Part shown: positions 1 to 64,000 of the stretch, one piece after another
How positions within the stretch are numbered: the stretch's first letter is position 1
How the letters are laid out: the number at the start of each line of letters is the position of its first letter
Assembly: GCF_022045235.1 (NCBI RefSeq)
Contig: NW_027266286.1
Coordinates: 1,191,856 to 1,255,855 of the forward strand
Direction of reading: 5' to 3'
Source: Haliotis cracherodii
Taxonomy: Eukaryota
DNA: 64,000 bases
Notes under the pieces: model-generated
Seen by the model: only the letters and a program-made list of their open reading frames with translations
The model's database searches: none
What the model was told of the DNA's origin: nothing
Made by a program: the position numbers and the translations under genes

Positions 1-162
1 GTCTCTAGTTTCAGGACATTTTCTGTGGTGGTTTGGGATTTTTCTTTTTTACACAGATCTTCGTCCATGTCTTCATAGGTTACAGTTTCCGGGGTCCAGT
101 CCATATGAGTAGAGGCTTTCAATCGGTCTCGCTTGCGTCTTTTCTTCGATAACTGTTTCTTC
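1..162 (-). CDS. Exon 5 (partial, runs off window), cytoplasmic tail; (R)KKQLSKKRRKRDRLKASTHMDWTPETVTYEDMDEDLCKKEKSQTTTENVLKLET..
   Basis: Acceptor attgtgattgcag|ga at 163-164. A basic stop-transfer cluster directly follows the TM exon in the correct phase, and the frame is open to position 1. An internal ACT|gtaacc could be a donor, so the exon may be shorter. Confidence 0.5.
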
Positions 163-1218
163 CTGCAATCACAATAAATATAATGAACATTATTTCAGTT
201 ATATGTGAGAGAAAAGCCCAAAGTCTTGCAGGTCAAGGTTGTACAAAACAACCTTGACTTGGTCGATGCATGTCATTGTATCCCAATTGGGTGGATCAAT
301 GCTCATGCTGTCAATCACTAGATTTTCTGGTCCAGACTTGATTATTTACAGACCGCTGCCATACAGCTGAATTATTGCTTAGTGCGGCGTTAAACAACAA
401 AGAAATAAACAAATAGCACTGTGACTGTAGTAAGTCTGTGTTAAGGTAGGTAAGTGCTAAGATCGCTTTGTACAACAGCACCCTGGCATTTATGTAAAGG
501 ATAAAACATAACACTGAGGTTTTGCTTGAACATGTAAACCAAAAACATTAGGTTACATTTCAAAACATATCAACATAGATACTCTATTCATATAGTTTAT
601 ATATATGAGAGAGGTGCCATTGCCGCGAGACGATCTATTTATGGAGTCATGTCATGTTGCTTGTGTGTTTTAACGAGTCAGCAAATAGTTTATCTGTTAT
701 AAAATTGGTTTAGCTACACCATCTGTTCAATTTCGGAGCCCAAACAATTCATGGCAAAAGATTGCATCGGTTGAAGTGAGACGACATTTTTGCAACTGTC
801 TACTTGGTCCAAGGGGTGCTACTTTCATGTACAACACGAAGTTCAATGTGATAAGTAGGAGCAGCGATGACTGTAGTGATGATCTTTTGAATGTGTTGTT
901 CATTAGTGATGCTCGAACCTTAATAATTCCACGACACTTGCGCTACGAAGTGATATTCAGTATACTATCTCTATTCCAAACGTATTTGTTCTCGAGTCCT
1001 GTGATAGGCAACTGCAATAACTCACAGACTTGACTTGGCAAGTAAAATAGGTGAATAGTACAGTTTTGAGATGCATGTGTATATGTATCTCTGGTGTTTT
1101 TGTGAAACGTAGTCATGAGGAGACGTTGCCGAGCACAGTGGCACAGTGATACTGACGACCAGGTGCATTAAAAAATAGTTGTGTTTAAAAAAACTGTATT
1201 GTTATTAAATGAGTGGAC

Positions 1219-1514
1219 GGGCTCCGTGGTCTAGTGGTAGAGCATTCACCCAGAGAAGGCAGGGGGTTCGATCCCCGGCAGTGTCATACCAAAAGACGTT
1301 ACAAAATGGTACTTGTTGTTACCCTGTTGGGTGCGTCTGAGTGGGGTATTCATGTTCAACTGCGGCATATTATCTCAATGAACTAGTACTATAAATGGGC
1401 ATCAGTCCGGACTAGTATAAGCAGCCACACACACACACACTCGTGCATGCACTCTGCTATATAAATGCAATAATCTTGACGTGACGTTAAACCCCATTTC
1501 ACCTCACCTCACCT
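1219..1514 (+). mobile_element. SINE family C copy (internally shorter)
   Basis: tRNA-like head gggctccgtggtctagtggtagagc..ggttcgatcccc, then aaaagacgttacaaaatggtacttgttgttaccctgt..tataaatgggcatcagtccggactagta..(ca)n..caataatcttgacg..cacctcacctcacc. Confidence 0.55.
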
Positions 1515-3249
1515 ATTAAATGAATTATCTCCTTACGGGCGAGTAATAAAACAAATTGATAACATGTAAACTATATCTTGTTGGCGTACATGTACTCGCA
1601 AAATATTTTTAAAAAGAATTGTGCATTATAAGTGCCTCTGTAGCCAAGTGATTCACTCAAGGCTACAGACACAAAAGTTACACTTAGATCTCTCTGGAGG
1701 ATGTTAGTCATTTGATATGACGTCATTCGGCCCATGTCCTTAAGTTAGCATTGTAATATATGTCATATAGATTGTGATCAAATGCAAAATAAATCTCTGG
1801 GACAGAATAACTGTCCTTGGGTTATTCTATAGAATTTCTTCGGCAGTCTGGAGATTAAATTATCTTGAGAACAGAAGAAGCTCTAATAAGGATGACATCA
1901 CTTGAGGCTGATATCACTATGGTGAAACCCACGAGCACGGGTATGGTGCTGACAAACTTAGAAACTTAATCAGGACCAATCACAGGTTTCTTACAAATTG
2001 CAGTGACTAGATTCCTCAGGCAGGAGGAGGAGGAGGTGGAGAAGGAGGTTGCATTAGGATTCTATATTACATGAAACATATCACAGAAACTGGAGCCATA
2101 CATTCAGTGACTGTGGTGTGGACAATGCAGAATATTATATGTATGCTTCAGTCAGTCATGACCTGATTGAACGAGGGAATGGATTTCTCTGGTGATTGGA
2201 TAGCAGTTAGCTAGTGTCCCAGATCGGCAATATAACTTGAATAAAACAACAGTATTAGTCATCCAATGAGATTATTTCACATTTAGGTCAGAAAGGTCAA
2301 CAACGGGCGGATTTTCTTTCATAAATCGTAGTAATAGCACTCCCAAATATTGGCATACATTTGTTGGAAATTGATAGCGCAAACACTTCTGGGAAATTTA
2401 TGAGGCAAAGTCGTCAGACTGTTAACAGACTACCACAGACAGAAAAAACACAATATTTTGATGAAATTACAGGCAATGATGTTGCATCAGGACAAACACC
2501 CTTTATATCCCTTTAGCATGTTTTAGCTAAATCGCGTCAAGACTGCGTCATCCCTGAAGATTGGTCAGATTAAACACATTGCCAAATAGTCAAGCTACTG
2601 ATCATTCATTTTCAATATCTGTTTGTGTTTATCTTAAATGATCTTTGACCGAAAGTGATATGGGTAGATTGTGAATCTTTTTATTGTTATTGCCCTGTGT
2701 ATCCATCGAGGCCAAAGGATACAGGGGTCAATAAAAAATACTTTGCGTATGTTCAGCTACTTATTCCTGTGGGTTAATGAAGTTAATATTTAAATCAACC
2801 GAAATTATTAACTGACAATTATGACTGATTGATCGTGATTTTAAAACTAAATATTAATCTCATGCTAGCTACATCTAGACACAGTATTTGTTTTGTGCTT
2901 TTTAGAAAAATCAAAATTCAAATGAGACAAATTTGAATGAATATTCTCTCAAATTGTTTGTTTGTTCTATAAATGAAGGCCAAGGAAGCATGTTAAATGA
3001 GTATGGATAAGGAGAACTTTGTGGTACTAAGCCATTGTAAGTTGACAGATTGTGTGAGTGTTTAACATTTAAATTTAATAGTTGCTATATTCAAATTCTC
3101 AGCTTCTCAACACCTTTGTTTGTTGTGTTTTGCATTATTTCTGTTTCATGTGCAACTTCTGTTTTTAAAAATAATCAGTTATCATGTTGACTTTTGACAT
3201 TTGGGCATTAATTTGGGGCGGGGGCAGATATAGTCAACGCATAGTCTGT

Positions 3250-4075
3250 CTGCCCGTCCGTAATCATTTAGTTTCCAGAGCATAACTCGAAAACCTGTCA
3301 ATATCTTTCAACAAAACTTGGCAGGTATATCAAACAGATCTTGAACTGGTTCCTTTTGCTATTTTTGGACTTTTGGCGTTTTTATTTTCCACGCTTTCCT
3401 TGGAAACAATTTGTATTTAGTCTCTTTAGGGGTAGTTTTCGTTTCCGGAGCATAACCCGAAAACATTTCAATATCCTTCAACAAAACTTGGCAGATATAT
3501 CAAACAGATCCTGAAGTGGTGCCTTTTGCTATTTGCAGATATTTTGCATTTCTATTTTTCTCCATTTCCATGGAAACAATTTTGACTTACTCTCAAAATG
3601 TGGATTTCATTTCTGGAGCACAACTTAAAATCCTTGAAAGACTATACATCCAAACCTGGTACATGTATTAACCAAGGGCTGAAGTGCTGCATCCAAACCT
3701 GGTACATGTATTAACCAAGGGCTGAAGTGCTGCATCCAAACCTGGTACATGTATTAACCAAGGGCTGAAGTGCTGCATCCAAACCTGGTACATGTATTAA
3801 CCAAGGGCTGAAGTGCTGTGTTTTGCTCTATAGGAATTTTTCCAAATTACATTTGTCCCTGTGTCCATGGAAACAAGTTCGACTTAGCTGAAAGGAGGTA
3901 GGTGTTGTTTTCTGAGCAGAGCTAGATAAACTAGTCAACCTTTCTCATCAAAACTTGGTACATGTATTAATCAGGGGCTGAAGTGCTGCCTCTTGCTATT
4001 TAGGAATTTTCTTTTAAATATTTTTTGTCTGTTGTTGTCTGGCAACAAGCTTGATTTGACTCTGTTTCTATGGGT
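3250..4075. repeat. About 175-bp higher-order tandem repeat (about 4.5 units) with an embedded 42-bp sub-array at 3640-3830
   Basis: Recurring ..tcaacaaaacttggYaNRtatatYaaNcagRtc..gctatttNcagRWWttt..ccatggaaacaaKtt.. blocks. Four exact 42-bp copies of atccaaacctggtacatgtattaaccaagggctgaagtgctgc. Confidence 0.7.
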
Positions 4076-4327
4076 GTGTCTGACATAGAAATACAAATTG
4101 CCGAATCCAGATTCCATTCTTGTTTTGATTGCTCAATAACTACTCTGGTACACAGACAGATGAGATCAAAATTCTCTCAATGTAACAGTCAGATGATTTG
4201 TTCTTAGGGGCGGGGGAATTGTCATTCTGATGACTCTTGTCACCCTGTGAAATGCATTGACCATGCATCTATTTATGTTTATTTAATTATATTTCTTTAT
4301 GATGATGATGATGATGATGACAGTTAC

Positions 4328-4412
4328 CTGTAAATCAGCCAGAATGTTACGACAGCTGCTCCCAACACAACGAAAGCAAGACACAACATTATGATCGCAG
4401 CAATCATGGTCC
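4328..4412 (-). CDS. Exon 4, transmembrane helix; (G)TMIAAIIMLCLAFVVLGAAVVTFWLIY(+ag)
   Basis: Acceptor tatatttgcag|gg, donor ACAG|gtaact followed by an (ATC)7 microsatellite. A 25-residue hydrophobic helix in the frame required by exon 3. Confidence 0.65.
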
Positions 4413-4555
4413 CTGCAAATATAAAACACATTAATGAGCCTTTGTAGCTGAAAGATAGGCTTTGTATAGTGACTCTATCTTACTTGAATGTGCATCTCAA
4501 ATTATCAATGCCCACCTTGCCAAATTGACAAAGTATGAAATAGTGTATCAGTTGT

Positions 4556-6630
4556 CCACAATGGCTCCTCAGTCTCAACAAAATCCCTGGGGTACGTTCA
4601 ACAAAGTGATCGCCGCTCTAAGGTGATCGTAACTCCTATACTTTAACATAGACTTCAGACAGTCGTAGCACTAAGGTGATTGTAACTCCCATACTTAAAC
4701 ATAGACTTCAGACAGTCGTAGCACTAAGGTGATCGTAACTCCCATACTTTAACATTGACTTCAGACAGTCGTAGCACTAAGGTGATCGTAACTCCCATAC
4801 TTTAACATTGACTTCAGACAGTCGTAGCACTAAGGTGATCGTAACTCCCATACTTTAACATAGACTTCAGACAGTCGTAGCACTAAGGTGATCGTAACTC
4901 CTATACTTTAACATTGACTTCAGACAGTCGTAGCACTAAGGTGATCGTAACTCCTATACTTTAACATTGACTTCAGACAGTCGTAGCACTAAGGTGATCG
5001 TAACTCCTATACTTTAACATAGACTTACGACAGCCATAGCGCTAAGGTAATCGTAACTCCTATACTTGAATATAGACTTACGACTGTCATAGCACTAAGG
5101 TGATCGTAACTCCTATACTTTAACATAGACTTCAGACATTCGTAGCACTAAGGTGATCGTAACTTTTATACTTGAATATAGACTTACGACTGTCATAGCA
5201 CTAAGGTGATCGTTACTCCTATACATTAACATATACTTCAGACAGTCGTAGCGCTAAGGTGATCGTAACTCCTATACTTTAACATAGACTTCAGACAGTC
5301 GTAGCGCTAAGGTGATCGTAACTCCTATACTTTAACATAGACTTCAGACAGTCGTAGCGCTAAGGTGATCGTAACTCCTATACTTTAACATAGACTTACG
5401 ACAATGGTAGTGCTTAGGCGATCGTAACTCCTATACTTTAACATAGACTTACGACAGTCGTAGCACTAAGGTGATCGTAACTCCTATACTTTAACATAGA
5501 CTTACGACAGCCATAGCGCTAAGGTAATCGTAACTCCTATACTTGAATATAGACTTACGACTGTCATAGCACTAAGGTGATCGTAACTCCTATACTTTAA
5601 CATAGACTTCAGACAGTCGTAGCACTAAGGTGATCGTAACTTTTATACTTGAATATAGACTTAAGACTGTCATAGCACTAAGGTGATCGTAACTCCTATA
5701 CATTAACATATACTTCAGACAGTCGTAGCGCTAAGGTGATCGTAACTCCTATACTTTAACATAGACTTCAGACAGTCGTAGCGCTAAGGTGATCGTAACT
5801 CCTATACTTTAACATAGACTTCAGACAGTCGTAGCGCTAAGGTGATCGTAACTCCTATACTTTAACATAGACTTCAGACAGTCGTAGCGCTAAGGTGATC
5901 GTAACTCCTATACTTTAACATAGACTTCAGACAGTCGTAGCGCTAAGGTGATCGTAACTCCTATACTTTAACATAGACTTACGACAATGGTAGCGCTTAG
6001 GCGATCGTAACTCCTATACTTTAACATAGACTTACGACAGTCGTAGCACTAAGGCGATCGTAACTCCTATACTTTAACATAGACTTACGACAGTCGTAGC
6101 ACTAAGGTGATCGTAACTCCTATACTTTAACATAGACTTACGACAGCCATAGCGCTAAGGTAATCGTAACTCCTATACTTGAATATAGACTTACGACTGT
6201 CATAGCACTAAGGTGATCGTAACTCCTATACTTTAACATAGACTTCAGACAGTCGTAGCACTAAGGTGATCGTAACTTTTATACTTGAATATAGACTTAC
6301 GACTGTCATAGCACTAAGGTGATCGTAACTCCTATACATTAACATATACTTCAGACAGTCGTAGCGCTAAGGTGATCGAAACTCCTATACTTTAACATAG
6401 ACTTCAGACAGTCGTAGCGCTAAGGTGATCGTAACTCCTATACTTTAACATTGACTTCAGACAGTCGTAGCGCTAAGGTGATCGTAACTCCTATACTTTA
6501 ACATAGACTTACGACAATGGTAGCGCTAAGGCGATCGTAACTCCTATACTTTAACATGGACATACGACTGTCGTAGCGCTAAGGTGATCGTAACTCCTAT
6601 ACTTTAACATAGACTTACAACAATGGTAGC
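4556..6630. repeat. About 60-bp tandem array (about 33 units) derived from the core of a palindromic MITE-like element (termini gggtRcgttcaacaaagYga..tcgctttgttgaacgggaccc)
   Basis: Unit tcgtagcRctaaggtgatcgtaactcctatactttaacatagacttcagacag. Solo copies of the palindromic element lie at 47757-47875, 50989-51096 and about 420-495. In intron 3 of the minus-strand gene. Confidence 0.8.
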
Positions 6631-6810
6631 CCTATGTTTGCTTTGGGGAACAGGTCCCAGATACAGTTGTGGTTCACCCCTGCCATGATGCATCTATTCT
6701 TGTCTGTTTTTAAAACTTGGTCCACTGAAACTTGCCTCAGTCATAAAGATGTAACAAATAATGTTTTGGTTGAAAACTTTAGCCAGTTCTAGAGCTGTTC
6801 AATCTGAGCA

Positions 6811-6982
6811 GGGGTGGTCTGGTAGCCTAGTGGTTAAAGCATTTGCTCACCACGCCGAAGACCCGAGTTCGATTCCCGACATCGGTACAATGTGTAAAGT
6901 CTATTTCTGGTGTCCCCCGCCGTAATAATTCTGGAATATTGCTAAAAGCTGCGTAAAATCCTACTCGTTCACTCACTCAATC
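6811..6982 (+). mobile_element. SINE family A copy
   Basis: ggtggtctggtagcctagtggttaaagc..cgagttcgattcccgac..ggtacaatgtgtaaag..ttctggtgtcccccgcc..attgctaaaagctgcgtaaaatcc..actcactcaatc. Confidence 0.6.
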
Positions 6983-7037
6983 TTAGCAGTGTTACTGTCA
7001 TGTTGAAGTGATCTTCTAATTTATGTTACATACTTAC

Positions 7038-7208
7038 CATTTTCTCCATGGGCCATGGATGGGGGGCTGGCGCTGGGGCTGGGGCTGGGGTTGGGGCTGG
7101 GGCTGGGGCTAGGGCTAGGGCTGGCGTTGGTTGTCTGTAAGTTCAGAATGTCGTAGCCCAGGAAAGATTCTTCCTCAGACTTTGACTTACAGGTGAAATT
7201 AATATTAC
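7038..7208 (-). CDS. Exon 3, membrane-proximal stalk; (G)NINFTCKSKSEEESFLGYDILNLQTTNASPSPSPSPSPNPSPSPSASPPSMAHGEN(+g)
   Basis: Acceptor tgtgtttcag|gt at 7208. Canonical donor AATG|gtaagt at 7037. Phase matches exon 2 (end phase 1) and exon 4. Contains a coding (GGGGCT)n run encoding (SP)n. Confidence 0.6.
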
Positions 7209-7319
7209 CTGAAACACATGTACACAGATATAAGAAGAGTGGTGATGTGGCTACATGGACCTCATTGATTTACATTCTTGACTTTAGCCTTCAACCATCC
7301 TGACCCACGTCCAAAATCC

Positions 7320-7610
7320 TAGCAGGACAACTATCTTAGCACATCTACCTTAATCAACATCTGTCTTAGCCAACAACAGTCTTAGCACAACAATTATCTT
7401 AGCACAACAACTATCTTAGCACAACAACAGTCTTAGCACAACAACTATCTTAGCACAACAACTATCTTAGCACAACAGTCTTAGCCAACAACAGTCTTAG
7501 CACAACAACTATCTTAGCACAACTATCTAAGCACAACAACAGTCTTAGCATAACAACAGTCTTAGCCAACAACTATCTTAGCCAACAACTATCTTAGCCA
7601 ACAACTACAG
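7320..7610. repeat. 20-bp minisatellite acaactatcttagcacaaca
   Basis: Visible tandem periodicity in intron 2 of the minus-strand gene. Confidence 0.8.
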
Positions 7611-8060
7611 TTAATCTTAAGAATAACGAGAACGTGAATTAAATGCGAAAAATCTGAGTGGTCTTTGCATTATTGAAACTTCGCATTTATGTCTAAAAAA
7701 TGACTATCAACAATAAGATGGCCTCATTTCATACTTTTAGTAGCGGAAAAACCAACTTGAATATATACACAAACACGGTTTATTGAGCAGCAGTTGTAAC
7801 AAGTATATAACAATGTCATTCAAAGAAAAGGAATTACATAATAGGCATCAAGGGTTGTACCCACTCGTGTCAAACTAATAAGGCCGTCCAGCAGTCCAGA
7901 CAGGCACCACCCACGCAACACTTTGTCAAAGGCGGACACGACCCAACGCGCACCGATAGGCTTCATCACACTCCCCAGATATACAGCCTTTTTGTTGTCA
8001 TCTGCCTTCAATTTTTTTTGAAACCTTATCCGCATACTAATCTGTGAACTGTTGTTGGTT

Positions 8061-8332
8061 GAGTGAGTAAGTGAGTTGGGTTTAATGCCGCTTTTAACAC
8101 TGTGTCAGCTTAATGTGGGAGGAAAGCCAGAAGTGATGCAGGTCTCAGACATTCACCACTTCGGTGAAACCCACGAGCACGGGTATGGTGCTGACAAAAC
8201 TAGAAACGTAATCGGGGCGAACCGGGATTCGAACCCACAATCATAGTTTTCTGGCGTGCCCAAGGGACGCAACTCTGCACAGCGAGTCGCGGCGCCTTAG
8301 AAGAATGGGGCGCCTTAGAAGAATGGGCCACC
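8061..8332 (-). mobile_element. SINE family B (different tRNA-like head ..gcgtcccttgggcacgcc..gggttcgaatcccgg.., body ..gtcagcaccatacccgtgctcgtgggtttcacc.., same 3' tail module as family A)
   Basis: Plus strand shows (gagt)n + gggtttaatgccgcttttaacact (RC of the family-A-like tail), then body and head. Second copy at 40270-40504(-); fragments at about 1898-2000 and 52784-52872. Confidence 0.55.
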
Positions 8333-8518
8333 TGTGCCCCCTTATTGCCTTTGAACTTCCTTAATGCCTGTCAACAGAATAAACGTATAAACTGTGTGTT
8401 GTTTTTAGGAAAGAACTGTTTATTGTTTATATGGAAGTGCTCTTCTCGGCATTTTTGCTAGGGTTCAGCAGTCGTATTAATTTGGAGACGCATTAATTTC
8501 CAGATTTACAGTATCTCA

Positions 8519-9105
8519 GCTCACTCACTCACTCACTCACTCACTCACTCACTCACTCACTCACTCACACACTAAAACTGGTATAAACTGGTATAAACAG
8601 ATGTAGCCATGGTAGAAACAGATGAAGCCATGGTATAAATAGATGGAACTTCAGTATAAATAGATGGAACCTCAGTATAAATAGATGGAACCTCAGTATA
8701 AACAGATGTAGCCATGGTAGAAACAGATGAAGCCATGGTATAAATAGATGGAACCTCAGTATAAATAGATGGAACCTCAATATAACCAGATGGAGCCATG
8801 ATAGAAACAGATGGAGCCATGGTATAAATAGATGGAACCTCAGTATAAACAGATGTAGCCATGGAAGAAACAGATGAAGCCATGGTATAAATAGATGGAA
8901 CCTCAGTATAAACAGATGGAACCTCAATATAACCAGATGGAGCCATGATAGAAAGAGATGGAGCCATGGTATAAATAGATGGAACCTCAGTATAACAGAT
9001 GCCCATTTCAACTGTCCCCTGCCATGCTATTGCTGGAATATTGCTTAAAGCGGTGTAAAACCACACTCACTCACTCACTCACTCACTCACTCACTCACTC
9101 ACTCA
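8519..9105. repeat. 21-bp minisatellite (atagatggaacctcagtataa / acagatgRagccatggtaKaa) bounded on both sides by (CACT)n microsatellites
   Basis: (cactcact)n at 8519-8572 and 9058-9105. Track ORFs 8565..9011 and 8572..9066 are periodic artefacts. Confidence 0.8.
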
Positions 9106-9129
9106 CAGAATCGCTGTAGGGCAAGGCAA

Positions 9130-10735
9130 TGTATATTTGCGTTGATGTTATAGTAATAATAGTGGGATGTTACAGAAGTAATAGTGGGATGTTACAGTAA
9201 AAATAGTGGGATGTAACAGTAGTAATAGTGGGATGTTACAGTAGTAATAGTGGGATGTTACAGTAATAATAGTGGGATGTTACAGTAGTAATAGTGGGAT
9301 GTTACAGTAATAATAGTGGGATGTTACAGTAGTAATAGTGGGATGTTACAGTAATAATAGTGGGATGTTACAGTAGTAATAGTGGGATGTAACAGTAATA
9401 ATAGTGGGATGTTACAGTAATAATAGTGGGATGTTACAGTAGTAATAGTGGGATGTTACAGTAGTAATAGTGGGATGTTACAGTAGTAATAGTGGGATGT
9501 AACAGTAATAATAGTGGGATGTTACAGTAGTAATAGTAGGATGTTACAGTAATGAGTGAGTGAGTTTGGTTTTACGCCGCTTTTAGCAATATTCCAGCAA
9601 ATATCACGGCGGGGGACACCAGAAATGGGTTTCACACATTGTACCCATGTCGGGAATCGAACCCGGGTCTTCGGCGTGACGAGCGAACGCTTTAACCACT
9701 AGGCTACCCGACCGCCCCGGATGTTACAGTAGTAATAGTGGGATGTTACAGTAGTAATAGTAGGATGTTACAGTAATAATAGTGGGATGTTACAGTAGTA
9801 ATAGTGGGATGTTAAAGTAGTAATAGTGGGATGTTACAGTAGTAATAGTAGGTTGTTACAGTAATAACAGTGGGATGTTACAGTAGTAATAGTGGGATGT
9901 TACAGTAAAAATAGTGGGATGTTACAGTAAAAATAGTGGGATGTTACAGTAATAACAGTGGGATGTTACAGTAGTAATAGTGGGATGTTACAGTAGTAAT
10001 AGTAGGATGTAACAGTAATAATAGTGGGATGTTACAGTAGTAATAGTAGGATGTTACAGTAATAACAGTGGGATGTTACAGTAGTAATAGTGGGATGTTA
10101 CAGTAGTAATGGTGGGATGTAACAGTAATAATAGTGGGATGTTACAGTAGTAATAATAGGATGTTACAGTAATAACAGTGGGATGTTACAGTAGTAATAG
10201 TGGGATGTTACAGTAGTAATAGTAGGATGTAACAGTAATAATAGTGGGATGTTACAGTAGTAATAGTAGGATGTTACAGTAGTAATAGATGGATGTTACA
10301 GTAGTAATAGTAGGATGATACAGTAATAATAGTGGGATGTTACAGTAGTAATAGTGGGATATTAAAGTAGTAATAGTGGGATGTTACAGTAGTAATAGTA
10401 GGATGTTACAGTAATAACAGTGGGATGTTACAGTAGTAATAGTGGGATGTTACAGTAGTAATAGTAGGATGTAACAGTAATAATAGTGGGATGTTACAGT
10501 AGTAATAATAGGATGTTACAGTAGTAATAGTGGGATGTTACAGTAGTAATAGTAGGATGATACAGTAATAATAGTGGGATGTTACAGTAGTAATAGTGGG
10601 ATGTTACAGTAGTAATAGTGGGATGTTACAGTAGTAATAGTAGGATGTTACAGTAATAACAGTGGGATGTTACAGTAGTAATAGTGGGATGTTACAGTAG
10701 TAATAGTGGGATGTAACAGTAATAATAGTCAGGTG
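9130..10735. repeat. 22-bp minisatellite agtaatagtgggatgttacagt (about 65 units, interrupted by a SINE at 9554-9718), abutting the exon 2 donor of the minus-strand gene
   Basis: On the minus strand the first unit after GCAG|gtaacacctgactattatt is actgtaacatcccactattact, i.e. a copy of the donor region. Confidence 0.85.
9554..9718 (-). mobile_element. SINE family A copy inserted inside the 22-bp minisatellite
   Basis: Reverse complement of the family-A consensus. Array units flank both sides (..gatgttacagtaat| and |gatgttacagtagtaat). Confidence 0.6.
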
Positions 10736-10739
10736 TTAC

Positions 10740-11174
10740 CTGCACCAAAGACGCTGAGATACAGATGGCCGTTCTGCGTCAAGTTGTGGAACGCCTCCAA
10801 GGTGATAGTTCTTTCTGTTGTGTTCTTCCAGCAGTGCTGTGGTATGATGGATTGTGAGGAGTTTCCCGAATGTATCAAACAGTCAGATCCAGTCAAATTA
10901 TTTTGCATTGTAGGCAGATCTAGACCATACGATATGATGGCAGGCGTATTGTTTTTTGTCATGTCGTATGTCACACCGATAGAGACACTTCCAGGGCCAA
11001 GGTTTTCATTTGTCGGTTTGAACCTCTTTAATGTGACATAGAAGTCCTCTTGTGATTGAAGTTTACAGGAGCAAAGAGGAGCAGTAAATTTCGCTCCCTC
11101 ATCCATGTATAATATCACGGGGGTCTGGGAGCTGTTTGTCTCCTGGTCGGTACACATGGGAATGAGACGAGAGG
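10740..11174 (-). CDS. Exon 2, ectodomain with about 8 N-x-S/T sequons and 5 Cys; ..ASRLIPMCTDQETNSSQTPVILYMDEGAKF..NLTQNGHLYLSVFGA(+g)
   Basis: Non-repetitive 142-aa ORF 10729..11157(-) in the track. Acceptor ttttccag|cc at 11174. Donor GCAG|gtaaca at 10739. No stops for 145 codons and GC-rich codon usage. Confidence 0.7.
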
Positions 11175-11456
11175 CTGGAAAAGGAAGAAAAATACAATTA
11201 GTTGCTGGTTCGGGTCCAAATTGAGATTTAGTGGCAAGCTAGGAACATTTTGTATTTATTAGACAAATGAAGTATTTGTAAATTTCTTTTGCCGGACCTA
11301 CACCTATGTCCTAGCCTCTGACAACTCCAAGGCTATATATACTACAAAGAGTCATAGGTCTTCATAGGGGTTATTTCAACAAAATATTAATTTATGTTAG
11401 ATTTAAATAATGTCTTTGGTATTTATCTTCTCTCTGTGCTGGTAATCTAAATAAAT

Positions 11457-11606
11457 CGGGGCGGTCAGGTAACCTAGTGGTTTAAGCGTTCATTCATCAC
11501 GCCAAGACCCGGGTACGATTCCCATTTCTGGTGTCCCCCCTGCCGTGATATTGCTCGAATATTGCCAAAAGCGTCATAAAACCATATTTACTCACTCACT
11601 CACTCT
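11457..11606 (+). mobile_element. SINE family A copy (internal deletion)
   Basis: gggcggtcaggtaacctagtggtttaagcg..ttctggtgtcccccctgccgtgatattgc..aaaagcgtcataaaacc..(actc)n. Confidence 0.55.
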
Positions 11607-11904
11607 AAGTAAATCATAATGTCCAATATTTGTAGTTATATTTGCAGATAACAGATTAACTTCTACAGCAGCTGCTATGTATTATTATAAATCTTTACAT
11701 GATGATGGGACTCATCAGACTCAGTACTGTCCGCAATTAGTATCATCAGCGTCTTTACTTGTGTCGTTATTTTAAATACAAAAAATAAAGCAATAAAGAA
11801 TTCAATTGACATGCAAACATCAACCTATTTTTCATTCGGGAAATCAAGTCGCAAGCAGAAGCCTGTTGTCTTGCACTTGGAGGTACGCTACTGCATGTAA
11901 TGAT

Positions 11905-12375
11905 TCTTGCTGACAAAGCCAACCACATGTTTATTGCACCTGTGGACATGGATTGACAGGTGTTTATTGCACCTGTGGACATGGATTGACAGGTGTTTAT
12001 TGCACATGTGGACATGGATTGACTGGTGTTTATTGCATCTGTGGACATGGATTGACAGGTGTTTATTGCACATGTGGACATGGATTGACAGGTGTTAATT
12101 GCATCTGTGGACATGGATTGACAGGTGTTTATTGCACATGTGGACATGGATTGACAGGTGTTTATTGCATCTGTGGACATGGATTGACAGGTGTTTATTG
12201 CACATGTGGACATAGATTGACAGGTGTTTATTGCATCTGTGGACATGGATTGACAGGTGTTTATTGCACCTGTGGACATGGATTGACAAGTGTTTATTGC
12301 ATCTGTGGACATAGATTGACAGGTGTTTATTGCATCTGTGGACATGGATTGACAGGTGTTTATGTACCTGTGGAC
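11905..12375. repeat. 33-bp minisatellite ggattgacaggtgtttattgcacMtgtggacat (about 14 units)
   Basis: ORFs on both strands (11767..12345, 11953..12396) have 11-aa periodicity. Confidence 0.8.
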
Positions 12376-12677
12376 ATTCTTCTGATTATAAAGTAATGAC
12401 TCAGAAATACGAGTGATAGCGACATAAAGTAAAAATATGATAGATCTGCTATCTTCAGACCTATTCTCCCCAGGAATCTCAATCGCTTAGTCAATGAAAT
12501 CGATGAACACGGTGTCCCACAACGAGTAGAAACATCCTCTGTAGTTTTATACTAACACCAGCAGGAAGTGTCAACACGCCACACACACCAGGGCCACTGT
12601 GACTGGTCAGTGCTGCTGCTGTTCCTATAGTTTACAGTTTGGCTTACGGGAGGAATGGTACTACATATGTATTGACC

Positions 12678-13212
12678 GCCTGTGTGGTCTAGTGGTAGAG
12701 CGTCCGCCCTGACAGCAGAAGGTCTGGGGTTTGATCCCCGGCTGCGTCATACCATAAGACGTTAAAAGATGGTACTTGTTGTTACCCTGTCTGGGGCTCG
12801 GGAATTAAAGGGCTAAAAACAAGGACTGGTCGGCTCGGAGTCAGTATACTGTGTCTGAGTGGGATATTCATGTTAAACTGTGGCATGGTATCTCAGTGGG
12901 CTAGCACTATAAATCGGCATCAGTCCGGACTAGTACAAGCAGCCACACACACACATACATGCATATCACTATTTAAGTGGGGGCGGTCGGGTAGCCTAGT
13001 GATTAAAGCGTTCGCTCGTCACGCCAATGACCCGGGTTCGATTCCCGACATGGGTACAATGTGTGAAGCCCATTTCTTGTGTCCCCCGCCGTGATATTGC
13101 TGGAATATTGCTAAAAGCCGCGTAAAACCATACTCACTCACTCACTCACTATTTAAGTGCAATAATCTTGGACGCGATGTTTAACCCCACTTCACCTCAC
13201 CTCACTACACAT
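12678..13212 (+). mobile_element. SINE family C (tRNA-derived head ggtctagtggtagagc..ggtttgatcccc, about 300 bp body, (CA)n, 3' cacctcacctcac) with SINE-A nested at 12980-13150
   Basis: Same element occurs at 1219-1514(+) and 32722-33052(-). The tRNA-like acceptor stem does not pair, so this is a SINE and not a tRNA gene. Confidence 0.6.
12980..13150 (+). mobile_element. SINE family A (tRNA-like head gggcggtcgggtagcctagtggttaaagcg..gggttcgattccc; tail ttgctaaaagcggcgtaaaacc + (ACTC)n) with 13-bp TSD cactatttaagtg
   Basis: Direct repeats cactatttaagtg at 12967-12979 and 13147-13159 flank the insert. The interrupted sequence is contiguous in the other SINE-C copy (..tataaatgcaataatcttg..). Confidence 0.7.
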
Positions 13213-13476
13213 GTATCATGAATGGGTTCCTTTGAAAGACCTGGGATGCATCAGCAGGACATGTAATTCATTTGATGATAGTAAATGCATCTGTATGTCC
13301 GTGCTCTGTGCTCACGGGGCCAAGTCATCATCAGCTCAGTCAAGTGGACAGTGTGCATACACATCACATTCGTCACATTACCATCTCATCCTACCGGGTA
13401 CCCATTCACTGCTTGGTGAACAGAGGCATGCCCCTGGCCCCAGATGGAACTCGTGTCAACTCGTCATACCCCAGAC

Positions 13477-13634
13477 GGGCAGTCAGGTAGCCTAGTGGTT
13501 TAAGCGTTCACTCGTCACGCCGAAGACCAGACATGGGTACAATGTGTGAAGCCCATTTCTGGTGTCCCCCATCGGGATATTGCTGGAATATTGCTAAAGG
13601 CAGTGTCAAATCATATTCACTCACTCACTAACTC
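13477..13634 (+). mobile_element. SINE family A copy
   Basis: gggcagtcaggtagcctagtggtttaagcg..ggtacaatgtgtgaagcccatttctggtgtccccc..ttgctaaaggcagtgtcaaatc..cactcactcactaactc. Confidence 0.55.
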
Positions 13635-13639
13635 ATGTG

Positions 13640-14754
13640 TGTCATATCTCATACCTAGATGGAACTCATGTGTCATACCCCAGACCCAGATGGAACTCAT
13701 GTGTCATACCCCAGACCCAGATGGAAGTCATGTGTCATACCTCATAACCAGATGGAACAAGTGTGTCATACCCCAGTCCCAAATGGAGCTCGTGTCATAC
13801 CCCAGACCCAGGTGGGACAAGTGTGAGACTTACCGTGCCCTAGGTGGGACTCGTGTGTCATACCCCCTACCCAGGTGGGACAAGTGTGTCATACCCTCTA
13901 CCCAGGTGGGACAAGTGTGTCATACCCCCTACCCAGGTGGGACAAGTGTGAGACTTACCGTGCCCGAGGTGGGACTCGTGTGTCATACCCTCTACCCAGG
14001 CGGGACAAGTGTGAGACTTACCGTGCCCCAGGCGGGACAAGTGTGAGACTTACTGTGCCCCAGGTGGGACAAGTGTGAGACTTACCTTGTCCCAGGTGGG
14101 ACAAGTGTGAGACTTACCTTGCCCCAGGTGGGACAAGTGTGAGACTTACCGTGCCCCAGGCGGGACTCGTGTGTCATACCCTCTACCCAGGCGGGACAAG
14201 TGTGAGACTTACCGTGCCCCAGGCGGGACAAGTGTGAGACTTACTGTGCCCCAGGCGGGACAAGTGTGAGACTTACTGTGCCCCAGGCGGGACAAGTGTG
14301 TGACTTACTGTGCCCCAGGTGGAACAAGTGTGTGACTTACTGTGCCCCAGGTGGAACAAGTGTGAGACTTACTGTGCCCCAGGCGGGACAAGTGTGAGAC
14401 TTACTGTGCCCCAGACGGGACAAGTGTGAGACTTACTGTGCCCCAGGTGGAACAAGTGTGAGACTTACTGTGCCCCAGGTGGAACAAGTGTGAGACTTAC
14501 TGTGCCCCAGGTGGAACAAGTGTGAGACTTACTGTGCCCCAGGCGGGACAAGTGTGAGACTTACTGTGCCCCAGGCGGGACAAGTGTGAGACTTACCGTG
14601 CCCCAGGTGGGACTCGTGTGTCATACCCTCTACCCAGGTGGGACTCGTGTGTCATACCCTCTACCCAGGCGGGACAAGTGTGAGACTTACCGTGCCCCAG
14701 GCGGGACAAGTGTGAGACTTACCGTGCCCCAGGCGGGACAAGTGTGAGACTTAC
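13640..14754. repeat. 31-32-bp composite minisatellite. Proximal units are copies of the minus-strand exon 1 end plus its GTAAGT donor (minus reading ggggcacg|gtaagtctcacacttgtcccgcct).
   Basis: The array starts exactly at the donor (14754) and runs through intron 1. Distal units shift to tcataccccagacccagatggaactcatgtg. Confidence 0.85.
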
Positions 14755-14806
14755 CGTGCCCCAGAGACGTGACAGCCAGGAGAATGTACAGTGTGTTGGC
14801 CTCCAT
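14755..14806 (-). CDS. Exon 1 (coding part) of a novel type I membrane glycoprotein; signal peptide MEANTLYILLAVTSLGH(+g)
   Basis: ATG with Kozak context (A at -3, G at +4) and a hydrophobic h-region. Canonical donor CACG|gtaagt. The phase-1 end joins exon 2 in frame. Not in the ORF track; the listed ORF 14719..14952 is in another frame. Confidence 0.5.
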
Positions 14807-15439
14807 GCTGCTCGGTGATAGTAGGTCCTTGCGACAAGCTGGTCCACCGACAACACACAGACAAGAAACAAGGAAGTGTAACTAGCCAGCTCTGCCTGCC
14901 AGGATATGACGAGAGGGAGGGTCGGATGTAGATCAGTCATACACAGCGACAAGAACCAAAACCAGTCCTCACTCAGACTGTCTGTTTAGAAGTATTTCCA
15001 TATTTCAAAGAAACATGTTTTTATTTTTAAGTGGTGAAAAGTTTCAATTGTTTATTGTTGTTGTAATGGTTGTCAATATTTGCCATCAGTTTTTTTCAAC
15101 AAATTAGGAAAGTTTTTAGTTGTTTGTTTTATCAGAAAATAATATTAATGTATATATGATGAACATGCATGGAGTGTGTGCTCAACTGTGTAATACTTCC
15201 TATATCACCACATTCACCTGCTTGTTATCCCAGGTGGGACTGTGGTTAGTTATTACACACGTATTCACAATCAGAGCTAACTGAGTTCAGCTGAAGGAGG
15301 CTGTTAAGGGAAGAATTGTGTGAAGAGTGTATTCACAGCAGATATAGGTCATAGTATTATTCTGTATGAATATTTGTCTCTGTCAATACTCAGGTAGTTC
15401 CTGGGTCCCCTGTCCACAATATTGGGGCCGACACGTGAT

Positions 15440-15830
15440 CTGTAGATGTCTATACAACTCACACTGTTGTCAGTTACCTGCAATCAGGACTCACTGTGCG
15501 TTGTGGGCAGCCACCTGCAATCAGGACTCACTGTGTGTTGTGGGCAGCCACCTGCAATCAGGACTCACTGTGCGTTGTGGGCAGCCACCTGCAATCAGGA
15601 CTCACTGTGTGTTGTGGGCAGCCACCTGCAATCAGGACTCACTGTGTGTTGTGGGCAGCCACCTGCAATCAGGACTCACTGTGCATTGTCGGCAGCCACC
15701 TGCAATCAGGACTCACTGTGTGTTGTGGGCAGCCACCTGCAATCACGACTCACTGTGCGTTGTGGGCAGCCACCTGCAATCAGGACTCACTGTGTGTTGT
15801 CGGCAGCCATGCATGACTTGATCGCTCTTC
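15440..15830. repeat. 37-bp minisatellite caatcaggactcactgtgYgttgtgggcagccacctg
   Basis: Three overlapping frames are open (ORFs 15366..15821 etc.). Artefactual ORFs. Confidence 0.8.
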
Positions 15831-15849
15831 AGATTTAAGTCGTACATGC

Positions 15850-17780
15850 AAAGCTGTGTCAGACACTCCCTCACTCACTCCACCACAACAATATGGAGGA
15901 GAGTATGCAATGCTGTGTCAGACACTCACTCACTCAACCACAACAATATAGAGGAGAGTATGCAATGCTGTGTCTGACACTCACTCACTCACTCCACCAC
16001 AACAATATGGAGGAGAGTATGCAATGCTGTGTCAGACGGCACTCTCACTCCACCACAACAATATGGAGGAGAGTATGCAATGCTGTGTCAGACACTCACT
16101 CACTCACTCAACCACAACAATATGGAGGAGAGTATGCAATGCTGTGTCAGACACTCACTCACTCACTCAACCACAACAATATGGAGGAGAGTATGCAATG
16201 CTGTGTCAGACACTCACTCACTCACTCCACAACAACAATATGGAGGAGAGTATGCAATGCTGTGTCAGACACTCACTCACTCACTCCACCACAAAATATA
16301 TGGAGGAGAGTATGCAATACTGTGTCAGACACTCACTCACTCACTCCACCACAACAATATGGAGGAGAGTATGCAATGCTGTGTCAGACGGCACTCTCAC
16401 TCCACCACAACAATATGGAGGAGAGTATGCAATGCTGTGTCAGACACTCACTCACTCACTCAACCACAACAATATGGAGGAGAGTATGCAATGCTGTGTC
16501 AGACACTCACTCACTCACTCAACCACAACAATATGGAGGAGAGTATGCAATGCTGTGTCAGACACTCACTCACTCACTCCACAACAACAATATGGAGGAG
16601 AGTATGCAATGCTGTGTCAGACACTCACTCACTCACTCCACCACAAAATATATGGAGGAGAGTATGCAATACTGTGTCAGACACTCACTCACTCACTCAA
16701 CCACAACAATATGGAGGAGAGTATGCAATGCTGTGTCAGACACTCACTCACTCACTCATGACAATATAGAGGAGAGTATGCAATGCTTTATCAGACACTC
16801 ACTCACTCACTCCACCACAAAATATATGGAGGAGAGTATGCAATACTGTGTCAGACACTCACTCACTCACTCCACCACAACAATATGGAGGAGAGTATGC
16901 AATGCTGTGTCAGACACTCACTCACTCACTCATGACAATATAGAGGAGAGTATGCAATGCTTTATCAGACACTCACTCACTCACTCCACAACAATATGGA
17001 GGAGAGTATGCAATGCTTTATCAGACGCTCACTCACTCATGACAATATAGAGGAGAGTATGCAATGCTTTATCAGACACTCACTCACTCATTCCACAACA
17101 ATATGGAGGAGAGTATGCAATGCTGTGTCAGACACTCACTCACTCACTCATGACAATATAGAGAAGAGTATGCAATGCTTTATCAGACACTCACTCACTC
17201 ACTCCACAACAATATGGAGGAGAGTATGCAATGCTTTATCAGACGCTCACTCACTCATGACAATATAGAGGAGAGTATGCAATGCTTTATCAGACACTCA
17301 CTCACTCACTCCACAACAATATGGAGGAGAGTATGCAATGCTGTGTCAGACACTCACTCACTCATGACAATATGGAGGAGAGTATGCAATGCTTTATCAG
17401 ACACTCACTCACTCATGACAATATGGAGGAGAGTATGCAATGCTTTATCAGACACTCACTCACTCATGACAATATAGAGGAGAGTATGCAATGCTTTATC
17501 AGACACTCACTCACTCATGACAATATAGAGGAGAGTATGCAATGCTTTATCAGACGCTCACTCACTCATGACAATATGGAGAAGAGTATGCAATGCTTTA
17601 TCAGACACTCACTCACTCATGACAATATGGAGAAGAGTATGCAATGCTTTGTCAGACACTCACTCACTCATGACAATATAGAGGAGAGTATGCAATGCTT
17701 TATCAGACACTCACTCACTCATGCCAATATGGAGGAGAGTATGCAATGCTTTGTCAGACACTCACTCACTCATGACAATA
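15850..17780. repeat. About 57-60-bp minisatellite containing the SINE-tail motif (cactcactcac)+ccacaacaatatggaggagagtatgcaatgctgtgtcagacact
   Basis: About 33 units. ORFs 15893..17050 etc. are periodic artefacts. Confidence 0.8.
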
Positions 17781-18999
17781 TGGAGGAAACACTATGTCAT
17801 TCATACACCCAGTCACTCTTTGATACAATCACTCATGCTGTCATTCGTTCATTCACCCGTTCGTTCATGCATTCATTAATTCATTCACATAACCCTTCAC
17901 TCATACTTCAACTTGATCACTCTTTCCCCAAGTCATTGAATCACTGTATTTTGTCACTGACTGAATTGTTTTGAGACAGTGACCGTGGCGTTGTAGTGGA
18001 GGAGATGGTGGTATCAGTGCAGCATGTATGTCTTCCTGATCAGTCGACATCGAGACCGTGGCACCTAACACACAAGGAACAAACAGGGTTGCGGCCTCCT
18101 AACAACCACTGCAGATTGTTGCAAGGCATATTCCGTGTTGACCCAGGAAGTCAATGTCCTTGTGCACAATGGGTTATCATAATAACTACAAACATCCTGA
18201 ACACAATGTGAGTGTTTAGATTGAGGACATGATAAACAACTTTGACAGCTTTCATAGAAAAGGATGATGTTTCTATTGTTGAGTGACGTGATGACATGTT
18301 GTTGCTGCAATGACATCCTCATTAATCCAGGTTGTTATATCTCCACTCAATCTTGATAAAAAAAACCTGGACATTCTCTACCAATACCCAGTTGCCTCTT
18401 ACAACACTGTTTTTTCAATCATTTCTGTGAATTTGAGAAAATTGTGACTATAATGTATTCCTGTGCCACTTCATTGTTGATGTTCATGCTATCAACCACT
18501 GGTTTGTTTACTTCAACCCGGCAAATATTGAACATCAGGGAGTCCTTTCAACTCATGACAAGCTGACAGTTTCCTCCTCACGACAACTTGATAAACAGAC
18601 TTGTTATCTGGGTGGGATGTTCCTGTGATGGCCTTGGTGGCGATTGTGGTAGAAGACGGGCGTATTTCTGTGTTCACCAGGACGTGTATTTATTTGCTCA
18701 CTGAAAATCCTTATGCTGATCATGACCTAACTCCTACAATCATGTTAATTATTTAATCAATTTATTAAAATGTGCATCTGGTGTGCACAATGACTGAACG
18801 CAGAAAAAGAATATGCTGTGTCCTGAGGGACCACAATAATACTCATTGTACCCACAGCGCATGAAGAACAGTTGTTGGTGTCTGTTATTTCATCCCTCAA
18901 TCAATCAATTATCTAAACATACAGCACACTACACCATTTCATTACTTTACAGGACATCCAAATTGCCAACAAGGACCCTTAAAATGAGGGTAGGTGGGG

Positions 19000-19153
19000 T
19001 AGGCTAGTTGTTAAAGTGTTCGCTTATCACGCCGAAGATCCAGGTTCAATTCCCCACATAAATACAATGTTTGAAGCCCATTTCTGGTGTCTCGTGCCAT
19101 GATATTGCTGGAATATTTCTAAAAGGAGCATAAAACAATACTCCCTCACTCAC
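19000..19153 (+). mobile_element. SINE family A copy (diverged) immediately upstream of the 48-bp array
   Basis: ggtaggctagttgttaaagtg..ccaggttcaattcccc..aatgtttgaagcccatttctggtgtc..attgctggaatatttctaaaagga..ctcactcacc. Confidence 0.5.
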
Positions 19154-19214
19154 CCCTACAAATGAATTATTGGATGTACCCTGAACCCCAATTTCTGTAA
19201 GTCTAGGAAAACCC

Positions 19215-20400
19215 CAGCAACAGGCATCCAGATGACGACAATGTCACCTGACACACAAGCTCCTGCATCAGTCATCCAGATGACGACAATGTCACCTGAC
19301 ACACAAGCTCCTGCATCAGTCATCCAGATGAGGACAATGTCACCTGACACACAAGCTCCTGCATCAGTCATCCAGATGACGACAATGTCACCTGACACAC
19401 AAGCTCCTGCAACAGGCATCCAGATGACGACAATGTCACCTGACACACAAGCTCCTGCATCAGTCATCCAGATGAGGACAATGTCACCTGACACACAAGC
19501 TCCTGCAACAGGCATTCAGATGACAATGTCACCTGACACACAAGCTCCTGCATCAGTCATCCAGATGACGACAATGTCACCTGACACACAAGCTCCTGCA
19601 TCAGTCATCCAGATGACGACAATGTCACCTGACACACAAGCTCCTGCAACAGGCATTCAGATGACGACAATGTCACCTGACACACAAGCTCCTGCATCAG
19701 TCATCCAGATGACGACAATGTCACCTGACACACAAGCTCCTGCAACAGGCATCCAGATGACGACAATGTTACCTGACACACAAGCTCCTGCATCAGTCAT
19801 CCAGATGACGACAATGTCACCTGACACACAAACTCCTGCAACAGTCATCCAGATGACGACAATGTCACCTGACACACAAGCTCCTGCATCAGTCATCCAG
19901 ATGAGGACAATGTCACCTGACACACAAGCTCCTGCATCAGTCATCCAGATGACGACAATGTCACCTGACACACAAGCTCCTGCAACAGGCATCCAGATGA
20001 GGACAATGTCACCTGACACACAAGCTCCTGCAACAGGCATCCAGATGACGACAATGTCACCTGACACACAAACTCCTGCATCAGTCATCCAGACGACAAT
20101 GTTACCTGACACACAAGCTCCTGCAACAGTCATCCAGATGACGACAATGTCACCTGACACACAAGCTCCTGCATCAGTCATCCAGATGACGACAATGTTA
20201 CCTGACACACAAGCTCCTTCAACAGGCATCCAGATGACGACAATGTCACCTGACACACAAGCTCCTGCATCAGTCATCCAGATGACGACAATGTCACCTG
20301 ACACACAAGCTCCTGCATCAGTCATCCAGATGACGACAATGTCACCTGACACACAAGCTCCTGCAACAGGCATCCAGATGACTCACACTCACTCACTCAC
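19215..20400. repeat. 48-bp minisatellite atgacgacaatgtcacctgacacacaagctcctgcatcagtcatccag (about 24 units), ending in (CACT)n at 20385-20410
   Basis: A SINE-A copy (19000-19153) lies at the 5' boundary and (cactcact)n at the 3' boundary. The 403-aa ORF 19232..20443 has a 16-aa period. Confidence 0.85.
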
Positions 20401-20739
20401 TCACTCACTGAGTCGTGTCACCAGGAGGAGCCTTCATCAGTGACAACACATGGTCCAGGAAAGAGAATGTAGCAAGTGCACATTTCTTCCTCTTTGCTGC
20501 GGAAGCTGGCTGTCAAGTGGTTATGAAATAAATGGATCTATTTAAGATACCTTTGTGTTTAGTATTCATTTTTATATTTTGATCAAAGGTAATTGAAATC
20601 CAACCAGCAAGTATCTCTCTCAGATGTTTGGCTAGAATAGCTATGAAGAGATGAAATGGTAAATTCTACTTGTTATAATTGGTCAAATAATTTTGGTCTG
20701 TAAGCTAGCCCCATAATGGAGGTGCCAAGCTAGACACAG

Positions 20740-21030
20740 CTTCAGTGGGGATATATGAATGCTATCTAGCCAGACACAGCTTCAGTGGGGATATATGAAT
20801 GATATCTAGCCAGACACAGCTTCAGTGGGGATATATGAATGCTATCTTGCCAGACACAGCTTCAATGGGGATATATGAATGCTATCTAGCCAGACTGAGC
20901 TTCAAGGGGTATATATGAATGCTATCTAGGCAGACACAGCTTCAATGGGGATATATGAATGCTATCTAGCCAGACACAGCTTCAATTGGGATATATGAAT
21001 GCTATCTAGCCAGACACAGCTTCAAGGGGT
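20740..21030. repeat. 40-bp minisatellite gctatctagccagacacagcttcaRtggggatatatgaat (about 7 units)
   Basis: Tandem copies visible. Confidence 0.8.
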
Positions 21031-21499
21031 TTATATCCATGTTATCTAGTTAGACAGCTATACTGGGCATATGGAAACCATGTTATCTAGTTAGACAGCT
21101 TCAGTGGACATAGGGCCATGTTATCTAGTTAGTCACAGCTACACACAGATTCATTGGGTATCTGTCCATGTGTTTGTGTATAAAGAGGTCGACAATCAAG
21201 CAGTATAGCACAGTGTCACATATTTTTTAACAAATGAAACTATTTGATAATTGAGGGGCTGTAGGTTTGGAGAACTGCCATCATCATTGGCCCATCACAC
21301 AACCACCCTCATCTCAGCAACCACCATCATACTATTGGATCATCTCACTGGAGGTGCTGTTTGATGATTATGTGTATTTTTCAACCCGGCATACAACCAT
21401 CATACGATCATCATAAACCATCATATGAATATCATACTTTTGACCTCTGACCTATCCCAAGGCCAGAGGGAAAACACCCCTGTAATGATATCATCATAT

Positions 21500-22335
21500 T
21501 GTCTGTTTTATTGATTGCTGTATGTTGTATTGACTGCTGTATGTTGTATTGACTGCTGTATGTTGTATTGATTGCTGTGTTGTATTGATTGCTGTATGTT
21601 GTATTGATTGCTGTGTTGTATTGATTGCTGTATGTTGTATTGACTGCTGTATGTTGTATTGACTGCTGTATGTTGTATTGATTCCTCTGTTGTATTGATT
21701 GCTGTATGTTGTATTGACTGCTGTATGTTGTATTGATTGCTGTATGTTGTATTGACTGCTGTATGTTGTATTGACTGCTGTATGTTGTATTGATTGCTGT
21801 GTTGTATTGATTCCTCTGTTGTATTGATTGCTGTATGTTGTATTGATTCCTCTGTTGTATTGATTGCTGTATGTTGTATTGATTGCTGTGTTGTATTGAT
21901 TGCTGTATGTTGTATTGACTGCTGTATGTTGTATTGATTGCTGTATGTTGTATTGACTGCTGTATGTTGTATTGATTGCTGTATGTTGTATAGATTACTG
22001 TATGTTGTATTGATTGCTGTGTTGTATTGATTGCTGTATGTTGTATAGATTACTGTATGTTGTATTGACTGCTGTATGTTGTATTGACTGCTGTGTTGTA
22101 TTGACTGCTGTATGTTGTATTGACTGCTGTATGTTGTATTGATTGCTGTGTTGTATTGATTCCTCTGTTGTATTGATTGCTGTATGTTGTATTGATTGCT
22201 GTATGTTGTATTGATTGCTGTATGTTGTATTGATTGCTGTATGTTGTATTGATTGCTGTATGTTGTATTGATTGCTGTATGTTGTATTGATTGCTGTGTT
22301 GTATTGATTGCTGTATGTTATATTGATTGCTGTGT
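21500..22335. repeat. 21-bp minisatellite tgtattgaYtgctgtatgttg (about 40 units), nearly AG-free, ending about 40 bp upstream of the exon A acceptor
   Basis: Unit resembles the acceptor-proximal sequence caatgtatgttgtattgcag. Only rare AG dinucleotides (e.g. tatagattactg variants). Confidence 0.85.
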
Positions 22336-22378
22336 TTTATGCATAATGATGTACTGATCAATGTATGTTGTATTGCAG

Positions 22379-22490
22379 TTACTACAAATTGGACAACACA
22401 GAGCAGGACATCATTAACAAGTATCTGTCTGGCTTGGTAGAGAAGGCACTGATAGAACTCGAGGGTTCTTACTGTCTGCAAGTTGGTGAG
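22379..22490 (+). CDS. SNRNP200: U5 snRNP 200 kDa helicase (Brr2) exon, C-terminal Sec63 region; encodes (t)YYKLDNTEQDIINKYLSGLVEKALIELEGSYCLQVGE
   Basis: Acceptor tgtattgcag|tt, donor GAG|gtgagt. Translation aligns with human SNRNP200 YYNL..[30 protein letters not shown] from memory. Phase links to next exon. Homology recalled, not searched. Confidence 0.75.
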
Positions 22491-23440
22491 GTGAGTGATG
22501 GAACGTGAGGGTTCTTACTGTCTGCAAGTTGGTGAGGTGAGTGATGGAATGTGAGGGTTCTTACTTTCGGCAAATTGGTGAGGTGAGTGATGTAATGTGA
22601 GGGTTCTTACTGTCTGCAAGTTGGTGAGGTGAGCAATGTGAGGGTTCTTACTGTCTGCAAGTTGGTGAGGTGATTGATGGAACGTGAGGGTTCTTACTGT
22701 CTGCAAGTTGGTGAGTTGAGCGATGGAACATGAGAGTTCTTACTGTCTGAAAGTTGGTGAGGTGAGCAATGTGAGGGTTCTTACTGTCTGCAAGTTGGTG
22801 AGTTGAGCGATGGAACATGAGGGTTCTTACTGTCTGCAAGTTGGTGAGGTGAGTGACGGAATGTGAGGGTTCTTACTGTCTGCAAGTTGGTGAGGTGAGT
22901 GATGGAACGCGAGGGTTCTTACTGTCGGCGAGTTGGTGAAGTGAGTGATGTAATGTGAGGGTTCTTACTGTCTGCATGTTGGTGAGTTGAGCGATGGAAC
23001 ATGAGGGTTCTTACTGTCTGCAAGTTGGTGAGGTGAGCAATGTGAGGGTTCTTACTGTCTGCAAGTTGGTGAGGTGATTGATGGAACGTGAGGGTTCTTA
23101 CTGTCTGCAAGTTGGTGAGTTGAGCGATGGAACATGAGAGTTCTTACTGTCTGCAAGTTGGTGAGGTGAGCAATGTGAGGGTTCTTACTGTCTGCAAGTT
23201 GGTGAGTTGAGTGACGGAATGTGAGGGTTCTTACTGTCTGCAAGTTGGTGAGGTGAGTGATGGAACCTCGAGGGTTCTTACTGTCTGCAAGTTGGTGAGG
23301 TGAGTGACGGAATGTGAGGGTTCTTACTGTCTGCAAGTTGGTGAGGTGAGTGATGGAACGCGAGGGTTCTTACTGTCTGCAAGTTGGTGAGGTGAGAGAT
23401 GGATCTTGAAGCTTCCTACTGTTTGCAAGTTGGTGAGAGC
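22461..23440. repeat. 45-46-bp minisatellite (about 21 units), each unit a copy of the SNRNP200 exon A 3' end plus its 5' splice site (gagggttcttactgtctgcaagttggtgag|gtgagtgatggaaYgt)
   Basis: The first unit is the authentic exon end and donor; the rest follow head-to-tail in the intron. Every unit retains GAG|GTGAGY. Confidence 0.9.
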
Positions 23441-23689
23441 CTTAGACAGTAGTATGATTGAAACCCTTGTACTTCTTCGAAACATAAATGGTACATGTTT
23501 TTGTGATGGTCTGAAACATCTCTCCCTCAGAGGATGGAGCAAAGAAGATGCAAATGTGCTTCTTAAATACCAACTTCATTGAACATTGCCCCATTTTAGT
23601 ATTATGTCTCCCCCCTTAACATTTTTATCCGGATGAGAGTTACCCAGCATATGGTATTTATTCTTCTGTGACACGGGGGCAGAATGCTC

Positions 23690-24125
23690 TCCTGTATGTC
23701 CTAGAGATGCTCTCCTGTATGTCCTAGAGATGCTCTCCCATATGTCCTAGAGATGCTCTCCCATACGTCCTAGAGATGCTCTCCTGTATGTCTTAGAGAT
23801 GCTCTCCTGTACGTCCTAGAGATGCGCTCCCATATGTTCTAGAGATGCTTTACTATATGTCTTAGAGATGCTCTCCTGTACGTCCTAGAGATGCTCTCCC
23901 ATATGTTCTAGAGATACTATCCTGTACATCCTAGAGATGCTCTCCTATATGTCCTAGAGATGCTCTGCCATACGTCCTAGAGATACTCTCCTGTACATCC
24001 TAGAGATGCTCTCCTGTATGTCCTAGATATGCTCTCCTGTATGTCCTAGATATGCTCTCCTGTACATCCTAGAGATGCTCTCCTGTATGTCCTAGAGATG
24101 CTCTCCTGTATGTCCTAGATATGTA
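23690..24125. repeat. 23-bp minisatellite ctagagatgctctcctgtatgtc (about 19 units), ending about 60 bp before the exon B acceptor
   Basis: Tandem copies visible. Confidence 0.85.
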
Positions 24126-24187
24126 TGACAGTGATACAGCTATCCACATACTCTGTGTTCATGTTAAGACGATGTGTGTGTTTCCAG

Positions 24188-24322
24188 GACAACCGCAGCA
24201 TCACGCCGCTGACCCTCGGCCGCATCTCCTCCTACTACTACCTCAACCACAACACTGTGCGCATGTTCTGTAACGAACTCAAGGCTGAGTCGACACTGCC
24301 AGAACTCTTGGACATCTTGTCT
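24188..24322 (+). CDS. SNRNP200: SNRNP200 exon; DNRSITPLTLGRISSYYYLNHNTVRMFCNELKAESTLPELLDILS
   Basis: Acceptor tgtgtgtttccag|gac, donor TCT|gtaagt, 45 codons in phase 0. Matches human [43 protein letters not shown]. Confidence 0.88.
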
Positions 24323-25390
24323 GTAAGTCCAGGTCTACACTGAAACCTCCATAATCCACACCTTGTCAGTCCAGACCTTGCTAATCTGGACCTTGCCAGT
24401 ACTTCATACCCATGTTCAGAGATCTTGTACCCGAAACACTGTCACTGGTGCACCGTCATCCTATATTAAACACTCAGTCGATATTTAGAGTGAAATGATT
24501 ATTAAATGGGTTCCCACTCGCTGGCAGTGTGGGTTCGAATCCCGGATGGGACTCAGCCCAAAGAAGCTCTAGAATCTGTACTTTACTAAGAAAGTATATA
24601 ACATTTGTCACATTTGACCACTTTCTAAACCAGGCATTGTGTATCATAATATAAGTCTTGTAAAGAGGCAGCTCCACCCACTGTGATTATATACACATTA
24701 TCATAAATATCAAGGTCAATAGTTGATTACAAGGATTGGGACACAAAGAATATTCACCTTATTTTTATACCCCCGACAAAATGTCGGGGGTATATAGTTA
24801 TACCAAGGTTCCGTCCGTCCGTCTGTCCAAAAACTTTGTCCGCACGATTTCTCTTAAACTGTTCAGGGGATTAATCTCAAACTTAGTACATATAATCTGT
24901 GTCATATGGAGGGGTGCAGCCCAAAGAAAAAAAATTGTTTTTATTAATTTTCCATTTTTTTAAAGAATTTTTCAAACCCCAACAGCCGTCCGAAAACTTT
25001 GTCCTCGCAATTTCTCTTAAACTATTCAGGGGATTCATCTCAAACTTAATACATATAATCTGTGTCATATGAAGGGGTGCAGTCCAAAGAAAAACATTTT
25101 TTTAAATTAATTTTCCATTTTGTTTATGAATTTTTCAAACCCTAGGCTAACCCTATCCTAGCTATTTGATTTGTAACTACTGACACACTAGGCGGGTTGG
25201 GGGTATTAGTGAGCCATGCTCACTTTTGCACTTGTTAGTAGCAGAATTAGCAACAAAGAAAGACTTATATGATCTCACAACTGACTTTGTGACCTTCTTT
25301 AGAATTGCCTCCCTAGATTGGTGCAGCTGGATCAGAATAACATGTTCTTGTTTGGAGCAGTGATGTCCCATTTTTTCTGTTAATTCCCAG

Positions 25391-25446
25391 AATGCCCACG
25401 AGTATGCGGAGCTCCCAGTCCGCCACAATGAGGACCAGATCAACAG
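25391..25446 (+). CDS. SNRNP200: SNRNP200 exon; NAHEYAELPVRHNEDQIN(+ag)
   Basis: Acceptor ttaattcccag|aat, donor ACAG|gtaggt. Matches human [20 protein letters not shown]. Ends in phase 2. Confidence 0.85.
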
Positions 25447-25785
25447 GTAGGTGGCTTGTTTTCAGTCATCTGACATCTTTTTGAAAACTACACGGCCAGT
25501 GGAGCTGAAACGTGAGGCTGTGAAAAGAATGTGAGTTAAGATGTCTTTGACTTTGTTGAACAAGGCCCAGTTCTTCAGGTATGTCAGGAGTGTTGTCAGT
25601 CAGCTCGATGTGCAGGAAGAACCAGGTCTTAGACGTTTGTCACTTGGTGTCACCTGCTGGTATGGTTTTGACGCTGACAAATACAATCATTATCAGGACG
25701 ACTCTGGCACTTAACCCATGATTATCGGACTGCACTGCACAGCAAATGAGGCACTGATTGTTATGTTTGTTATGTTTCCTGGTAG

Positions 25786-25954
25786 CGACCTGGCCCAGAA
25801 GGTCCCCCTGGCGGTGAACCCCCACTCGTACGACTCCGCCCACACCAAAACCCACATCCTGCTGCAGGCTCACTTCTCCCAGATGCAGCTGCCGTCCACC
25901 GACTACTACACCGATACCAAGTCTGTCCTGGACCAGGCTATCAGGATCCTCCAG
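25786..25954 (+). CDS. SNRNP200: SNRNP200 exon; (S)DLAQKVPLAVNPHSYDSAHTKTHILLQAHFSQMQLPSTDYYTDTKSVLDQAIRILQ
   Basis: Acceptor tttcctggtag|c, donor CAG|gtgggt. Strong match to human [54 protein letters not shown]. GC-rich codon usage versus AT-rich flanks. Confidence 0.9.
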
Positions 25955-25959
25955 GTGGG

Positions 25960-28900
25960 TCACCTCAACCTCCCCTCAACCCCATCAAAGCCCTCAACTT
26001 CCCACAACCCCCCTCAACTTCCCACAAACCCCACAACTTCCCACAACTCTCCTCAATCCCCCTCAACCTCCCCTCAACCCCCTTTAACTCCCCTCAATCC
26101 CCCCTCAAGTCCCCTCAACTCCCCATAATTCCCCTCAACTCCTCATAACTCAACTCAACCTCCCCCCCACCCCCGTCAAACCAACACCCCTCAACCCCAC
26201 AACTCCCTTAGTCCCTGAATCCCTGAATCCCCTTCTCAACCAGCTCACACTTCTTACACACAACCTAAAATCCCTCAGACCCTTCAACACCACTCAAACA
26301 CCCTCACACAACCTCAAACAGCTCAAACTCACACCCCACAAGCCCCTACCCCTCACCCATCTCATCTCTCAGTGATGGACCAAGCCACCCTAGCACACCC
26401 TAGCACATCCCAACACACCCCAGCACACCCCAGCACACCCTAGCATGCCCTAGCACATTAGCACACCCTAGCACACCATAGCACACCCCAGTACACCCTA
26501 TCATGCCCTAGCACACCCTAGCACACCCCAGCACACCCTAGCATGCCCTAGCATGCCCTAGTACACCCTAGCACACCCTAGCATGCCCTAGTACACCCTA
26601 GCACACCCTAGCACACCCTAGTACACCCCAGTACACCCTAGCACACCCCAGTACACCCTAGCATGCCCTAGTACACCCTAGCACACCCTAGCACACCCTA
26701 GCACACCCCAGTACACCCTAGCATGCCCTAGTACACCCTAGCACACCCTAGCACACCCTAGCATGCCCTAGCACACCCTAGCACACCCCAGTACACCCTA
26801 GCACACCCTAGCACGCCCTAGCACACCCTAGCATGCCCTAGCACACCCTAGCACACCCCAGTACACCCTAGCATGCCCTAGTACACCCTAGCACACCCTA
26901 GTACACCCTAGCATGCCCTAGCATGCCCTAGCACACCCTAGCATGCCCTAGTACACCCTAGCACACCCTAGTACACCCTAGCATGCCCTAGCACACCCTA
27001 GCACACCCCAGTACACCCTAGCATGCCCTAGCACACTCCAGTACACCCTAGCATGCCCTAGCACACCCCAGCACACCCCAGTACACCCTAGCACACCCTA
27101 GCATGCCCTAGCACACCCCAGTACACCCTAGCATGCCCTAGTACACCCTAGCACACCCTAGCACACCCCAGTACACCCTAGCATGCCCTAGTACACCCTA
27201 GCACACCCTAGCACACCCCAGTACACCCTAGCATGCCCTAGTACACCCTAGCACACCCCAGTACACCCTAGCACACCCCAGTACACCCTAGCATGCCCTA
27301 GTACACCCTAGCACACCCTAGCACACCCTAGTACACCCTAGCACACCCTAGCACACCCTAGCATGCCCTAGTACACCCTAGCACACCCCAGTACACCCTA
27401 GCATGCCCTAGTACACCCTAGCACACCCTAGCACACCCTAGCACACCCTAGTACACCCCAGTACACCCTAGCACACCCCAGTACACCCTAGCATGCCCTA
27501 GTACACCCTAGCACACCCTAGCATGCCCTAGCACACCCTAGCACACCCAGGCACACTCCAGTACACCCTAGCATGCCCTAGTACACCCTAGCACACCCTA
27601 GCACACCCTAGCACACCCTAGTACACCCCAGTACACCCTAGCACACCCCAGTACACCCTAGCATGCCCTAGTACACCCTAGCACACCCTAGCACACCCTA
27701 GCATGCCCTAGCACACCCTAGCACACTCCAGTACACCCTAGCATGCCCTAGCACACCGTAGCACACTCCAGTACACCCTAGCACACCCTAGCACACCCTA
27801 GCATGCCCTAGCACACCCTAGCACACCCCAGTACACCCTAGCACACCCTAGCACGCCCTAGCACACCCTAGCATGCCCTAGCACACCCTAGCACACCCCA
27901 GTACACCCTAGCATGCCCTAGTACACCCTAGCACACCCTAGTACACCCTAGCATGCCCTAGCACACCCTAGCATGCCCTAGTACACCCTAGCACACCCTA
28001 GCACACCCTAGTACACCCTAGCATGCCCTAGCACACCCTAGCACACCCCAGTACACCCTAGCATGCCCTAGCACACTCCAGTACACCCTAGCATGCCCTA
28101 GCACACTCCAGTACACCCTAGCATGCCCTAGCACACCCCAGCACACCCCAGTACACCCTAGCACACCCTAGCATGCCCTAGCACACCCTAGCACACCCCA
28201 GCACACTCCAGCACACCCTAGCACACCCCAGTACACCCTAGCACACCCTAGCACGCCCTAGCACACCCTAGCACACCCCAGTACACCCTAGCATGCCCTA
28301 GCACACCCTAGCACACCCCAGTACACCCTAGCATGCCCTAGCACACCCCAGCACACCCCAGTACACCCTAGCATGCCCTAGCACACCCCAGTACACCCTA
28401 GCATGTCCTAGCACACCCTAGCACACCCCAGCACACCCCAGTACACCCTAGCACACCCCAGTACACCCTAGCATGTCCTAGCACACCCTAGCACACCCCA
28501 GCACACCCCAGTACACCCTAGCACACCCTAGCATGCCCTAGCACACCCTAGCACACCCCAGTACACCCTAGCATGCCCTAGCACACCCTAGCACACCCTA
28601 GCATGCCCTAGCACACCCCAGTACACCCCAGTACACCCTAGCACACCCTAGCATGCCCTAGCACACCCTAGCACACCCCAGTACACCCCAGTACACCCTA
28701 GCATGCCCTAGCACACCCTAGCACACCCCAGTACACCCTAGCACACCCTAGCATGTCCTAGCACACTCTAGCACACCCTAGCACGTCCCAGTACACCCTA
28801 GCACACCCTAGCATGTCCTAGCATGCCCTAGCACACCCTAGCACACCCCAGCACACTCCAGCACGCCCTAGCACACCCTAGCACACCCCAGCACACCCCA

Positions 28901-28990
28901 GCACACCCTAGCACACCCCAGCACACTCCAGCACGCCCTAGCACACCCTAGCACACCCCAGCACACTCCAGTACACCCTAGCAGACTCCA
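25960..28990. repeat. Degenerate (cccctcaaY)n tract, then a 2.6 kb array of 10-bp cctagcacac variants (cctagtacac, cctagcatgc), in the SNRNP200 D-E intron
   Basis: Visible periodicity at 26340-28990. ORFs 25718..26128 and 28868..29101 are artefacts. Confidence 0.85.
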
Positions 28991-29809
28991 GCACGCCCAT
29001 TCCCACTCCACCCACTCTCCACTCCACAACCATTTCTTTCCCTGAGAACCATGTTCAACAAGTGTAGCTCCTTCCAGGCATGTGACACCTTCGGTACACA
29101 CTCGGTATCATCGCTGCCACCAGTGTGGGCGCGGCCATTACAAAAATCTTGAAATTTGGCCTCTAACCCCAAATGTAGTAAAGTTTATACTTTTGTTAAT
29201 GTCTTTGGGAATGCCATCACAGTTAATTTTGAAAAGGTTTACGACTGATCATATTTCCCAGATGAATTTACATTTTTGTTTGATTGATCGGATTGGTTCG
29301 AGATTGCAGACAAACAGAAATTCAACCAACTTCCCCCTTAATATAACAAATGTTATATTTGGGATAACACTTTCTTTGTATAGTACAGATTCTCGTACTT
29401 GTTTAGGTTGAGTTCCACCCACACATGCCAGAGTGAGGCACCTTATCGCCAGCACACAAAGCCACCAATCTAACCCACTCAGCCACCGAGGCTTCCACAA
29501 AATGAAAGTCCAACAACTGGTAGTCTAGATCACGTACTTTGTGTACCCCTCTGAACAAATTTCTGTGCAAATTGGCACAGCTCCCATGGCCGAAAGCTAT
29601 GAATACTCATTGCATTTAGAAAGTGGTCAAATGTACATTCTTATTTTACCAGTTACATGATAGTTGTAATGAAAATAGAAATTCAAACTGGGAAACAAAG
29701 AAAATAATTAAGCTGGGGTAAGAGTATTCAGCGTCACGGCAGTCATCAATTGTTTCTAAACATAACTGTCAGTCGACTGCGAGTTCAACACCAAGCATGG
29801 TTGTAGCCA

Positions 29810-30300
29810 CCTATCGCAGTAGGGAGCTTTGACTGATGGTAGCAATAGTATAGAGAGCACCGCGAACGGGATATATCTGTGAGGAGTTTTGACTGGTGGC
29901 AGCAATAGTATAGAGAGCGCCGCTAAAGGGATATCTGTGAGGAGCTTTGACTGTTGGCAGCAATAGTATAGAGAGCTCCGTGAATGGGATATCTCTGTGA
30001 GGAGCTTTGACTGGTGGCAGCAATAGTATAGAGAGCACAGCGAACGGGATATATCTGTGAGGAGTTTTGACTGGTGGCAGCAATAGTATAGAGAGCGCCG
30101 CGAACGGGATACATCTGTGAGGAGCTTTGACTGGTGGCAGCAATAGTATAGAGAGCTCCGTGAACGGGATATCTCTGTGAGGAGCTTTGACTGGTGGCAG
30201 CAATAGTATAGAGAGCTCCGCGAACGGGATATCTGTGAGGAGCTTTGACTGGTGGCAGCAATAGTATAGAGAGCTCTGTGAATGGGATATCTCTGTGAGG
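29810..30300. repeat. About 59-bp minisatellite gagctttgactggtggcagcaatagtatagagagcNccgYgaacgggatatctctgtgagga (about 8 units)
   Basis: Periodic ORFs on the minus strand (29756..30391 etc.). Confidence 0.8.
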
Positions 30301-30431
30301 AGCTTGCCAGCAAGCAGTCAAAGAGAGACAACTCTTTCAACACTAGGACATGTGCTCCTGTTTTGGTTTGGTTTGGGGTCAGACGCTGCAACAGCTGTAG
30401 TTTCTAATTTGCTTCTAATGTCACCTCACAG

Positions 30432-30583
30432 GCCATGCTGGATGTGTCAGCGGACCAGGGATGGTTGGCGACGTCACTGCGGGTGATTCAACTGATCCAG
30501 ATGGTGGTGCAAGGTCGATGGCTGGAGGACTCGACCCTCCTCACCCTCCCTAACGTCATGCCCTACCATGTGTACTGCTTCAG
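30432..30583 (+). CDS. SNRNP200: SNRNP200 exon; AMLDVSADQGWLATSLRVIQLIQMVVQGRWLEDSTLLTLPNVMPYHVYCF(+ag)
   Basis: Acceptor cacctcacag|gcc, donor CAG|gtacgt. Matches human [50 protein letters not shown]. Phase 0 continuity with the previous exon (..AIRILQ|AM..). Confidence 0.88.
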
Positions 30584-31800
30584 GTACGTAGAGTCCCATC
30601 ATGCACTGCTTCAGGTACGTACAGTCCCATCATGCACTGCTTCAGGTACGTACAGTCCCATCATGCCCTGCTTCAGGTATATACAGTCCCATCATGCACT
30701 GCTTCAGGTACGTACAGTTCCGTCATGCACTGCTTCAGGTATATACAGTCCCATCATGCACTGCTTCAGGTACGTACAGTCCCATCATGCACTGCTTCAG
30801 GTACGTACAGTCCCATCATGCCCTGCGTCAGGTACGTACAGTCCCATCATGCACTGTGTCAGGTATGTATACTCCCATCAGGCACTGTGTCAGTTATGTA
30901 CAGTCCCATCATGCCTAGCGTTAGTTATGTACACTCCCATCATGCACTGTGTCAGTTACATACAGTCCCATCATGCACTGCCTCAGTTATGTACACTCCC
31001 ATCATGCACTGCCTCAGTTATGTACACTCCCATCATGCACTGCCTCAGTTATGTACACTCCCATCATGCACTGCATCAGTTACGTACACTCCCATCATGC
31101 ACTGTGTCAGTTACGTACACTCCCATCATGCACTGCCTCAGTTATGTACACTCCCATCATGCACTGCATCAGTAACGTACACTCCCATCATGCACTGTGT
31201 CAGGTATGTACACTCCCATCATGCCCTGCCTCAGTTATGTACACTCCCATCATGCACTGTGTCAGGTATGTACACTCCTATCATGCACTGCCTCAGTTAT
31301 GTACACTCCCATCATGCACTGCGTCAGTAACGTACACTCCCATCATGCCCTGCCTCAGTTATGTACACTCCCATCATGCACTGCCTCAGTTACGTACAGT
31401 CCCATCATGCTCTGCCTCAGTTATGTACACTCCCATCATGCACTGCGTCAGGTACGTAAGCTCCCATCATGCACTGCCTCAGTTATGTACACTCCCATCA
31501 TGCACTGCCTCAGTTACGTACAGTCCCATCATGCACTGCCTCAGTTATGTACACTCCCATCATGCACTGCCTCAGTTACGTACACTCCCATCATGCACTG
31601 CCTCGGGTACGTACACTCCCATCATGCCCTGCCTCAGTTATGTACACTCCCATCATGCCCTGCCTCAGTTACGTACACTCCCATCATGCACTGCCTCGGG
31701 TACGTACACTCCCATCATGCCCTGCCTCAGTTATGTACACTCCCATCATGCCCTGCCTCAGTTACGTACACTCCCATCATGCACTGCGTCAGGTATGTAC
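30571..31800. repeat. 31-bp minisatellite (about 39 units) derived from the exon E 3' end plus donor (catgcactgcttcag|gtacgtacagtcccat). It fills essentially the whole 1.26 kb E-F intron.
   Basis: Authentic junction is ..tgtactgcttcag|gtacgtagagtcccat. Proximal units keep CAG|GTACGT; most distal units have CAG|TTATGT or CAG|TTACGT (GT lost). Confidence 0.9.
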
Positions 31801-31845
31801 ACTCCTACTGTATAAAGTGACAGACAGGACATGTTGTTTGTTCAG

Positions 31846-31996
31846 GCCCCGAGGTGGAGGCGCCAGGCAGAAAGGTTTCCCAGAGCTGCGAGGACCAATC
31901 GAAACTCTCCCAGAGCTTGTGGCGGTGTGTGAGGGGAAGTTTGAGGCCCTGGCTGCCATGTTGAATGGTGAAATGAACCAGACAGAGATTGATCAG
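31846..31996 (+). CDS. SNRNP200: SNRNP200 exon; (R)PRGGGARQKGFPELRGPIETLPELVAVCEGKFEALAAMLNGEMNQTEIDQ
   Basis: Acceptor tgtttgttcag|g, donor CAG|gtgagg. Starts in phase 1 and ends in phase 0. Corresponds to human ..[32 protein letters not shown]. Confidence 0.8.
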
Positions 31997-32026
31997 GTGA
32001 GGTCTTGTCTTACTCTTGTAGGGGAC

Positions 32027-32150
32027 AGTGAGTGTGTGAGTGAGTGAGTGAGTGAGTGAGTGAGTGAGTGAGCCCAGAAATGGGCTTCACATATTGTACC
32101 CATGTCGGGAATCGAACCCGGGTCTTTGGCATGACGAGCAAACGGTTTAA
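32027..32150 (-). mobile_element. SINE family A copy, 5'-truncated, 30 bp downstream of the SNRNP200 exon F donor
   Basis: (gagt)n tail, then RC of the body (cccagaaatgggcttcacatattgtacccatgtcgggaatcgaacccgggtc..). Lacks the tRNA head. Confidence 0.5.
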
Positions 32151-32341
32151 CTTCTGTGATGTATGTATTAACAGTTGACTTCTTTGATGTATGTATTAAC
32201 AGTTTACTTCTTTGATGTATGTATTAACAGTTTACTTCTTTGATGTATGTATTAACTGTTCACTTCTTTGAAATAAGTGATGATTTTAGAAATCATGTGG
32301 ACAGGTGTTTGTAGCAACAATGGTTATAATTTTCACTTCAG

Positions 32342-32456
32342 GTGTACCTCGTATTGAGTCGTCTGCCACAAATCCAGGTCTCTATCAAGGTCAAGGGATT
32401 CTGGGAAGGGTCAGAGGGGAAGGAGGAGGCGAGAATGGTCAATCTGTCCAACACAG
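32342..32456 (+). CDS. SNRNP200: SNRNP200 exon; VYLVLSRLPQIQVSIKVKGFWEGSEGKEEARMVNLSNT(+g)
   Basis: Acceptor tttcacttcag|gtg, donor ACAG|gtaggg. RLPQIQVSIKV matches human RYPNIELSYEV. The track ORF 32342..32653 reads through into the intronic (GAT)n. Confidence 0.82.
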
Positions 32457-32554
32457 GTAGGGCATGTTTCATTTCGGGGAACTGTTCCATATTCCTTGTT
32501 CCGGTAGCATCCACGCCTACATCCGGATGTCTGGAATTTGTTGATTGTACTACT

Positions 32555-32597
<43 letters not shown>

Positions 32598-32721
32598 TCG
32601 ATGCTGATGATGATGATGTTGATGCTGATGAGGAGGAGGATGAGGAGGAATGAACATAATGGGGATGATGTTGTGACAGTGGCAGTGACGATGTAACTTT
32701 ATGCAGAGATGTTGATAATGA

Positions 32722-33052
32722 GGTGAGGTGAGGTGAAATTGGGTTTACCGTCGTGTCCAAGATTATTGCACTTATATAGCGAGCGTGTGTGCGTGCGTGC
32801 GTGTGGACTGATGCCGATTTATGGGCTATCTCACTGAGATACCATGCAGCAGTTTAACATGAATACCGAACTCTGACACAGTATACTGACTCTGAGCCAA
32901 CCAGTCCTTGTTGTAGCCCCTTAATGCCGAGCGCCAGACAGGGTAACAACAAGTACAATCTTTTAATGTCTTTTGGTATGACATGGCCGGGGATTGAACC
33001 CCGGGTCTTCCGCTCTCCGGACGGACGCTCTACCCGGGAGGCGGTCTCCGTG
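32722..33052 (-). mobile_element. SINE family C copy in the SNRNP200 intron
   Basis: Reverse complement of the family-C consensus. Head lies at 32985-33052, (gt)n at 32783-32806, and 3' end at about 32722. Confidence 0.55.
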
Positions 33053-33316
33053 ATGATGATGGCTTGGTAATGATCACAATGTTGATGACAGTGACATACT
33101 GACAACGATGACAATGTTGATGATGCTGACCATTTTAACGAAGATGACCCTGTTTACGACAGTGATGACCATTTTGACGAAGATGACCCTGTTTACGACA
33201 GTGATGATCATATTAACGATGATGATCATGTTTACGACAGTGATGCCCAACTAACACGAAAATGTTTTAAAAACATCCCTAAAACATTTTACGAAACGTT
33301 TTCTGGGAACATTTGT

Positions 33317-33870
33317 TTATAACATTTCCAGAATGTTTTGAAAACGAACCAGAGTGTTGAAGAATCTCAGCGTGTTGCTGCCAATGTTCACAATGTACAA
33401 CACCAAGTCACTGTTATACAAGATACAAATGATTAGGACAAATAGTCCCAGACTGTACACCCCCCAGGCATGCGCTGCAGAAAACACAATACCAGTGACC
33501 GACATGGTGACCCATGCCAAGGACCGACATGGTGACCCATGCCAAGGACCGACATGGTGACCCATGCCAAGAACCGACATGGTGTCACATGCCAATGACC
33601 GACATGGTAACCCATGCCAATGACCGACATGGTAACCCATGCCAAGGACCGACATGGTGACCCATGCCAAGGACCGACATGGTGACACATGCCAAGGACC
33701 GACATGGTGACACATGCCAATGACCGACATGGTGACCCATGCCAAGGACCGACATGGTGACCCATGCCAAGGACCGACATGGTGACCCATGCCAAGGACC
33801 GACATGGTAACCCACGCCATGGTAACCCAACAAGACAGGCATAAGACGATAGGGCAGGCATACAACACAT
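33317..33870. repeat. 25-bp minisatellite gacatggtgacccatgccaaggacc (about 20 units) inside the GIY-YIG element
   Basis: Periodic 25-aa ORFs on the minus strand (33317..33868 etc.). Confidence 0.8.
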
Positions 33871-33938
33871 ACAGAAATAATTAAGTATTGTAGTGGCAGT
33901 AAAATGTACAATACATATAATTGTATAAAATAATTCAA

Positions 33939-34325
33939 TTATTTCACACCATTTAATTTTGGTTTGAAAGTATTACTAAAATAAATTTCTTTTATCTTTC
34001 TCAGTGCATCATTGTCACATTTGTAAAACGGGAATATCACAAAATGTGGTGTTTTATTCCCGGCACACTGACTGAGTGGGATACACCAACAAGAGAGGTC
34101 CCTTATTTGTTGTCGGTGGACCCTCACTCTCGCTCTTAGGGTGTTCCCTGTCTGTCCAATGTATTCGGCCTTGCATCCAGCACATTGTAGGACATAAATC
34201 AAGTTTTTCGAAGCACAATTCATATTTTCATGGACATAGAAAGTTTTTCCGTCTTTGAATGTAAAAGAACAACATTGTAAAACATGAGGGCAAGTACCAC
34301 GATTTGGTCTGTTACACTTTTGCAC
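33939..34325 (-). pseudogene. GIY-YIG nuclease domain ORF fragment (..CPHVLQCC..KTFYVHENMNCASKNLIYVLQCAGCKAEYIGQTGNTLRARVRVHRQQI..)
   Basis: Conserved spacing of the GIY..YIG..R..H motif, with an upstream Cys cluster as in Penelope-like endonuclease domains. Upstream ORF pieces (34891..35139, 35155..35403) are in different frames. Confidence 0.55.
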
Positions 34326-36619
34326 TGTTTTACATTCTTGTTTTCCATTTGAGAAAGAAGCCCTAGTAAGAATCTGTTTCAGATTTTGACTGTCATTTAC
34401 TTTTAATAAGTTTATTTTGTGATATTTTTTGTTTTAGTTCTTTACACTTATTTAAGGAATACAGTGATTCCCGAACACTTCGAAATATTTTGGGGAGTTT
34501 TGGGGATTAAAGGTTGTAACAAAAGGGAGAACACTCTCGTTAGGTTTATCTTTAGGTTTTAAAAGATCACAACGGTTTTGTGATTTAGCCTTGTTTATTG
34601 CGTCTTCCACTATTTTTCTAGGGTAGTTTCTTTCTAATAGTGATTCCCTCAGTTCATCGAGTTTGTGTTGTGCACTATTGTGCAGATTTTACGTGCTAAT
34701 GAGTAAGGGACATTGTTTATGGTTTGGGCTTCTTTGGCGACCTTGGCCTTGCTGTCTCCCCTGGTTGGAAGATCTGCCTTCAGTGATGTTGATTGTTCAG
34801 GGGGGGTCTTCATCCCCGGGACGTTGTACTTCTTCTGAATGTACAGTTCTGTGTTGGAGGACCTCTGAGAGTCAGTTTCACAGAATGTGATTAGGGTGGT
34901 TTTATTTTTGTCACGTCAGCATAAGATTTCCCCTCAGTTCTTAGATTTTTTAGGAAGTGATTTTCTTCTTTTGAGTTGACGTTTAAGGTATAGATTGTAT
35001 GCCGTTTCTTGTTTTTCTCTAATCGCTTGTTAGATATTTCTTCTTCAATCTGACATACTCTTTCCCATTCTTTCTGCAACAATTCAAGTACTTTTCCCTT
35101 TGTTGTTTTCACAAGTTCTTCAATGATTTCTGCATTCATTTCTTTGAATTTCAGTTAATGGGACTCCACACGCAGTCGTAAAAGTTCAATTACACTTTTC
35201 ATGGAATCTATGGCATGTTTTTCTCTAAGGACACGCTGTGTGTCGGGTTCCCCCTTCATAGGCTTGATTTGGAATTTAGGAGGTATGATCCGTTTTGCCC
35301 CTAAGAGCCATTTTAGATACATGTCTGCTAGATTGGAATTGTTTAAATAACCCCAGTATGCTTGTTTCCATTTCGTTAGAATGGAACTGCGTACTTGATT
35401 CATGGATACTTGTATCTCAGATGCTTTTCTTTCTGTTATTATTTTTACTGAGTCTTCAATAAGGTTTGCTTGAAGAATGGCTTCATTAGCCGAGACATAA
35501 GTGTGAAGCTAATTAAAGGTCTTCATTGATGAAATAATAATAATGTTCTGTACAGTATTCAAATATCAAGTGGTGTGCAAGTCCATGCGCGGCTACATGT
35601 ATTTTCATGGTTGTTTACACGACGGCCTTTATGCACTGTGAACTTCATTTCAATGCAACATTCAATAATGCAACTATTACTAACAATGGATTGCAACGAC
35701 AGATCAAGTTTGAAAAGAGCTTGGTATCAAACAAACTGTGACATTAACATTATGAGGTCGGCCCGCGAGAAACACCTGGTTGTATTCGCCAACTTGAGTA
35801 CAGCAGTGGCCCTCTGTATTTCTACCCAAGATGATCTGCCACAAGCTGACTTCTGGAATACATGTTACGCTCTGCATTCAACACGGGTAAAAGTCATTCG
35901 TTGCTGATGTGAATTTGATGATTGTTCAAGTACTGTACTATTTTCCGCATATGCAGATTGCAGATTGAAGTTATCACTTCGATCACTGCTTCATGTGTAG
36001 GTTGGTGTCTGGTGCAGTTGTTAGGCTTTCGGGAATGTTATCGTCTAACCCCCTCAGCCACTGAGGCTAGTCATGAAAAATAATTAAATGTGAGAGAATG
36101 TGTCTTGTACCATAGATCTATATTTATTCACTTCTCAACGGTCTCTCTCACGCCCCCGCAAAATATGCGCAACAATGTAATATCCTGTGACACTATCTGT
36201 GATCAGCAACAAACAAATCCTGTGAAGTTTTGTCTTACTCATGTCTGCTATATTTTCTTTAGACATTTAGTGTACAGAAAATGTTCTATTACTGCATTAC
36301 CAATCGGGTAACAATTTGAATAATTATAAAACATTTACACCTTATTCGGATGATTTTACATGTGTGGACACAATGTATTTGAAACATGATAACATTTCAT
36401 TAAATATGTTCTGGCAAAACATTTCTGCAACGTGCTGAAAACATTGTAACAACATGTTATGAAATAGTTTTGACTATGTTATAGCATCATGTTCTTCAAC
36501 AACATTTTGAAAATATTTCAATAACATTTTGAATACATTTATAACACATTAATAAAATGTTTTGACAAAAATCGTTTTGAAAAACTACAATGAAACCTTT
36601 TGAAATTGTTTTGAAAATG

Positions 36620-37260
36620 TTATGTGTTAGCTGGGTGATCATGATGATGATGACAATGATGATGTTGACGATGATGACCCTGTTTATGACAGTGATGATC
36701 ATGTTGATGATGATGATGATGATGTTGACGATGATGACCCTGTTTATGACAGTGATGATCATGTTGATGATAATGATCATGATCATGTTGACGATGATGA
36801 CCCTGTTTATGACAGTGATGATCATGTTGATGATGTTGATGATGATCATGTTGACGATAATGACCCTGTTTATGCAAGTGATGATCATGTTGATGATGAT
36901 GATGATGATCATCATGTTGACGATGATGACCCTGTTTATGACAGTGATGATCATGTTGATGATGATGATCATCATCATGTTGACGATGATGACCCTGTTT
37001 ATGACAGTGATCATGTTGATGATGATGATGATGATCATGTTGACGATGATGACCCTGTTTATGACAGTGATGATCATGTTGATGATGATGATCATCATCA
37101 TGTTGACGATGATGACCCTGTTTATGACAGTGATGATCATGTTGATGATGATGATGATGATGATGATGTTGACGATGATGACCCTGTTTATGACAGTGAT
37201 GATCATGTTGATGATGATGACAATAATGATGATGATGATGATGATGATGATGATCTGTTG
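36620..37260. repeat. About 60-bp array of (GAT)n + gttgacgatgatgaccctgtttatgacagtgatgatcatgtt, running to 3 bp before the exon H acceptor
   Basis: Right-hand terminal repeat of the GIY-YIG element. The poly-His minus-strand ORF 36620..37348 is an artefact. Confidence 0.85.
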
Positions 37261-37263
37261 CAG

Positions 37264-37355
37264 GTGGGCGGCGGCGAGATGCGGACTGGATCAAGGTCCA
37301 TGCTGACCAGGAGTATGTGCTGCAGGTCGACCTGGCCCGAGTTAACAAGACCCGG
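37264..37355 (+). CDS. SNRNP200: SNRNP200 exon; (G)GRRRDADWIKVHADQEYVLQVDLARVNKTR
   Basis: Acceptor ctgttgcag|gt lies directly after an intronic (GAT)n array with a weak pyrimidine tract. Donor CGG|gtgagt. Phase is consistent with both flanking exons. Corresponds to human GGPVVVLVQLEREEEV. Confidence 0.75.
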
Positions 37356-38195
37356 GTGAGTCCTGTACTACATCAAGTAGCCCAGTGGCGTAGACGTCCA
37401 TTATGGAGCAGATGAAGATGTCAAATACATCGTCATGAACATGCTTTTGTCAGCATCAGCCTGTTCATTGAGACATGTTCATTGAGACATGTTCATTGAG
37501 ACACTGGGAGAAGCTGCCTCCACAGGGTTCCTTGTCAAAATCTGTTATTCCAACAGATGCTGTAAATCTTGAAATTATTGCATCTCCAAATTAATACGAC
37601 TGCTGACCCCTAGCAAAAAATGCGACTCTAAATCAATGCGACTCCTCCAACCCCATTCCCATGATACATACATATTTACCTTAATCCAATCAAACGGCAA
37701 ACAGCAAACAGCACTGTATAGAGCACTTCCATAAAACAATAAACACTGTTTTCCTAAAAACAACACACAGTTTATATGTTTACTCTGTTGACTGGCATTA
37801 AAGAAGTTCAAAGGCCATAAAATAATTGAACCAACAGTTCACTGATTGATATGCGGAGACGGTGTTAATCAGCTTGACACGAGTGGATACAACTCTTGAC
37901 CCCAGCACTGATAACTCACCAGATGCCTGTTGTTTAATTCCTATTCTTTGAATGACATTGTTTGGACTTGTTACAACTGCTGCTCAATAAACAGTGTTTG
38001 CGTATATATTCAAGTCGGAATTTCCACTATCCAAATTAACTATGCGAAGTTAATTAATGGGAGCAAAAACCACATTTTTTTAAAATTAATTCACGCTCGC
38101 GTTAATTTCAAGATTTACAGTAACTGATAATGTTGGACAGCGTAAAACCCAACTAACTCACTCTCTCATTAAAAGCCAATAATTTGTTACTTCAG

Positions 38196-38519
38196 AAATA
38201 CGACACCAAGGCCCACAGTCCACGGTTCCCGAAGCCGAAGGACGAAGGCTGGATGCTGGTTGTGGGCGAGGTGGAGACCAAGGAACTCATCGCCCTCAAG
38301 CGGATGGGGTACGTGCGGAGTCGCTCCAAGGCCCAGCTCGCTCTGTACACCCCGGAGACGGTGGGGCGTGTCATCTACACCCTCTACCTGATGAGCGACG
38401 CCTACCTTGGTCTTGACCAGCAATACGACATCTGTCTGGACGTTGTGCCATCCAGCATCGAGACACAGGTCAACACGGAGCTCAAGGAGGAACTAGATGG
38501 GCTTGATTTTGATAGCTGA
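38196..38519 (+). CDS. SNRNP200: SNRNP200 terminal coding exon; KYDTKAHSPRFPKPKDEGWMLVVGEVETKELIALKRMGYVRSRSKAQLALYTPETVGRVIYTLYLMSDAYLGLDQQYDICLDVVPSSIETQVNTELKEELDGLDFDS*
   Basis: Acceptor ttgttacttcag|aaa; TGA stop at 38517-38519. Matches the human C-terminus [51 protein letters not shown]. 3'UTR follows; a candidate AATAAA sits at 39038-39043 (low confidence). Confidence 0.9.
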   Translation, partial: KYDTKAHSPRFPKPKDEGWMLVVGEVETKELIALKRMGYVRSRSKAQLALYTPETVGRVIYTLYLMSDAYLGLDQQYDICLDVVPSSIETQVNTELKEELDGLDFDS

Positions 38520-40269
38520 AAATATCTGGTATGATTGGATGAACATGAAGTTGGCTTCAGGAGAAAGAGTGTGCAACAATGTTGAATGGACTTGAATGTT
38601 GCCGGGAAACTGATGTGTCTTCTGTGAACATTCCACTCTGCTAACTTCCTCGACCGACATTTCTCGGAAGGCTTTATGTCTGGTTGAGTGAGTCCTGCAA
38701 GTCACCACGTTGCACCACACGTAGATGTTTACAGCAAAACCTCGCCAGTTCAGAGCTCATCGTCCGGAAACCTTTGGATGAATATTTTCCTTTTCTCTTT
38801 TTTTTTCTCTAGCATAAACATATTTATTTAATTTCTATTCAAACTACATGGGTTTTTTACACCTTTGTGACAGAGATATTATAGTGAGTTGTACACCTCT
38901 GATTCAGCCAAGTTCAATCAGGTCATGTTGTGTCGTGTGTGGGGGGGTTGAGGGAACATGTTTACATGTATACATGTCCATCATCTCACTGGGGTATTGT
39001 GCTGCTGAATCTCGGATCTATACAAGGCTTAAGATAAAATAAAAGAATCTGTTCTCAGTCAATGACTTTTGAAAATATAGTGCGGCGGGCGGATGGTTGG
39101 GCGTTTTTTTTGGTTTTTTTCGCTTGTTCAAACTAGTATGTAACCAAATAAACAGTTGTGTACCATCAACCTGGGAAAGAGCCTCCCAACATAAACAAAC
39201 ATACAAACTCCTATGGCCGCCATGACCAGTAAAGCAGTGCACATGTAAAGGGAAGTAACTGTGTGCTATATTAGATCGCATTGTGTTTAAGTAATAGGAT
39301 TTTTTGAAAATTGAAATAAAAACGAAACATGTGGCGGACTTCATGTGGGTGTGGGCTTTGCCTGAGAACCAAGACTATTATTTTTTTTAGCCCAATGTCC
39401 ATAGTTCAAATCCCATGAGGCGTGTGAGAAATGCTCTGGCCGTAGTACATCATAATATTTGATGTCTGATTTCACACTTGTCATCATGTATTATGTGATA
39501 TTTCTCTAGATGTTATGATGTGATTTCAACATTGAAATGCAAAGTGTTAACCCAGAAATGGGAACATACAGAACGAAAGTGTGAAATCAGTCAATGCTCA
39601 CACAAAATCAATGACCAATCAACAAGTTATATGGAAACACCCAACTTTAGGTTTAGAATCCACAAGGTGATACAAGAGGCAGGAGCAATGGGGGACAGGC
39701 CCTAGAATTAATGTCAGTGCACTCACAGATTATCAGAATATTGTCACCAGACCCTATGGCAGCCATGCCCGTTTGAGTGGCACAAGAGCCTAAAGTAACG
39801 TTTACAAATTTGGTTAGATCCACAATCTGCTGATTTACCAAGGATCATAATAATAGGTAATGAGATTTAAACAATAGGATCCTGCATGCCCAAGGGATGC
39901 AACTCTGCATATTGTCATGTCACTTTATCGTAGGGTAGCACAATACATGTTGTATCTTGGGGATGACATAGTGCTATTGCCACCCTCGATATCATTGCAG
40001 CCCTGACGTGGTGACAATCGATATTCTAGGATATCACATCGAGAAACTAAGAGATTCAATGATTCAACTGTTACAATATATATGATCAGTGATTCAATTG
40101 TTTGAGTGTACATGATCACTGATTCAACAATTCAATGTTTGAGTGGAAATAATGAGTCTATGGTTAGCATGTGATTGAGAGCTGTACAAATGTTTTATAA
40201 ATGTACATTTTGTAAAACATGCAATAAAATGTATTTAAAAAGAAACATCCTTTTTAACTTGTTTTGTAG

Positions 40270-40504
40270 TGAATGGGTGAGACGGTTTAACGCCACTTTG
40301 AACAGTATTTCAGTTATATCAAAGACCGAAGTGATGCAGGTCTCGGACGTTTGAAAAACCCATGAGCACAGGTATGGTGCTGACAAACCTAGCAACAAAT
40401 TCGGGCCAAACCGGGATTCGAACCCACAATCATAGGTTTCTGGCGTGCCTAAGGGACACAACTCTGCCCAGCGTATTGCGGCGTCTTAGATGACTGGGCC
40501 ACCT
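40270..40504 (-). mobile_element. SINE family B copy in the SNRNP200 3' flank
   Basis: Collinear with 8061-8332 (..gaaaaacccatgagcacaggtatggtgctgacaaacctagcaac..cgggattcgaacccacaatcataggtttctggcgtgcctaagggacacaactctgc..). Confidence 0.55.
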
Positions 40505-40685
40505 TTCTGGTCCTGGAGCCAAGATTAGACTGTGAGGAGGGTGAAGGAGTTAGTCAGTCCAGTGATCAACCGTCCACGTTGATGGGGTACAATGGCGCAA
40601 TCAAGCAAGTCACCATGTCTGACCACCATTTGGGTGCCTCTTACGACCGTCATAGGTTGCTGGGGACCAATTCTAACCCGGAATC

Positions 40686-40830
40686 GGGGCGGTGGGGTAG
40701 TCTAGTATTTAAAGCATTCACTCGTCACGCCAAAGACCTGGGTTCTGTTCCCCACATGGGTACAATGTGTGAAGCCCATTTCTGGTGTCCCCCACCATGA
40801 CATTGCTAAAAGCGGCATAAAATCAGACTC
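40686..40830 (+). mobile_element. SINE family A copy immediately 5' of the 24-bp mega-array
   Basis: cggggcggtggggtagtctagtatttaaagc..ctgggttctgttcccc..ggtacaatgtgtgaagcccatttctggtgtccccc..attgctaaaagcggcataaaatc. Confidence 0.55.
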
Positions 40831-40894
40831 GCTATATGACAAACCTGGAATATATCCATTTCATGAGTTTACTGAGGCACTCAAAAGCATATTT

Positions 40895-43800
40895 AAGTAT
40901 CCCCTCTACAATTAAGTGTGCCCACAAGCCTACAATTAACTGTGCCCACAAGACTACAATTAAGTGTGCCCACAAGACTACAATTAAGTGTGCCCACAAG
41001 CCTACAATTAAGTGTGCCCACAAGCCTACAATTAAGTGTGCCCACAAGCCAACAATTAAGTGTGCCCACAAGACTACAATTAAGTGTGCCCACAAGCCAA
41101 CAATTAAGTGTGCCCACAAGCCAACAATTAAGTGTGCCCACAAGACTACAATTAAGTGTGCCCACAAGCCAACAATTAAGTGTGCCCACAAGCCAACAAT
41201 TAAGTGTGCCCACAAGCCAACAATTAAGTGTGCCCACAAGCCTACAATTAAGTGTGACCACAAGACTACAATTAAGTGTGCCCACAAGACTACAATTAAG
41301 TGTGCCCACAAGACTACAATTAAGTGTGCCCACAAGCCTACACTTAAGTGTGCCCACAAGCCTACAATTAAGTGTGCCCACAAGCCAACAATTAAGTGTG
41401 CCCACAAGCAAACAATTAAGTGTGCCCACAAGCCAACAATTAAGTGTGCCCACAAGCCAACAATTAAGTGTGCCCACAAGACTACAATTAAGTGTGCCCA
41501 CAAGCCTACAATTAAGTGTGCCCACAAGCCAACAATTAAGTGTGCCCACAAGACTACAATTAAGTGTGCCCACAAGCCAACAATTAAGTGTGCCCACAAG
41601 CCAACAATTAAGTGTGCCCACAAGCCTACAATTAAGTGTGCCCACAAGCCTACAATTAAGTGTGCCCACAAGACTACAATTAAGTGTGCCCACAAGCCTA
41701 CAATTAAGTGTGCCCACAAGCCTACAATTAAGTGTGCCCACAAGCCTACACTTAAGTGTGCCCACAAGACTACAATTAAGTGTGCCCACAAGCCAACAAT
41801 TAAGTGTGCCCACAAGCCAACAATTAAGTGTGCCCACAAGCCAACAATTAAGTGTGCCCACAAGACTACAATTAAGTGTGCCCACAAGCCAACAATTAAG
41901 TGTGCCCACAAGCCAACAATTAAGTGTGCCCACAAGACTACAATTAAGTGTGCCCACAAGCCAACAATTAAGTGTGCCCACAAGCCAACAATTAAGTGTG
42001 CCCACAAGCCAACAATTAAGTGTGCCCACAAGCCTACAATTAAGTGTGCCCACAAGCCTACAATTAAGTGTGCCCACAAGCCAACAATTAAGTGTGCCCA
42101 CAAGACTACAATTAAGTGTGCCCACAAGACTATGATTAAGTGTGCCCACAAGCCTACAATTAAGTGTGCCCACAAGCCTACAATTAAGTGTGCCCACAAG
42201 CCTACAATTAAGTGTGCCCACAAGACTACAATTAAGTGTGCCCACAAGCCTTCAATTAAGTGTGCCCACAAGCCTACAATTAAGTGTGCCCACAAGACTA
42301 CAATTAAGTGTGCCCACAAGACTACAATTAAGTGTGCCCACAAGCCTACACTTAAGTGTGCCTACAAGCCTACAATTAAGTGTGCCCACAAGCCTACAAT
42401 TAAGTGTGCCCACAAGCCTACAATTAAGTGTGCCCACAAGCCTTCAATTAAGTGTGCCCACAAGCCTACAATTAAGTGTGCCCACAAGACTACAATTAAG
42501 TGTGCCCACAAGACTACAATTAAGTGTGCCCACAAGCCTACAATTAAGTGTGCCCACAAGGCTACAATTAAGTGTGCCAACAAGACTATGATTAAGTGTG
42601 CCCACAAGACTACAATTAAGTGTGCCCTCTACAATTAAGTGTGCCCACAAGACTACAATTAAGTGTGCCCACAAGACTACAATTAAGTGTGCCCACAAGA
42701 CTACAATTAAGTGTGCCCACAAGACTACAATTAAGTGTGCCCACAAGCCTACAATTACGTGTGCCCACAAGACTACAATTAAGTGTGCCCACAAGCCAAC
42801 AATTAAGTGTGCCCACAAGCCTACAATTAAGTGTGCCCACAAGCCTACAATTAAGTGTGCCCACAAGACTACAATTAAGTGTGCCCACAAGACTACAATT
42901 AAGTGTGCCCACAAGACTATGATTAAGTGTGCCCACAAGACTATGATTAAGTGTGCCCACAAGCCTACAATTAGGTGTGCCCACAAGACTACAATTAAGT
43001 GTGCCCACAAGACTATGATTAAGTGTGCCCACAAGCCTACAATTAAGTGTGCCCACAAGACTACAATTAAGTGTGCCCACAAGACTATGATTAAGTGTGC
43101 CCACAAGACTACAATTAAGTGTGCCCACAAGCTTACAATTAAGTGTGCCCACAAGCCTACAATTAAGTGTGCCCACAAGCCAACAATTAAGTGTGCCCAC
43201 AAGCCAACAATTAAGTGTGCCAACAAGCCTACAATTAAGTGTGCCCACAAGCCAACAATTAAGTGTGCCCACAAGACTACAATTAAGTGTGCCCACAAGC
43301 CAACAATTAAGTGTGCCCACAAGCCAACAATTAAGTGTGCCCACAAGCCAACAATTAAGTGTGCCCACAAGATTATGATTAAGTGTGCCCACAAGCCAAC
43401 AATTAAGTGTGACCACAAGACTACAATTAAGTGTGCCCACAAGCCAACAATTAAGTGTGACCACAAGACTACAATTAAGTGTGCCCACAAGCCAACAATT
43501 AAGTGTGACCACAAGACTACAATTAAGTGTGCCCACAAGCCAACAATTAAGTGTGCCCACAAGCCTACAATTAAGTGTGCCCACAAGCCTACAATTAAGT
43601 GTGCCCACAAGCCTACAATTAAGTGTGCCCACAAGCCAACAATTAAGTGTGACCACAAGACTACAATTAAGTGTGCCCACAAGACTACAATTAAGTGTGC
43701 CCACAAGACTATGATTAAGTGTGCCCACAAGACTATGATTAAGTGTGCCCACAAGCCTACAATTAAGTGTGCCCACAAGACTACAATTAAGTGTGCCCAC

Positions 43801-45810
43801 AAGCCAACAATTAAGTGTGCCCACAAGACTACAATTAAGTGTGCCCACAAGCCTACAATTAAGTGTGCCCACAAGCCTACAATTAAGTGTGCCCACAAGC
43901 CTACAATTAAGTGTGCCCACAAGCCAACAATTAAGTGTGCCCACAAGACTACGATTAAGTGTGCCCACAAGCCTACAATTAAGTGTGCCCACAAGACTAC
44001 AATTAAGTGTGCCCACAAGCCAACAATTAAGTGTGACCACAAGACTACAATTAAGTGTGCCCACAAGCCAACAATTAAGTGTGACCACAAGACTACAATT
44101 AAGTGTGCCCACAAGCCAACAATTAAGTGTGCCCACAAGACTATGATTAAGTGTGCCCACAAGCCTACAATTAAGTGTGCCCACAAGACTACAATTAAGT
44201 GTGCCCACAAGCCAACAATTAAGTGTGACCACAAGACTACAATTAAGTGTGCCCACAAGCCTACAATTAAGTGTGACCACAAGACTACAATTAAGTGTGC
44301 CCACAAGCCAACAATTAAGTGTGCCCACAAGCCTACAATTAAGTGTGCCCACAAGACTACAATTAAGTGTGCCCACAAGCCTACAATTAAGTGTGCCCAC
44401 AAGACTACAATTAAGTGTGCCCACAAGACTATGATTAAGTGTGCCCACAAGACTATGATTAAGTGTGCCCACAAGCCTACAATTAAGTGTGCCCACAAGA
44501 CTACAATTAAGTGTGCCCACAAGCCAACAATTAAGTGTGCCCACAAGACTACAATTAAGTGTGCCCACAAGCCTACAATTAAGTGTGCCCACAAGACTAC
44601 AATTAAGTGTGCCCACAAGACTATGATTAAGTGTGCCCACAAGACTACAATTAAGTGTGCCCACAAGCCTACAATTAAGTGTGCCCACAAGACTACAATT
44701 AAGTGTGCCCACAAGCCAACAATTAAGTGTGCCCACAAGCCAACAATTAAGTGTGCCCACAAGACTATGATTAAGTGTGCCCACAAGCCTACAATTAAGT
44801 GTGCCCACAAGCCAACAATTAAGTGTGCCCACAAGACTATGATTAAGTGTGCCCACAAGCCAACAATTAAGTGTGCCCACAAGCCAACAATTAAGTGTGC
44901 CCACAAGACTACGATTAAGTGTGCCCACAAGCCTACAATTAAGTGTGCCCACAAGACTACAATTAAGTGTGCCCACAAGCCAACAATTAAGTGTGACCAC
45001 AAGACTACAATTAAGTGTGCCCACAAGCCAACAATTAAGTGTGACCACAAGACTACAATTAAGTGTGCCCACAAGCCAACAATTAAGTGTGCCCACAAGA
45101 CTATGATTAAGTGTGCCCACAAGCCTACAATTAAGTGTGCCCACAAGACTACAATTAAGTGTGCCCACAAGCCAACAATTAAGTGTGCCCACAAGCCAAC
45201 AATTAAATGTGCCCACAAGACTATGATTAAGTGTGCCCACAAGCCAACAATTAAGTGTGCCCACAAGACTATGATTAAGTGTGCCCACAAGCCTACAATT
45301 AAGTGTGCCCACAAGACTACAATTAAGTGTGCCCACAAGCCTACAATTAAGTGTGCCCACAAGACTACAATTAAGTGTGCCCACAAGACTACAATTAAGT
45401 GTGCCCTCTACAATTAAGTGTGCCCACAAGACTACAATTAAGTGTGCCCACAAGCCTACAATTAAGTGTGCCCACAAGACTATGATTAAGTGTGCCCACA
45501 AGCCAACAATTAAGTGTGCCCACAAGACTACAATTAAGCGTGCCCACAAGCCTACAATTAAGTGTGCCCTCTACAATTAAGTGTGCCCACAAGCCTACAA
45601 TTAAGTGTGCCCACAAGCCTACAATTAAGTGTGCCCACAAGACTATGATTAAGTGTGCCCACAAGCCAACAATTAAGTGTGCCCACAAGCCAACAATTAA
45701 GCGTGCCCACAAGCCTACAATTAAGTGTGCCCTCTACAATTAAGTGTGCCCACAAGCCTACAATTAAGCGTGCCCACAAGCCTACAATTAAGTGTGCCCA
45801 CAAGAAGAAT
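40895..45810. repeat. 24-bp minisatellite acaattaagtgtgcccacaagMMt (about 200 units, 4.9 kb) with higher-order punctuation by gtgccctctacaattaag
   Basis: Punctuation units at about 40895, 42625, 45404, 45567 and 45731. Flanked by SINE-A (5') and SINE-D (3'). All six frames are open (900+ aa artefactual ORFs on both strands). Confidence 0.9.
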
Positions 45811-45892
45811 TTTGGATCCATTGCAAACTCTATGAATGCCTTTTCCCCATAAAGATTAGCTGTTATTGACCCAGACAAGGGACTGAACTTTA

Positions 45893-45995
45893 CTTGCTTG
45901 TTTGTTGTTTAACACCGCACTCGGCAATATTCCAGCTATATGACGGTGGTCTGTAAATAATCGAGTCTGGGCCAGACAATCCAGTGATTGACTAC
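45893..45995 (-). mobile_element. SINE-like family D (core ..gcggacttgtagtcaatcactggattgtctggcccagactcgattatttacagaccaccgtcatat.. + shared tail module)
   Basis: Copies at about 290-415(+) and 46760-46880(-); the last is continuous with the 54-bp array. Shares the ..ctggaatattgcYaaRagcggYgttaaac tail with families A and B. Confidence 0.4.
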
Positions 45996-46435
45996 AAGTC
46001 CGCTTGAAAACATCACTACTTCAAAGTCAATACTCATTAAAGAAAACCATATTTGAAAAGATTACTTTTATTCTATTAAATATCCAAAAAGTTAAAAAAA
46101 TATAATTAGCTAAACATGAAATATCTAGATAAATAACTGATTCAAACAGTAGAACATCACAGTGAATATTATCTAACACATTCATCAAACAATGCTGGCC
46201 TCACTCACATTCAGGTAGCAGCCACAAGTTGTCACAAAATTGAAAAAACAAAACAGGACTACAAAAACAACATATATCTGTATTGTCTACAAGTAACAAA
46301 AGCACTACAAAATGTTCACTCATCAGGAACGCTGTGAAGTGTCATCCATCTAGAAATCGTCACACTTGAGTTCAACTGACATCGCAAATAAACAGAATTT
46401 TTTTGTGAATGTTTTTTTCTCTTCCCTTCAATTTT

Positions 46436-46590
46436 AGGGTTGGTTGGGTAGCCTAGTGGTTAAAGCGTTCGCTCGTTGGTTCGATTCCTGACATGGGTAC
46501 AATGTGTGAAGCCCATTTCTGGTGTCCCCTGCCATGATATTGCTGGAATATTGCTAAAAGCGGCGTAAAACCATACTCACTCCCTCACTC
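46436..46590 (+). mobile_element. SINE family A copy (internal deletion)
   Basis: gggttggttgggtagcctagtggttaaagcgttcgctcgttggttcgattcctgacatgggtacaatgtgtgaagcc..ttgctaaaagcggcgtaaaaccatactcactccctcactc. Confidence 0.55.
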
Positions 46591-46874
46591 TTCAAATTTA
46601 CCGTCTTTTCTGTCGCCTGCCTTCTATTGGAAGTCGGCCATCACTTGTCCTTACTGCAACAATTACTGCAGTTAGATATCTTAACATGTACTGTCCATTC
46701 TCTTTATGACTGACTGAAATAGTTCTGTGGAAAATTATTTGACCATTATGACACTAGTTGTTTGTTTGCTGTTTAACTTTCCAATATTCAAGCTACATGA
46801 TGGTGGTCTGTAAGCAGCTGAGTCTGGACCAGACAATCCAGTGATTGATATTGTGATCAACATCCCACAATGAC

Positions 46875-47450
46875 TTGACCTCCCGATCCGCTATGTCATC
46901 TCTAACGCCCAGTGTAGGTTGCTGTGACCTGACAACCCGATCCACTAAGTCGTCTCTAACGCCCAGCGTAGGTTGCTGTGACTTGACAACCCGATCCACT
47001 AAGTCGTCTCTTACACTCAGCGTAGGTTGCTGTGACCTGACAACCCGATCCACTAAGTCGTCTTTTATGCCCAGCGTAGGTTGCTGTGACCTGACAACCC
47101 GATCCACTAAGTCGTCTCTTATGCCCAGCGTAGGTTGCTGTGACCTGACAACCCGATCCACTAAGTCGTCTCTTACGCCAAGCGTAGGTTGCTGTGACCT
47201 GACAACCCAATCCACTAAGTCGTCTCTTACACCCAGCGTAGGTTGCTGTGACTTGACAACCCGATCCACTAAGTCGTCTCTTACACCCAGCGTAGGTTGC
47301 TGTGACCTAACAACCCGATCCACTAAGTCGTCTCTAACGCCCAGCGTAGGTTGCTGTGACCTGACAACCTGACAACCCGATCCACTAAGTCGTCTCTTAC
47401 ACCCAGCGTAGGTTGCTGGGACCTGACAACCCGATCCACTAAGTCGTTGC
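46875..47450. repeat. 54-bp minisatellite continuous with the 3' portion of a SINE-D copy
   Basis: Unit ..cccagcgtaggttgctgtgacctgacaacccgatccactaagtcgtctcttaca. The first unit is part of the SINE at 46760-46880. Confidence 0.8.
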
Positions 47451-49214
47451 TAAGGGGAAAATTTACAGGGGGAAACAAGCCATGACATTTGCTCTCTTAG
47501 ACTTTGTTCAGGTGAGCTATAATACCACCTGTTGTACATACTGAAAACAATCAAAGCATCTATGGTAAAAATTATCTATGAATAAAATGAAAGACATCAA
47601 TAATAACAGATGAAAATAACAAAAAAATGTCTGAAAAAAACCTGCATACACAAAATATTAAACTCATTTACTGCTCTACAGGACTTTCTACTCAACACCC
47701 TGAACGCCATCATTTCTATGTCATGGATAAACAGACACATTCATATACTTGTTCAGGGCCCCGTTGCAACAAAGCGACCTTAGCGCTACGACTGTCGTAA
47801 GTCTATGTTAAGGTATGGGAGTTACAATCACCTTAGCTTAGATAGCTTTGTGCAACAGGGCACAGGAGACCAACAGTACAAAGACTTTGTAATAATTTCT
47901 TTTATTTGGTCTTCAAATAAGAAGGATGCAACATTTCTGTAAGTGTTGACTCCGGACAAACTTACTACGCGCAATTTCTAATGTTTTCAGTTATAACATA
48001 AATTACTTAATCTCTGTGTATAAAAGAAATATTGGCCCAGAAAATACCACTGATTTGTAAATCATCATGTCTAGAAATCTTCATCACAAAATTCACATTT
48101 AAATTGACCAAGTTTGTTCCTGTGCATTCAACGGAAGCAATACAAAGTACATAGTTTAATCCTGAAACTTGTACAGAAGATCGGAGGGTGCACATTACAT
48201 CAATCTCAATAAAATCAGATATTGGTGCTCGCTCCTGCTAAACAAAGATCTGAGTACATTCTATTACAGGTCACGTCAGAATGACTTTTCGCAAACTTTC
48301 ACCGACCAATGAAATGACAAACACGATGTCGACATTAGCCAATCTGAGAGCAGCTTTCTCGAGCTTAGTGGCAGTATAGCTTCTTACTGGCAACGTCAAT
48401 GCGAAACTACGCTTTGAAAAATATTGATTCAAATTTGAAAACTGAACAAATGAAAATTCAGGAATGTTTTAACAGATGGCTGCAATTGAATGGTAGTAAT
48501 TCCGATGGATTTTGGAAAGTCTCTCCCGTTTCAAATGTTTATCCCATTGAAGCAAGAGCAAGACGATGCTTTTGACGCTATCAGTCGTACAGCCCTTCAT
48601 TGTTGTTGGGAATAAACTGTGTTAAGATTTTGAGGTTGCATGATGAGAAAACACATTTCAACTGATACTTTCCCGATCTAGTAAGCGATGCGCTGATTGG
48701 TTGGATGAAAGGTCGTTCTGACGTTTACCCGTAATCCTCACATCTTCATATTCTAATGAGGTTGGCATTACACTCATGTGTGCATCACAAACAAGTCAAT
48801 ATGCTGCTTTAAAGGATGGATCGTGTCAGAAAATGTAACAATTATTTTCCCATAATCAGAAACTGTTATACCTTTATTACTGACTTCTCAAACACATTGT
48901 TGTGAAACAACTCATTTTTTCACAGTACAAAAATAACTTTGTCAGTGATCCTCCTTCAGCAATCAACTGGTCCGCCAGCATGATCATTTGCCCTTGATCA
49001 AAGGGAAGCTACTGAAGTCGGTCAGCGTCACGTCACGTTGTGTTGTATCTGCTTGTCTGTTCAGTCCTTACAATGTCATAACATTACAAAATCAAGTCTG
49101 ATGTCGCACATAGGGAAAAAATAAAACAAAGTAACATTAATGATATATTTCAACCAACTACAACCGTATAAACTTCAGGAAAAGACCCCCAGCAGTGGAG
49201 GCTGACAAGCAGAA

Positions 49215-50040
49215 ACAGAAACGTTCCCCTCATGTTCCTGGATGCTGCACCAGTATATACAATGTTGCCAACACCTGTAAAAGTCGGCAGGAACGTCCCT
49301 GGATGCTGCACCAGTATATACAATGTTGCCAACACCTGTAAAAGTCGGCAGGAACGTCCCTGGATGCTGCACCAGTATATACAATGTTGCCAACACCTGT
49401 AAAAGGCGGCAGGAACGTCCCTGGATGCTGCACCAGTATATACAATGTTGCCAACACCTGTAAAAGTCGGCAGGAATGTCCCTGGATGCTGCACCAGTAT
49501 ATACAATGTTGCCAACACCTGTAAAAGTCGGCAGGAACGTCCCTGGATGCTGCACCAGTATATACAATGTTGCCAACACCTGTAAAAGGCGGCAGGAACG
49601 TCCCTGGATGCTGCACCAGTATATACAATGTTGCCAACACCTGTAAAAGGCGGCAGGAACGTCCCTGGATGCTGCACCAGTATATACAATGTTGCCAACA
49701 CCTGTAAAAGGCTGCAGGAACGTCCCTGGATGCTGCACCAGTATATACAATGTTGCCAACACCTGTAAAAGGCGGCAGGAACGTCCCTGGATGCTGCACC
49801 AGTATATACAATGTTGCCAACACCTGTAAAAGGCTGCAGGAACGTCCCTGGATGCTGCACCAGTATATACAATGTTGCCAACACCTGTAAAAGGCTGCAG
49901 GAACGTCCCTGGATGCTGCACCAGTATATACAATGTTGCCAACACCTGTAAAAGTCGGCAGGAATGTCCCTGGATGCTGCACCAGTATATACAATGTTGC
50001 CAACACCTGTAAAAGTCGGCAGGAACGTCCCTGGATGCTG
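49215..50040. repeat. 61-bp minisatellite gcaggaacgtccctggatgctgcaccagtatatacaatgttgccaacacctgtaaaagKcg (about 13 units)
   Basis: 61-aa periodic ORFs in all three minus frames. Confidence 0.85.
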
Positions 50041-50148
50041 ATTCTGTTATGTAATTAGGTTGGCTAAAAAATCCAATGTTGGCTCCCAGATTGCATTAAG
50101 GAAATACAGTGACATAGAAATCATGCTGAAAACCAACTAACACATCCA

Positions 50149-50577
50149 TTAATTCAAGACAACATGACACTGCATTATGACTTCTGTCTGTACAATGCCC
50201 AAATCATTCAGTATGCGTTGTAAAGTTTTCATTCCTGAGATAGCCATGGTCCTCTTGGTCTCTTTCTGAACCCCGAGCAGCTGGGCTGCGACCGACACCC
50301 AGTCAGAGCCGAGTTCCAGAGTCCCACAGACAAGTGGATGTTTTCTGTCCGTGTCCCGGCAGATGCTAAACCCCCGACTCAGCGATTCATACAGTGTTGG
50401 GGGCATCAAATTATCTCTCAATTTTGGGGGGGTCTTCAGAATTTTATCTTTTTGAGAAGAAACATTGGGCAGGCTGTTAAAGGACAAGGGGAATAACTCT
50501 GGACTGAGAGCCTCTAAGATGCTGAGGATGACGAGGAGCGTGGCCAACAGGTGGAGCATCTCATCAGTCACTGTCAT
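50149..50577 (-). CDS. Candidate secreted protein (142 aa) with N-terminal signal-peptide-like segment MTVTDEMLHLLATLLVILSILEALS; function unknown
   Basis: Non-repetitive ORF lying between arrays, with exon-like codon composition. ttgcag|gtATG lies directly upstream, so the ATG may follow a 3' splice site. A KR dibasic site is present. No homologue recognised. Confidence 0.3.
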   Translation of the reverse strand: MTVTDEMLHLLATLLVILSILEALSPELFPLSFNSLPNVSSQKDKILKTPPKLRDNLMPPTLYESLSRGFSICRDTDRKHPLVCGTLELGSDWVSVAAQLLGVQKETKRTMAISGMKTLQRILNDLGIVQTEVIMQCHVVLN

Positions 50578-50599
50578 ACCTGCAACAGGACACGGTGAT

Positions 50600-50950
50600 C
50601 ACAGATATAAACATAGATAGATCATTAAGATTGTTGCCATGGATAGAAACAGAGATACAGGATGAAGATTGTTGCCATGGATACAAATACAGGATTCAGA
50701 TTGTTGCCATGGATACAAACATATATACAGGATGAAGATTGTTGCCATGGATACAAACATAGATAGATGATTAAGATTGATGCCATGGATAAAAACATAG
50801 ATACAGGATGAAGATTGTTGCCATGGATTCAAACACAGGATTCAGATTGTTGCCATGGATACAAACATATATACAGGATGAAGATTGTTGCCATGGATAC
50901 AAACATAAATTCAGGATGAAGATTGTTGCCATAGATACAAACATAAATAC
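50600..50950. repeat. Irregular 35-40-bp repeats (..gattgttgccatggatacaaacatagatacaggatgaa..)
   Basis: Tandem copies visible. Confidence 0.7.
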
Positions 50951-51349
50951 TGGATTCAAGGTCAAAACTGCTTTAACCACCAGGCTGACCACTCAGGGCC
51001 GTGTTCTAGGACGTGACTTTAGCACTAAGATGATCATAACTTCACACTTTAACACAGACTTACGACAGTCTACCGCTTCCATCGCTTTGTTGAACGGGAC
51101 CCTGGTAAGTAATACTTTAAAGTTTGTAAGACATTCTCACCCAGTGACTTAAGGCCAGCTTCAAATAAACTATTCATGCAGATGTCGCTGTTGATGCCGA
51201 GTAACTGGTCAAGGTCACTACAGAACTCCCAGAATCCATCCTGTGATAAACATAAAAAGGATAATTCTTCTCTCCTCAGACTGAATGAGAAGAATGTCAT
51301 GGGCACAGGAAGCATTGGATAACTGAAGGAAACACAAACTAGAAGGGGT

Positions 51350-52550
51350 GAGCTGACCCAGACCACACCACTCGAAGATCGTAAAGGGGTGAGCTGACTA
51401 ACCCAGACCTCACCACCCGAAGATCGTAAAGGGGTGAGCTAACTAACCCAAACCTCACCACCCGTAGATTGTAAAGGTGTGAGCTAACTAACCCAAACCT
51501 CACCACCCGAAGATTGTAAAGGTGTGAGCTAACTAACCCAGACCTCACCACCTGAAGATCGTAAAGGGGTGAGCTAACTAACCAAAACCTCACCACCCGA
51601 AGATTGTAAAGGTGTGAGCTAACTAACCCAAACCTCACCACTCGAAGATCGTTAAGGGGTGAGCTAACTAACCCAAACCTCACCACCTGAAGATCGTAAA
51701 GGGGTGAGCTGACTAACCCAAACCTCACCACCTGAAGATCGTAAAGGGGTGAGCTGACTAACCCAAACCTCACCACCTGAAGATTGTAAAGGGGTGAGCT
51801 GACTAACCCAAACCTCACCACCCGAAGATCGTAAAGGGGTGAGCTAACTAACCCAAACCTCACCACCTGTAGATTGTAAAGGTGTGAGCTAACTAACCCA
51901 AACCTCACCACCCGAAGATTGTAAAGGTGTGAGCTAACTAACCCAGACCTCACCACCTGAAGATCGTAAAGGGGTGAGCCAACTAACCAAAACCTCACCA
52001 CCCGAAGATTGTAAAGGTGTGAGCTAACTAACCCAAACCTCACCACTCGAAGATCGTTAAGGGGTGAGCTAACTAACCCAAACCTCACCACCTGAAGATC
52101 GTAAAGGGGTGAGCTGACTAACCCAAACCTCACCACCTGAAGATCGTAAAGGGGTGAGCTGACTAACCCAAACCTCACCACCTGAAGATCGTAAAGGGGT
52201 GAGCTGACTAACCCAAACCTCACCACCTGAAGATCGTAAAGGGGTGAGCTGACTAACCCAAACCTCACCACCTGAAGATCGTAAAGGGGTGAGCTGACTA
52301 ACCCAAACCTCACCACCTGAAGATAGTAAAGGTGTGAGCTGACTAACCCAAACCTCACCACCTGAAGATCGTAAAGGGGTGAGCTAACTAACCCAAACCT
52401 CACCACCTGAAGATCGTAAAGGGGTGAGCTAACTAAGCCAAACCTCACCACCTGAAGATCGTAAAGGGGTGAGCTGACTAACCCAAACCTCACCACCTGA
52501 AGATCGTAAAGGGGTGAGCTGACTAACCCAAACCTCTCCACCTGAAGATA
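51350..52550. repeat. 45-bp minisatellite cctcaccacctgaagatcgtaaaggggtgagctRactaacccaaa (about 26 units)
   Basis: 15-aa periodic ORF 51339..52541(-). Confidence 0.85.
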
Positions 52551-53089
52551 GTAAAGGAGTGCTTGATCCTTAAGGGGTACTCAGAGGGTACCCTAACAAA
52601 CATCAATCGGAGTTTGATCAGAAAGGGGTGCTTAATATTTGCAGATGGGCTTAGGTAAACAACAGCCTTATTGCATAAAGCAGTCAGTGGAAAGACTCAT
52701 CTGAACTCGAGACAAAACCCATTACTCCAGAGGTACACAACAACTTTCAGTTGGCCATATTTACCTACAAATACATCTACAGTGAGTGGGTGACTGGGTG
52801 AGTGAGTTGGATATAAGGCAGCTTTTAACAGTATTCCAGTCATATCACGGCGTGTCAGCTTAATGGAACCTTTCGCAAGATAAAATTTTGATCTTTACAA
52901 ACATGTAAAATTACATGTACAGCCAAGGGCATAGAAACCTAAAAGTAATTACTAGTCTACATAATTATATTACCATATATATGTGGAAATTAATGCATCT
53001 CCAAATTAATATGACTGCTGCCCAAAGACAAAAATATGCTCAATAAAATGACTCCCCCCACTCCAACCCTAGTGGACTGATACATATCC

Positions 53090-53720
53090 TTACCTTACTC
53101 TAACCCTACCTTACTCTAACCTCACCTTACTCTAACCTTACCTTACTCTAACCCTACCTTACTCTAACCTCACCTTACTCTAACCTTACCTTACTCTAAC
53201 CTTACCTTACTCTAACCCTACCTTACTCTAACCTTACCTTACTCTAACCCTACCTTACTCTAACCCTACCTTACTCTAACCTCACCTTACTCTAACCCTA
53301 CCTTACTCTAACCCTACCTTACTCTAACCCTACCTTACTCTAACCTCACCTTACTCTAACCCTACCTTACTCTAACCCTACCTTACTCTAACCTTACCTT
53401 ACTCTAACCTTACCTTACCTTACCTTACTCTAACCTTACCTTACTCTAACCCTACCTTACTCTAACCTTACCTTACTCTAACCTTACCTTACTCTAACCC
53501 TACCTTACTCTAACCTTACCTTACACTAACCTTACCTTACTCTAACCTTACCTTACTCTAACCCTACCTTACTCTAACCTTACCTTACTCTAACCTTACC
53601 TTACTCTAACCCTACCTTACTCTAACCCTACCTTACTCTAACCTTACCTTACACTAACCTTACCTTACACTAACCTTACCTTGCTCTAACCTTACCTTAC
53701 TCTAACCCTACCTTAATTGA
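53090..53720. repeat. 16-bp minisatellite taccttactctaaccY
   Basis: Tandem copies visible. Confidence 0.85.
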
Positions 53721-54129
53721 ATCAAACAGCAAATATAACCCCTTATTAGCACTGAATAGAGCACTTCCATAAAAACAACACACAGTTTATATGTTTACTC
53801 TGTTGATCTGCATTAAGGAAGTTTAAAGGCAATAAAATAACTAAATCAACAACAGTTCACTGATTGATATCCGGAGCTTGACACGAGTGGGTACAATTCT
53901 TGACCCCAGCACTGATAACTCACTGGATGCCTGTTGTGTTATTCCTATTCTTTGAATGACATTGTTATATACTTGTTACAACTGCTGCTCAATAAACAGT
54001 GTTTGTGTTTATATTCAAGTAGGTATTTCCGCTGTCAGAAGTGTGCAGTGAGGCTGTCTTATTGTTGCCAGTTCTTTGGAGACATAAGTGTGAAGCTAAT
54101 TAAAGCAAGCAAAGACCACTCACATAATT

Positions 54130-54792
54130 TCAACATCTACAGTATGCCTGCCAAAAAGCCAGTTCACCTACCTTTCGCTGCAGCATGAGAAGCAGGTCAA
54201 TATCAGCAGCAGTGATGTTCCCCCTGCCCTCCCGGAGACAGGGCACCGGCACTTCGGGACCAATCTTCGTCACCATCGTCGTCAGTTCCATCGCTCCACT
54301 TGGACTCCCTTCACTCACAGCGCAGGAGGACAGTGTTTCATACACGTCTATATGTTCAAATTCAGGAAGTTTCCCTTCTAGACTTGCTTTTTTGCATTTT
54401 TTTTTTCTACGATAGGCTGCCATCGATTCCTCAGATATGTCAAGATAGGTGGCCTTCTTGAAAAGCGCAGCTGGTGCAGAATCTTCTTGTATTTCAAGTT
54501 GACGGACAGTTACTTTCTTCTTCAGGGCTGCCCTAATCATCATTGGCGTCGGAGCCTTGTCAAATCGGAGTGAGAATTTTTCGTTTGATTGCTGCACTGC
54601 TGGGGTCAAATCTCTGTCCGGAGACACCCTCGTGTCAGCAGAACGATACCTACTGTGGAATGATAAGGAATGTGAACTAATATAAGGAATGTAAGGAACA
54701 CCAGAAGCCTGGAACACCATATCAGACCAGAAAGGGCAGTGAAGACAAATGAAACAACAGAAGACTAAACAGACATGCTGGGTGGGTGTCAA
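54130..54792 (-). CDS. Coding-like ORF (220 aa) of unknown function; its 5' 220 bp is duplicated at 56085-56317
   Basis: Non-periodic open frame (..KKATYLDISEESMAAYRRKKKCKK..GNITAADIDLLLMLQRK..). May be an exon or a TE ORF. No splice sites resolved. Confidence 0.2.
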   Translation of the reverse strand: MTPTQHVCLVFCCFICLHCPFWSDMVFQASGVPYIPYISSHSLSFHSRYRSADTRVSPDRDLTPAVQQSNEKFSLRFDKAPTPMMIRAALKKKVTVRQLEIQEDSAPAALFKKATYLDISEESMAAYRRKKKCKKASLEGKLPEFEHIDVYETLSSCAVSEGSPSGAMELTTMVTKIGPEVPVPCLREGRGNITAADIDLLLMLQRKVGELAFWQAYCRC

Positions 54793-54829
54793 TGAGGGGT
54801 GGGGATGTACCTGAGGGGTGTACCTGGGG

Positions 54830-55960
54830 GGTGTACCTGGGGGGTGTACCTGGGTGTGTACCTAGGGGATGTCAGTGTGTACCTGGGGGGTGTACCTGGG
54901 TGTGTACCTAGGGGATGTCAGTGTGTACCTGCGGGATGTCATTGTGTACCTGGGGGGTGTATCTGCGGGATGTCAGTGTGTACCTCGGGGATGTCAGTGT
55001 GTACCTGGGGGATGTCAGTGTGTACCTGGGGGATGTCAGTGTGTACCTGGGGGATGTCAGTGTGTACCTGGGGGATGTCAGTGTGTACCTGGGGGATGTC
55101 AGTGTGTACCTGGGGGATGTCAATGTGTACCTGGGGGATGTCAGTGTGTACCTGGGGGATGTCAGTGTGTACCTGGGGGATGTCAGTGTGTACCTGGGGG
55201 ATGTCAGTGTGTACCTGGAGGATGTCAGTGTGTACCTGGGGGATGTCAGTGTGTACCTCGGGGATGTCAGTGTGTACCTGGGGGATGTCAGTGTGTACCT
55301 GGGGGATGTCAGTGTGTACCTGGGGGATGTCAGTGTGTACCTCGGGGATGTCAGTGTGTACCTGCGGGATGTCAGTGTGTACCTGGGGGATGTCAGTGTG
55401 TACCTGGGGGATGTCAGTGTGTACCTCGGGGATGTCAGTGTGTACCTGGGGGATGTCAGTGTGTACCTGGGGGATGTCAGTGTGTACTTGGGGGATGTCA
55501 GTGTGTACCTGGGGGATGTCAGTGTGTACCTAGGGGATGTCGGTGTGTACCTGGGGGATGTCAGTGTGTACCTGGGAGATGTCTTGTCAGTGTGTACCTG
55601 GGGGATATCAGTGTGTACCTGGGGGATGTCAGTGTGTACCTGGGGGATGTCAGTGTGTACCTGGGGGTTGTCAGTGTGTACCTGGGGGTTGTCAGTGTGT
55701 ACCTGGGGGGTGTACCTGGGGGATGTCAGTGTGTACCTGGGGGATGTCAGTGTGTACCTGCGGGATGTCAGTGTGTACCTGGGGGATGTCAGTGTGTACC
55801 TGGGGGATGTCAGTGTGTACCTGGGGGATGTCAGTGTGTACCTGGGGGATGTCAGTGTGTACCTGCGGGATGTCAGTGTGTACCTGGGGGATGTCAGTGT
55901 GTACCTGCGGGATGTCAGTGTGTACCTGGGGGATGTCAGTGTGTACCTGGTACGTTCTGT
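54830..55960. repeat. 21-bp minisatellite gggggatgtcagtgtgtacct (about 52 units), sitting between two copies of a duplicated about 220-bp segment (54575-54792 and 56085-56317)
   Basis: Flank cgtttgattgctgcactRctggggtcaaatctctgtccggagacaccctcgtgtcagcagaacgatacctactgtggaatgataaggaatgtgaa.. is present on both sides. Confidence 0.85.
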
Positions 55961-56489
55961 TTCTTTCTTCTTCGGGGCAACCTTGCATTGGAATCCACGT
56001 GGGCTTGAAGCCTGTCTCCTAATCACTGGCTCCCTAGCCTTGTCATATCGGACTCCTCTCCATCCTCCTTTCGGAACCGAGGCTTTTTCGTTTGATTGCT
56101 GCACTACTGGGGTCAAATCTCTGTCCGGAGACACCCTCGTGTCAGCAGAACGATACCTACTGTGGAATGATAAGGAATGTGAAGTAATATAAGGAATGTA
56201 AGGAAAACCAGAAGCCTGGAACACCATATCAGACCAGAAAGGGCAGTGAAGACAAATGAAACAACAGAAGACTAAACAGACCTGCTGACAGTTCATTACA
56301 TATATACTGAACAACAAAAATTACTGTGACATTTAACAAGATTTATTGCAAAGTTATGTTTTTTACCAAATCTGAAACAATTAGGGTTTGCAACAGATAA
56401 AAGACTCCTGTAAGTGTTCAAATGGTTTAATTTGCCATACTGACTTCAGAAAATGTGTGATTTCATGAAAAATACATGAACATGGCAAA

Positions 56490-57100
56490 ATGTCAATTTA
56501 CAAATCAATAGCGTGTGTGTCCACCTCTGGTTGCGATGCAAGCAACACATCTTCGTCTCATGGAATGGACCAGGTGTCGCACAAAGTCCTGTGGGATATC
56601 TGTCTATATCTGCTGGAGCATGTTTAGAAGTTTCTGGAGTGTCTGTGGAACACGTGGTTGACGTTGAAGGCGCTGATCCATCTCATCCCACACGTGCTCG
56701 ATTGATCAGAGATCAGGGGAGTGAGCTGGCCAGGGGATGACATTCACACATTGTTTTGTTGAAGAGAATCCTGAACAAGTCGAGTAATATGAGGCCAGGC
56801 GTTGTCGTGTTGAAAGGTAATGCCTGGGCCATGACGATGCAAAAACGGTAGAACAACAGGGCTGATGATCTTGTCCCGGTAGTGCTGTCCATTGAGATTT
56901 CCCTCTACCACAATCAAATGGGTCCTCTATCTTGCTGTAATCCCACCGCATACCTTAACGCTGCCGCCCCCGAACCGATCTTCTTCCATGACACAAAGAT
57001 TTATGTAACGTTCACATCGAAGTAGGTACACTCAAATCCGTCCATTGCTGTGGCTGAGGTGAAAACGAGACTCGTCAGTGAATAGAACTTCTCCCATAAC
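56490..57100 (-). pseudogene. Tc1/mariner-family transposase catalytic (DDE) region remnant with stops and frameshifts
   Basis: Minus-strand translation gives ..EVLFTDESRFHLSHSNGRIWV..DRFGGGSVKVCGGI..EGNLNGQHYRDKIISPVVLPFL..ITFQHDNAWPHITRLVQDSL..VIPWPAHSPDL.. across two frames. These are the hallmark Tc1 motifs FSDESRF, QQDNAPxH and WPxxSPDLNPIE. Confidence 0.75.
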
Positions 57101-60100
57101 AGGGCTTGATCTTCAATCGTCAGCAATGGTGTCTTCGCAGTGGTATATTTTTTTCACCCAATCTGATTGGCTGGCTGAGAGTGGAAAGTTGTGTCATCAC
57201 GTTTTGATTGGCTGGCTAAAAATAATTGACGGCACTTTTTTCGGATGGGGATACCCGAGGTCGTCTAGTACAGGAAATCCCCAGCTGGCAAAACATTACC
57301 GTAGTGACGATGTTTCCACTGCCGAAAGTTGGTGACCGAGAGAAAATTTGTGGAATTTCGGCTTCCCAATGTACCAGATTCAGTTGCAGAATGAGAAGAC
57401 GGTAACCGAAGCGAGATACCGCATTGATATCACGGGACCAGGGGAGCAACTCCGGTACATTCTTTACTGGGCGTTTTCAAGGCTAATAACAAAGCTAATG
57501 AAACAGTTAATTAATTCATGTAAAAATACCGATGAAATAGTGAAAATAACCATATTGTTTGGTATTTTTTTTTAAAATAACTATCAACCACATAAGAAAT
57601 GTCACGTTATAACGAAGTGTTGATCTAGAGCCGATCAATCAAAAACATATGTCATAGTTATATTAAAATAATCGAGACTTAAATTTCATATTTTGAGAAA
57701 ATAAACACTCAGATAATTTGGTTCTGAAGCAATACTCAATTTTAAAGCAGCAAACGATCAATCTTTGTCGGACGGTCCATACATCTCACGACCAAGATGT
57801 TTTGCAACCACAGCAGTTGTTTCCCCTTTCAACAGGTGGAGTTTATCCAGATCAATATAATTAATGTATTTTGGCCTATAATAACTTGGTGTTTTTTAAA
57901 CATGAAGACTTCAATTATTTAAACATACTATCTCAGGACAATTAAGAAACTCATAATGAAAAAAACATTACCCAGTTTAACGTTGAACGATTAAGTCATA
58001 CCTAAATCTATATAAACAAAGTAATATATGTATTTATATTTTTTCTTAACTATTTTGATTTCTGGTAGGGAGCAGACAAAATGATGAAGATAAGATGGTG
58101 GGCGTCAATCAACCTTATCAGGTATTTTTTTCAAAAACAGTAATTTGTTTTAAAAACAATGATGTACATTTATGCATCTTAAAATATAATTTGTATTTTA
58201 GATAGGATGAAATAATCTCAAAATTAATTTCATATTATTAGTTTTAGGTAGAAACTCAATATCACAGTTAATTACAGTCATGCCCCGCTTCTACGGACTT
58301 CAAATATCCGAAAACCTCGGTTCCCGGACGATTTTCATTCAAAACGAAATATTTACTATATAAATTTACCCGTATATTCAGTTTCCGGAACCGGATGGTC
58401 ATTTTCATACACAAAACACTGAAATGCACACAAAATTGTCTCACTTACCCGGGCAATACACTTCCGCTGGTGGTAATCCTTTGATTCGTGAGAAGTCAAT
58501 TAACCAAGTGACAATGAGTTATGTTTGAGACGAGCTTGTTTATTGTACATGTAATCCCATTTGATAGCTTGTGCTTGTATAGAGACCTTGATTACAGGAG
58601 ATCTGGACAATTTGGAATTATTGTTTAAAATTCAAACCTCAAAATGTGGTAAAGTTCAAACTTCCATGACAGACTTTTTGAAACGTGTATGTCTTGAATA
58701 AAGATTGAGTGGATGTATCTGTTTGCTCTGTCATCTGTCATGAGTTGCATAATTGAAGGGAAGTAACTCTTCCAGTAAGAATCTGGTTTCAGTTATACGG
58801 AAATCCGTTTATACGGACGAATTGTGAAATGACGCAAGTGTCTGTATAAACGAGGCACAACTGTATTTTCAGAGTTAACAGACAATACAGGGTTATGTTG
58901 ATTGGGTGTCCACAATGATAACTGACCATTGATGGTATCCCTAACAGAAGCACAGACTTTGTGTCACAATACCCAACAACAAAGCTCACATCATTAACAC
59001 ATGTAGAATTATGTTTGTCTCAAGTATATTCTTCAAACCAAAGATTTATTATTTACCATGTTTACTGGAAAAAAAACACTTCTTTAATAATGCAATTGTT
59101 ATATTATCATAGCAGATAAAGAGCCCCAATATGCAAAGCTAGCTTGATTTTAATGATAATTATTTAGCATTTCTTGGGATGATAAACTGGACATATGACA
59201 AAATAAGAAATGTATTTTTATTTAATATTCTCCCATTACAAAGTTTACAGTGGTTTATTTTTTTCACATAATCTAATTAGCTGCCTGGGAGTGGAAAGCT
59301 GTGTCGCTATTTTAATCAGAGACCTTAAATTATTCTAATGTGTAAATTTTCAGAACATGGTAAGGAAAGAAAAACTGAAATTTATGGGTGATGAAGAAAT
59401 GACGAACAAGAGGTCGTCTTATAACATTTTACCATAAACCTCATTTCTCTACATTAGCAATGTCTGATTTTAATTTTAATACTTTTTACCAAAACAAATC
59501 ACATATGAACAGGTCACTAACATACATATTTTTTATTATGTCTTGTCATGAAGACAAAAGGAAGAAAATGTTAATTTTAAATTACCTATTATCAGTAAGT
59601 CTTAACTTCTAATCTGATTATAAAAAAAAAGAATAAAGTTTGGAGGTAAATTTTGCAGTAAAATAATAATGTAAATTACAAGGGTATTAAAATGCAAATA
59701 TTTGTAGAACTACTGAAATGATAATTTATTGTTTACATATAGTCTATCCTATGTATTTATGTATAAATTCACATTGTTTCTTGTCATTCACAAATATGGG
59801 GAAATTAGATGACTCATTTAGTAACATTTTTGGTGTCATGATGTTAAATATTATGTTCAAAAGAAAAATTGTCCATTGAATAAGTTTGTTTTGTTATACA
59901 TGCTCATCATGTTCAGGAACCAAAAAAAATAGAAGATGACATGAAATAATCATCATTTTACATATTAAATTATTCACTAAGTTTTAAAGAGGAAAATTCA
60001 TCCAAAAATATTACAATCCATTGATGGATTTGAGAAGATTTAATTAGCTGGTCTGTTGCCCCAGTTGGTATTTACAGAATCTTGCCTGATCAATCCTGCT

Positions 60101-61093
60101 GACAGTTGCTTGGGCCCTTGTTTTTCGTTAACAATATTTCACAATATTTAAGACAATATATAATTTCCCCTTAATTGGGTTTATAACATTTGTTTCTAAC
60201 AAACAAATAAATGAATAACGTATTTACTACACTAAAAAGGTGGGCCTATTTAGTGTTGCGCATTGAGAATTATAGTCACGGCGAGACGAATGCAAATAAA
60301 GTTAGGGGCCATTTAATCCAAAATCTTTAACAACTAGAAAGTGTTTTTACTCGTAAAAACATATGTCTCCCCCCACTCCCCTAACCCCCATTCATTCGTT
60401 TACTTAACGTTAAACCCCATCTCTTCATTCCCACCCTCCATTACTAAATAACAGAGACAAAAACAGAACTCCTAGAAATTTCAAACAACTAATGGGCACC
60501 ACTTCAGTGCTGGGTTAATGTGTATACAAAGTTTCGCGAAAAAATATTAAACGGTTTCTGAGTTATGGTCAGGGAACAAAGCTTACCCCCATTCAGAGCC
60601 TCTGTTCAACTTATCTCCATGGAAACGAGAAAAAATAAAAATGTCAAAAATCTCTATATAGCAAAAGGCACCACTTCAGTGCTGGGTTAATGTGTATACA
60701 AAGTTTCGCGAAAAAATATTAAACGGTTATGGTCCGGAAACGGTGGGAACGCCGACGCCGACGCTGACGCCGACGGGAACCGTGCCAAAAACAATATGTC
60801 TCCCTCCATTCTGGGAGAGACATAAATATCAAATCACATTACGAATTCTCAAAACATTACTCCCATCAGCTTTTAATAGTTAACAAAAAATATAACATGA
60901 ATGCTATCAAGTGGCTTGCCTGTCACGGAAAACTTGTGTGAGTTGTCTTCGCTAGATCCTTTTTACCTGTTTATGGTGCAGTTGTCTTAGTGAGCATAGT
61001 CGAAAACGAGGCTGGGGGGAATCCCAAGTGGTTACTAAACACAGGAAATCTTCAACAAAGCTCGACTTTTTTTGGCGTATTGTTATGGGAGAA

Positions 61094-61224
61094 AAAGGAT
61101 TAACCAGTGTGTTCGGTTGTTACCGAAAAATCTACACACTCGGCAAAGCCTCGTTCTAATCATGACAGATCAATCACTCGTGTGTAGATTTTTCGGTAAC
61201 AACCGAACACCGTGGTTAATCCTC
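61094..61224. repeat. Perfect 43-bp inverted repeat (ggattaaccagtgtgttcggttgttaccgaaaaatctacacac / RC) around a 45-bp loop, at the 3' edge of the Tc1 N-terminal fragment
   Basis: 61094-61136 is the exact reverse complement of 61182-61224. Confidence 0.8.
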
Positions 61225-61602
61225 TATTTGTCCCCACTGCATGGCTGTCCAGCATAGACGCTGTCTGCACCACTGTAGACGTGCTTGACGGTGGTTTCCT
61301 GTCAAAATGGGACATCTGGCGGGTCTTCTGGCGACAATCCCTGCATGTCTGAGGCGACGATGTACGGTTCGGAATCGATTTCGTAGGTGAATTGTTCGAA
61401 TCCAGTTGTTTTGTCGATTATGGGTTATGCGTGGCCTGCCACTCCGAGGATGGGCTCTGACTGCATTCGTCTGTTGCCAACATTGCCATAAACACCAAAT
61501 GGTGTTTCTGTGGATGTTAAATTGTCTTGCAACATCACGTTGACTCGATCCTGCTTCAAGCATACCAATGGCTTGCAGACACTCATTTGACAGGCGTGGC
61601 AT
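61216..61602 (-). pseudogene. Tc1-like transposase N-terminal paired-like HTH DNA-binding region (MPRLSNECLQAIGMLEAGSSQRDVARQFNIHRNTIW..RSGRPRITHNRQNNWI..RQARLQWCRQRLCWTAMQW)
   Basis: Characteristic Tc1 N-terminus (MPR.., RSGRPR, ..WTxxQW). Ends exactly where the 56490-57100 fragment begins (QWGQ versus MGEVLFTDESRF). Confidence 0.65.
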
Positions 61603-61829
61603 TTCGTAATGTTGAATAATTGCGTAATTTTGTTGTTTTTCTGAGTGGTTGTTGTCAGCAAGATGCTAAACAATGCATATGGAATCCCGTTAACACACAT
61701 GTTTTTATACCCATACTTTACTTGTTTGAAAAATACACTAAAATACTGGTGTCACAGAAACTTTTGTTGTTGAGTATATGTACAGACTGCAGGACAAGGT
61801 GTGGCAGACATCACAATACACACAAATAT

Positions 61830-62300
61830 CGGCAAGGGGTGGGTGGGTGTCTGCAAGGGTAGGGTGTCACCGAGGGGTGGGTATCGGCAAGGGGTGGGTG
61901 GGTGTCTGCAAGGGTAGGGTGTCACCGAGGGGTGGGTATCGGCAAAGGGGTGGGTGGGTGTCTGCATGGGGTGGGTGATGTCGGTGAGCAGCATGGGGAA
62001 TTACCCTTCTGGTCTTGGTGAGTAGCCCAGTGATGTCTGTGAGTAGCTTGGTGCGGTCTGTGAGTAGCTAGGGGATGTCGGTGAGTAGCCTGGTGCTGTC
62101 GGTGAGTAGCCTGGTGCTGTCTGTGAGTAGCCTGGTGCTGTCTGTGAGTAGCTAGGGGATGTCGGTGAGTAGCCTGGTGCTGTCGGTGAGTAGCCTGGTG
62201 CTGTCGGTGAGTAGCCTGGTGCTGTCGGTGAGTAGCTAGGGGATGTCGGTGAGTAGCCTGGTGCTGTCTGTGAGTAGCCTGGTGCTGTCGGTGAGTACCT
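61830..62300. repeat. About 60-bp repeat (ggcaaggggtgggtgggtgtctgcaagggtagggtgtcaccgaggggtgggtatc, x2.5), then a 21-bp minisatellite gtgagtagcctggtgctgtcg (about 13 units)
   Basis: Tandem copies visible. Confidence 0.8.
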
Positions 62301-62739
62301 GGCTGATGATTCATACAGGATGCAGCCAGGTGATCTTGCCTCATCTGATAAAGCAGGCGTCAGGATCTCTGAAAAATAGCACAGCACAATCTTGAATCAA
62401 CATTTAAATGAGATCATTAAACTATTAGTCTGTTGCTGTATGCAGCAGTTAATTAATAGTCACATGACACTGGAGCTCACCTGGATATGTAGACTTTCAA
62501 CAAACACAACCACACATTACATTATCTCTGCACAGACAGCGGAGACTTTACGGATCGTGTAATCATTAACTAATAGACTGGTTCCTGACAGCATTTGCTT
62601 GGCATCATCTTAGCGATTTGAAAAGATAGGTTGAGTGTTGTTTAATCACCTCTGCTTGGGACTGCTCCGTGGTAAAATGCCTCACATGTTGATTTTGTCG
62701 AGATTGATAATGAACTATCTTCTGCATAAACATCTACAG

Positions 62740-63200
62740 CTGTCAGGAGTACCCGGTAGTTCTACAGCCGTCAAGTGTACCCGGTAGTTCTACAGCCGTC
62801 AAGTGTACCCGGTAGTTCTACAGCCGTCAGGTGTACACGGTAGTTCTACAGCCATCAGGTGTACCCGGTAGTTCTACAGCCGTCAGGTGTACCCAGTAGT
62901 TCTACAGCCATCAGGTGTACCCGGTAGTTCTACAGCCGTCAGGTGTACCCGGTAGTTCTACAGCCGTCAGGTGTACCCGGTAGTTCTACAGCCGTCAGGT
63001 GTACCCGGTAGTTCTACAGCCGTCAGGTGTACCCGGTAGTTCTACAGCCGTCAGGTGTACCCGGTAGTTCTACAGCCGTCAGGTGAACCCTGTAGTTCTA
63101 CAGCCGTCAAGGGGTACCCGGTAGTTCTACAGCCGTCAGGTGTACCCGGTAGTTCTACAGCCGTCAGGTGTACCCGGTAGTTCTACAGCCGTCAAGGGGT
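62740..63200. repeat. 28-bp minisatellite gtacccggtagttctacagccgtcaggt (about 16 units)
   Basis: Tandem copies visible. Confidence 0.85.
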
Positions 63201-63689
63201 ACCCGGTAGTTCCTGAACAACGTGAACGGTGCAGTGGCATGACTTTTGTGACAATGATGCTCCCTTGTGTCAAGAAACGCTTAACCTTTGACCTCTATTA
63301 AAACTGCAATGTGTCGGTGATTATGACAATGTCATACCAGACATTGGCAACTAGGACATGAACGCCATACAATGTTCATTATATCCTCCACTACAGGAAG
63401 AGACAGGGACACTAGCTAGTTGCTGCTTACAGTAGGGCGTAGGTAGAGTTGGGAGAACACCATACAATGTCCATTATAACCTCTACTACAAGAAGAGATG
63501 GGGACACTAGCTAGTTGCTGTTCGCAGTTCTTTCTGACTACTACGCCTGTTACTTCTGAATTTTATATGTTTGAATAAAAACAACTTTCGTCAACTTCAG
63601 TGTATGCACCAGATCGTTTTATAGCTGTAACTAAACATAGGTCAAACTTTTCTCAATTGGTCAGTTTGTACCTTCCTCTTGAGAGGTAT

Positions 63690-64000
63690 TCGGGTAGGGT
63701 CGGGGAGGGGAGGGGTGGGTACCCAGGTAGGGTCGGGTCGGGGATTGGAGGGGTGGGTACCCGGGTAGGGTCGGGTCGGGGAGTGGAGGGGTGGGTACCC
63801 AGGTAGGGTATGGTCGGGGAGTGGAGGGGTGGGTACCCGGGTAGGGTCGGGGATTGGAGGGGTGGGTTCCCGGGTAGGGTCGGGTCGGGGAGTGGACGGG
63901 TGGGTACCCGGGTATGGTCGGGGAGTGGAGGGGTGGGTACCCGGGTATGGTCGGGGAGTGGAGGGGTGGGTACCCAGGTAGGGTCGGGGATTGGAGGGGT
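63690..64000. repeat. 33-39-bp G-rich minisatellite gggtagggtcggggaKtggaggggtgggtaccc; may continue past the window end
   Basis: Tandem copies visible. Confidence 0.8.

Follow-up and report, generated by a model that had tools for sequence, protein, structure and literature searches.

A spliced gene antisense within ASCC3 of the black abalone and its candidate phosphotyrosine-signalling surface glycoprotein

The window, which is the whole 64-kb stretch of Haliotis cracherodii DNA that was analysed, carries on its minus strand a gene that lies antisense within a large intron of ASCC3. A search of the plus strand from 1 to 25.7 kb, run with a positive control, found no ASCC3 exons among the exons of this gene. 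An earlier note on the same DNA had assembled five minus-strand exons by reading splice sites, and this reasoning proved exact. The internal exon borders are all AG...GT, the phases run 0|1|1|1|2, and in each exon the frame closes a few codons past the donor, which matches the expectation for true exons. The joined exons give 905 nt with no stop codon and 301 open codons. Their translation is identical to residues 1–301 of XP_071113984.1, a RefSeq protein of H. cracherodii (“uncharacterized protein isoform X1”, 869 aa), and the gene model was therefore already public. The description of the gene as unlisted is correct for the prokaryote-style ORF track, from which it is missing, but not for RefSeq, and since RefSeq already holds the model, the discovery of the gene as such adds nothing. 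The intron phases 1,1,1,2 are mutually consistent as claimed, although they belong to four introns and not to five. We confirm that the gene is real, spliced and protein-coding in the black abalone; its product is XP_071113984.1 (isoform X1) or XP_071113985.1 (isoform X2).

Coding exon 1 (14755..14806, minus strand) comprises 17 codons and 1 nt, encodes the signal-peptide-like sequence MEANTLYILLAVTSLGH, and is identical to XP_071113984.1. It starts with the ATG at 14806-14804 (context gcagcATGg) and ends at the donor GGCACG|gtaagt. A 32-bp minisatellite of about 30 units (13807..14764, minus strand) begins 10 nt inside this exon and occupies the 5′ end of intron 1. The array carries the donor GGCACGgtaagt in nine exact copies, only the first of which (exon end at 14755) yields phase 1 and an open frame; H. 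rubra has an array at the same position. Exon 2 (10740..11174, minus strand; 435 nt, phase 1-1) encodes the bulk of the ectodomain fold, with the five Cys that had been counted in it, all of them invariant, and six N-glycosylation sequons in place of the approximately eight proposed. Exon 3 (7038..7208, minus strand; 171 nt, phase 1-1) encodes the last conserved strand region (NINFTC...SFL..ILNL), followed by the Ser/Pro stalk. The strand region contains the sixth invariant Cys, C169; two further sequons lie in exon 3, and one more spans the exon 3/4 junction. A GGGGCT hexanucleotide microsatellite of 10.3 copies within exon 3 (7063..7124, minus strand) codes for the (SP)n run; H. rubra and H. 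asinina have a shorter run than H. cracherodii and H. rufescens. Exon 4 (4328..4412, minus strand), with 85 nt and phase 1 to 2, supplies the transmembrane helix TMIAAIIMLCLAFVVLGAAVVTFWLIY. The first 162 nt of the single terminal exon 5, which is about 1.87 kb long, lie at 1..162 (minus strand) and encode the stop-transfer sequence RKKQLSKKRRKRDRLK and the start of the cytoplasmic tail. As anticipated, the gene runs past coordinate 1, and 568 codons of the 622-residue tail of XP_071113984.1 lie outside the window. In the Logan genomic contig L001, exon 5 is uninterrupted from its acceptor to a TAA stop. A tblastn search for paralogous copies of the exons inside the window found none.

Isoform X2 (812 aa) skips exon 3 and with it loses the stalk and the last of the six invariant Cys. 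RefSeq names it “serine-rich adhesin for platelets-like”, a misleading label that automatic naming derived from composition. The bacterial, staphylococcal protein SraP is anchored in the cell wall by LPXTG and contains very long regions of Ser-dipeptide repeats, and the abalone protein shares with it only a raised serine content (13.7% in the tail), whereas it is encoded by a spliced five-exon molluscan gene and ends in ...FFSNERL. An SraP-like bacterial serine-rich adhesin is excluded by the introns, the missing LPXTG and the absence of a Pfam match. A literature search with the LOC and XP identifiers of the gene, or with the RefSeq name and Haliotis, returned nothing relevant.

Homologues were seen only in Haliotis, namely in H. 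rufescens (LOC124112360), H. rubra (LOC124279145), H. asinina (“serine-rich adhesin for platelets-like isoform X2”) and one Logan contig. In H. rubra the gene is likewise divided into five exons, with unchanged phases, GT/AG sites and a first coding exon of 52 nt, and its protein is approximately 50% identical to that of H. cracherodii. The H. rufescens X2 model lacks the signal-peptide exon because it begins at Met24. An exhaustive phmmer search of exon 2 against 1.84 billion representatives returned Haliotis proteins and one chance match to an N-x-T-rich repetitive protein (E = 9e-4, 29% identity over 42 residues), which was rejected as compositional. A word-indexed protein search with isoform X2, a stalk-free query, found Haliotis only, and a word-indexed profile search with a five-sequence alignment found no protein outside the genus. 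The earlier statement that no homologue is recognisable thus holds outside Haliotis.

A type I topology is supported by the sequence, which has a hydrophobic N-terminus, one transmembrane segment and a polybasic stop-transfer. The N-terminus (MEANTLYILLAVTSLGHA) shows 71–82% identity to those of H. asinina and H. rubra, and the alignment shows that its hydrophobic core, LYILLAVTSLG, and the following GHA|S are kept in both; the putative signal peptide looks cleavable. Kyte-Doolittle analysis with a 19-residue window gave one peak, at residues ~222–247, with a maximum of 3.03. The basic residues of RKKQLSKKRRKRDRLK directly follow this hydrophobic 25-residue segment, which bears out the helix and stop-transfer tail of the earlier note. 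The nine sequons of H. cracherodii, which are potential sites read from the sequence, all fall within residues 31–219, and each orthologue has 8–10.

The ectodomain comprises approximately 170 residues, is heavily N-glycosylatable, and precedes the short Ser/Pro stalk. Six Cys, enough for three disulfides, are invariant across all four species compared, as are the core strands. AlphaFold2, given four sequences, predicted an all-beta fold, a 12-strand beta sandwich with a pLDDT of 68.7 and a pTM of 0.72. The confidence of this model is moderate, as two of the five models exceeded a pLDDT of 59 and the input consisted of four closely related sequences; exon 2 as a single sequence reached a pLDDT of 35. 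The predicted topology, a compact two-sheet sandwich with putative disulfides, in an extracellular setting and encoded by a phase 1-1 exon, would resemble that of CUB and other jelly-roll ectodomains (Kremen1, C1s/MASP and neuropilin; the SID1 ectodomain; GOLD domains). The CUB profile (Pfam PF00431) did not match the protein even at E <= 10, and searches of the PDB with the ectodomain, as a single sequence and as a four-sequence profile, returned nothing meaningful. Ig-family Pfam profiles, V-set included, did not match either, and this absence, together with the larger size of the 12-strand model compared to an Ig domain, tells against an immunoglobulin-superfamily receptor. We propose that the ectodomain may be a jelly-roll module that binds a ligand or partner, and that an O-glycosylated stalk would hold this module off the membrane.

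In comparisons with H. rubra, at dS values of 0.6–0.8, the NG86 dN/dS was 0.46 over 281 codons, and it was 0.51 for the tail (DRR299178 contig vs H. rubra, 393 codons). A ratio of about 0.5 against H. rubra means that the gene is constrained yet fast-evolving, and the values as estimated from these alignments indicate net purifying selection. The ectodomain gave 0.56 against H. rubra, and its pairwise dN/dS of 0.56–0.58 is high for a folded domain. No other structured part has diverged as much: H. cracherodii and its sister species H. rufescens share 81% identity here, compared to 90–96% for tail segments. Seven differences separate the start of exon 5 from that of the DRR299178 abalone, six of them non-synonymous, and in the adjoining intron 4.2% of sites differ. 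Abalones are well known for reproductive proteins that evolve rapidly, lysin and VERL among them, and the present family was met only in this genus. These observations would suit a fast-evolving protein of gamete, larval-settlement or pathogen recognition, in which change in the ectodomain would be the functional feature and the tail would serve mainly in trafficking. We consider this explanation possible but rather improbable. Every pairwise dN/dS that was measured is below 1, and neither the six Cys nor the core strands vary; moreover, recognition is compatible with receptor signalling and does not exclude it.

The 622-residue tail is rich in Ser, Asp and Glu. At E <= 0.01, no Pfam family matched the full-length protein, tail included, and the protein itself contains no SH2-, PTB- or kinase-related domain. 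Ten of the 15 Tyr columns are invariant (0.67, against 0.48 of all columns), a modest enrichment. The flanks of Y504, Y625, Y650, Y760 and Y827 form invariant islands amid variable sequence, namely the acidic islands DEEIYVNQ, IYQNV, KPYENL, NNNLYE[DG]IN and MMENDxYExL, and acidic residues are approximately two-fold enriched at positions -4 to -1 relative to Tyr. Four YxN motifs were observed where 0.75 were expected (shuffle P = 0.005), and three of them (YVNQ, YQNV and YENL) do not vary among the five sequences. The H. rubra model stops at 669 aa, without the two distal Tyr islands, which means either that this model is incomplete or that the protein can do without those motifs. Short linear motifs predict function weakly. 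The sequence pY-x-N is the consensus for the Grb2/Drk SH2 domain, EEIY is a good context for Src substrates, and Y-x-x-L preceded by acidic residues resembles a hemITAM.

On the strength of these motifs, the reading we favour, to which we give about even credence, is that of a receptor-like surface glycoprotein, restricted to abalones as far as searched, that would signal by phosphotyrosine docking. Kinases of the Src or Syk type may phosphorylate the invariant acidic tyrosine islands; the tail would act as a flexible scaffold, the phosphorylated islands of which would dock SH2 proteins, and the protein might thus behave as a receptor joined to a LAT-type transmembrane adaptor. The vertebrate leukocyte adaptors LAT, NTAL (LAT2) and LAX likewise cross the membrane once and have a long tail devoid of recognisable domains, in which several conserved tyrosine motifs carry the function, and repeated Y-x-N is common to them and the abalone protein. 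However, their extracellular part is a stub of fewer than 20 residues, whereas that of the abalone protein has approximately 200 residues with a folded glycosylated domain. The juxtamembrane CxxC palmitoylation motif of the LAT type is absent, as the post-helix sequence YRKKQLSKKRRKRDRLK has no Cys, and the Pfam models of LAT, NTAL, LAX and PAG showed no sequence similarity to the full-length abalone protein at E <= 0.01. The resemblance, as we read it, is a functional analogy only.

The tail also contains six YxxPhi motifs and one DDTDLL, which in H. asinina reads DDTNMLI and keeps the pattern D-x-x-x-L-[LI]. These motifs could also drive endocytosis of a signalling receptor. Alternatively, the protein could be a mucin-like adhesion or endocytic cargo receptor without phosphotyrosine signalling, which seems unlikely to us; equally unlikely is its corollary, that the YxxPhi and acidic dileucine motifs are AP-2/AP-1 sorting signals in a Ser-rich acidic tail regulated by casein kinase. 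The composition of the tail (Ser 13.7%, Asp+Glu 16%), the Ser/Pro stalk and the nine sequons would accord with such a receptor. However, the invariance of DEEIYVNQ, KPYENL and MMENDxYExLKG far exceeds the four residues that AP-2 mu2 needs, and the over-representation of Asn at +2 is not required by sorting signals.

A further reading is doubtful: that the gene founds a Haliotis- or vetigastropod-specific receptor family in which a new disulfide-rich jelly-roll ectodomain is under diversifying selection for pathogen or gamete recognition, and in which an independently evolved invertebrate counterpart of LAT/hemITAM-type phosphotyrosine scaffolds forms the tail, so that receptor and adaptor are united in one chain that was born in the ASCC3 intron. 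A spurious or decaying model, that is, chance ORFs in a repeat-rich ASCC3 intron or a pseudogene, is disfavoured as highly improbable: although 47% of the locus is tandem repeat, the exon 1 donor sits in a minisatellite, the gene is nested antisense in ASCC3, no Pfam domain is present and RefSeq models are computational predictions, the five-exon open frame of 869 codons persists in four or more species and in a fifth contig, the splice sites of H. rubra are canonical with identical phases, dN/dS is near 0.5 and not near 1, and the Cys residues and motif islands are invariant.

H. cracherodii is critically endangered, and both withering syndrome, a disease, and gamete recognition are active research topics in this species. 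Our analysis flags in it an uncharacterised, genus-restricted and fast-evolving candidate surface receptor with conserved tyrosine motifs. If it is true that the tail is a phosphotyrosine scaffold, the protein would be a useful case of the lineage-specific invention of receptor signalling in molluscs.

The five minus-strand exons proposed in the earlier note were borne out, and their joined product is exactly the protein that it had described. Exon 1 (14806-14755) begins with the ATG, at 14806, whose context (gcagcATGg) is good, and contributes 52 coding bases before its donor, GGCACG/gtaagt. Exon 2 (11174-10740, 435 nt) lies between the acceptor ttttccag and the donor gtaacacc, exon 3 (7208-7038, 171 nt) between tgtttcag and gtaagtat, and exon 4 (4412-4328, 85 nt) between atttgcag and gtaactgt. 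In every exon the frame is shut within a few codons past the donor. From the acceptor gattgcag at 162, exon 5 opens a frame that runs past the window end, and the gene does continue beyond coordinate 1, as had been proposed. The joined window exons (905 nt, phases 0, 1, 1, 1 and 2) contain no stop codon, whereas a stop created by the joining was what the earlier note had named as contrary to its model; the introns number four, so its "five" intron phases were miscounted. A genomic Logan contig from run DRR299178 (L001) has the same acceptor followed by one unbroken exon to a TAA stop. This makes exon 5 the one terminal exon, ~1.87 kb long, and brings the coding exons of the gene to a total of five. 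Thus, the observation is confirmed and its interpretation is supported.

The gene had been considered unlisted. An exhaustive phmmer search of 1.84 billion representative proteins with exon 2 picked out a protein of 812 aa (100% match) and another of 669 aa (50% match). Cluster look-up identified the former as XP_071113985.1 of Haliotis cracherodii ("serine-rich adhesin for platelets-like isoform X2"), with an 869-aa sibling, XP_071113984.1 ("uncharacterized protein isoform X1"), and the latter as XP_046570902.1, from LOC124279145 of H. rubra. Because the 301 residues read from the window and residues 1-301 of isoform X1 are the same, the gene was already annotated in RefSeq, and its model is public. 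Isoform X2 differs from X1 solely in the skipping of exon 3 (57 aa). The name that RefSeq gives it is an artefact of composition; bacterial SraP is unrelated to the abalone protein. Searches with X2 and with a five-sequence profile gave matches from Haliotis only, namely H. rufescens LOC124112360, an H. asinina protein, H. rubra and the Logan contig of DRR299178, and the earlier statement that no homologue was recognised therefore holds outside this genus. The RefSeq model of H. rufescens isoform X2 begins at Met24 (MCTDQ...) and lacks the signal-peptide exon, which is probably explained by a 5' end that is incomplete or by use of another first exon rather than by a cytosolic isoform.

The orthologous H. 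rubra locus (L002) is colinear with the window, intronic minisatellites included, and has the same five exons (52, 441, 135, 76 and 1306 nt), with AG/GT borders throughout and the same phases as in H. cracherodii. Nei-Gojobori comparison of H. cracherodii with H. rubra gave a dN/dS of 0.46 (dN 0.35, dS 0.76) over all 281 aligned window codons and of 0.56 over the 167 codons of the ectodomain fold. For the whole tail, where the DRR299178 sequence was compared with H. rubra, the value was 0.51 over 393 codons. These values indicate that the gene is constrained but evolving fast. Identity between H. cracherodii and its sister species H. rufescens is only 81% in exon 2, against 90-96% in the tail segments. 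Where exon 5 begins, H. cracherodii and the DRR299178 abalone show seven differences, six of them non-synonymous, numbers too small for a test; in the adjoining intron, 4.2% of sites differ. The H. rubra model, whose exon 5 lies at L002 17820-19125, comprises 669 aa, with ...KASITQQI* as its C-terminus. Missing from it are the final ~200 residues, with two invariant Tyr islands, that are kept in H. cracherodii, H. rufescens, H. asinina and the DRR299178 contig. Either GCA_003918875.1 contains a frameshift or assembly error here, or the truncation is real.

The signal-peptide-like N-terminus is also kept in H. asinina and H. rubra. Exon 2 encodes the five cysteines counted earlier, whereas its sequons number six rather than about eight, with nine over the whole ectodomain. 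Six ectodomain cysteines are invariant (C25, C52, C54, C116, C132 and C169), of which C169 is encoded in exon 3, as is a conserved SFL..ILNL segment, so that the ectodomain fold extends over both exon 2 and exon 3. An exon-3-skipped isoform would keep an odd cysteine. The protein matched no Pfam family, and PDB sequence searches with the ectodomain gave no match. AlphaFold2 reached a pLDDT of 35 with one sequence; with four ectodomains it predicted a 12-strand beta sandwich (pLDDT 68.7, pTM 0.72). Membership of the CUB or Ig domains is not demonstrable for this protein. The (SP)n stalk is encoded by a GGGGCT microsatellite, the run being longer in the Californian species. Residues 222-247 form the only Kyte-Doolittle peak (maximum 3.0), and RKKQLSKKRRKRDRLK comes next. 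From its sequence this is a predicted type I surface protein, heavily glycosylatable, in which a single small folded ectodomain is joined to a long tail without any known domain match.

The 3'-terminal exons of ASCC3, encoding its C-terminal (second) Sec63 cassette, lie at 25718-38519 on the plus strand (Pfam Sec63; E = 1.4e-79 to human ASCC3 8alz_B, the alignment beginning at chain residue 1472). No ASCC3 exon was detectable on the plus strand of 1-25.7 kb, and in L002 a gene of 2199 residues, encoded opposite to the orthologue, extends over the entire surrounding 29-kb locus. Consequently, the membrane-protein gene seems in both species to lie antisense within a large ASCC3 intron, which in the window would measure at least 25 kb. 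Also inside an ASCC3 intron, a 128-aa minus-strand ORF (33939-34325) has a weak GIY-YIG nuclease match just under the Pfam cut-off (E = 2.4e-4) and may be the relic of a mobile element bearing this domain.

Tandem-repeat density is extreme, with TRF masking 30,055 of the 64,000 bases (47%). A 32-bp minisatellite (13807-14764, minus strand) begins 10 nt within exon 1, at the border with intron 1, and H. rubra has a corresponding array there. It carries the donor GGCACGgtaagt in nine exact copies and GGTAAGT 11 times in all. The donor of exon 1 lies in the first unit, and this is the only copy that combines the right phase with an open frame; at the nearest extra donors (14723 and 14691) the frame stays open and the phase is wrong. 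These donors are a possible source of non-productive splicing. Further arrays lie at 4618-6616 (53 bp x 38), 9144-10729 (22 bp x 72, ending just 11 nt past the exon 2 donor), 11928-12377 (33 bp x 14) and 40.8-45.5 kb (24-bp unit, open in all six frames). In every frame, the multi-kilobase arrays give rise to long, spurious ORFs, and the ORF list is dominated by these. A dispersed repeat of ~165 bp, found also at several places in the H. rubra locus, occurs at 6807-6958, 9553-9721, 11457-11600, 12980-13146, 13477-13629, 18978-19146, 32074-32155 and 40685-40830. With 29-30 bits, two of the copies (9642-9713, minus; 12985-13056, plus) attain the gathering score of the Rfam tRNA family, ARAGORN called no tRNA in the copies, and the repeat is probably a tRNA-derived SINE. 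A Tc1/mariner-type transposon fragment at 61216-61602 (minus) has an ORF with the Tc3-type transposase helix-turn-helix HTH_Tnp_Tc3_2 (E = 5e-9). Two minus-strand ORFs without a Pfam match (54130-54792 and ~55900-56317), separated by a 21-bp minisatellite, share a near-identical segment of ~60 residues, CLVFCCFICLHCPFWSDMVFQASG.PYIPYI.SHSLSFHSRYRSADTRVSPDRDLTP, which is either a duplicated exon or a repeat. By tblastx, 56747-56995 matches L002 1031-1279 (45% over 83 aa), inverted relative to the colinear region.

The 622-residue cytoplasmic tail (Ser 13.7%, Asp+Glu 16%) contains no domain recognisable by Pfam. Its conservation is patchy, with invariant islands (DEEIYVNQ, [IM]YQNV, KPYENL, NNNLYE[DG]IN, MMENDxYExLKG, YD[VI]A and EEFENV) between variable, indel-rich linkers. 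Four Y-x-N motifs are present where 0.75 would be expected (P = 0.005), and three of these are invariant; acidic residues are about two-fold enriched directly upstream of tail tyrosines. The single DDTDLL motif has an H. asinina counterpart, DDTNMLI, that still fits D-x-x-x-L-[LI]. The specificity of SH2 domains and kinases for Tyr motifs is established. On this basis, the acidic Tyr islands would be phosphorylation sites, the pY-x-N sites could dock Grb2/Drk-type adaptors, and the Y-x-x-L/I sites preceded by acidic residues would resemble hemITAMs or ITAM halves. It is possible, though we consider it improbable, that this is a rapidly evolving recognition protein whose tail handles trafficking only; a mucin-like endocytic or adhesion protein seems to us slightly less probable still. 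A spurious gene model is very hard to reconcile with the conserved exon structure, the dN/dS values and the invariant motifs. We favor a receptor that would carry its own LAT-like scaffold. The protein is no member of the LAT, NTAL, LAX or PAG families, from which it differs in its large ectodomain, the lack of a CxxC motif and the lack of a profile match. XP_071113984.1 is thus an uncharacterised, genus-restricted, fast-evolving receptor-like glycoprotein of abalones, which by analogy may work like the proteins of those families.

Follow-up and report, generated by a model that had tools for sequence, protein, structure and literature searches.

Positions 4587-6660 of the window (the whole 64-kb stretch of DNA that was analysed) hold one complete element, consisting of a left arm, an array of 38 units and a decayed right arm. 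We think it likely that this element is a single MITE insertion whose core multiplied in situ to form a non-coding minisatellite of 2 kb. The evidence comes from four copies of the family and one orphan arm, all of which lie within the 64-kb window and have unrelated flanks. The earlier note had described a MITE-like element of about 110 bp with an expanded internal core, and this description is borne out by the homology of the array units to the cores of the solo copies; moreover, the units align to the solos and the solos have inverted termini, the two points on which that note had staked its reading.

Anatomy of the expanded element and its relatives

Both TRF and in-register dissection indicate that the tandem array of about 2 kb noted at this locus is real. 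In particular, TRF reported a repeat at 4618-6616 with a period of 53, 37.7 copies, 91% matches and 0% indels (score 3130), and in-register cutting gave 38 units across the array with zero indels, so that the previous figure of about 33 repeats was an undercount. The consensus of the unit is CTAAGGTGATCGTAACTCCTATACTTTAACATAGACTTCAGACAGTCGTAGCA; each unit comprises the central core together with 2-3 nt from the arm, and all strong unit matches in a profile search fell on one strand. There are 21 distinct unit types, which follow one another in the order ABCCDEE/FGHIJKKLM/FGANOKKKKPMQ/FGAIORSPTU. The last unit directly adjoins the right arm, with no microsatellite between them. Since the mean identity between units (90%) is no higher than the identity between the array consensus and solo copy A (89%), the array is not simply young.

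Borders of the array were searched with an arm profile that was trained on the solo arms alone, the arms of the array being excluded from training. Across the whole window, the best match outside the training set was the orphan arm (25570-25550, E 0.0065), and the second- and third-best were the two borders of the array, in inverted orientation. The left arm was matched at 4589-4611 on the plus strand (E 0.03), and the right arm at 6660-6633 on the minus strand (E 0.27 window-wide); the latter match sits exactly on the array border in the orientation expected. Because both borders were matched in inverted orientation, the array is bounded by both arms. Consistent with this, a profile of the full element matched 4587-4672 at model positions 1-86 (E 1.8e-23), and a second match at 6574-6659 reached model position 112 of 113. 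The left arm can be aligned with the remaining arms of the family, and the right arm is supported by both the element alignment and the arm alignment. Thus, the array does begin with a left end, as previously claimed, and a decayed right arm had been missed. (Note that the outer CTG at 4587-4589 may be either the tip of the arm or a 3-bp target-site duplication.)

The solo copies that had been noted exist, as found with blastn, at coordinates slightly different from those first given (Table 1); one of them is truncated. With blastn the array matched solo A at 90% identity over 60 bp (E 1e-17) and solo B at 82% over 50 bp (E 1e-6), solo A matched solo B at 81% over 83 bp (E 1e-12), and the truncated copy matched solo A at 86% over 35 bp (E 2e-5). 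When the array consensus was aligned to the solo cores, 47 of 53 positions agreed for A and 42 of 53 for B, and the array element, once collapsed, aligned colinearly with the solo copies. The right arm of solo B is intact (GCTTTGTTGAACGGGACCCTG) and was also found as an exact pattern match at 51084-51104. The arm of the truncated copy was matched by the solo-arm profile at 485-456 (E 5e-7). The second arm of this copy has been replaced by an unrelated interspersed repeat at 308-415, of which another copy lies at 45908-45992; in alignment, the interspersed repeat stops where the core of the truncated copy begins. The orphan arm aligns with the other arms; it probably survives from a fifth copy or from a related family.

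Table 1. Positions of the expanded element, its internal blocks and its relatives, in window coordinates.
Feature	Position	Strand	Sequence or evidence
Left terminal arm, expanded element	4587-4617	+	CTG-GGGTACGTTCAACAAAGTGATCGCCGCT
Array, 38 head-to-tail 53-bp units in a single orientation	4618-6631	+	TRF, in-register dissection
Higher-order block copy 1, 9 units	4989-5465	+	Unit typing, lag analysis, block identity
Higher-order block copy 2, 12 units	5466-6101	+	Unit typing, lag analysis, block identity
Higher-order block copy 3, 10 units	6102-6631	+	Dissection, unit typing, lag analysis, block identity
Right terminal arm, expanded element, decayed	6632-6660	+	CTATGTTTGCTTTGGGGAACAGGTCC-CAG
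Solo copy A, 112 bp, one core unit	47754-47865	- (opposite to array)	Both arms well preserved
Solo copy B, 111 bp, one core unit	50994-51104	+	blastn, nhmmer; left arm decayed
Truncated copy, one arm (456-485) and partial core	414-485	-	nhmmer 485-395, E 1.3e-10
Orphan arm-like sequence	25545-25570	+	GACTTTGTTGAACAAGGCC-CAG

In the expanded copy all six reading frames are closed, the longest open stretch being 46 aa, and a protein-coding reading was rejected on this ground. A reading as functional RNA was likewise dropped, as Rfam at gathering thresholds placed no family in the element. (The sole Rfam matches in the window are two tRNA-like SINE heads elsewhere.) Exact-pattern scans of public metagenome contigs and of prokaryote genome contigs with the conserved core gave no matches. 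A 17-nt arm pattern gave 77 metagenome matches, which is about the number expected by chance for its length; none of these was accompanied by the element, and nhmmer returned a single marginal match among them (E 0.006).

Inverted arms, target site and superfamily

Members of the family are about 111 bp long, with terminal inverted arms of about 30 nt (CWG-GGNCCNGTTCAACAAAGCGATCTTAGC) around a core of about 50 bp. An alignment of seven arms and the orphan arm yields the consensus CWGGGNCCNGTTCAACAAAGCGATCTTAGC, about 31 nt long, in agreement with the earlier proposal that the family has terminal inverted repeats. Within single copies, the complementarity of the two arms exceeded that of shuffled sequences in solo A only, where the score was 16 against a shuffle maximum of 11; solo B and the expanded copy did not rise above the shuffles because each has one decayed arm. 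The family shares with MITEs its terminal inverted repeats, small size (111-112 bp in the solos) and lack of coding capacity.

Within offsets of up to 4 bp, no consistent target-site duplication (TSD) of 2-10 bp was found outside the CWG...CWG boundaries of the complete copies. The bases just outside the ends are TCC/ATA for the array, GTT/AGG for solo A and ACT/GTA for solo B. The hAT elements make an 8-bp TSD, Tc1/mariner elements TA, piggyBac elements TTAA and classic PIF/Harbinger elements TWA; no such duplication is present here, and all four were rejected. Nor did the flanks of the array, solo A and solo B yield an informative paralogous empty site within the window. (The flank of the truncated copy belongs to the repeat that replaces its second arm.)

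All eight arm ends carry CWG, followed in seven of the eight by GGG, and the arms are about 28-31 nt long. This combination resembles NuwaI, a group in the PHIS (PIF/Harbinger-ISL2EU-Spy) superfamily with a CWG TSD and TIRs of 12-61 bp, in most cases beginning with GGG (Han et al. 2015, PMC4482050). NuwaI elements are restricted to animals, and four families are found in the oyster Crassostrea gigas (PMC4482050). Unlike in NuwaI, the CWG is identical on both sides in only one of the three complete copies: on the plus strand the pairs are CTG/CAG in the array, CAG/CAG in solo A and CAG/CTG in solo B. If the CWG is the TSD, just one of the three copies thus has the same central base at both ends, and mobilization by a known transposase is accordingly no more than presumed. 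A further difference from NuwaI is that the window holds no autonomous partner, that is, a DDE_Tnp_4 transposase with a Myb-like ORF; a Pfam scan of nine window ORFs gave no match to DDE_Tnp_4, and the sole transposon-related matches were a Tc1-type HTH and GIY-YIG. There is no arm-like sequence near the Tc1-like transposase fragment at 61219-61665. (A search with this fragment returned two matches.) Likened by its published signature rather than by TIR sequences, NuwaI, which is related to PIF/Harbinger, is the most likely superfamily for these elements, an assignment that we hold to have about an even chance of being correct.

Origin and growth of the array

In solo A, the best-preserved solo copy, the 8-bp direct repeat GCTAAGGT lies on both borders of the core, and the two copies are exactly 53 bp apart, which is the period of the array. 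By our own estimate, the chance of an exact 8-mer at that lag in 112 bp is about 52/4^8, or about 8e-4. (The exact repeat occurs in this one solo; it is degraded in solo B and at the right end of the array.) At each junction between units of the array, GC[A/G]CTAAGG is formed anew. The aligned arms share CTTAGC at their inner ends, so that inverted symmetry assigns the right-hand copy of GCTAAGGT to the arm, and this copy is therefore not just part of a second unit. The arrangement is like that of the Haber and Louis 1998 model, in which, as PMC6947457 sums it up, minisatellites are seeded by direct repeats of 5-10 bp that flank the future unit, with slippage or unequal crossing-over giving the first duplication and then expansion of the array; here the best-preserved solo has an 8-bp repeat one period apart. 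The model is general and was illustrated mainly by Alu and other retroelements, whereas the substrate here is a DNA-transposon MITE.

The array also has a higher-order structure. Lag analysis gave minima at 9, 12 and 21 units, and the sequence of unit types resolves three copies of a multi-unit block (Table 1). Block copies 1 and 2 are 99.2% identical, apart from one indel of 106 bp (2 units), and copies 1 and 3 are 97.9% identical (the third block identity is 97.4%), as against a mean of 90% between single units; that is, multi-unit blocks are more alike than the units that compose them, as in a higher-order array. The two final units of block copy 3 are the most divergent in the array. Three copies of a 9-12-unit block at 97-99% identity are the footprint of multi-unit unequal exchange and not of unit-by-unit slippage at a hairpin.

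We propose that a one-unit element inserted, as suggested by the two arms that flank the array and by the single core in each of the three other copies, which is whole in the two solos and incomplete in the truncated one. Short direct repeats one period apart would then have misaligned, the inner end of the right arm (GCTAAGGT...) recurring at the start of the core, and a 53-bp tandem duplication could have followed by replication slippage or by unequal or microhomology-mediated repair between the repeats. We infer that GCTAAGGT caused this first duplication, which is better explained by the 8-bp direct repeat than by foldback slippage. Growth would have continued unit by unit, with divergence to about 90% identity, and a block of 9-12 units (477-636 bp) would recently have been amplified to three copies, presumably by unequal exchange between sister chromatids or homologues. 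Decay of the arms, most advanced in the right arm, would have come last, leaving an element that is probably immobilised and now behaves as an ordinary minisatellite.

The direction of change in this scheme, from one unit to many, could in principle be reversed. The ancestral active element may already have been multi-unit, as in pearl/DTC84 and multi-motif miDNA4, in which case the one-unit solos would be products of collapse and the 38-unit copy an extension. Tandem units are easily lost by deletion between them, and an ordered form of such loss has been proposed for DTC84 (PMC3879986); solo A has GCTAAGGT on both sides of its single unit, as collapse would leave it, and divergence between units is as deep as that between the array consensus and solo A. 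However, the three other copies are about 20% apart and hold one unit or part of one, none of them two. Moreover, the right-hand GCTAAGG is derived from the arm by symmetry, which means that a one-unit element has the repeat without any former array, and the higher-order blocks show that recent, local additions account for the greater part of the array's length today. We thus regard an origin of the solos by collapse as unlikely.

The suggestion in the earlier note that the foldback structure could promote slippage, which as the main cause of expansion would mean that a hairpin stalls replication (as in the stem-loop models of Hikosaka and Kawahara and of Izsvak), fared less well. Stem-loop models of MITE-derived repeats are published (PMC12628747; PMC3879986). 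When solo A is folded as DNA, its arms pair into a strong hairpin (-21.5 kcal/mol, z -4.3; none of 200 shuffles was as stable), in keeping with that note, but solo B folds no better than shuffles (z +0.3). Near its 3' junction the ancestral-type unit also carries the palindrome ACGACAGTCGT, 11 nt long, and the core repeat of DTC84 has a palindrome there too (PMC3879986). The palindrome ACGACNGTCGT, however, is kept in only 4 of the 38 units, and the commonest unit type lacks it in intact form. It is only the arms that fold back: the 53-bp unit alone is not self-complementary and is no more structured than shuffles (z +0.3). In the expanded copy the arms pair poorly, with an arm-to-arm score of 8 against a shuffle mean of 6.1, and the collapsed element folds with a z of -2.0. 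Furthermore, the endpoints of the duplication coincide with a direct repeat rather than with an inverted repeat, and growth by blocks of 9-12 units is not what slippage unit by unit predicts. Expansion driven mainly by a hairpin is accordingly, in our judgment, quite improbable.

We entertained the idea that the family is an unconventional MITE in which the CWGGG...CCCWG tips are part of the element (two of the three copies have this pattern) and which inserts without a TSD, and that the array grew not by passive slippage or unequal exchange but through the family's own enzyme, acting on internal pseudo-ends by aberrant transposition or repair. Growth of this kind is conceivable because every unit junction recreates the inner end of an arm. 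A family of this sort would resemble the TSD-less Spy group in inserting without target duplication, but at a different target. We give this idea little credence. Least credible of all is an unrelated minisatellite that lies beside arm-like sequences, or monomers scattered in some other way, with no transposon origin: unrelated minisatellites do fill much of the window (47% of bases, and 28 arrays of at least 300 bp), no TSD was found and the right arm is weak when taken alone, but three other loci, whose flanks are unrelated, have the same arm-core-arm layout, the array borders in their correct orientations account for two of the three best arm matches outside the training set in 128 kb of searched sequence, and only this one of the 31 window arrays has dispersed single-unit relatives.

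Genomic setting and comparison with known systems

The expanded element probably lies within an intron of an ASCC3-like gene, to judge from the position of two Sec63 exons. The C-terminal exon of this gene has relatives of at most 80% identity in the protein collection; no upstream helicase-like exon was recognized among window ORFs of at least 28 aa, which were read by eye. One further contig that was scanned lacks the element. Of note, none of the window arrays, the one at 4587-6660 included, passed a test for inverted repeats between an array's own flanks, a test that is insensitive to decayed arms.

A single 64-kb window thus holds the presumed one-unit progenitor form, a direct repeat spaced at the period, an expanded copy bracketed by its two decaying arms, and subsequent block-wise amplification. 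A process of this kind is usually pieced together from scattered evidence, and the locus offers a compact snapshot of it, in support of the idea that minisatellites and satellites are seeded by non-autonomous DNA transposons through ordinary microhomology and unequal exchange. For annotation, the array should be masked and classed as transposon-derived, and the arms are a useful probe for similar arrays in the genome.

Among the known systems, the MITE miDNA4 of Xenopus tropicalis (Scalvenzi and Pollet 2014) has a single motif in 61% of its copies and several in some, and flanking microhomologies are proposed to alter the number of internal repeats (PMC12628747; PMC12054243). Mutation is predicted to strip copies with long arrays of their inverted ends and so to turn them into plain satellite arrays; the element is assigned to Tc1/mariner, is AT-rich and 300-600 bp long, and its authors proposed the capture of a pre-existing repeat (PMC12628747; PMC9659126; PMC12054243). 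The family described here is similar in that three of four copies are single-core (one of them partial) and one has 38 units, that an 8-bp repeat flanks the unit, and that the arms of the expanded copy are decayed. It differs in that no TA adjoins any of the three complete copies, that the elements are about 111 bp long, and that the arm itself, through its inner end, supplies the direct repeat.

[quoted passage not shown] In elements of the pearl/DTC84 type the core repeats are about 160 bp long and number up to about 5, with a tetranucleotide microsatellite beside them, a conserved AA as putative TSD, and terminal or subterminal repeats of 10-20 bp (PMC3879986). Like these, the expanded copy has tandem cores between inverted-repeat flanks, and the solos have one unit. 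Unlike these, it has a 53-bp unit, no microsatellite, no AA flank, terminal arms of about 30 nt and 38 units.

In Tetris of Drosophila virilis and Xmix/Xstir of Xenopus laevis, the satellite repeats derive from the TIR, according to a table in PMC9659126. The likeness to these elements is that arrays arise from part of an inverted-repeat transposon, with element, composite and array forms coexisting in the genome (no free-standing array without arms was seen in the window). In the present family, by contrast, the unit is the core with 2-3 nt of arm, in direct orientation between the arms. The trait of foldback elements and Tetris, in which tandem repeats form the inverted arms, is likewise absent, all 38 units having one orientation and lying between the arms.

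The phenomenon as such is already well documented in miDNA4, Xstir and pearl/DTC84, and no new kind of system is revealed by this locus. If the NuwaI assignment is true, the family would add a possible case of the PIF/Harbinger type, flanked by CWG, beside the Tc1/mariner and Helentron-like ones.

Structure of the expanded element

An earlier note had placed at 4556-6630 a palindromic MITE-like element whose internal segment was repeated about 33 times behind one intact left end. TRF reports one array at 4618-6616 (period 53, 37.7 copies, 91% matches, no indels), and dividing the DNA from 4618 onwards into 53-bp segments yields 38 units, all in register, the last ending at 6631; the array therefore stands, and its unit count was too low. 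A full-element profile search found a single orientation common to all units, which rules out a foldback element with repetitive arms. A protein-coding reading is likewise out, as all six frames of the expanded element are closed (longest open stretch, 46 aa), and Rfam gave no match in the array region.

Using blastn with the array edges and the proposed solo copies as queries, we recovered three further loci: two single-core copies, solo A and solo B, and a truncated copy carrying an internal deletion (see the table). Alignment is colinear across all four copies. Compared with the array consensus, the core of solo A agrees at 47 of 53 positions and the solo B core at 42 of 53, so that the proposed homology between array units and solo elements holds. 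The inverted termini claimed for the solos are also present when aligned; seven arms and an orphan arm at 25545-25570 give the consensus CWG-GGNCCNGTTCAACAAAGCGATCTTAGC. Searching the whole window with the full-element profile gave no other convincing match, save a weak one at 25511-25570.

We then searched both strands of the whole window with an arm profile trained on the five solo arms and not on the array's own ends. Outside the training set it matched best at the orphan arm (E 0.0065), followed by 4589-4611 (+) (E 0.03) and 6660-6633 (-) (E 0.27). The latter two fall exactly at the borders of the array, in opposite orientations, as expected for two arms of one element. The right arm, missed in the earlier note, is weak when taken alone, but its position and orientation make a chance match very unlikely. 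With arms at both borders, the array is thus the interior of a single complete element, 4587-6660. Note that similar short motifs, ATCAGTTGTCCAC and ATACAGTTGTGGTTCAC, lie outside the two ends (4546-4560 and 6660-6677); they are too short to interpret and were not counted as a target-site duplication.

A second interspersed repeat adjoins the truncated copy and stands in place of its missing arm. The tail of this repeat, CGTTAAACAACAAAG, bears a faint likeness to the MITE arm, CGTTCAACAAAG, which may be due to chance.

Origin and growth of the array

We distinguish 21 types among the 38 units, arranged as ABCCDEE / FGHIJKKLM / FGANOKKKKPMQ / FGAIORSPTU. Whereas mean pairwise identity between units is 90%, mean differences fall at lags of 9, 12 and 21 units, and the blocks starting at 4989, 5466 and 6102 show pairwise identities of 99.2%, 97.9% and 97.4%, the sole length difference in the best pair being a 106-bp (two-unit) indel. 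The array has thus passed through at least two phases of growth: an older one of amplification at the level of units, which then diverged, and a recent one in which a higher-order block of 477-636 bp was triplicated. Such a block pattern is what unequal exchange of misaligned arrays classically leaves behind, and it would not be predicted from hairpin slippage acting one unit at a time.

Slippage promoted by a foldback structure had been suggested for the element. Folded as single-stranded DNA, solo A does give a long hairpin by pairing of its arms (-21.5 kcal/mol, z -4.3; more stable than each of 200 shuffles), but solo B, whose left arm has decayed, does not (z +0.3), and the array element, when reduced to a single unit, folds marginally (z -2.0). 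The 53-bp unit alone folds no better than shuffled sequence (z +0.3). Moreover, an 11-nt palindrome, ACGACAGTCGT, near the 3' end of the ancestral-type unit has been kept by only 4 of the 38 units, and the most frequent type has CAGAC where the palindrome has ACGAC. The description "palindromic" therefore applies to the arms and not to the amplified segment, and the unstructured unit together with block-wise growth speaks against foldback-driven slippage.

The first duplication may instead have been seeded by a direct repeat spaced one period (53 bp) apart. Solo A carries the octamer GCTAAGGT at position 30 and again at position 83, a spacing exactly equal to the array period; we estimate that chance would give an exact 8-mer at this one lag about 8e-4 times in a 112-bp sequence. 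The left-hand copy straddles the border between left arm and core, with two bases in the arm and six in the core. The right-hand one forms the inner end of the right arm; the mirror-image sequence CTTAGC is conserved where the arms meet the core, so this copy belongs to the basic design of the element and is not just a leftover second unit. Every junction in the array reads GC[A/G]/CTAAGG (slash at the junction), so that unit junctions fall within the direct repeat. Since the repeat is degraded in solo B and at the right end of the array, its putative ancestral status rests on solo A and arm symmetry. The same configuration is found in the Haber and Louis model of minisatellite birth, which, as outlined in PMC6947457, has the future unit flanked by direct repeats of 5-10 bp. 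The direct repeat at the core borders also matches the microhomologies that are proposed in PMC12628747 to change internal repeat number in the Xenopus MITE miDNA4. As the best mechanism we consider it likely that the direct repeat seeded a first duplication and that unequal exchange of whole blocks came next, within a MITE that was immobilised.

Genomic setting

The window (43.5% GC) looks eukaryotic. It holds SINEs of tRNA origin, remnants of Penelope-like and Tc1-like elements and, on the plus strand, two ASCC3-like helicase exons, whose best protein relatives are only about 80% identical. In the ASCC3/Brr2 family the Sec63 domain forms the C-terminal end of a long helicase, so that the exons preceding it have to lie 5' of 24 kb; between 1 and 24 kb no long coding ORF was seen. 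With the Sec63 exons downstream, the array is thus probably intronic in an ASCC3-like gene.

Tandem arrays make up about 47% of the window, and 28 of them span at least 300 bp, nearly all with unrelated units of 10-170 bp. This striking density of minisatellites seems to lie mostly inside introns of one gene. Only the 53-bp array, one of 31, has single-unit relatives elsewhere in the window; the transposon link is therefore specific to it and not shown as a window-wide property. The short repeat at 3647-3818 looks like a very young duplication.

Two SINE heads were called weak tRNAs by Rfam, at 9642-9713 (-) and 12985-13056 (+). One head falls within a stretch that TRF reports as a single 22-bp array. 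The GIY-YIG match suggests a fragment of a Penelope-like retroelement, and no MITE-arm-like sequence lies near either Tc1/mariner-like fragment.

Features of the window, by position and strand
Feature	Position	Strand	Remarks
Solo A	47754-47865	-	relative to array
Solo B	50994-51104	+	relative to array
Truncated MITE copy	~414-485	-	relative to array
Second interspersed repeat	308-415		ends ...GTGCGGCGTTAAACAACAAAGAAATAAACAAA; two copies 85% identical
Second interspersed repeat	45908-45992	-	
ASCC3-like exon	24119-24340	+	start of C-terminal Sec63 domain
ASCC3-like exon	38157-38516	+	end of C-terminal Sec63 domain
Tandem array	40906-45804		24 bp x 205
Tandem array	26386-28998		10 bp x ~260
Tandem array	15846-17772		59 bp x 35
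Tandem array	9144-10729		22 bp x 72
Tandem repeat	3647-3818		43 bp x four, 100% identity; adjoins 170-bp x 1.9 repeat (3267-3582) with shared sequence
tRNA-derived SINE	6811-6980		
SINE head	9669-9718	-	
SINE heads	11458-11506, 12980-13025, 13482-13525, 18988-19037, 46436-46474		
ORF run, weak GIY-YIG endonuclease domain	33942-35508	-	E 4e-4, just below Pfam cut-off
Tc1/mariner-like transposase fragment	61219-61665	-	Pfam HTH_Tnp_Tc3_2 match
Tc1/mariner-like transposase fragment	56709-56954	-	C-terminal-looking, judged by eye; no Pfam match

Superfamily signature and known systems

None of the three complete copies has a 2-10-bp duplication flanking its CWG...CWG boundaries, even with boundary shifts of up to 4 bp allowed, which excludes the usual signatures of hAT, Tc1/mariner, piggyBac and classic PIF/Harbinger as well as the AA signature of the pearl/DTC84 type. 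CWG precedes all eight arms, and GGG comes next in seven. A true target-site duplication carries the same trinucleotide on both sides, as solo A does (CAG/CAG); the array (CTG/CAG) and solo B (CAG/CTG), each with one heavily decayed arm, show the pattern expected if CWG were the tip of the inverted repeat. NuwaI, a group within the PHIS superfamily that is related to PIF/Harbinger, has been defined by target-site duplications of 5'-CWG-3', by TIRs of 12-61 bp that usually have GGG at the start and by animal hosts, including the oyster Crassostrea gigas with four families (Han et al. 2015, PMC4482050). Our element shares the CWG outside the arms and the GGG start, but a true CWG duplication is seen only in solo A among three complete copies, so the fit is suggestive, not decisive, and we rate NuwaI-type membership as about as likely as not.

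That tandem repeats can arise from transposons is well documented, and MITEs are an accepted source, examples being Xstir/Xmix and miDNA4 in Xenopus, pearl/CvA/DTC84 and BIV160 in bivalves, the Stowaway-derived D1100 in rye and MITE-linked satellites in Messor ants (PMC9659126; PMC6947457; PMC12628747; PMC3879986). The family described here is previously undescribed, the process is known, and the intermediates are unusually legible; the significance is modest, and a specialist in repetitive DNA would find nothing surprising. The element does not share the target-site duplication and microsatellite features that define the pearl group. Its closest functional analogue is miDNA4, which has one motif in most copies and arrays in some, with microhomologies flanking the motif and with the arms of long-array copies expected to decay (PMC12628747; PMC12054243); miDNA4 differs from our element in superfamily signature, size and unit.

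Follow-up and report, generated by a model that had tools for sequence, protein, structure and literature searches.

A junction-spanning minisatellite at the first 5' splice site of a nested mollusc gene, and comparable arrays at other exon-intron boundaries

Minisatellites whose repeat unit spans an exon-intron boundary have so far been described as a peculiarity of amphioxus and as a few human curiosities. The amphioxus arrays, termed 'mirages', are minisatellite-like tandem duplications over exon-intron boundaries in troponin C, in the globins BflGb6/9, and in PGBD5, and splicing of these genes is apparently undisturbed (PMC3087553, PMC3902484). Mirages of Adh3, with units of 10-72 bp, are reported by Canestro et al. 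2002, as that study is cited in PMC3087553. In human genes, minisatellites with a first monomer over an exon-intron boundary include F7 IVS7, IFI 6-16, CBS IVS13, LMNB2, and PDGF, of which F7 IVS7 has a 37-bp unit (4 nt of exon and 33 nt of intron) in 5-9 copies, and IFI 6-16 carries 25 pseudo-sites (PMC1557585). The identical downstream pseudo-donors of F7 are functional yet silent, which was ascribed to a 5'-to-3' oriented choice of the most upstream site, while IFI 6-16 and CBS occasionally also make use of one or two sites immediately further on (PMC1557585). Minisatellite-filled introns are also known from genes of the mouse pseudoautosomal region, where mo-2 (31 bp) minisatellites were interpreted as a product of very frequent recombination with unequal crossover (bioRxiv 10.1101/2022.03.26.485930). 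Our literature searches found no description of junction-spanning arrays in molluscs.

Here, we describe such an array in a 64,000-nucleotide stretch of Haliotis cracherodii DNA (hereafter the window, meaning the whole of this stretch). On the minus strand, ~36 units run head-to-tail from position 14764 to ~13640, the period of 32 bp lies within the range of about 10-170 bp that marks the class, the repeated unit joins exon sequence to a splice signal, and unit 1 is the authentic boundary itself, consisting of the final 10 nt of exon 1 and the initial 22 nt of intron 1. The array thus belongs to the known 'mirage' or F7-IVS7 class, and the notable part is the density of such arrays, both here and in other molluscs. 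We consider it probable (about 0.72) that this is a junction-spanning minisatellite of that type, born by slippage, amplified as an array, neutral and without function, in a lineage-restricted nested gene.

The sequence-only reading had named a mis-assigned exon 1 as the point on which its proposal would fall, and we therefore examined this exon. The minus strand reads ATGGAGGCCAACACACTGTACATTCTCCTGGCTGTCACGTCTCTGGGGCACG/gtaagtctcacacttgtcccgcc; the ATG is at 14806, exon 1 ends with base 14755, and the intron's GT occupies 14754-14753. The coding part of exon 1 (14755..14806, minus strand, 52 nt) comprises MEANTLYILLAVTSLGH and the opening base of the following codon, and its phase-1 end matches the phase of exon 2 (G+CC = Ala). 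Its signal-peptide-like N-terminus, MEANTLYILLAVTSLGHA followed by S across the junction, has a hydrophobic core at residues 4-16, with Kyte-Doolittle values >2 over residues 5-16, and hydropathy together with the assembled gene model predicts that exon 1 encodes the signal peptide of a type I membrane protein. The predicted authentic 5' splice site (14753..14754, minus strand; ACG/GTAAGT) reaches 10.3 bits against a generic donor matrix, inside the range of the homology-defined ASCC3 donors.

Downstream on the same strand, the gene model continues with exon 2 (10740..11174, 435 nt, phase 1-1), whose ectodomain is rich in N-glycosylation sites and has 5 Cys, and exon 3 (7038..7208, 171 nt, phase 1-1), which encodes NINFTC... 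and a Ser/Pro stalk and is without a donor array. Exon 4 (4328..4412, 85 nt) encodes the transmembrane helix TMIAAIIMLCLAFVVLGAAVVTFWLIY; a (TCA)7 run begins 8 nt past its donor. The start of exon 5 (1..162), with the basic stop-transfer segment RKKQLSKKRRKRDRLK and a cytoplasmic tail, runs off the window. As read from the sequence, all introns of this five-exon model are GT...AG, all phases are compatible, and the joined open reading frame of 301 codons is uninterrupted, its predicted ectodomain holding six N-x-S/T sites and five cysteines. The predicted product has the layout of a textbook type I membrane glycoprotein, with signal peptide, N-glycosylated ectodomain, Ser/Pro stalk, transmembrane helix, and basic tail. 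The gene lies antisense within an ASCC3 intron that is 22 kb or longer; ASCC3 itself has its last nine exons at 22379-38500 on the plus strand, and no earlier ASCC3 exons were found within the window.

Homologues of the nested gene are few. A search of 5.8 billion proteins returned only two open reading frames, both from one run of a related species (DRR299178), and the contigs that carry them, L001 (with P0001, the homologue of exon 2) and L004, are genomic and orthologous to the window, at 88% and 93.6% nucleotide identity respectively. The exon 2 frame is open in both species, with in-frame indels, all cysteines kept, and a dN/dS of 0.86, a pattern that fits a fast-evolving, lineage-restricted surface protein. 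A Pfam scan of the minus-strand open reading frames gave no family for the gene, a PDB sequence search with exon 2 gave no match, exact look-ups of the open reading frames of the window gave none either, the exon 2 peptide had neither a paralogue in the window nor a counterpart at the other ASCC3 loci described below, and a scan of JGI metagenome contigs with the exon 1 sequence gave 0 matches. An AlphaFold model built from the two-sequence alignment was too poor for use (pLDDT 46). Exon 1 itself is identical between the window and the related species at 52 of 52 positions, and with 41 nt of 5'UTR adjoining the ATG (14807..14847, minus strand) on one side and 17 nt of intron on the other it makes up a ~110-nt block with zero differences from L004, for which the chance is ~0.005 given a background identity of 95%. 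With this conserved block and the phase-compatible frame of the five-exon model, the assignment of exon 1 holds on sequence evidence, and its donor is very probably genuine.

The exon end GTCACGTCTCTGGGGCACG at 14755 and the intron start gtaagtctcacacttgtcccgcc at 14754 lie where the sequence-only reading had put them on the minus strand. That reading had also let the array begin at the first intron base; the array is there, but its true start is 14764, 10 nt within the exon. Tandem Repeats Finder (TRF) delimits it at 13807-14764 (period 32, 30.2 copies, 86% matches, score 1157), with a degenerate 31-bp continuation reaching 13637. Manual segmentation gives the unit order AAABBAAAAAAAAAAAAABAAAAABABBBACC, followed by 4-5 further C units. 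Type A (CTGGGGCAC[G/A]GTAAGTCTCACACTTGTCCCGC, 32 bp, 22 copies) carries GTAAGT, type B (CTGGGTAGAGGGTATGACACACGAGTCCCAC, 31 bp, 8 copies) carries GTATGA in its place, as do the distal, degenerate C units (CTGGGTCTGGGGTATGACACATGAGTTCCAT). Beyond unit 1, GTAAGT is present in 22 more units. A GTAAGT in every proximal unit, as had been claimed, is therefore not what we see, units 4 and 5 being of type B, although a GT stands at the homologous position in 28 of the 30 aligned units. The 22 A and 8 B units make up the proximal array (13812..14764, minus strand), as delimited by TRF, the unit table, and matches to the A core, and ~6 older, degenerate C-type units make up the distal part (13640..13811, minus strand), as delimited by segmentation and by comparison with the related species.

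Homology between the junction and the array is strong (z = 36.7), and units 2, 3, 6, 18, and 24 are base-for-base identical to unit 1. In a scan of the 64-kb window, the A core had 23 matches against 0 expected, every one within the array, and the C core had 3 occurrences, likewise confined to it. A units are homologous to B and C units at z = 3.4 to 4.9, and CTGGG...GGTA.G is common to all unit types. A tRNA-derived SINE with a (CACT)n tail (13477..13631, plus strand), also found in the related species, is inserted in the old part of the array; sequence reading and segmentation place two relic C-like units past it (13420..13476, minus strand), which indicates that the SINE landed inside an array that was already present.

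The related species gives the array a direction. Over 829 bp of alignment to the window (93.6% identity), contig L004 shows exon 1, one A unit (ctggggcacg/gtaagtctcacacttgtgccac), two diverged C units, and the shared SINE, in that order, and its only C units are orthologous to the last two distal C units of the window. The C units and shared SINE of L004, with the relic units past the SINE, indicate that a short junction-like array predates both the SINE insertion and the species split. The A expansion is donor-derived, as the sequence-only reading had proposed, because the only A-type unit of the outgroup, behind an identical exon 1, is the junction itself. Some 22 further A units, along with the B units, thus appear to have been added in the window's lineage, bringing the count to ~36 units vs 3 in the related species' contig. 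In L004, a de Bruijn contig built from short reads, identical units could in principle have collapsed, but the contig passes from A to C without the break that, we infer, an A-to-A junction would create.

A flanking direct repeat is a classical substrate for slipped-strand duplication, and in L004 the single A unit has CTGGGG on both sides, one copy in the exon end and another where the first C unit starts. We propose that a tandem duplication took in a 32-bp segment, comprising 10 nt of exon 1 and 22 nt of intron 1, and that the first A duplication would have arisen when the CTGGGG of the exon end misaligned with the CTGGGG opening the old unit 32 nt downstream. Amplification to ~30 copies could then have proceeded by replication slippage together with unequal sister-chromatid or allelic exchange. 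Among the mechanisms offered earlier, slippage at this microhomology is plausible, given the 6-nt direct repeat that flanks the outgroup unit. R-loop-associated duplication has no support from composition: the sense-strand GC skew of the four donor arrays in the window is -0.10, -0.75, +0.57, and -0.25, and a shared G-rich R-loop signature was rejected on the negative skew of three of the four. Hairpin-driven slippage was likewise ruled out, the units showing no hairpin tendency in a DNA fold test (z = +1.58, worse than shuffles).

The remaining three donor arrays show that the exon 1 array is not a solitary case in the window, where 4 of the 12 donors carry arrays copied from their own junctions. 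At the exon 2 donor of the nested gene, ~72 copies of the 22-bp unit GTAACATCCCACTATTACTACT (9144..10739, minus strand; z = 18.1 for junction vs array) consist of 0 nt of exon and 22 nt of intron, with the unit beginning exactly at the GT, and this array is present in the related species too. The other two lie on the plus strand at ASCC3 exons located by tblastn. The donor of exon Ea is followed by 22 copies of a 46-bp unit (22461..23437; z = 44.9) made of the last 30 nt of the exon (..EGSYCLQVGE) and gtgagtgatggaacgt, a 30 + 16 split, and the donor of exon Ee by 40 copies of a 31-bp unit (30574..31805; z = 31) made of the last 10 nt of the exon (ACTGCTTCAG) and gtacgtacagtcccatcatgc, a 10 + 21 split; the Ee array fills its intron, leaving no more than 40 nt before the following exon. 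Because the exon parts of these ASCC3 arrays (EGSYCLQVGE, ..YHVYCFR) are conserved across molluscs, the arrays must derive from the junctions.

Other repeats close to junctions were rejected as donor arrays. The (AGTG)n by the Ef donor, taken at first for a donor microsatellite, belongs to a SINE lying 30 nt downstream, whose tail it forms, and neither the C-rich array 9 nt past the Ed donor nor the (GAT)n/63-bp array ending 10 nt ahead of the Eh acceptor copies the junction that it abuts. A donor-matrix scan of array consensus units also gave high scores in unannotated DNA at 53088-53715, 51356-52561, and 62017-62302, and no exon could be tied to these arrays.

Such a concentration raises the rival reading that this lineage has mutational hotspots for short tandem duplications at its exon-intron junctions, and at 5' splice sites in particular, with polymerase pausing, conflict of U1-bound nascent RNA or R-loops with replication, and breaks at exon-edge nucleosomes as possible causes. 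We regard this as possible but on balance unlikely. If founding duplications are assumed to be uniform, the number of donor arrays expected in the window is the sum of periods (1962) x 12 donors / 64000 = 0.37, and the four observed correspond to P ~6e-4, a value that favors a hotspot but is post hoc, the window having been flagged and selected on account of these very arrays.

A broader count was obtained from eight ASCC3 loci, namely the window and the orthologous 3' part of the gene from seven other assemblies (Mytilus edulis, Bulinus truncatus, L002, L003, L005, L006, and L007), which together hold 59 arrays. ASCC3 of the window is ~60% identical to that of Mytilus and likewise to that of Bulinus, and the bivalve-like loci L002, L003, L005, and L006 are 67-71% identical to Mytilus. 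In Mytilus edulis, an 82-bp unit present in ~56 copies joins the terminal 73 nt of exon Eg to gtaagttaa. In Bulinus truncatus, a 47-bp array spans the Ee donor and a 44-bp array (7 copies) spans the Eh acceptor. L003 has six arrays, three of them junction-spanning (Ed donor, Ee acceptor, and Eg donor); L002, L005, and L006 have arrays of exon Eb, and in L006 the Ee acceptor region is additionally repeated in 15 copies and the Ef donor region in ~9. No junction-spanning arrays were found in the ASCC3 locus of L007. Across the eight loci, 10 arrays span donors against 2.76 expected (P 2.6e-4), or P = 0.005 if the Eb arrays of L002, L005, and L006 are counted as one event; leaving out the window gives 8 against 2.48 expected (P 0.002, and up to 0.03 under conservative counting).

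These counts speak for a hotspot, as does the independence of the events, which struck different junctions in Mytilus edulis, Bulinus truncatus, L003, and L006, and so does the excess of donor-side over acceptor-side cases. Against it, the conservative cross-species values reach only P = 0.005 to 0.03, the skew and folding results above give neither a shared R-loop-prone G-richness nor a hairpin tendency, and the unit boundaries vary relative to the junction, with 0 to 117 nt of exon and 9 to 39 nt of intron in a unit. The donor/acceptor asymmetry could arise because the branch point and polypyrimidine tract are under selection, and saturation of the introns with repeats accounts for abutment. 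Tandem repeats make up 47% of the window, and under the slippage reading the high local frequency of junction arrays would follow from such minisatellite-saturated introns, where arrays would press on, and sometimes recruit, the only constrained sequence neighboring them in the intron. Part of the bias may thus arise simply because introns full of arrays leave only constrained, junction-proximal sequence as neighbor and raw material. Pure neutrality with uniform birth is still insufficient, given 4 and 10 observed against 0.3-0.4 and 2.8 expected, and some junction bias stays unexplained. Taken together, the data from these eight loci, which are not genome-wide, are suggestive of a real junction bias, so that the earlier contention that recurrence in a second gene points beyond coincidence gains support yet is unproven.

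A second rival reverses the direction, with the array older than the junction and the end of exon 1 (CTGGGGCACG) and its donor recruited by exonization from the first array unit. We consider this improbable. It could draw on the age of the distal C units, which predate the SINE and the species split, on the motif shared by every unit type, on the weak resemblance of TGTCACGTCT, just upstream, to the unit end TGTCCCGC, and on the lineage restriction of the gene, for which no deep outgroup fixes the ancestral exon end. In ASCC3, however, the conserved exon parts set the direction from junction to array, and for exon 1 the confinement of the outgroup's A unit to the junction places the origin of the A expansion there, leaving this reading with a bearing on the ancient founding event only.

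It is also very improbable that saturation alone brought the two together, arrays arising anywhere, some of them touching exons, and their donor likeness being incidental. The 47% repeat coverage would favor such coincidence, as would the arrays by the Ed donor, Eh acceptor, and Ef donor of the window, which merely abut junctions, and three further arrays of Bulinus truncatus, which begin 20-25 nt past donors and do not include them. The five intronic units that repeat 10 nt of exon and 22 nt of intron exactly, with the z-score given above, and the single copy of the junction unit in the outgroup argue the opposite; the exon content of the units refutes coincidence for the exon 1 array and leaves it viable only for arrays that merely abut.

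We turn to how the slippage-born array would be tolerated by its host gene. Use of a downstream donor would add 32 nt per A unit and 31 nt per B unit, and read-through translation (MEANT...GHGKSHTCPAWGTVSLTLVPPGAR) meets a stop in unit 3, so that only the first donor can yield protein. We infer from this that the first donor is used and that the ~29 pseudo-donors are silent, and the array would be selectively neutral if the spliceosome picks the most upstream donor. Units 21 and 22 (AAG/GTAAGT) are closer to the donor consensus than the authentic site, and exclusive use of the first site is therefore not self-evident. Pseudo-donor retention is mixed over the four donor arrays. In the exon 1 array the retained sites score 6-12 bits; in the 22-bp array of exon 2 pseudo-donors are kept in a weak context (0.9 bits); the ASCC3 46-bp array keeps GT in 16 of 22 units; and the ASCC3 31-bp array keeps it in 16 of 40, with the first ten intact and most lost thereafter. 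This mixture indicates no uniform selection in either direction, as expected under neutrality.

A functional array, in which the GTAAGT sites would be kept for putative U1 snRNP binding, either enforcing the splicing of a weakly defined first exon or suppressing premature polyadenylation in a repeat-rich intron, is accordingly a reading to which we give very little credence. The retention of GT in nearly all aligned units at respectable scores and the zero substitutions in the GTAAGT hexamer over 22 A units would suit it, but the invariance of the hexamer is non-significant, with too few variable sites, the outgroup apparently copes with one A unit, and GT has been lost from most units of the ASCC3 Ee array, in addition to the weak context of the 22-bp array. 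Most likely, the array is a tolerated by-product with no function of its own.

Finally, a transposon-derived satellite or assembly artifact lying beside the exon by chance, as might be suspected in a SINE-rich region with one SINE inside the array and from the proneness of minisatellites to mis-assembly, can hardly be the explanation, since A and C units are confined to this array within the 64 kb, the unit variants are ordered and non-periodic, the junction, C units, and SINE recur in an independent assembly from the related species, and the only Rfam matches are tRNA-like SINE matches.

These observations suggest that junction-spanning minisatellites are common in molluscs. We entertain only tentatively the stronger proposition that mollusc junctions, especially 5' splice sites, are genuine hotspots of minisatellite birth, as has been suspected for amphioxus, through transcription- or splicing-coupled instability; if it is true, 'mirage' arrays would be a widespread, lineage-dependent force of intron remodeling and a source of raw material for new exons and introns. 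Should the junction bias be confirmed genome-wide, a splicing- or transcription-linked mutational process would be indicated, and a rich data set would become available for the tandem-duplication model of intron and exon gain. The arrays also offer natural test cases for 5' splice-site choice, with ~29 pseudo-donors behind one authentic site and some of them nearer to consensus, while arrays with decayed pseudo-donors are at hand in the same window for comparison. On the practical side, arrays of this kind will mislead gene predictors and short-read assemblers.

Set against the known systems, the array resembles the amphioxus mirages in that its unit joins exon and splice signal at an authentic junction, many AG/GT signals are kept, unit sizes overlap, and several genes are hit in one genome; copy number is unstable in amphioxus, and ~36 units here vs 3 in a short-read contig may reflect a similar instability. 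It differs in belonging to a mollusc rather than a cephalochordate, in its ~30 copies as opposed to 2-6 for the globins, and in being compound, with three unit types and a SINE. As in the human cases, an authentic donor is followed by identical intronic pseudo-donors, here predicted ones, but the human loci are isolated, whereas 4 of 12 donors are affected within 64 kb here. Introns are reportedly created from tandem arrays or from tandem duplication of AGGT-containing segments, as in the Rogers model and the proposal ascribed to Zhuo et al. 2007; our array shares with that process the repeated splice signals within a genic array and the potential for new exons and introns, but it sits in a pre-existing intron, and use of repeat-internal sites is not indicated. 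The mouse mo-2 introns are comparable in being filled with minisatellites, much as 47% of the window is covered by repeats, but mo-2 is one dispersed family that does not stem from local junctions, whereas each array here copies the sequence of its own locality.

The five-exon gene on the minus strand (window positions 1-14806), which lies antisense within an intron of ASCC3 that spans at least 22 kb and encodes a type I membrane glycoprotein, was previously unrecognisable. Its product begins with a signal peptide; an N-glycosylated ectodomain with cysteines follows, then a Ser/Pro stalk, a transmembrane helix, and a basic tail. The only homologues among 5.8e9 proteins were two ORFs, both from one related species. 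When the 32-bp, GTAAGT-bearing units of its exon 1 array (A units, 13812-14764) are read on the plus strand, i.e., the ASCC3 sense strand, each contains ...ACTTACCGTGCCCCAG|G, where a CTTAC resembling a branch point precedes a brief pyrimidine stretch and an AG. At the level of motifs, these units thus supply ~22 putative pseudo-acceptors inside the ASCC3 intron.

Arrays also adjoin the exons of ASCC3 itself, on the plus strand. In the array spanning the donor of exon Ee (30574-31805), CAG|GTACGT is retained in the first ten units, and most units beyond them carry CAGTTACGT, so that the pseudo-donor is destroyed there; this loss could reflect variant drift or selection against downstream donors. 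Upstream of exon Ea, a 19-bp array (TGTATGTTGTATTGATTGC, 45 copies, within the region 21500-22378) ends 46 nt before the exon, and because the last 17 intron nucleotides (tgtatgttgtattgcag) are a relic unit of this array, the polypyrimidine/acceptor region of the intron is itself either array-derived or array-seeding. Two related GAT-rich arrays occupy the same ASCC3 intron (63-bp units at 36642-37244 and 18-39-bp units at 33107-33249), and the larger stops 10 nt upstream of the polypyrimidine/acceptor of exon Eh.

Donor-like motifs were found in further arrays of the window. On the minus strand, a 21-bp array of ~55 copies (54802-55950, within the region 54537-56271) begins at the donor-like ...AACGTACCAG|GTACACAC and is flanked on both sides by a 204-bp direct repeat (98% identity; roughly 54577-54780 and 56084-56287). 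The direct repeat carries the acceptor-like ttccacag|TAGG, and the array may be a further one anchored at a junction, placed inside a larger duplication in a candidate minus-strand gene. Near-perfect donor motifs are also present in the consensus units of arrays at 53088-53715 (minus strand, AAG|GTAAGG), 51356-52561 (minus strand, TCTTCAG|GTGGTGAGG), and 62017-62302 (plus strand, TCG|GTGAGT), and no exons were identified in the DNA holding these three.

Overall, tandem repeats make up 47% of the 64-kb window in ~50 separate arrays, including a 24-mer array of 205 copies (40906-45804) and a CACCCTAGCA array of ~260 copies (26386-28998). Copy numbers in the arrays are sharply different in the related species; the 37-bp array at 15476-15809, for example, is present in 9 copies in the window versus 2 in that species' orthologous contig L004. 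Three tRNA-derived SINE copies with (CACT)n tails were detected (9642-9713, minus; 12985-13056 and 13477-13631, plus), two of which reached the Rfam tRNA threshold; one lies within the 22-bp array that starts at the exon 2 donor of the nested gene, and one within the 32-bp exon 1 donor array. A minus-strand ORF of 149 codons (61219-61665) resembles a Tc1/mariner transposase in its N-terminal helix-turn-helix part, a likeness judged by eye.

Beyond this species, the corresponding ASCC3 intron of a relative (L007) holds a plus-strand Kelch-repeat ORF of 362 codons (5274-6362), and the presence of nested genes in this intron is therefore not confined to a single lineage. Other molluscs possess acceptor-side counterparts of the arrays, in which intron end, AG, and exon start recur in tandem upstream of the authentic exon, with 15 copies in L006 (14548-16841), 7 in L009 (23128-23434), and 3 in L003 (4328-4652), and here the authentic site is the last copy, not the first.

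What the first reader, a model, noticed from the sequence alone, without database searches (positions are those of the whole stretch)
22461..23440. Minisatellite made of about 21 tandem copies of an authentic 5' splice site plus the last 30 nt of the exon
The SNRNP200 exon A end ..caagttggtgag|gtgagt is followed head-to-tail by about 21 further copies of the same 45-46-bp exon-end plus donor unit, each keeping GAG|GTGAGY. This makes an array of strong cryptic 5' splice sites immediately downstream of the real one. Use of any distal copy would add 45-46 nt per unit and hit an in-frame TGA (gtg agt gat gga acg TGA). The array is therefore either ignored by the spliceosome (first-donor choice), or a source of NMD-targeted isoforms, or variable between alleles. 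This array and the two described in the next two findings are three instances of the same junction-amplification mechanism.
Basis: seen in the sequence. Interest (0 to 1): 0.85.

Follow-up and report, generated by a model that had tools for sequence, protein, structure and literature searches.

The report
Intronic minisatellite copying an exon-end splice donor
The last 30 bases of an ASCC3 exon (not SNRNP200) plus its splice donor are repeated 22 times head-to-tail at the start of the following intron. This is a real but already described kind of repeat ("mirage" minisatellites in amphioxus; the human F7, IFI6 and CBS intron VNTRs), which cells normally tolerate by using the first donor.

Summary
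The array is real. There are 22 head-to-tail units of 41-47 nt at 22461-23437, and unit 1 is the true exon end plus donor (GAG|GTGAGT; exon ends at 22490).

Two details in the finding are wrong:
- The gene is ASCC3, not SNRNP200 (E 2.6e-166 vs 6.6e-79).
- Not every copy keeps the donor. Of the 21 downstream units, 15 keep GT, 11 keep GAG|GTGAGY (7 are identical 9-mers), and 6 have lost GT.

The in-frame TGA 16 nt past the true junction is confirmed.

Only donor 1 joined to the acceptor at 24188 gives a product colinear with human ASCC3. An orthologous contig has the same intron, 325 nt long, with no repeat.

A second and larger array in the same gene repeats the exon E end plus donor about 40 times (30575-31805). 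Tandem arrays make up 44% of the window.

This class is already known. Amphioxus "mirages" and human junction-spanning VNTRs (F7 IVS7, IFI6, CBS, LMNB2, PDGFA) are documented. In F7, experiments show that the most upstream donor wins.

Verdict: a new member of a known kind. It is most likely a passively tolerated, lineage-specific minisatellite. Splicing behaviour and allele variation cannot be tested here. Interest is low to moderate.

The parts
22379..22490 (+). ASCC3 exon 'A' (112 nt), encoding ..YYKLDNTEQDIINKYLSGLVEKALIELEGSYCLQVGE. Its last 30 nt (22461-22490) form the exonic part of repeat unit 1.
   Evidence: It has a canonical acceptor (ttgcag|TT) and donor (GAG|gtgagt). The spliced product aligns colinearly with human ASCC3 residues 1373-1802 of chain 8alz_B at E 2.6e-166. 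The orthologous exon in L004 ends at the same codon.
22488..22496 (+). Authentic 5' splice site GAG|GTGAGT (cleavage after 22490). It matches the MAG|GTRAGT consensus at 8 of 9 positions.
   Evidence: Only this donor, joined to 24188, gives ..QVGE|DNRSI.., which aligns without a gap to human ..IGE|DNRSI...
22461..23437 (+). Junction-spanning minisatellite of 22 units. Each unit is a 30-nt exon end plus an 11-17 nt intron start. TRF extends the array to 22450.
   Evidence: Higher-order structure is present: units 4, 5 and 6 are identical to units 13, 14 and 15, unit 7 differs from unit 16 by one base, and units 9 and 10 are identical to units 19 and 20.
22506..22508 (+). In-frame TGA, 16-18 nt into the intron. 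It would terminate any transcript that uses a downstream pseudo-donor.
   Evidence: the stop falls at codon 6 for every possible extension.
22537..23393 (+). Span containing 15 pseudo-donors with an intact GT. The G of each GT is at 22537, 22583, 22629, 22670, 22762, 22849, 22895, 22941, 23033, 23074, 23166, 23253, 23300, 23346 and 23392. Seven of these sites are 9-mers identical to the authentic site. Units 6, 8, 12, 15 and 17 carry GAG|TT instead.
23438..23683 (+). Non-repetitive stretch of intron A-B.
23684..24123 (+). An unrelated 23-nt minisatellite (19 copies) in the same intron. It ends 64 nt before the acceptor. Together the two arrays cover 82% of the 1697-nt intron.
24188..24322 (+). 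ASCC3 exon 'B' (DNRSITPLTLGRISSYYYLNHNTVRMFCNELKAESTLPELLDILS). The acceptor AG is at 24186-24187.
30432..30583 (+). ASCC3 exon 'E', ending ..ACTGCTTCAG|GTACGT.
30575..31805 (+). A second junction-spanning minisatellite of about 40 units of 31 nt. Each unit holds the last 9-10 nt of exon E, the donor GTACGT and 21 nt of intron. The array fills 97% of intron E-F.
   Evidence: Sixteen units, including the authentic one, keep GT. Units 1-10 all keep it. 23-24 units carry TT or TA.

Best explanation
This is a 'mirage'-type intronic minisatellite.

Origin. A ~46-bp segment spanning the exon A / intron boundary of an ASCC3 gene was duplicated in tandem. The copies were then amplified and reshuffled by the usual minisatellite processes of replication slippage and unequal exchange. 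Because the duplicated segment contained the donor, every new copy landed downstream of the authentic donor, inside the intron.

Handling. The gene still works because the spliceosome uses the first donor it meets after the exon's 3' splice site. This fits exon definition and 5'-to-3' 'oriented scanning'. Any transcript that uses a distal copy gains 46 nt per unit and meets a TGA 16 nt past the true junction, so it would be an NMD substrate.

The array is therefore a tolerated by-product of a locus and genome that are extremely prone to minisatellites. It is not a designed element.

Shown here: the anatomy, the gene identity, the fact that only donor 1 gives the conserved protein, the lineage specificity, and the multi-unit turnover.
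Inferred: the first-donor choice, the NMD of leaked transcripts, and length polymorphism.
For: Anatomy and exon-to-array direction:
- Unit 1 is contiguous with a coding exon whose sequence is orthologous to L004 and to human ASCC3. The repeat was therefore copied from the exon and not the reverse.

Only donor 1 is productive:
- Colinear alignment with human ASCC3 across the A|B junction.
- A stop at codon 6 for every alternative donor.

Lineage-specific and not conserved:
- The ortholog in L004 has the same phase-0 intron (GAG|gtcagt ... acag|GAC). That intron is 325 nt long, and the 5.4-kb contig has no tandem repeat at all.

Growth by unequal exchange:
- Identical multi-unit blocks, plus TRF periods of 133 and 179.

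General tendency to form minisatellites:
- 44% of the window is tandem array.
- Arrays cover 82%, 74% and 97% of three ASCC3 introns.
- A second donor-spanning array lies at exon E.

No sign of another function:
- No Rfam family.
- No stable RNA structure around the donors, z = +1.17.
- No ORF of note on either strand.

Precedent:
- Amphioxus mirages in Adh3, TnC, globin and PGBD5 duplicate splice sites without producing aberrant mRNA.
- In human F7 IVS7 only the most upstream of 5-9 identical donors is used, although the others are functional.
Against: - No RNA data for this organism could be reached, so use of donor 1 and the level of leak are inferred.
- In IFI6 and CBS the two nearest pseudo-sites are used constitutively, so some use of units 2-3 here is plausible.
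- The exon-derived 27 nt of the units diverge far less (1.7%) than the intronic tail (24%). Pure neutrality does not predict this. I attribute it to CpG decay in the tail, plus exchange with the selected unit 1, but this was not tested.
- Two donor-spanning arrays among 8 donors is more than the 0.25 expected from random seeding (Poisson P = 0.027). The test is post hoc, because the region was chosen for this feature.
Confidence: 0.82

Rival explanations
1. Functional decoy or regulated unproductive splicing. On this view the array of strong donors is maintained so that a tunable fraction of ASCC3 pre-mRNA is spliced from a distal donor, acquires the TGA and is degraded by NMD. Alternatively, the clustered U1-binding sites help recruit U1 to, or protect, a repeat-rich transcript.
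For: Fifteen pseudo-donors keep GT, and 7 are identical to the authentic 9-mer. Every extension carries a premature stop upstream of 8 further exons. The exon-derived part of the units is unusually uniform. IFI6 and CBS do use proximal pseudo-sites.
Against: The array is absent from the ortholog in L004. Six of the 21 copies have lost the donor, and others are weakened. In F7, identical pseudo-sites are silent. The same architecture occurs at exon E, where there is no nearby stop, so a PTC is not a consistent feature. The locus is full of unrelated arrays.
Confidence: 0.07
2. Junction-targeted amplification. On this view, tandem arrays in this genome are seeded preferentially at 5' splice junctions by a process coupled to transcription or splicing, and not by random duplication followed by selective filtering.
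For: Two of 8 donor junctions in 16 kb carry arrays that begin inside the exon, against 0.25 expected (P = 0.027). Other arrays start 8 and 30 nt after donors, or end 19-70 nt before acceptors. The closest relative, L005, has amplified its CDS end together with the stop codon.
Against: The test is post hoc on a window chosen for this feature. With acceptors included, P = 0.09. Most arrays in the window have units unrelated to any junction. The donor/acceptor asymmetry is what selection alone predicts if the most upstream site wins. Extra donors downstream are then harmless, and extra acceptors upstream are harmful (inference).
Confidence: 0.08
3. Assembly artefact. On this view the array, or its copy number, results from mis-assembly of a repetitive region.
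For: Ebner et al. noted that one mirage in the amphioxus draft genome was aberrantly assembled. Copy number in arrays of about 1 kb can be mis-estimated.
Against: The units carry a structured set of variants: 41-nt and 46-nt forms, GT/TT variants, and multi-unit blocks. This is typical of real minisatellites. The array is under 1 kb, so long reads would span it. About 30 independent arrays of similar character lie in the same window.
Confidence: 0.04

Closest known systems
Amphioxus 'mirage' minisatellites. Found in Adh3 (Canestro et al. 2002, NAR 30:2871), troponin C, globin genes BflGb6 and BflGb9 (PMC3087553), and PGBD5 (PMC3902484).
   Same: Mirages are tandem arrays whose unit spans an intron-exon boundary and therefore repeats the splice signal. 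Adh3 units are 10-72 bp. Many but not all copies keep AG or GT. The copies are 81-100% alike and show concerted evolution. Mirages occur in genes whose introns are rich in minisatellites. The array here matches all of these sequence-level features.
   Different: The host organism of this window could not be identified. Normal splicing and length or somatic instability were shown for mirages but cannot be tested here. This example is in ASCC3, which is not among the genes named in the papers read here. With 22 units (and 40 at exon E) it is larger than the globin examples (3-6 units).
Human F7 intron 7 37-bp VNTR (Borensztajn et al. 2006, PMC1557585).
   Same: The first monomer spans the exon-intron boundary, so the authentic donor is followed by identical pseudo-donors. 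The array lies at the very start of the intron.
   Different: The F7 unit contains only 4 nt of exon, compared with 30 or more here. F7 has 5-9 copies, compared with 22 here. The F7 donor is weak (UGG/gugggu), whereas this one matches the consensus at 8 of 9 positions. In the F7 study pseudo-sites with a consensus value up to 91 stayed silent, but those with a value of 100 were partly used. Leak from strong sites is therefore more plausible here.
Other human junction-spanning intronic minisatellites: IFI6 (6-16) intron 2 with 25 pseudo-sites, CBS IVS13 with 15-20 repeats, LMNB2, and PDGFA intron 4. All are as listed in PMC1557585.
   Same: The architecture is the same and the copy numbers are similar (15-25). 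[quoted passage not shown]
   Different: They occur in different genes and lineages, and RNA evidence exists for them but not here. Use of pseudo-sites here would always introduce a stop codon.
Intron gain by tandem duplication of an AG|GT-containing segment (Rogers' model, cited in PMC3087553).
   Same: A tandem duplication that includes splice signals creates new potential splice sites.
   Different: No new intron or exon has been created here. The copies lie within a pre-existing intron whose position is conserved in the L004 ortholog.

Membership tests
Mirage minisatellite (junction-spanning intronic tandem repeat) | Head-to-tail array of minisatellite-sized units (about 10-160 bp) | tested here: met
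   There are 22 units of 41-47 nt, with a TRF score of 1428.
Mirage minisatellite (junction-spanning intronic tandem repeat) | The unit spans an exon-intron boundary, so the splice signal is reiterated | tested here: met
   Unit 1 is the last 30 nt of a homology-verified ASCC3 exon plus GTGAGT. Fifteen further units keep GT.
Mirage minisatellite (junction-spanning intronic tandem repeat) | Regular splicing of the host gene is not disturbed | not testable with these tools
   No transcript data are available. The only indirect evidence is that donor 1 alone yields the conserved protein.
Mirage minisatellite (junction-spanning intronic tandem repeat) | Length instability or allelic polymorphism with concerted evolution of the units | tested here: inconclusive
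   Identical multi-unit blocks and a degenerate edge unit indicate turnover. No second haplotype or individual was available.
Mirage minisatellite (junction-spanning intronic tandem repeat) | Host is a cephalochordate (this applies to the name as coined, not to the mechanism) | not testable with these tools
   No eukaryotic genome collection was available. Exon GC3 of 0.75, window GC of 0.435 and 44% tandem arrays are compatible with a cephalochordate but are not diagnostic.
F7-IVS7-type VNTR with silent 5' pseudo-sites | The first monomer contains the authentic donor, and later monomers carry sites identical in sequence | tested here: met
   Seven downstream 9-mers are identical to GAG|GTGAGT.
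F7-IVS7-type VNTR with silent 5' pseudo-sites | Only the most upstream donor is used, and the pseudo-sites are functional but out-competed | not testable with these tools
   This needs RNA-seq or minigene assays.
   The 434-aa spliced product scores E 2.6e-166 (557 bits) against ASCC3, colinear over residues 1-429. Against SNRNP200 it scores 6.6e-79 (269 bits), with the best stretch covering residues 1-205. Pfam finds a Sec63 domain.
Recursive (ratchet) splice site | A polypyrimidine tract and YAG immediately followed by a GT donor | tested here: not met
   Array A units read ..caagttggtGAG|GTGAGT. Position -3 is G and the preceding 10 nt are purine-rich. Array E units (ctgcttCAG|GTACGT) do fit at the sequence level, but their function is untested.

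The most novel reading that the evidence does not exclude
The donor-spanning arrays might not be passive. They could be seeded preferentially at 5' splice junctions by a transcription- or splicing-coupled process. Or they could be retained because clusters of U1-binding pseudo-donors tune ASCC3 output through NMD. In array E, they could instead act as self-regenerating recursive splice sites (CAG|GTACGT) that let the spliceosome remove the repeat stepwise. Three observations leave a little room for this: the mild excess of donor-spanning arrays (2 observed against 0.25 expected), the strong uniformity of the exon-derived part of the units, and the recurrence of GT-to-TT variants in both arrays.
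Probability: 0.07. Interest if true: 0.6.

Novelty: new member of a known kind. Interest (0 to 1): 0.25.

Why it matters
As a class this is not new, but the locus is a good natural test of 5' splice-site choice. An essential helicase gene carries two arrays, of 22 and about 40 units. Each has 15 intact pseudo-donors directly after the real donor. One array has an immediate stop codon, and the other stays open in frame for about 197 codons.

If RNA data for the organism are available, junction counts would show whether the 'most upstream donor wins' rule established for human F7 holds for near-consensus donors and for arrays this long.

It is also a practical warning for gene annotation. Spliced aligners and gene predictors can place the exon end at any of many identical donors.

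Tried and rejected
1. Full-length orthologs. Searching the large protein database with the exon A+B peptide returned only two short metagenomic fragments. I therefore used human ASCC3 sequence recalled from memory as a local tblastn probe only. I then validated the resulting 434-aa model against the real PDB chain.
2. The exon upstream of exon A. Neither tblastn nor motif searches found it in 1-22378. That intron must exceed 22 kb, or the exon lies outside the window.
3. RNA structure masking the donors. Folding exon A plus four units gave z = +1.17, no better than shuffled sequence. Rejected.
4. A known RNA family or tRNA in the array. None was found. There were only two weak tRNA-like hits elsewhere in the window.
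5. A coding function for the array on either strand. Only short repeat-derived ORFs of up to 94 aa were found. Rejected.
6. Selection against pseudo-donors. GT-to-TT is a frequent variant in both arrays, but its rank among variable columns is not significant (naive joint p of about 0.07). Left as a hint.
7. Micro-exon or recursive use of the GAG|G and GAG|GT motifs in array A. The AG is preceded by purines, and the implied introns would be about 19 nt. Rejected on sequence grounds.
8. Identifying the organism. No paper cites the related contig sets, and no eukaryotic genome collection is searchable. Unresolved.
9. The original mirage paper (PMC117041) is not held in the library. Its content is cited only through PMC3087553 and PMC3902484.

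Full report

Yes. Tandem Repeats Finder reports a period-46 array at 22450-23437. It has 21.9 copies, 86% matches and a score of 1428, and the same array also appears with higher-order periods of 133 and 179. Anchoring on the conserved core splits it into 22 units starting at 22461. Sixteen units are 46 nt, four are 41 nt (units 4, 7, 13, 16), one is 47 nt, and the last is a degenerate partial unit.

The 27-mer GGTTCTTACTGTCTGCAAGTTGGTGAG occurs 22 times with at most 3 mismatches, 16 of them exact. Every copy lies in the array, and none was found in 100 shuffles.

**2. Which gene and which exon?**

The exon A+B peptide matches human ASCC3 far better (E 1.2e-30) than SNRNP200 (3.6e-15).

I mapped the downstream exons with a local tblastn probe and refined the splice sites by hand. 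Nine exons, all with canonical AG/GT sites, splice into one open frame of 434 aa that ends at a stop codon. The exons are:
- A 22379-22490
- B 24188-24322
- C 25391-25446
- D 25786-25954
- E 30432-30583
- F 31846-31996
- F2 32342-32456
- G 37264-37355
- H 38196-38519

This product aligns colinearly with ASCC3 chain 8alz_B residues 1373-1802 at E 2.6e-166. SNRNP200 scores 6.6e-79, with its best stretch covering residues 1-205. Pfam finds a Sec63 domain. The gene is therefore the 3' part of an ASCC3 ortholog. No upstream ASCC3 exon lies in 1-22378.

The junction made by the first donor and the acceptor at 24188 reads ..QVGE|DNRSI.., matching human ..IGE|DNRSI.. with no gap. The first donor is thus the productive one.

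**3. Anatomy of the array**

Each unit consists of 30 nt identical or nearly identical to the exon end (GAGGGTTCTTACTGTCTGCAAGTTGGTGAG), followed by 11-17 nt of intron start (GTGAGTGATGGAACGT and variants).

The 21 downstream units divide as follows:
- 7 carry a 9-mer identical to the authentic GAG|GTGAGT (units 2, 3, 9, 10, 18, 19, 20).
- 4 carry GAG|GTGAGC.
- 1 carries GTGAGA.
- 2 carry GTGATT.
- 1 carries GAA|GTGAGT.
- 5 carry GAG|TTGAG, with the GT lost (units 6, 8, 12, 15, 17).
- The last unit has no donor.

So 15 pseudo-donors keep GT, and 11 keep GAG|GTGAGY. 'Each keeping' is an overstatement. The in-frame TGA at 22506-22508 is confirmed, and it truncates any extension whichever distal donor is used.

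Divergence from unit 1 is uneven. It is 1.7% in the exon-derived 27 nt, 9.4% in the donor 9-mer and 24% in the tail, which contains a CpG.

Units 4, 5 and 6 are identical to units 13, 14 and 15. Unit 7 differs from unit 16 by one base. Units 9 and 10 are identical to units 19 and 20. Unit 17 looks like a hybrid of the unit 8 and unit 9 types. A block of about 7 units was therefore duplicated, which is the signature of unequal exchange.

TRF extends the array 11 nt further into the exon, where 8 of 11 bases match the unit tail. There are two possible readings. Either the original duplicated segment held about 41 nt of exon and only GTGAG of intron, or a pre-existing short direct repeat seeded the slippage. 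I cannot tell which.

**4. Surroundings**

Tandem arrays make up 44% of the window. They cover 82%, 74% and 97% of introns A-B, D-E and E-F.

Intron E-F is a second and larger case of the same thing. Exon E ends ..ACTGCTTCAG|GTACGT, and the 31-nt unit CTGCTTCAG|GTACGTACAGTCCCATCATGCA is repeated about 40 times (30575-31805). Units 1-10 all keep CAG|GT, and 23-24 of the later units carry TT or TA. No in-frame stop occurs for 197 codons.

Acceptor-side arrays come close to the 3' splice sites, ending 19-126 nt before them, but none includes the AG or any exon sequence.

There is nothing else in the array:
- No Rfam family.
- No tRNA.
- No unusual RNA stability around the donors, z = +1.17.
- No meaningful ORF on either strand.

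**5. Relatives**

A scan of metagenome contigs with the 434-aa product returned five loci.

L004 (about 61-72% aa identity) contains the orthologous exon A. It ends ..GTCGGCGAG|gtcagt, is followed by a plain 325-nt intron, and then acag|GACAAC. The intron position and phase are the same, but the whole 5.4-kb contig has no tandem repeat. The exon end is therefore ancestral, and the array is a lineage-specific derivative of it.

L005 is the closest relative, with 85% aa and 84.7% nt identity in the terminal exon. In degenerate form, it has amplified the last ~70 nt of its CDS, including the stop codon, at least six times into the 3' UTR. The window itself lacks those copies. Local amplification of gene-boundary segments thus seems to recur in this lineage.

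**6. How it most likely works**

Origin (inferred from the anatomy): a tandem duplication spanning the donor junction placed a second exon-end-plus-donor inside the intron. Slippage and unequal exchange then expanded it.

Tolerance (inferred from precedent): the spliceosome uses the first donor downstream of the exon's acceptor. In human F7 IVS7, 5-9 identical donors follow one another and only the most upstream is used. The others are functional and take over in order when the upstream ones are mutated. Pseudo-sites with a consensus value up to 91 do not compete. In IFI6 and CBS the two nearest pseudo-sites are also used, so some leak from units 2-3 is plausible here. Such transcripts would carry a premature stop upstream of eight exon junctions and should be NMD substrates. 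This rests on established knowledge of EJC-dependent NMD and was not tested.

The same 'upstream site wins' logic explains the asymmetry in this gene. Donor-side junction arrays are tolerated, while acceptor-side arrays stop short of the AG (inference).

The uniformity of the exon-derived part may reflect exchange with the selected unit 1, plus CpG decay in the tail (inference).

I found no significant evidence of selection against pseudo-donors (joint naive p of about 0.07). The excess of donor-spanning arrays over random seeding is post hoc and borderline (2 observed against 0.25 expected, P = 0.027).

**7. Comparison with what is known**

Tandem repeats spanning exon-intron boundaries were named 'mirages' in amphioxus Adh3. 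They have since been reported in amphioxus troponin C, globin (BflGb6, BflGb9) and PGBD5 genes. Many but not all copies keep AG/GT, splicing is normal, and length is unstable.

Human examples with the first monomer spanning the boundary include F7, IFI6, CBS, LMNB2 and PDGFA.

The array here meets every sequence-level criterion of this class. The RNA-level and population-level criteria cannot be tested with these tools. I could not identify the organism. GC3-rich exons (0.75), a GC-poor window (0.435) and minisatellite-filled introns are compatible with a cephalochordate, but that is only an inference.

**8. Verdict**

This is a real feature, correctly located and largely correctly described, but it sits in ASCC3 and belongs to a known class. 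The novelty rating is 'new member of a known kind'.

Interest is low to moderate (0.25). Its value is as a natural test case for 5' splice-site selection, with two long arrays of near-consensus pseudo-donors in one essential gene, and as a warning for annotation.

Noticed in passing
window 30575-31805 (exon E ends at 30583): A second junction-spanning minisatellite of about 40 units of 31 nt. Each unit repeats the exon E end plus donor (CTGCTTCAG|GTACGT...), and the array fills 97% of intron E-F. Units 1-10 keep GT, and most distal units carry TT. There is no in-frame stop for 197 codons, so the donors of units 4, 7 and 10 would give in-frame insertions that escape NMD. Each intact unit also looks like a recursive splice site (YYYCAG|GTAYGT).
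   Followed up: partly
window 21500-22378: The 19-nt array (45 copies) upstream of exon A has a unit (TGTATGTTGTATTGATTGC) that shares 14 nt with the polypyrimidine tract of the exon A acceptor (TGTATGTTGTATTG|CAG). The unit itself lacks the AG. Only two AG dinucleotides occur in the 877 nt before the acceptor.
   Followed up: partly
window 36642-37244 and the acceptor at 37262-37263: A 63-nt array of GAT-rich units (9.6 copies) ends 19 nt before the exon G acceptor. The acceptor region (GATGATCTGTTGCAG) resembles part of the unit (GATGATCATGTTGAC). A related GAT-rich array lies at 33107-33249.
   Followed up: no
whole window: About 44% of the 64 kb is tandem array, in roughly 30 distinct minisatellites with unrelated units. 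Examples are a 4.9-kb array of a 24-mer at 40906-45804 and a 2.6-kb array of a 10-mer at 26386-28998. Arrays cover 74-97% of three ASCC3 introns.
   Followed up: partly
window 6810-6980, 8998-9085, 11452-11609, 12980-13150, 13477-13635, 18987-19153, 40686-40833, 46436-46590 (+) and 32074-32151 (-): A dispersed SINE-like element of about 170 nt occurs at these sites. One copy contains a weak Rfam tRNA hit, and some copies have a (CACT)n tail. Five of the nine copies have a tandem array or microsatellite starting within 85 nt of their 3' end, against about 0.04 expected per copy. The array units differ from site to site. Neither donor-spanning array has such an element beside it.
   Followed up: partly
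L005 (FXBE01011323.1) 134-1100: In the closest relative found (85% aa identity in the terminal exon), the last ~70 nt of the ASCC3 CDS, including the stop codon (GACTTTGATGACTGA), recurs in at least 6 degenerate copies through the 3' UTR. The window's own 3' UTR (38520-40900) lacks these copies.
   Followed up: partly
L004 (JAAUYG010042885.1) 1821-2260: The orthologous exon A / exon B pair has the same phase-0 intron position. The intron is a plain 325 nt, and the whole 5.4-kb contig contains no tandem repeat.
   Followed up: yes
window 1-22378: No ASCC3 exon upstream of exon A was detected. The preceding intron is therefore longer than 22 kb and is filled with minisatellites and SINE-like copies, or the upstream exons lie outside the window.
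   Followed up: partly
window 32027-32072: An (AGTG)n microsatellite starts 30 nt after the exon F donor. It is a run of overlapping GTGAGT donor-like hexamers, and it adjoins an inverted partial copy of the SINE-like element.
   Followed up: no

Follow-up and report, generated by a model that had tools for sequence, protein, structure and literature searches.

A 31-bp minisatellite spanning the donor junction of exon E in an ASCC3-like gene

The intron that follows exon E of the gene studied here consists almost entirely of copies of its own donor junction, and most of the copies lying toward the acceptor have lost the GT. This arrangement raises the questions of how the array arose, which of its donor-like sites is used for splicing, and whether the GT loss reflects purifying selection against mis-splicing, as an initial annotation of the locus had proposed. 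The analysis covered the window, that is, the whole 64-kb stretch of DNA, and orthologous sequences. The array (array E) is best read as a junction-spanning minisatellite of the 'mirage' type whose GT-to-TT pattern does not need selection, and we assign a probability of about 0.78 to this reading.

The ASCC3-like gene and intron E-F

The gene had been taken for SNRNP200. Exon E matched human ASCC3 (PDB 8alz_B, residues 1530-1580) with an E value of 1e-16 and SNRNP200 with one of 1e-5, and three further exons were ranked alike (1.9e-31 for ASCC3, 8alz_B, versus about 1e-13 for SNRNP200). When a 433-aa concatenation of mapped exons was used as the query, every named top database match was ASCC3, the best proteins being those of Pinctada (68% identity), Solemya (67%), Magallana (67%), Lingula (66%), and Patella (65%). 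The closest ASCC3 proteins came from molluscs and a brachiopod, with 60-68% identity, and those of vertebrates showed 53-55%. On these matches the window is lophotrochozoan, probably molluscan, and an amphioxus origin, to which the mirages and the density of minisatellites had pointed, was rejected. The gene is therefore ASCC3-like, a Brr2-family paralogue, and not SNRNP200. Exon E was recovered alike by tblastn with the open reading frames of L001 (ENA ERZ25073280) and with Pinctada P0022. The exons listed in Table 1 from exon A to the terminal exon are the C-terminal exons of this gene.

Table 1. Positions of exons, arrays, and splice signals in the window
Feature	Position	Strand	Description or basis
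Array X2	9144-10739	-	22-bp unit GTAACATCCCACTATTACTACT, about 72 copies; begins exactly at intron +1
Exon X2, second exon of putative gene X	11174-10740	-	Conserved in related species
Array X1	13807-14764	-	32-bp unit CTGGGGCACG|GTAAGTCTCACACTTGTCCCGC; spans donor of putative first exon
Exon X1, putative first/signal-peptide exon	14806-14755	-	MEANTLYILLAVTSLGH; only in-frame splicing to conserved exon X2
Exon A, ASCC3-like gene	22380-22490	+	Homology
Array A, same gene	22450-23437	+	46-bp, donor-spanning; unit = last 41 nt of exon A + GTGAG
Exon B, ASCC3-like gene	24188-24322	+	
Exon C, ASCC3-like gene	25391-25447	+	
Exon D, ASCC3-like gene	25784-25955	+	
Exon E, ASCC3-like gene	30432-30583	+	AMLDVSADQGW...MPYHVYCF, phase 2 end ...TTCAG; PDB 8alz_B match
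Array E, 31-bp junction-spanning minisatellite	30574-31805	+	39.7 copies; TRF, unit tables, pattern search
Authentic donor CAG|GTACGT, G+1 at 30584	30581-30589	+	Predicted U1 duplex -9.5 kcal/mol; orthologue-congruent protein
Proximal block, pseudo-copies 1-9	30599-30877	+	All CAG|GT; unit tables
Distal block, pseudo-copies 10-39	30878-31805	+	Marked by -5 C/G/A and +10 C; unit tables
Non-repeat intron tail	31806-31845	+	Short pyrimidine tract, acceptor ttcAG; sequence
Exon F, ASCC3-like gene	31846-31997	+	(R)PRGGGARQKGFPELRGPIETLPELVAVCEGK...EIDQ; tblastn with L001 and P0022
Exon G, ASCC3-like gene	32339-32458	+	
Exon H, ASCC3-like gene	about 37264-37355	+	
Terminal exon, ASCC3-like gene	about 38193-38516	+	

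Intron E-F extends from 30584 (G+1) to 31845 (the AG of the acceptor) and is 1262 nt long. TRF detected array E with a period of 31, 39.7 copies, 90% matches, no indels, and a score of 1741; 1222 nt of the intron (97%) belong to the array, in agreement with the earlier description of an intron built almost wholly of a 31-bp repeat. In a donor-centred register, array E comprises 40 copies, namely the authentic one and 39 pseudo-copies, so that the proposed number of about 39 junction copies also held. A search with the 31-mer consensus, allowing up to 3 mismatches, gave 27 in-register matches versus 0 in 100 shuffles. Outside array E, the same consensus search (3 mismatches or fewer) gave no match in the 64-kb window, and a scan of metagenome contigs returned 0 matches; nothing therefore points to a dispersed satellite family.

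The acceptor of exon F does lie close to the end of the array, at a distance of 40 nt and not the 45 nt given before, and the field of live and dead pseudo-donors stops 54 nt short of it. The branch point is presumed to lie in the non-repeat tail, in the motif gtgAc with the A at 31820. In the proximal block, four copies are mutually identical and differ by 1 nt from the authentic copy over positions -10 to +15, and the 9-mer of 7 of the 39 pseudo-copies is that of the authentic donor. Over 19 units, none of the three frames of the array is closed by a stop, resulting in read-through ORFs of 190-290 aa, and a TAA in copy 19 shuts the read-through frame.

Proposed origin of the array and removal of the intron

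The repeat unit had been described as the last 15 nt of exon E followed by 16 nt of the intron. Its junction-spanning nature was confirmed, with an exon share of about 10-19 nt instead of exactly 15: the unit matches the final 10 nt of exon E (ACTGCTTCAG) exactly, and an alignment with one gap extends over about 19 nt. Among 5000 shuffles, only 14 reached the alignment score between the exon end and the unit. The junction lies within the first unit, in which the exon end is followed by the intron part GTACGTA.AGTCCCA; hence the first monomer includes real exon sequence along with the authentic exon-intron boundary, exon E having been mapped by homology.

The direction of copying was deduced from L001, a related genome fragment with the nearest ASCC3 locus compared, which shows 75% amino-acid identity in exon E. 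Its exon end is homologous in both protein and DNA (CCATACCATGTCTTCTGTATGAG|GTAAGA) and is followed by an intron at the matching position, and the 31-bp array is absent from this orthologous intron, which is made up of 3.7 kb of unrelated repeats. An orthologous intron with the array and no junction homology had been named beforehand as evidence against a junction origin; in L001, a homologous exon end without the array was found. Since L001 shares the exon end, this end is ancestral and protein-constrained, and array E was therefore derived from the junction and not the reverse. The absence of the array from the L001 intron indicates that its expansion is lineage-specific. In addition, L001 and Pinctada L003 agree to the residue in the position of the boundary between exons E and F, and the intron is thus older than the array.

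These observations bear on the possibilities that faulty assembly produced array E or its copy number, or that the intron itself was born by tandem duplication (Rogers-type intron gain). Long arrays of perfect period are hard to assemble, and tandem duplication of AG|GT is documented as a route to new introns (PMC3265369, PMC4974935). However, the copies diverge in an ordered manner; there are 25 haplotypes and the array has a block structure, features that set it apart from a collapsed or inflated assembly, and about 35 other arrays occur in the window. Intron gain under the Rogers model was ruled out by the presence of the intron at the same position in L001 and Pinctada L003. We therefore give hardly any credence to an artefact or a newly gained intron.

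Use of the first donor (30584) gives a protein congruent with the orthologues (...YCFR|PRGGG...). Splicing from pseudo-donors 1, 2, 4, 5, 7, or 8 would cause a frameshift, and splicing from pseudo-donors 3, 6, or 9 would insert 31, 62, or 93 residues, respectively, without a stop. Under the classical 'proximity' rule, downstream copies would be expected to be used when strong donors compete. On the basis of the protein congruence and of mammalian and amphioxus precedents, we infer that the exon-adjacent first donor is used and that the whole array is removed as an intron.

The origin of array E as a junction-spanning minisatellite can be envisaged as follows. A segment of roughly 31 bp, consisting of the last 10-20 nt of exon E and the adjoining 9-16 nt of the intron, would have been tandemly duplicated by slippage, and slippage or unequal exchange would then have raised the number of intronic copies to about 39. 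The array would have evolved as minisatellites ordinarily do. The proximal block would have stayed near the authentic junction sequence, and in the distal block three block-defining substitutions (-5, +1 G>T, and +10) may have been spread by amplification, in addition to CpG decay. The array would be spliced out as a whole via the first donor after the exon. The duplication and expansion steps are read from the sequence, and the splicing step rests on the protein congruence and the precedents.

Array E has the structural features of the mirage/F7-type class, that is, a head-to-tail array, the boundary within the first monomer, and a reiterated splice-site consensus. In the human F7 IVS7 VNTR, which has 5-9 copies of 37 bp (Borensztajn et al. 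2006, PMC1557585), the first monomer likewise spans the exon-intron boundary, so that the authentic donor is followed by pseudo-donors. The downstream pseudo-donors of F7 are functional but silent, the most upstream site is chosen, and monomer deletions are without effect (PMC1557585). F7 has 4 exon nt per unit and identical copies, whereas array E has 10-19 exon nt per unit and 39 pseudo-copies; moreover, array E fills the whole intron and has lost GT in 24 pseudo-copies. The minisatellite in intron 2 of human IFI6 (6-16), where splicing uses the two proximal sites among 25 pseudo-sites, and the human CBS IVS13 VNTR, with 15-20 repeats, resemble array E in being donor-spanning and of comparable copy number, and LMNB2 and PDGF provide further examples of junction-spanning arrays (PMC1557585). 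In array E the proximal pseudo-sites have kept the donor, and splicing at them would cause a frameshift (copies 1 and 2) or insert 31 residues (copy 3).

In amphioxus, 'mirages' have been described in Adh3, the globins BflGb6/9, TnC, and PGBD5; they are located at the 5' or 3' boundary, carry AG/GT in many but not all units, and leave splicing undisturbed (PMC3087553, PMC3902484). Like the junction-anchored arrays of the window, they are boundary tandem duplications, and they recur in many genes of one genome. They differ from array E in being from a cephalochordate, and array E has a higher copy number and by itself fills an entire intron. Introns and alternative splice sites born from tandem arrays or duplications have been reported (Zhuo et al. 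2007, PNAS; Hellsten et al. 2011, PMC3265369). Intragenic tandem repetition of splice signals is common to these cases and array E; however, array-born introns are new introns or isoforms, whereas array E inflates an existing intron at an ancestral position.

To our knowledge, 'mirage' arrays have so far been a peculiarity of cephalochordates and of a few human genes. Array E is an unusually large member of this already known class of junction-spanning minisatellites, and no description of such minisatellites in the molluscan phylum was found within the literature searched. Boundary duplications of the 'mirage' kind are accordingly not confined to amphioxus, and there is a hint that they are common in lophotrochozoan genomes. 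Array E represents an unusually large natural counterpart of the F7 IVS7 'model system', in which the authentic donor is followed by nine equally strong pseudo-donors at a 31-nt spacing and then by mixed dead and live copies. The locus is thus suited to a non-vertebrate test of whether the 5' splice site is chosen by most-upstream 'scanning'/exon definition or by proximity to the acceptor. For annotation, the read-through ORFs and the many decoy GT sites call for caution with gene predictors.

GT status of the copies

The positional pattern of GT was largely as first described. The proximal copies had been said to retain CAG|GTACGT; all nine read CAG|GT, followed by varying hexamer ends (five GTACGT and two GTATAT, with GTACGT in copy 8 and GTATGT in copy 9). 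Most distal copies had been said to read CAG|TTATGT or CAG|TTACGT, and 24 of the 30 indeed have TT or TA: among copies 10-39, TT is found in 22, TA in 2 (copies 19 and 24), and GT in 6, of which copies 20, 22, 28, and 39 read CAG|GT and copies 33 and 36 read CGG|GT. Tabulation of all units by position showed that the split between GT and TT is non-random (Fisher p=2.4e-5, proximal versus distal). In total, GT is present in 15 of the 39 pseudo-copies, with 7-8 of 9 matches to the donor consensus. The predicted U1 pairing of these 15 pseudo-donors is -7.2 to -10.2 kcal/mol, compared with -9.5 kcal/mol for the authentic donor, and that of the TT/TA copies is -1.1 to -3.2 kcal/mol.

The initial annotation interpreted this pattern as recurrent loss of GT, under purifying selection, from copies able to act as cryptic donors, especially on the acceptor side. 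Several observations are in line with such selection. Of the 30 distal copies, 24 lack GT, as against none of the nine proximal ones, and loss of GT would abolish most of the predicted U1 pairing; the GT-less majority lies in the acceptor-side half, as selection against acceptor-proximal donors would also give. Furthermore, a +1 G>T subfamily, 5 of 21 copies, is present in the independent array A. An idea akin to selection exists for CBS, in which alternative splicing is reported to be limited by a base substitution inside a repeat: according to its title, as given in the reference list of PMC1557585, the paper by Yang et al. (2000) concerns a second-repeat substitution that 'prevents multiple alternate splicing'.

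On the other hand, nine intact pseudo-donors stand in a row directly after the authentic donor, and six further GT copies, the last copy among them, lie in the distal half. Since copies 1-9 are intact and would shift the frame or insert residues if used, the potentially harmful pseudo-donors are those that were retained. The proximal pseudo-sites are used in IFI6 and CBS (PMC1557585), yet they are intact in array E, and in F7 the pseudo-sites are silent though unmutated (PMC1557585). In addition, GT is held almost throughout in arrays X1 and X2 and in an array of Pinctada.

The loss of GT is also not peculiar to the donor positions. Columns -5 and +10, which are outside the 9-nt donor consensus, are split between the proximal and distal copies in the same manner as +1 (p=2.3e-6 and 6.4e-5, respectively). 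Column +1 is unexceptional, being the third most diverged of the 31; by chance alone, one or other of the two GT columns would rank among the top three with a probability of 0.19. Column +4, the fourth variable one, represents a CpG transition (GTACGT to GTATGT). The 24 non-GT copies belong to few haplotypes, 13 of them reading CAG|TTATGT and 7 CAG|TTACGT, and self-identity in the distal part is slightly better at lags of 62 and 93 nt. These results suggest that one or a few mutations were spread by block amplification and that GT was not lost recurrently. All four combinations of the +1 and +10 alleles are present in array E; conversion between copies or more than one G>T event is therefore possible.

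The claim of recurrent GT loss by purifying selection is thus unsupported, and we regard it as improbable. Most simply, the GT-to-TT pattern is a marker of a subfamily that was amplified by hitch-hiking and not evidence of selection. Weak selection may have acted on the distal, acceptor-proximal block; nothing observed requires it.

Donor-anchored arrays elsewhere in the window and in relatives

Tandem arrays, about 35 of which are distinct, make up 45% of the 64-kb window. Four of them start at or span a donor, namely one at exon A and one at exon E of the ASCC3-like gene and one at each of the minus-strand exons X1 and X2. The unit of array A is identical to the end of exon A at 38 of 41 nt. 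Its 21 pseudo-copies comprise 15 with GT (GAG|GTGAGT or a close variant), 5 with TT, and a truncated final one, so that GT is kept in 15 of the 20 informative copies. GTAAGT is kept in all 20 main-type pseudo-units of array X1, and GT is found in essentially all of the roughly 60 units of array X2. The donor-anchored arrays of the window other than array E therefore keep GT in 75-100% of their units.

Similar structures were found in orthologous genes. The ASCC3 gene of Pinctada imbricata has a 52-bp array of roughly 17 copies that spans the donor of the exon D orthologue, with GT in most units, as well as a 173-bp duplication of the acceptor and exon E. In the ASCC3 gene of L001, a 150-bp unit is repeated 5.8 times across the acceptor and the greater part of exon E.

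A junction origin for all arrays of the window was considered and rejected, as only 3 of the 35 consensus units reach at least 8 of 9 donor matches versus 1.0 expected. Within the mapped ASCC3 segment, 2 donor-spanning arrays were observed versus 0.25 expected under uniform placement (P=0.026, a suggestive but small-sample and post hoc value). Separately, a short ancestral intron would also raise the odds of any new array touching a donor.

An excess over random placement is one of two observations that would fit a function of array E in RNA, with reiterated U1 sites reinforcing the definition of exon E or suppressing premature cleavage, or with ratchet-like units allowing recursive splicing. 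The other is that proximal units read CTGCTTCAG|GTACGT, in which an acceptor-like YAG abuts a strong donor. Such a function is nonetheless very unlikely. The array is not conserved, being missing from the orthologous intron of L001; the donor is lost in most units; the units contain no evident branch-point-like motif; a 1.26-kb intron needs no recursion; and the deletion of monomers left splicing unchanged in F7 (PMC1557585). Most of the 35 arrays of the window, moreover, have no donor motif. In the recursive version, YAG|GTACGT units would be self-correcting, as the same junction would be regenerated.

A junction-spanning minisatellite remains the preferred reading of array E. Whether donor junctions are preferred birthplaces or survivors of minisatellites in this lophotrochozoan lineage is a broader matter, and we put this idea forward only tentatively, considering it on balance doubtful. 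If it were true genome-wide, either a junction-associated mutational mechanism or tolerance of, or selection for, reiterated U1 sites would be implied, and weak selection on pseudo-donors could have left its trace in the GT>TT subfamilies of arrays E and A.

The minus-strand gene to which exons X1 and X2 are assigned (gene X) is putative, its recognition being based on one conserved exon and on in-frame splicing. No Pfam family was found for its minus-strand ORF fragments (1-14.9 kb). Searches with Rfam and ARAGORN gave only two marginal tRNA-like matches, which correspond to SINE or array sequence. Exon X2 and its array are both present in L002, a Logan contig from another species, with 88% nucleotide and 80% amino-acid identity. 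As the exon and the array are common to two species, such arrays can outlive speciation.

Arrays at other junctions of the ASCC3-like gene

The ASCC3-like gene carries a second donor-spanning minisatellite, at exon A. Its 46-bp unit consists of the final 41 nt of exon A joined to GTGAG. Among the 21 pseudo-copies (intronic repeats of the donor junction), GAG/GT was intact in 15, and five belonged to a TT subfamily, GAG/TTGAGC (a slash marks the splice junction). A degenerate 10-bp CCTCAACYCC array (25956-26165, plus strand) begins at +9 past the exon D donor CAG/GTGGGT; it is not junction-spanning and represents one more array beginning beside a donor. In addition, at 36642-37263 (plus strand), a 63-bp (GAT)n-rich array comes as close as about 11 nt to the acceptor of exon H, whose junction reads …gatgatgatctgttgcag/GTGGGC. 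Because the array reaches this close, almost no pyrimidine tract is found there.

The 31-bp array in the exon E-F intron is stop-free in all frames across 19 units. Therefore, spurious ORFs of 190-290 aa appear at 30435-31175 and 30949-31815 (plus strand), starting in exon E or within the array, and these are a pitfall for gene callers.

Junction arrays in the ASCC3 loci of relatives

In a related genome fragment (L001), the 150-bp unit joins the 3' end of the intron and its acceptor to approximately 113 nt of the exon E orthologue. This array is an acceptor-side "mirage", the term used in amphioxus for tandem duplication of an exon/intron boundary, at the same exon as the 31-bp array of the window. 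In the Pinctada imbricata locus (L003), the exon D orthologue donor spanned by the 52-bp array reads …TKSVLDQAIRILQ/GTATAG. The C-terminal ASCC3 exons of this locus are all present twice in interleaved order (700-8800); the terminal exon and exons C through G are found at two positions apiece, with 0.4-2.9 kb between them. This doubling could reflect either mis-assembly or exon-wise duplication.

Coordinates of arrays and gene features in the window and in related loci
Feature	Location	Strand	Remarks
Unannotated gene	window 9144-14806	-	
Putative signal-peptide exon of this gene	window 14806-14755	-	
Exon 2 of this gene	window 11174-10740	-	N-glycosite-rich, conserved
Donor-spanning minisatellite, exon A	window 22380-23437	+	second in ASCC3-like gene
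(CACCCTAGCA)n array	window 26386-28998		2.6-kb
24-bp array	window 40906-45804		205 copies
150-bp unit, upstream of exon E orthologue	L001 9392-10255 (ENA ERZ25073280 ctg29983)		5.8 copies
52-bp array, across donor of ASCC3 exon D orthologue	L003 3912-4825 (Pinctada imbricata VSWD01000007.1)		about 17 copies
173-bp duplication, acceptor and exon E	L003 5211-5543 (Pinctada imbricata VSWD01000007.1)		x 1.9

A minus-strand gene and the repeats of the window

The first donor of the minus-strand gene is spanned by a 32-bp array, and its second intron opens at +1 with an array of roughly 72 copies of a 22-bp unit. Logan contig DRR299178_1518165 likewise has exon 2 and its 22-bp array, at 88% nucleotide identity. 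A Pfam search with minus-strand ORF fragments from 1-14.9 kb of the window assigned no family to this gene.

A tRNA-like SINE family was observed at 12985-13056 (plus strand; Rfam tRNA, 29.4 bits) and in further copies, and its translated signature, …GSLV.KAFA.HA.DPGSIP..GTMCEAHFWCPPP, is repeated many times on both strands. The same Logan contig also contains the end of a tRNA-like SINE copy. Across the whole 64-kb window, tandem arrays account for approximately 45% of the sequence, comprising roughly 35 distinct minisatellites with periods of 10-170, and (ACTC/GAGT)n microsatellites recur.

Follow-up and report, generated by a model that had tools for sequence, protein, structure and literature searches.

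Which gene hosts the mobile-element remnant described here? In the window, the whole 64-kb stretch of DNA that was analysed, homologues of the C-terminal Sec63-cassette exons identify the host as ASCC3, a paralogue of SNRNP200. The named matches are all ‘activating signal cointegrator 1 complex subunit 3’, with SNRNP200 not once among them, and 99–100% of the 222 aa align, with 65% identity to Sinanodonta and 60% to Patella. The preliminary description had placed the intron in SNRNP200; the gene annotation is corrected to ASCC3. The intron concerned, G–H, separates the penultimate coding exon from the one before it (table 1). Exons G and H, when joined, read ..NTG/GRRRDADW.., which aligns without gaps to the orthologues. 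In two related assemblies the orthologous intron measures 479 nt (L009) and 2542 nt (L010). The SINE in the upstream part of the intron has further copies in the window at 12694–12926 (86% identical) and, partially, at 1255–1408. A tRNA scan of the region returned nothing, the head of the SINE being too diverged.

Table 1. Features of the ASCC3 intron G–H and its bounding exons (window positions; PLE, Penelope-like element).
Feature	Position	Strand	Basis
ASCC3 exon G	32342–32456	+	tblastn with Sinanodonta and Patella ASCC3 C-termini; sequence
Exon G donor GT	32457	+	sequence
ASCC3 intron G–H, 4807 nt	32457–37263	+	tblastn, sequence, acceptor survey
Degenerate (CTG)n/(GAT)n-derived repeat patch, upstream, left of SINE	32553–32715	+	TRF; sequence
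tRNA-derived SINE, independent of the PLE	32752–33043	−	copies in window
Left minisatellite half, 39-bp unit GATGACCCTGTTTACGACAGTGATGAYCATKTTGACGAW	33047–33245	+	TRF, core search, phase test
Inserted unit, 3390 bp, putative internally deleted PLE, sense strand minus	33246–36635	−	inverted termini, in-phase rejoining, ORF1/ORF2 homology
Left terminus CCCAACTAACAC	33246–33257	+	inverted partner of 36624–36635
Left subterminal AAAACATTTT/AAAATGTTTT-motif region	33258–33360	.	motif enrichment; patchy inverted matches to 36324–36623
25-bp tandem array, 12.9 copies, 94% matches	33497–33819	−	TRF
PLE ORF2 C-terminus	33942–34726	−	Pfam, protein homology, alignment
Internal deletion junction, ~1.5 kb missing	34727–34836	−	gap between ORF1 and ORF2 homology limits
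PLE ORF1 fragment, coiled-coil, gag-like, 2 in-frame stops	34837–35541	−	library matches, tblastn
Right subterminal AACATTTTGAA-motif region, degenerate 11/22-nt repeats	36300–36623	.	TRF; motif enrichment
Right terminus, GTGTTAGCTGGG on + strand	36624–36635	−	inverted match
Right minisatellite half, ~9.6 units of 60–66 bp	36636–37255	+	TRF, core search, phase test
tgttgcag, final 8 intron bases including acceptor AG	37256–37263	+	sequence
ASCC3 exon H, 92 nt, penultimate coding exon	37264–37355	+	orthologue alignment, tblastn

The intron contains two blocks of a GAT-rich minisatellite, both in direct orientation. The left block stops mid-unit at ...GACAGTGATG; the right block opens with TG followed by ATCATG..., taking the unit up exactly where the left one breaks off, and terminates in (GAT)10. 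The longer right-hand unit is the 39-mer enlarged by an internal duplication of 24 nt, and the left units, counted by hand on the unit listing, are ~90% identical to its 39-nt core. A 21-nt core, CCCTGTTTAYGACAGTGATGA, occurs three times on the left, nine times on the right and nowhere else in the 64 kb (chance expectation 0.01). What happens if the sequence between the blocks is taken out? Removal of 33246–36635 plus 2 nt rejoins the minisatellite in phase with an identity of 85/91, whereas other offsets give 62–72/91. The two arrays carry fixed substitutions, for example C versus T in TTTAYGAC, so that independent homogenization after the split would be needed. Minisatellites are extremely abundant in the window; this one is absent from both orthologous introns. 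Its derivation from ancestral acceptor-proximal sequence was rejected, its match to the end of the L009 intron not being significant, since 62 of 300 shuffles score as high. Rfam matches to C/D-box snoRNAs (sR5 and others) within it are TGATGA artefacts, all under their gathering scores.

The sequence between the blocks is bounded by inverted termini that match at 11/12 positions and lie exactly at both minisatellite boundaries. Random position pairs reach such a match with a frequency of 9e-6, which becomes ~1e-3 once boundary uncertainty is allowed for. The inverted similarity extends to 25/30 with one gap, and blastn finds nothing longer. Inward of each minisatellite block comes an ‘aacatttt’ segment. 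The two segments are arranged as mirror images and share a motif enrichment; their sole position-specific match is the inverted 11/12 at the boundaries. In direct orientation they give no significant alignment, and an extended inverted or direct similarity was rejected as marginal (blastn; Smith–Waterman score 28 versus 19.6 ± 2.8 for shuffles, maximum 32). Of the composite module that the preliminary description saw repeated directly at both ends, the GAT-rich part thus holds, but the aacatttt part does not.

The terminal 12-mer has only two 1-mismatch matches elsewhere in the window, at chance level. Neither self-blastn nor tblastn with ORF1 and ORF2 relatives detects a second copy of the element in the 64 kb, and metagenome scans by protein and by the 25-bp array gave no matches. 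That array, already recognized between the repeats in the earlier account, lies past the ORF2 stop, at a distance of ~120 nt, and so presumably in the 3′ UTR. Upstream of the ORF1 homology lie ~850–1100 nt, far exceeding the UTRs of relatives; the inserted unit possibly includes extra sequence on its 5′ side.

What kind of element was inserted? The frameshifted ORF ending in a GIY-YIG domain that had been proposed is indeed present, on the minus strand. It comprises a post-RT HTH_animal-type region, a degenerate CX4CxxC linker and a nuclease of the GIY-YIG type, in which a CC separates the GIY from the YIG. This remnant is 44–49% identical to 60 proteins (E from 1e-64, for P0001, to 1e-30) that combine RVT_1, HTH_animal and GIY-YIG domains and whose hosts include Crassostrea, Pinctada, Mytilus and Saccostrea. 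The Pfam GIY-YIG profile divides the evidence: at 19.8 bits the window copy by itself falls under the cut-off (GA) of 22.6, but its homologues pass with 28.8–35 bits. The two-Cys (CCHH) nuclease segment NLIYVLQCAGCKAEYIGQTG aligns to the relatives and retains the R, H, E and N positions. The remnant is damaged by two in-frame stops (~34452 and ~34434), a frameshift (~34660–34680) and a 4-aa deletion that takes out the second-His region. In the linker, KCNRPNRGTC stands against KCNxPxCGTC in the relatives; the middle Cys has become Arg at the homologous position and the motif has decayed. Homology covers only residues 405–676 of the 677 of P0002, and tblastn with 65 relatives finds no RT homology anywhere in the window. 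The suggestion of a GIY-YIG retroelement remnant of the Penelope-like kind, devoid of RT motifs, is borne out.

The minus-strand ORF just upstream of this remnant is not a part of ORF2, since phmmer finds no similarity between it and 65 ORF2 relatives; it is a separate ORF1. The fragment corresponds to residues ~80–318 of ~430 in a family with 221 library matches at E ≤ 1e-3, which sits directly upstream of ORF2 in the related copies L002 and L005 (hhalign probability 100%, E 1.8e-48). The part deleted between the two remnants comprises the ORF1 tail, the ORF2 N-terminus and the whole RT. A two-ORF PLE group of the CX2-5CxxC type is documented in molluscs; its ORF1 has no Pfam model.

The relatives show how such elements are bordered. 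L002, whose ORF2 is 44–48% identical to the ORF2 relatives of the window copy, carries GxKF (‘KGLKF’) and DKG (‘ADKGG’) motifs. L001 is flanked by (TA)35 and (TA)67, has 29-bp arrays between its ORF2 stop and 3′ end, and has inverted ends of weak similarity comparable to that in the window copy. L006 ends at a (TA)n tract, and L005 is a head-to-tail tandem. With (TA)n on the flanks of related copies, insertion targeted to repeats is a typical trait of the group. This two-ORF group is common in bivalves and characteristically inserts into micro- or minisatellites. For PLEs at large, a bias towards insertion into microsatellites, variable TSDs and flanking copies in inverted orientation, frequent though not obligatory, are described (PMC8557442); the in-phase split with its 2-bp duplication conforms to such a bias.

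Both L001 and L006 also carry a hammerhead ribozyme, and the hammerheads of relatives lie 60–95 nt from their 3′ ends. In the intron none is detected by Rfam (E ≤ 5), by two core patterns, including CTGANGA..GAAA, or at E ≤ 10 by a family-specific covariance model (R1) built from the relatives’ hammerheads. A 13-nt identity to the L001 hammerhead, GTATAACAGTGA... (~33408–33420, minus strand), was rejected as a decayed ribozyme (E = 0.83, covariance model unsupportive). Self-blastn of 33240–33420, 33840–34800, 35520–36300 and 36300–36640 finds no direct repeat linking the unit’s own ends.

We conclude, with a probability of about 60%, that the intron holds a decayed, RT-less PLE copy, in antisense orientation, that split a GAT-rich minisatellite, and that the flanking direct repeats are target DNA and not pLTRs. 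We infer the following order of events. The ancestral ASCC3 intron would have carried a minisatellite derived from (GAT)n, with basic units of 39 bp, that came as near as 8 nt to the acceptor. Into this array a two-ORF PLE (coiled-coil ORF1; ORF2 with RT, CX2-5CxxC linker and GIY-YIG) would have landed antisense, probably, to judge from its family, via endonuclease nicking and target-primed reverse transcription. The array would thereby have been split into the blocks 33047–33245 and 36636–37255, with a 2-bp (TG) duplication. The copy may then have died, ~1.5 kb (ORF1 tail, RT) being deleted while stops, the frameshift and the loss of a zinc-finger Cys accumulated. The insert would include the 25-bp array as well as the ends rich in AACATTTT, the whole 3.39 kb presumably being a single PLE unit, and the SINE would have inserted separately, further upstream.

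Six observations stand against this model. The putative termini are known from one copy; the hammerhead of the relatives is undetectable; the stretch upstream of the ORF1 homology is overlong; the end similarity is short (25/30), otherwise at the level of motifs, and resembles the subterminal repeats of DNA transposons; the target is a GAT-type minisatellite, whereas the relatives sit in (TA)n; and fixed substitutions set the left array apart from the right one.

Might two insertions be nested here? A ~450-bp MITE-like TIR element, with CCCARCTAACAC termini and a AACATTTT-rich body, would have entered the minisatellite, and the PLE would then have entered that AT-rich element, its own ends lying near 33360–33480 and ~36300. 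Short TIRs with repeated subterminal motifs, in both orientations and at both ends, are the classic architecture of non-autonomous DNA transposons, and TIR and subterminal motifs are seen at both ends of the unit. The relatives favour AT-rich simple repeats (PMC8557442; L001, L006), and nesting would account for the overlong ‘5′ UTR’ and for the missing extended inverted homology. However, the TIR element has no other copy in the window, a 2-bp TG duplication is unlike those of the common TIR superfamilies, and neither inner PLE boundaries nor a second target duplication are visible. Moreover the bona fide relative L001 has equally weak inverted ends. We consider nesting unlikely, at perhaps one chance in several.

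The same terminal architecture, together with the clean in-phase excision footprint, could indicate a non-autonomous DNA transposon, with CCCARCTAACAC as its TIR and AACATTTT as its subterminal repeats, that took along a captured or earlier-inserted PLE fragment when it entered the minisatellite as a single unit of 3.39 kb. But there is no transposase remnant, ORF and homology searches yielding only PLE ORF1 and ORF2; the TG duplication is again atypical and only a single copy is known. This we hold to be quite improbable. We attach as little weight to the notion that a PLE lineage was retargeted from (TA)n to a GAT minisatellite; were it true, the linker or endonuclease would recognize another simple repeat.

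The preliminary description took the GAT/CCCTGTTTAYGACAG plus aacatttt module for a direct, pLTR-like terminal repeat of an element spanning ~33050–37260 that supplies the sequence upstream of the acceptor. pLTRs are indeed a feature of PLEs (PMC8557442), and the 21-nt core does stand directly on both sides and nowhere else in the window. Yet pLTRs copy the element’s own 3′ region, typically with a hammerhead, whereas these flanks are a tandem array with neither feature. Without the insert the two blocks fit together in phase; the aacatttt parts mirror each other and are not colinear; to the left of the SINE, beyond the limits of the supposed element, there is more DNA derived from (GAT)n; and the relatives are bordered by target microsatellites and not by element-borne repeats. 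The pLTR interpretation is very improbable and we abandon it. If the flanking repeats are a split target array, the sequence upstream of the acceptor comes from the intronic minisatellite and not from a mobile element. Just as improbable is a patchwork of unrelated decayed repeats between two independent arrays of a dispersed repeat, to which the richness of the window in minisatellites and the differences between left and right units (39 versus 63 bp; fixed substitutions) would lend themselves, but which would make coincidences of a phase match peculiar to one offset (85/91 versus ≤72/91), of an inverted 11/12 match exactly on both boundaries (~1e-3) and of ORF1 and ORF2 of one element type lying adjacent on the same strand.

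How does the minisatellite bear on splicing? The acceptor reads ...gatgatgatctgttgcag/GTGGGC, the last intron base being 37263 and the first exon base 37264. As first reported, a (GAT)n-rich tract stands in place of a normal polypyrimidine tract: only 9 of the 20 positions from −23 to −4 are pyrimidines, in runs of at most 3. This is the weakest of the seven acceptors, the six others in the window having 10–16 of 20. The AG-free stretch upstream of it is 69 nt long. The exon H acceptor would work with an upstream region that derives from the minisatellite and is poor in pyrimidines. It seems to us quite improbable that this purine-rich (GAT)n, free of AG, constitutes a functional, non-canonical acceptor-proximal region; if it did, an essential helicase gene would be spliced constitutively with the help of many UGAU branch-point-like sites and a 69-nt AG exclusion zone. 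With its few pyrimidines the acceptor is mildly curious, but only slightly weaker than its neighbours.

Beyond the annotation the importance of the locus is small; it is ordinary genome litter. It does illustrate a pitfall frequently met with PLEs that target microsatellites: the direct repeats bordering a retroelement may be the two parts of its target array and not LTR-like ends.

How does the locus compare with known systems? The non-autonomous TIR transposons and tandem-repeat-associated MITEs of bivalves have short inverted termini, repeated subterminal motifs and an association with tandem repeats, all of which the window unit shares. It differs in having no transposase and no family copies, in its atypical 2-bp duplication and in the PLE ORF1 and ORF2 inside it. 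The Hydra and Naiad clades of PLEs target (TA)n (PMC8557442). The likeness is the strong preference for simple repeats, which flank the element and obscure TSDs. Hydra elements, however, lack the CC of CCHH, have a single ORF and measure under 3 kb, whereas the window element has the CC and a separate ORF1; and the endonuclease of Naiad is N-terminal, that of the window element C-terminal.

Arkhipova, in 2006, is said to have dealt with canonical EN+ PLEs with a CX2-5CxxC linker. Those with a C-terminal EN and this linker are of the Neptune/Nematis type (Craig et al. 2021, PMC8557442). With this type the window copy shares the C-terminal GIY-YIG with two Cys and, at the homologous position, a degenerate counterpart of the CX4CxxC-type linker that is intact in the relatives; the relatives also share GxKF, DKG, RVT_1, the 3′-end hammerhead, tandem and inverted arrangements and simple-repeat insertion. 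The window copy differs in having no RT, pLTR or recognizable hammerhead and in being internally deleted, not simply 5′-truncated. The bivalve two-ORF PLEs (L005, L002, L001, L006; P0001–P0060) are other families at the DNA level, only their coding parts aligning (65–78%). Their units, unlike the window copy, are ~3.9 kb with RT, and they target (TA)n where the window copy’s target is a GAT-derived 39-bp minisatellite. They share with it the ORF1 family and the ORF2 C-terminus (36–49% aa identity), L001 has tandem arrays in its 3′ UTR, and, like the window copy, they have a simple target repeat on both sides.

Which gene harbours the insert? The intron belongs to a + strand gene, eukaryotic and rich in repeats, which the preliminary description took for SNRNP200. 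That identification is wrong: the named homologues of the C-terminal 222 residues are without exception ASCC3 (activating signal cointegrator 1 complex subunit 3), with 65% identity to the Sinanodonta protein and 60% to that of Patella. ASCC3 is a Ski2-like helicase, a paralogue of SNRNP200, and likewise has Sec63 cassettes. Joined, exons G and H (the third-last and penultimate coding exons) read ..NLSNTG/GRRRDADWIKVHADQEYVLQV... and align without a gap to the mollusc orthologues; the acceptor ttgcag/GT is thus genuine.

The element itself had been recognised correctly as Penelope-like (PLE), as its GIY-YIG ORF2 C-terminus and an ORF1 of a PLE family attest. The ORF2 C-terminus has mostly bivalve relatives (60 matches, E 1e-64 to 1e-27, 34–49% identity), which at full length combine DUF8422, RVT_1, HTH_animal and GIY-YIG. 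GIY (LIYVL), YIG (YIGQTG) and the two Cys in between (CAGC) are retained, as are the R, H, E and N positions. The CX4CxxC linker has lost its middle Cys, 4 aa are deleted, and one frameshift and two in-frame stops have accumulated. By profile, the GIY-YIG domain stands for the family and falls just short for this copy: the homologues exceed the Pfam cut-off of 22.6 bits, whereas the window copy alone scores 19.8. No RT remnant was found anywhere in the 64-kb window.

The piece directly upstream was rejected as a part of ORF2, to which it is unrelated. It belongs to a family of 350–470-aa coiled-coil proteins (221 matches in a 50%-identity library, 53 below 1e-10) for which Pfam holds no model, with the core WN..L..RK..YW...IIPxKFQxKEIxGEPExQ and an N/Q/R-rich tail. 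In two independent bivalve contigs, L002 and L005, this ORF1 lies immediately upstream of, or overlaps, a PLE ORF2 (hhalign E 1.8e-48); the 34-nt overlap in L005 suggests frameshift-type expression. The PLE hallmarks GxKF (KGLKF) and DKG (ADKGG) occur in the L002 ORF2; its identity is 44–48% to the N-terminal halves of those same proteins that match the window by their C-termini. From this pairing, these hallmarks and the adjacency of ORF1 to the ORF2 C-terminus, we conclude that the window holds one two-ORF PLE copy. An internal deletion of ~1.5 kb took the ORF1 tail, the ORF2 N-terminus and the RT. ORF1 is preceded by a long stretch of about 850–1100 nt.

Are the flanking GAT-rich repeats part of the element? 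Their presence on both sides in direct orientation is solid: the 21-nt core CCCTGTTTAYGACAGTGATGA occurs in 3 + 9 copies, all on the + strand, and is absent elsewhere in the 64 kb (chance expectation 0.01). Inspection showed the right unit to be the 39-mer of the left array with a 24-nt internal duplication; a count by eye puts identity between the left units and the right-hand core at ~90%. The left array breaks off mid-unit (...GTTTACGACAGTGATG) and the right array opens TG-ATCATGATGATG.... We removed the insert, joined the flanks with 0–5 nt deleted and compared the products with intact units. With 2 nt deleted, identity to the intact unit was 85/91; at all other offsets it was 62–72. Since the join is in phase only at the 2-nt offset, 33246-36635 was inserted into a single array that already existed, duplicating 2 bp (TG). 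On this split-target model the array before insertion would have been a continuous minisatellite reading ...GACAGTGATGATCATG.... Within the inserted unit there is no direct repeat, and no hammerhead was detected by Rfam, pattern or family-specific CM. The GAT repeats, earlier described as pLTR-like, are therefore the target array and not borne by the element. Nor do they form one colinear module with the ‘aacatttt’ segments at the ends of the insert, as the order is mirrored: minisatellite then aacatttt on the left, aacatttt then minisatellite on the right.

What defines the ends? CCCAACTAACAC begins at 33246, exactly at the end of the left array, and its complement GTGTTAGCTGGG finishes at 36635, exactly at the start of the right array. 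These inverted ends match at 11/12 positions (rate 9e-6 per random position pair), and the alignment extends to 25/30. Between the two aacatttt segments blastn gave no match in either orientation; their Smith–Waterman score was 28 versus 19.6 ± 2.8 in shuffles, and both are enriched in AAAACATTTT/AAAATGTTTT motifs. Because no second copy was found by window self-comparison or by metagenome scans with the protein and the 25-bp array, the placing of the ends depends on the inverted 12-mers together with the phase of the join. If the insert is a single PLE unit, PLE copies would end ...GTGTTAGYTGGG beside the ORF2 3' UTR. The ends resemble each other at the level of motifs, a pattern seen in DNA transposons, and it is therefore also possible that a MITE-like TIR element of ~450 bp, bounded by CCCARCTAACAC, inserted first and the PLE then entered it. 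As a single unit or nested, the PLE has the GAT array outside it, and the locus amounts to a dead transposable element of an ordinary kind, inserted in an intronic minisatellite.

The tRNA-derived SINE in the same intron is unrelated to the PLE and independent of it; the three copies in the window are 80–86% identical, and ARAGORN did not call the tRNA head. The right array carries an open frame of 207 codons without stops at 36643-37263 (+) (DDDDPVYDSDDHV...), unbroken because all unit lengths (39/60/63/66) are divisible by three. Having no start codon and being out of frame with exon H, it is, on its sequence, probably a legacy of triplet slippage and not coding. Rfam matches to archaeal C/D-box sRNAs (sR5, sR2, others) at 36641-37254 and 32564-32645 were dismissed as TGATGA/CTGA-like strings in GAT repeats, at 15–26 bits versus gathering scores of 40–55.

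Long minisatellites are unusually dense in the window, with very long repetitive stop-free frames and blocks of strong GC or AT skew. One (30574-31805, 31 bp x 39.7) fills the entire intron after the ASCC3 exon ending ~30584. It starts inside the final ~10 nt of that exon, may have been seeded from the exon/donor junction, and contains four of the window's five exact CAGGTATGT donor-like 9-mers. It offers many potential cryptic donors.

Features of the locus, the window and the PLE relatives
Feature	Position	Strand	Remarks
Exon G	32342-32456	+	
Intron G-H	32457-37263	+	4807 nt
(CTG)n/(GAT)n-derived sequence	32553-32715		left of left array, beyond SINE
tRNA-derived SINE	32752-33043	-	further copies 12694-12926, 1255-1408
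Left array	about 33047-33245		39-bp unit; TRF
PLE ORF2 C-terminus	33942-34726	-	last ~265 residues; protein homology
PLE ORF1 fragment	34837-35541	-	degenerate, 2 stops; directly upstream of ORF2
Right array	36636-37255		60-66-bp unit; TRF
Exon H	37264-37355	+	
Long-minisatellite stretches	40821-45849, 15348-17971, 19166-20440, ~26000-29000, 49144-50055, 54796-56189		
ORF1 / ORF2, L005	3700-5034 / 5001-7214		
ORF1 / ORF2, L002	68-1474 / 1519-2709		
Hammerhead-like motifs, L001	8179-8203, 3539-3515	+, -	
Hammerhead-like motif, L006	1316-1341		
Hammerhead-like motifs, L005	3491-3517, 7425-7451		

How weak is the exon H acceptor? It has 9/20 pyrimidines at -23..-4 (longest run 3), preceded by 69 nt without AG; six other acceptors in the window have 10–16/20, with runs of 4–8. 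It is the weakest of the set, though not dramatically so, the margin being small. Candidate branch points are AATAAT at about -37 and the UGAU repeats, and exon H would be expected to be spliced normally and constitutively. Orthologous acceptors in two related ENA assemblies, L009 and L010, are conventional (12/20 and 15/20). The intron position is conserved in both (L009 9221-9699, 479 nt; L010 6678-9219, 2542 nt), and the GAT minisatellite is absent from these two introns. Their shortness and this absence mark minisatellite and PLE as lineage-specific additions. In L010 the pol of a Ty3-like LTR retroelement lies ~5 kb upstream.

How does the copy compare with known PLEs? These show 5' truncation and partial tandems that yield pLTRs, often an inverted truncated copy that leaves inverted repeats flanking the unit, hammerhead ribozymes near the 3' end, variable TSDs, and insertion strongly biased to microsatellites, the CX2-5CxxC linker possibly mediating (PMC8557442, PMC11167929). 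The bivalve relatives carry minimal hammerhead-like motifs (CUGAUGA-stem-GAAAC, then palindromic ACCGGU/ACGCGU) 60–95 nt from their 3' ends. L001 has (TA)35 and (TA)67 on its two sides and weakly similar inverted ends, each with CUGANGA...GAAAC and then the palindrome; Rfam models at E<=1 did not pick up its motifs. A (TA)n tract bounds L006 ~60 nt past such a motif. L005 consists of 3.9-kb units in head-to-tail tandem, with the core variant AUGAAUA, which would be predicted to be inactive. Unlike these relatives, the window copy is without internal direct repeat and hammerhead, and its target array was a GAT minisatellite whereas theirs was (TA)n. Its 25-bp array finds a parallel in the short tandem arrays of the L001 3' UTR.
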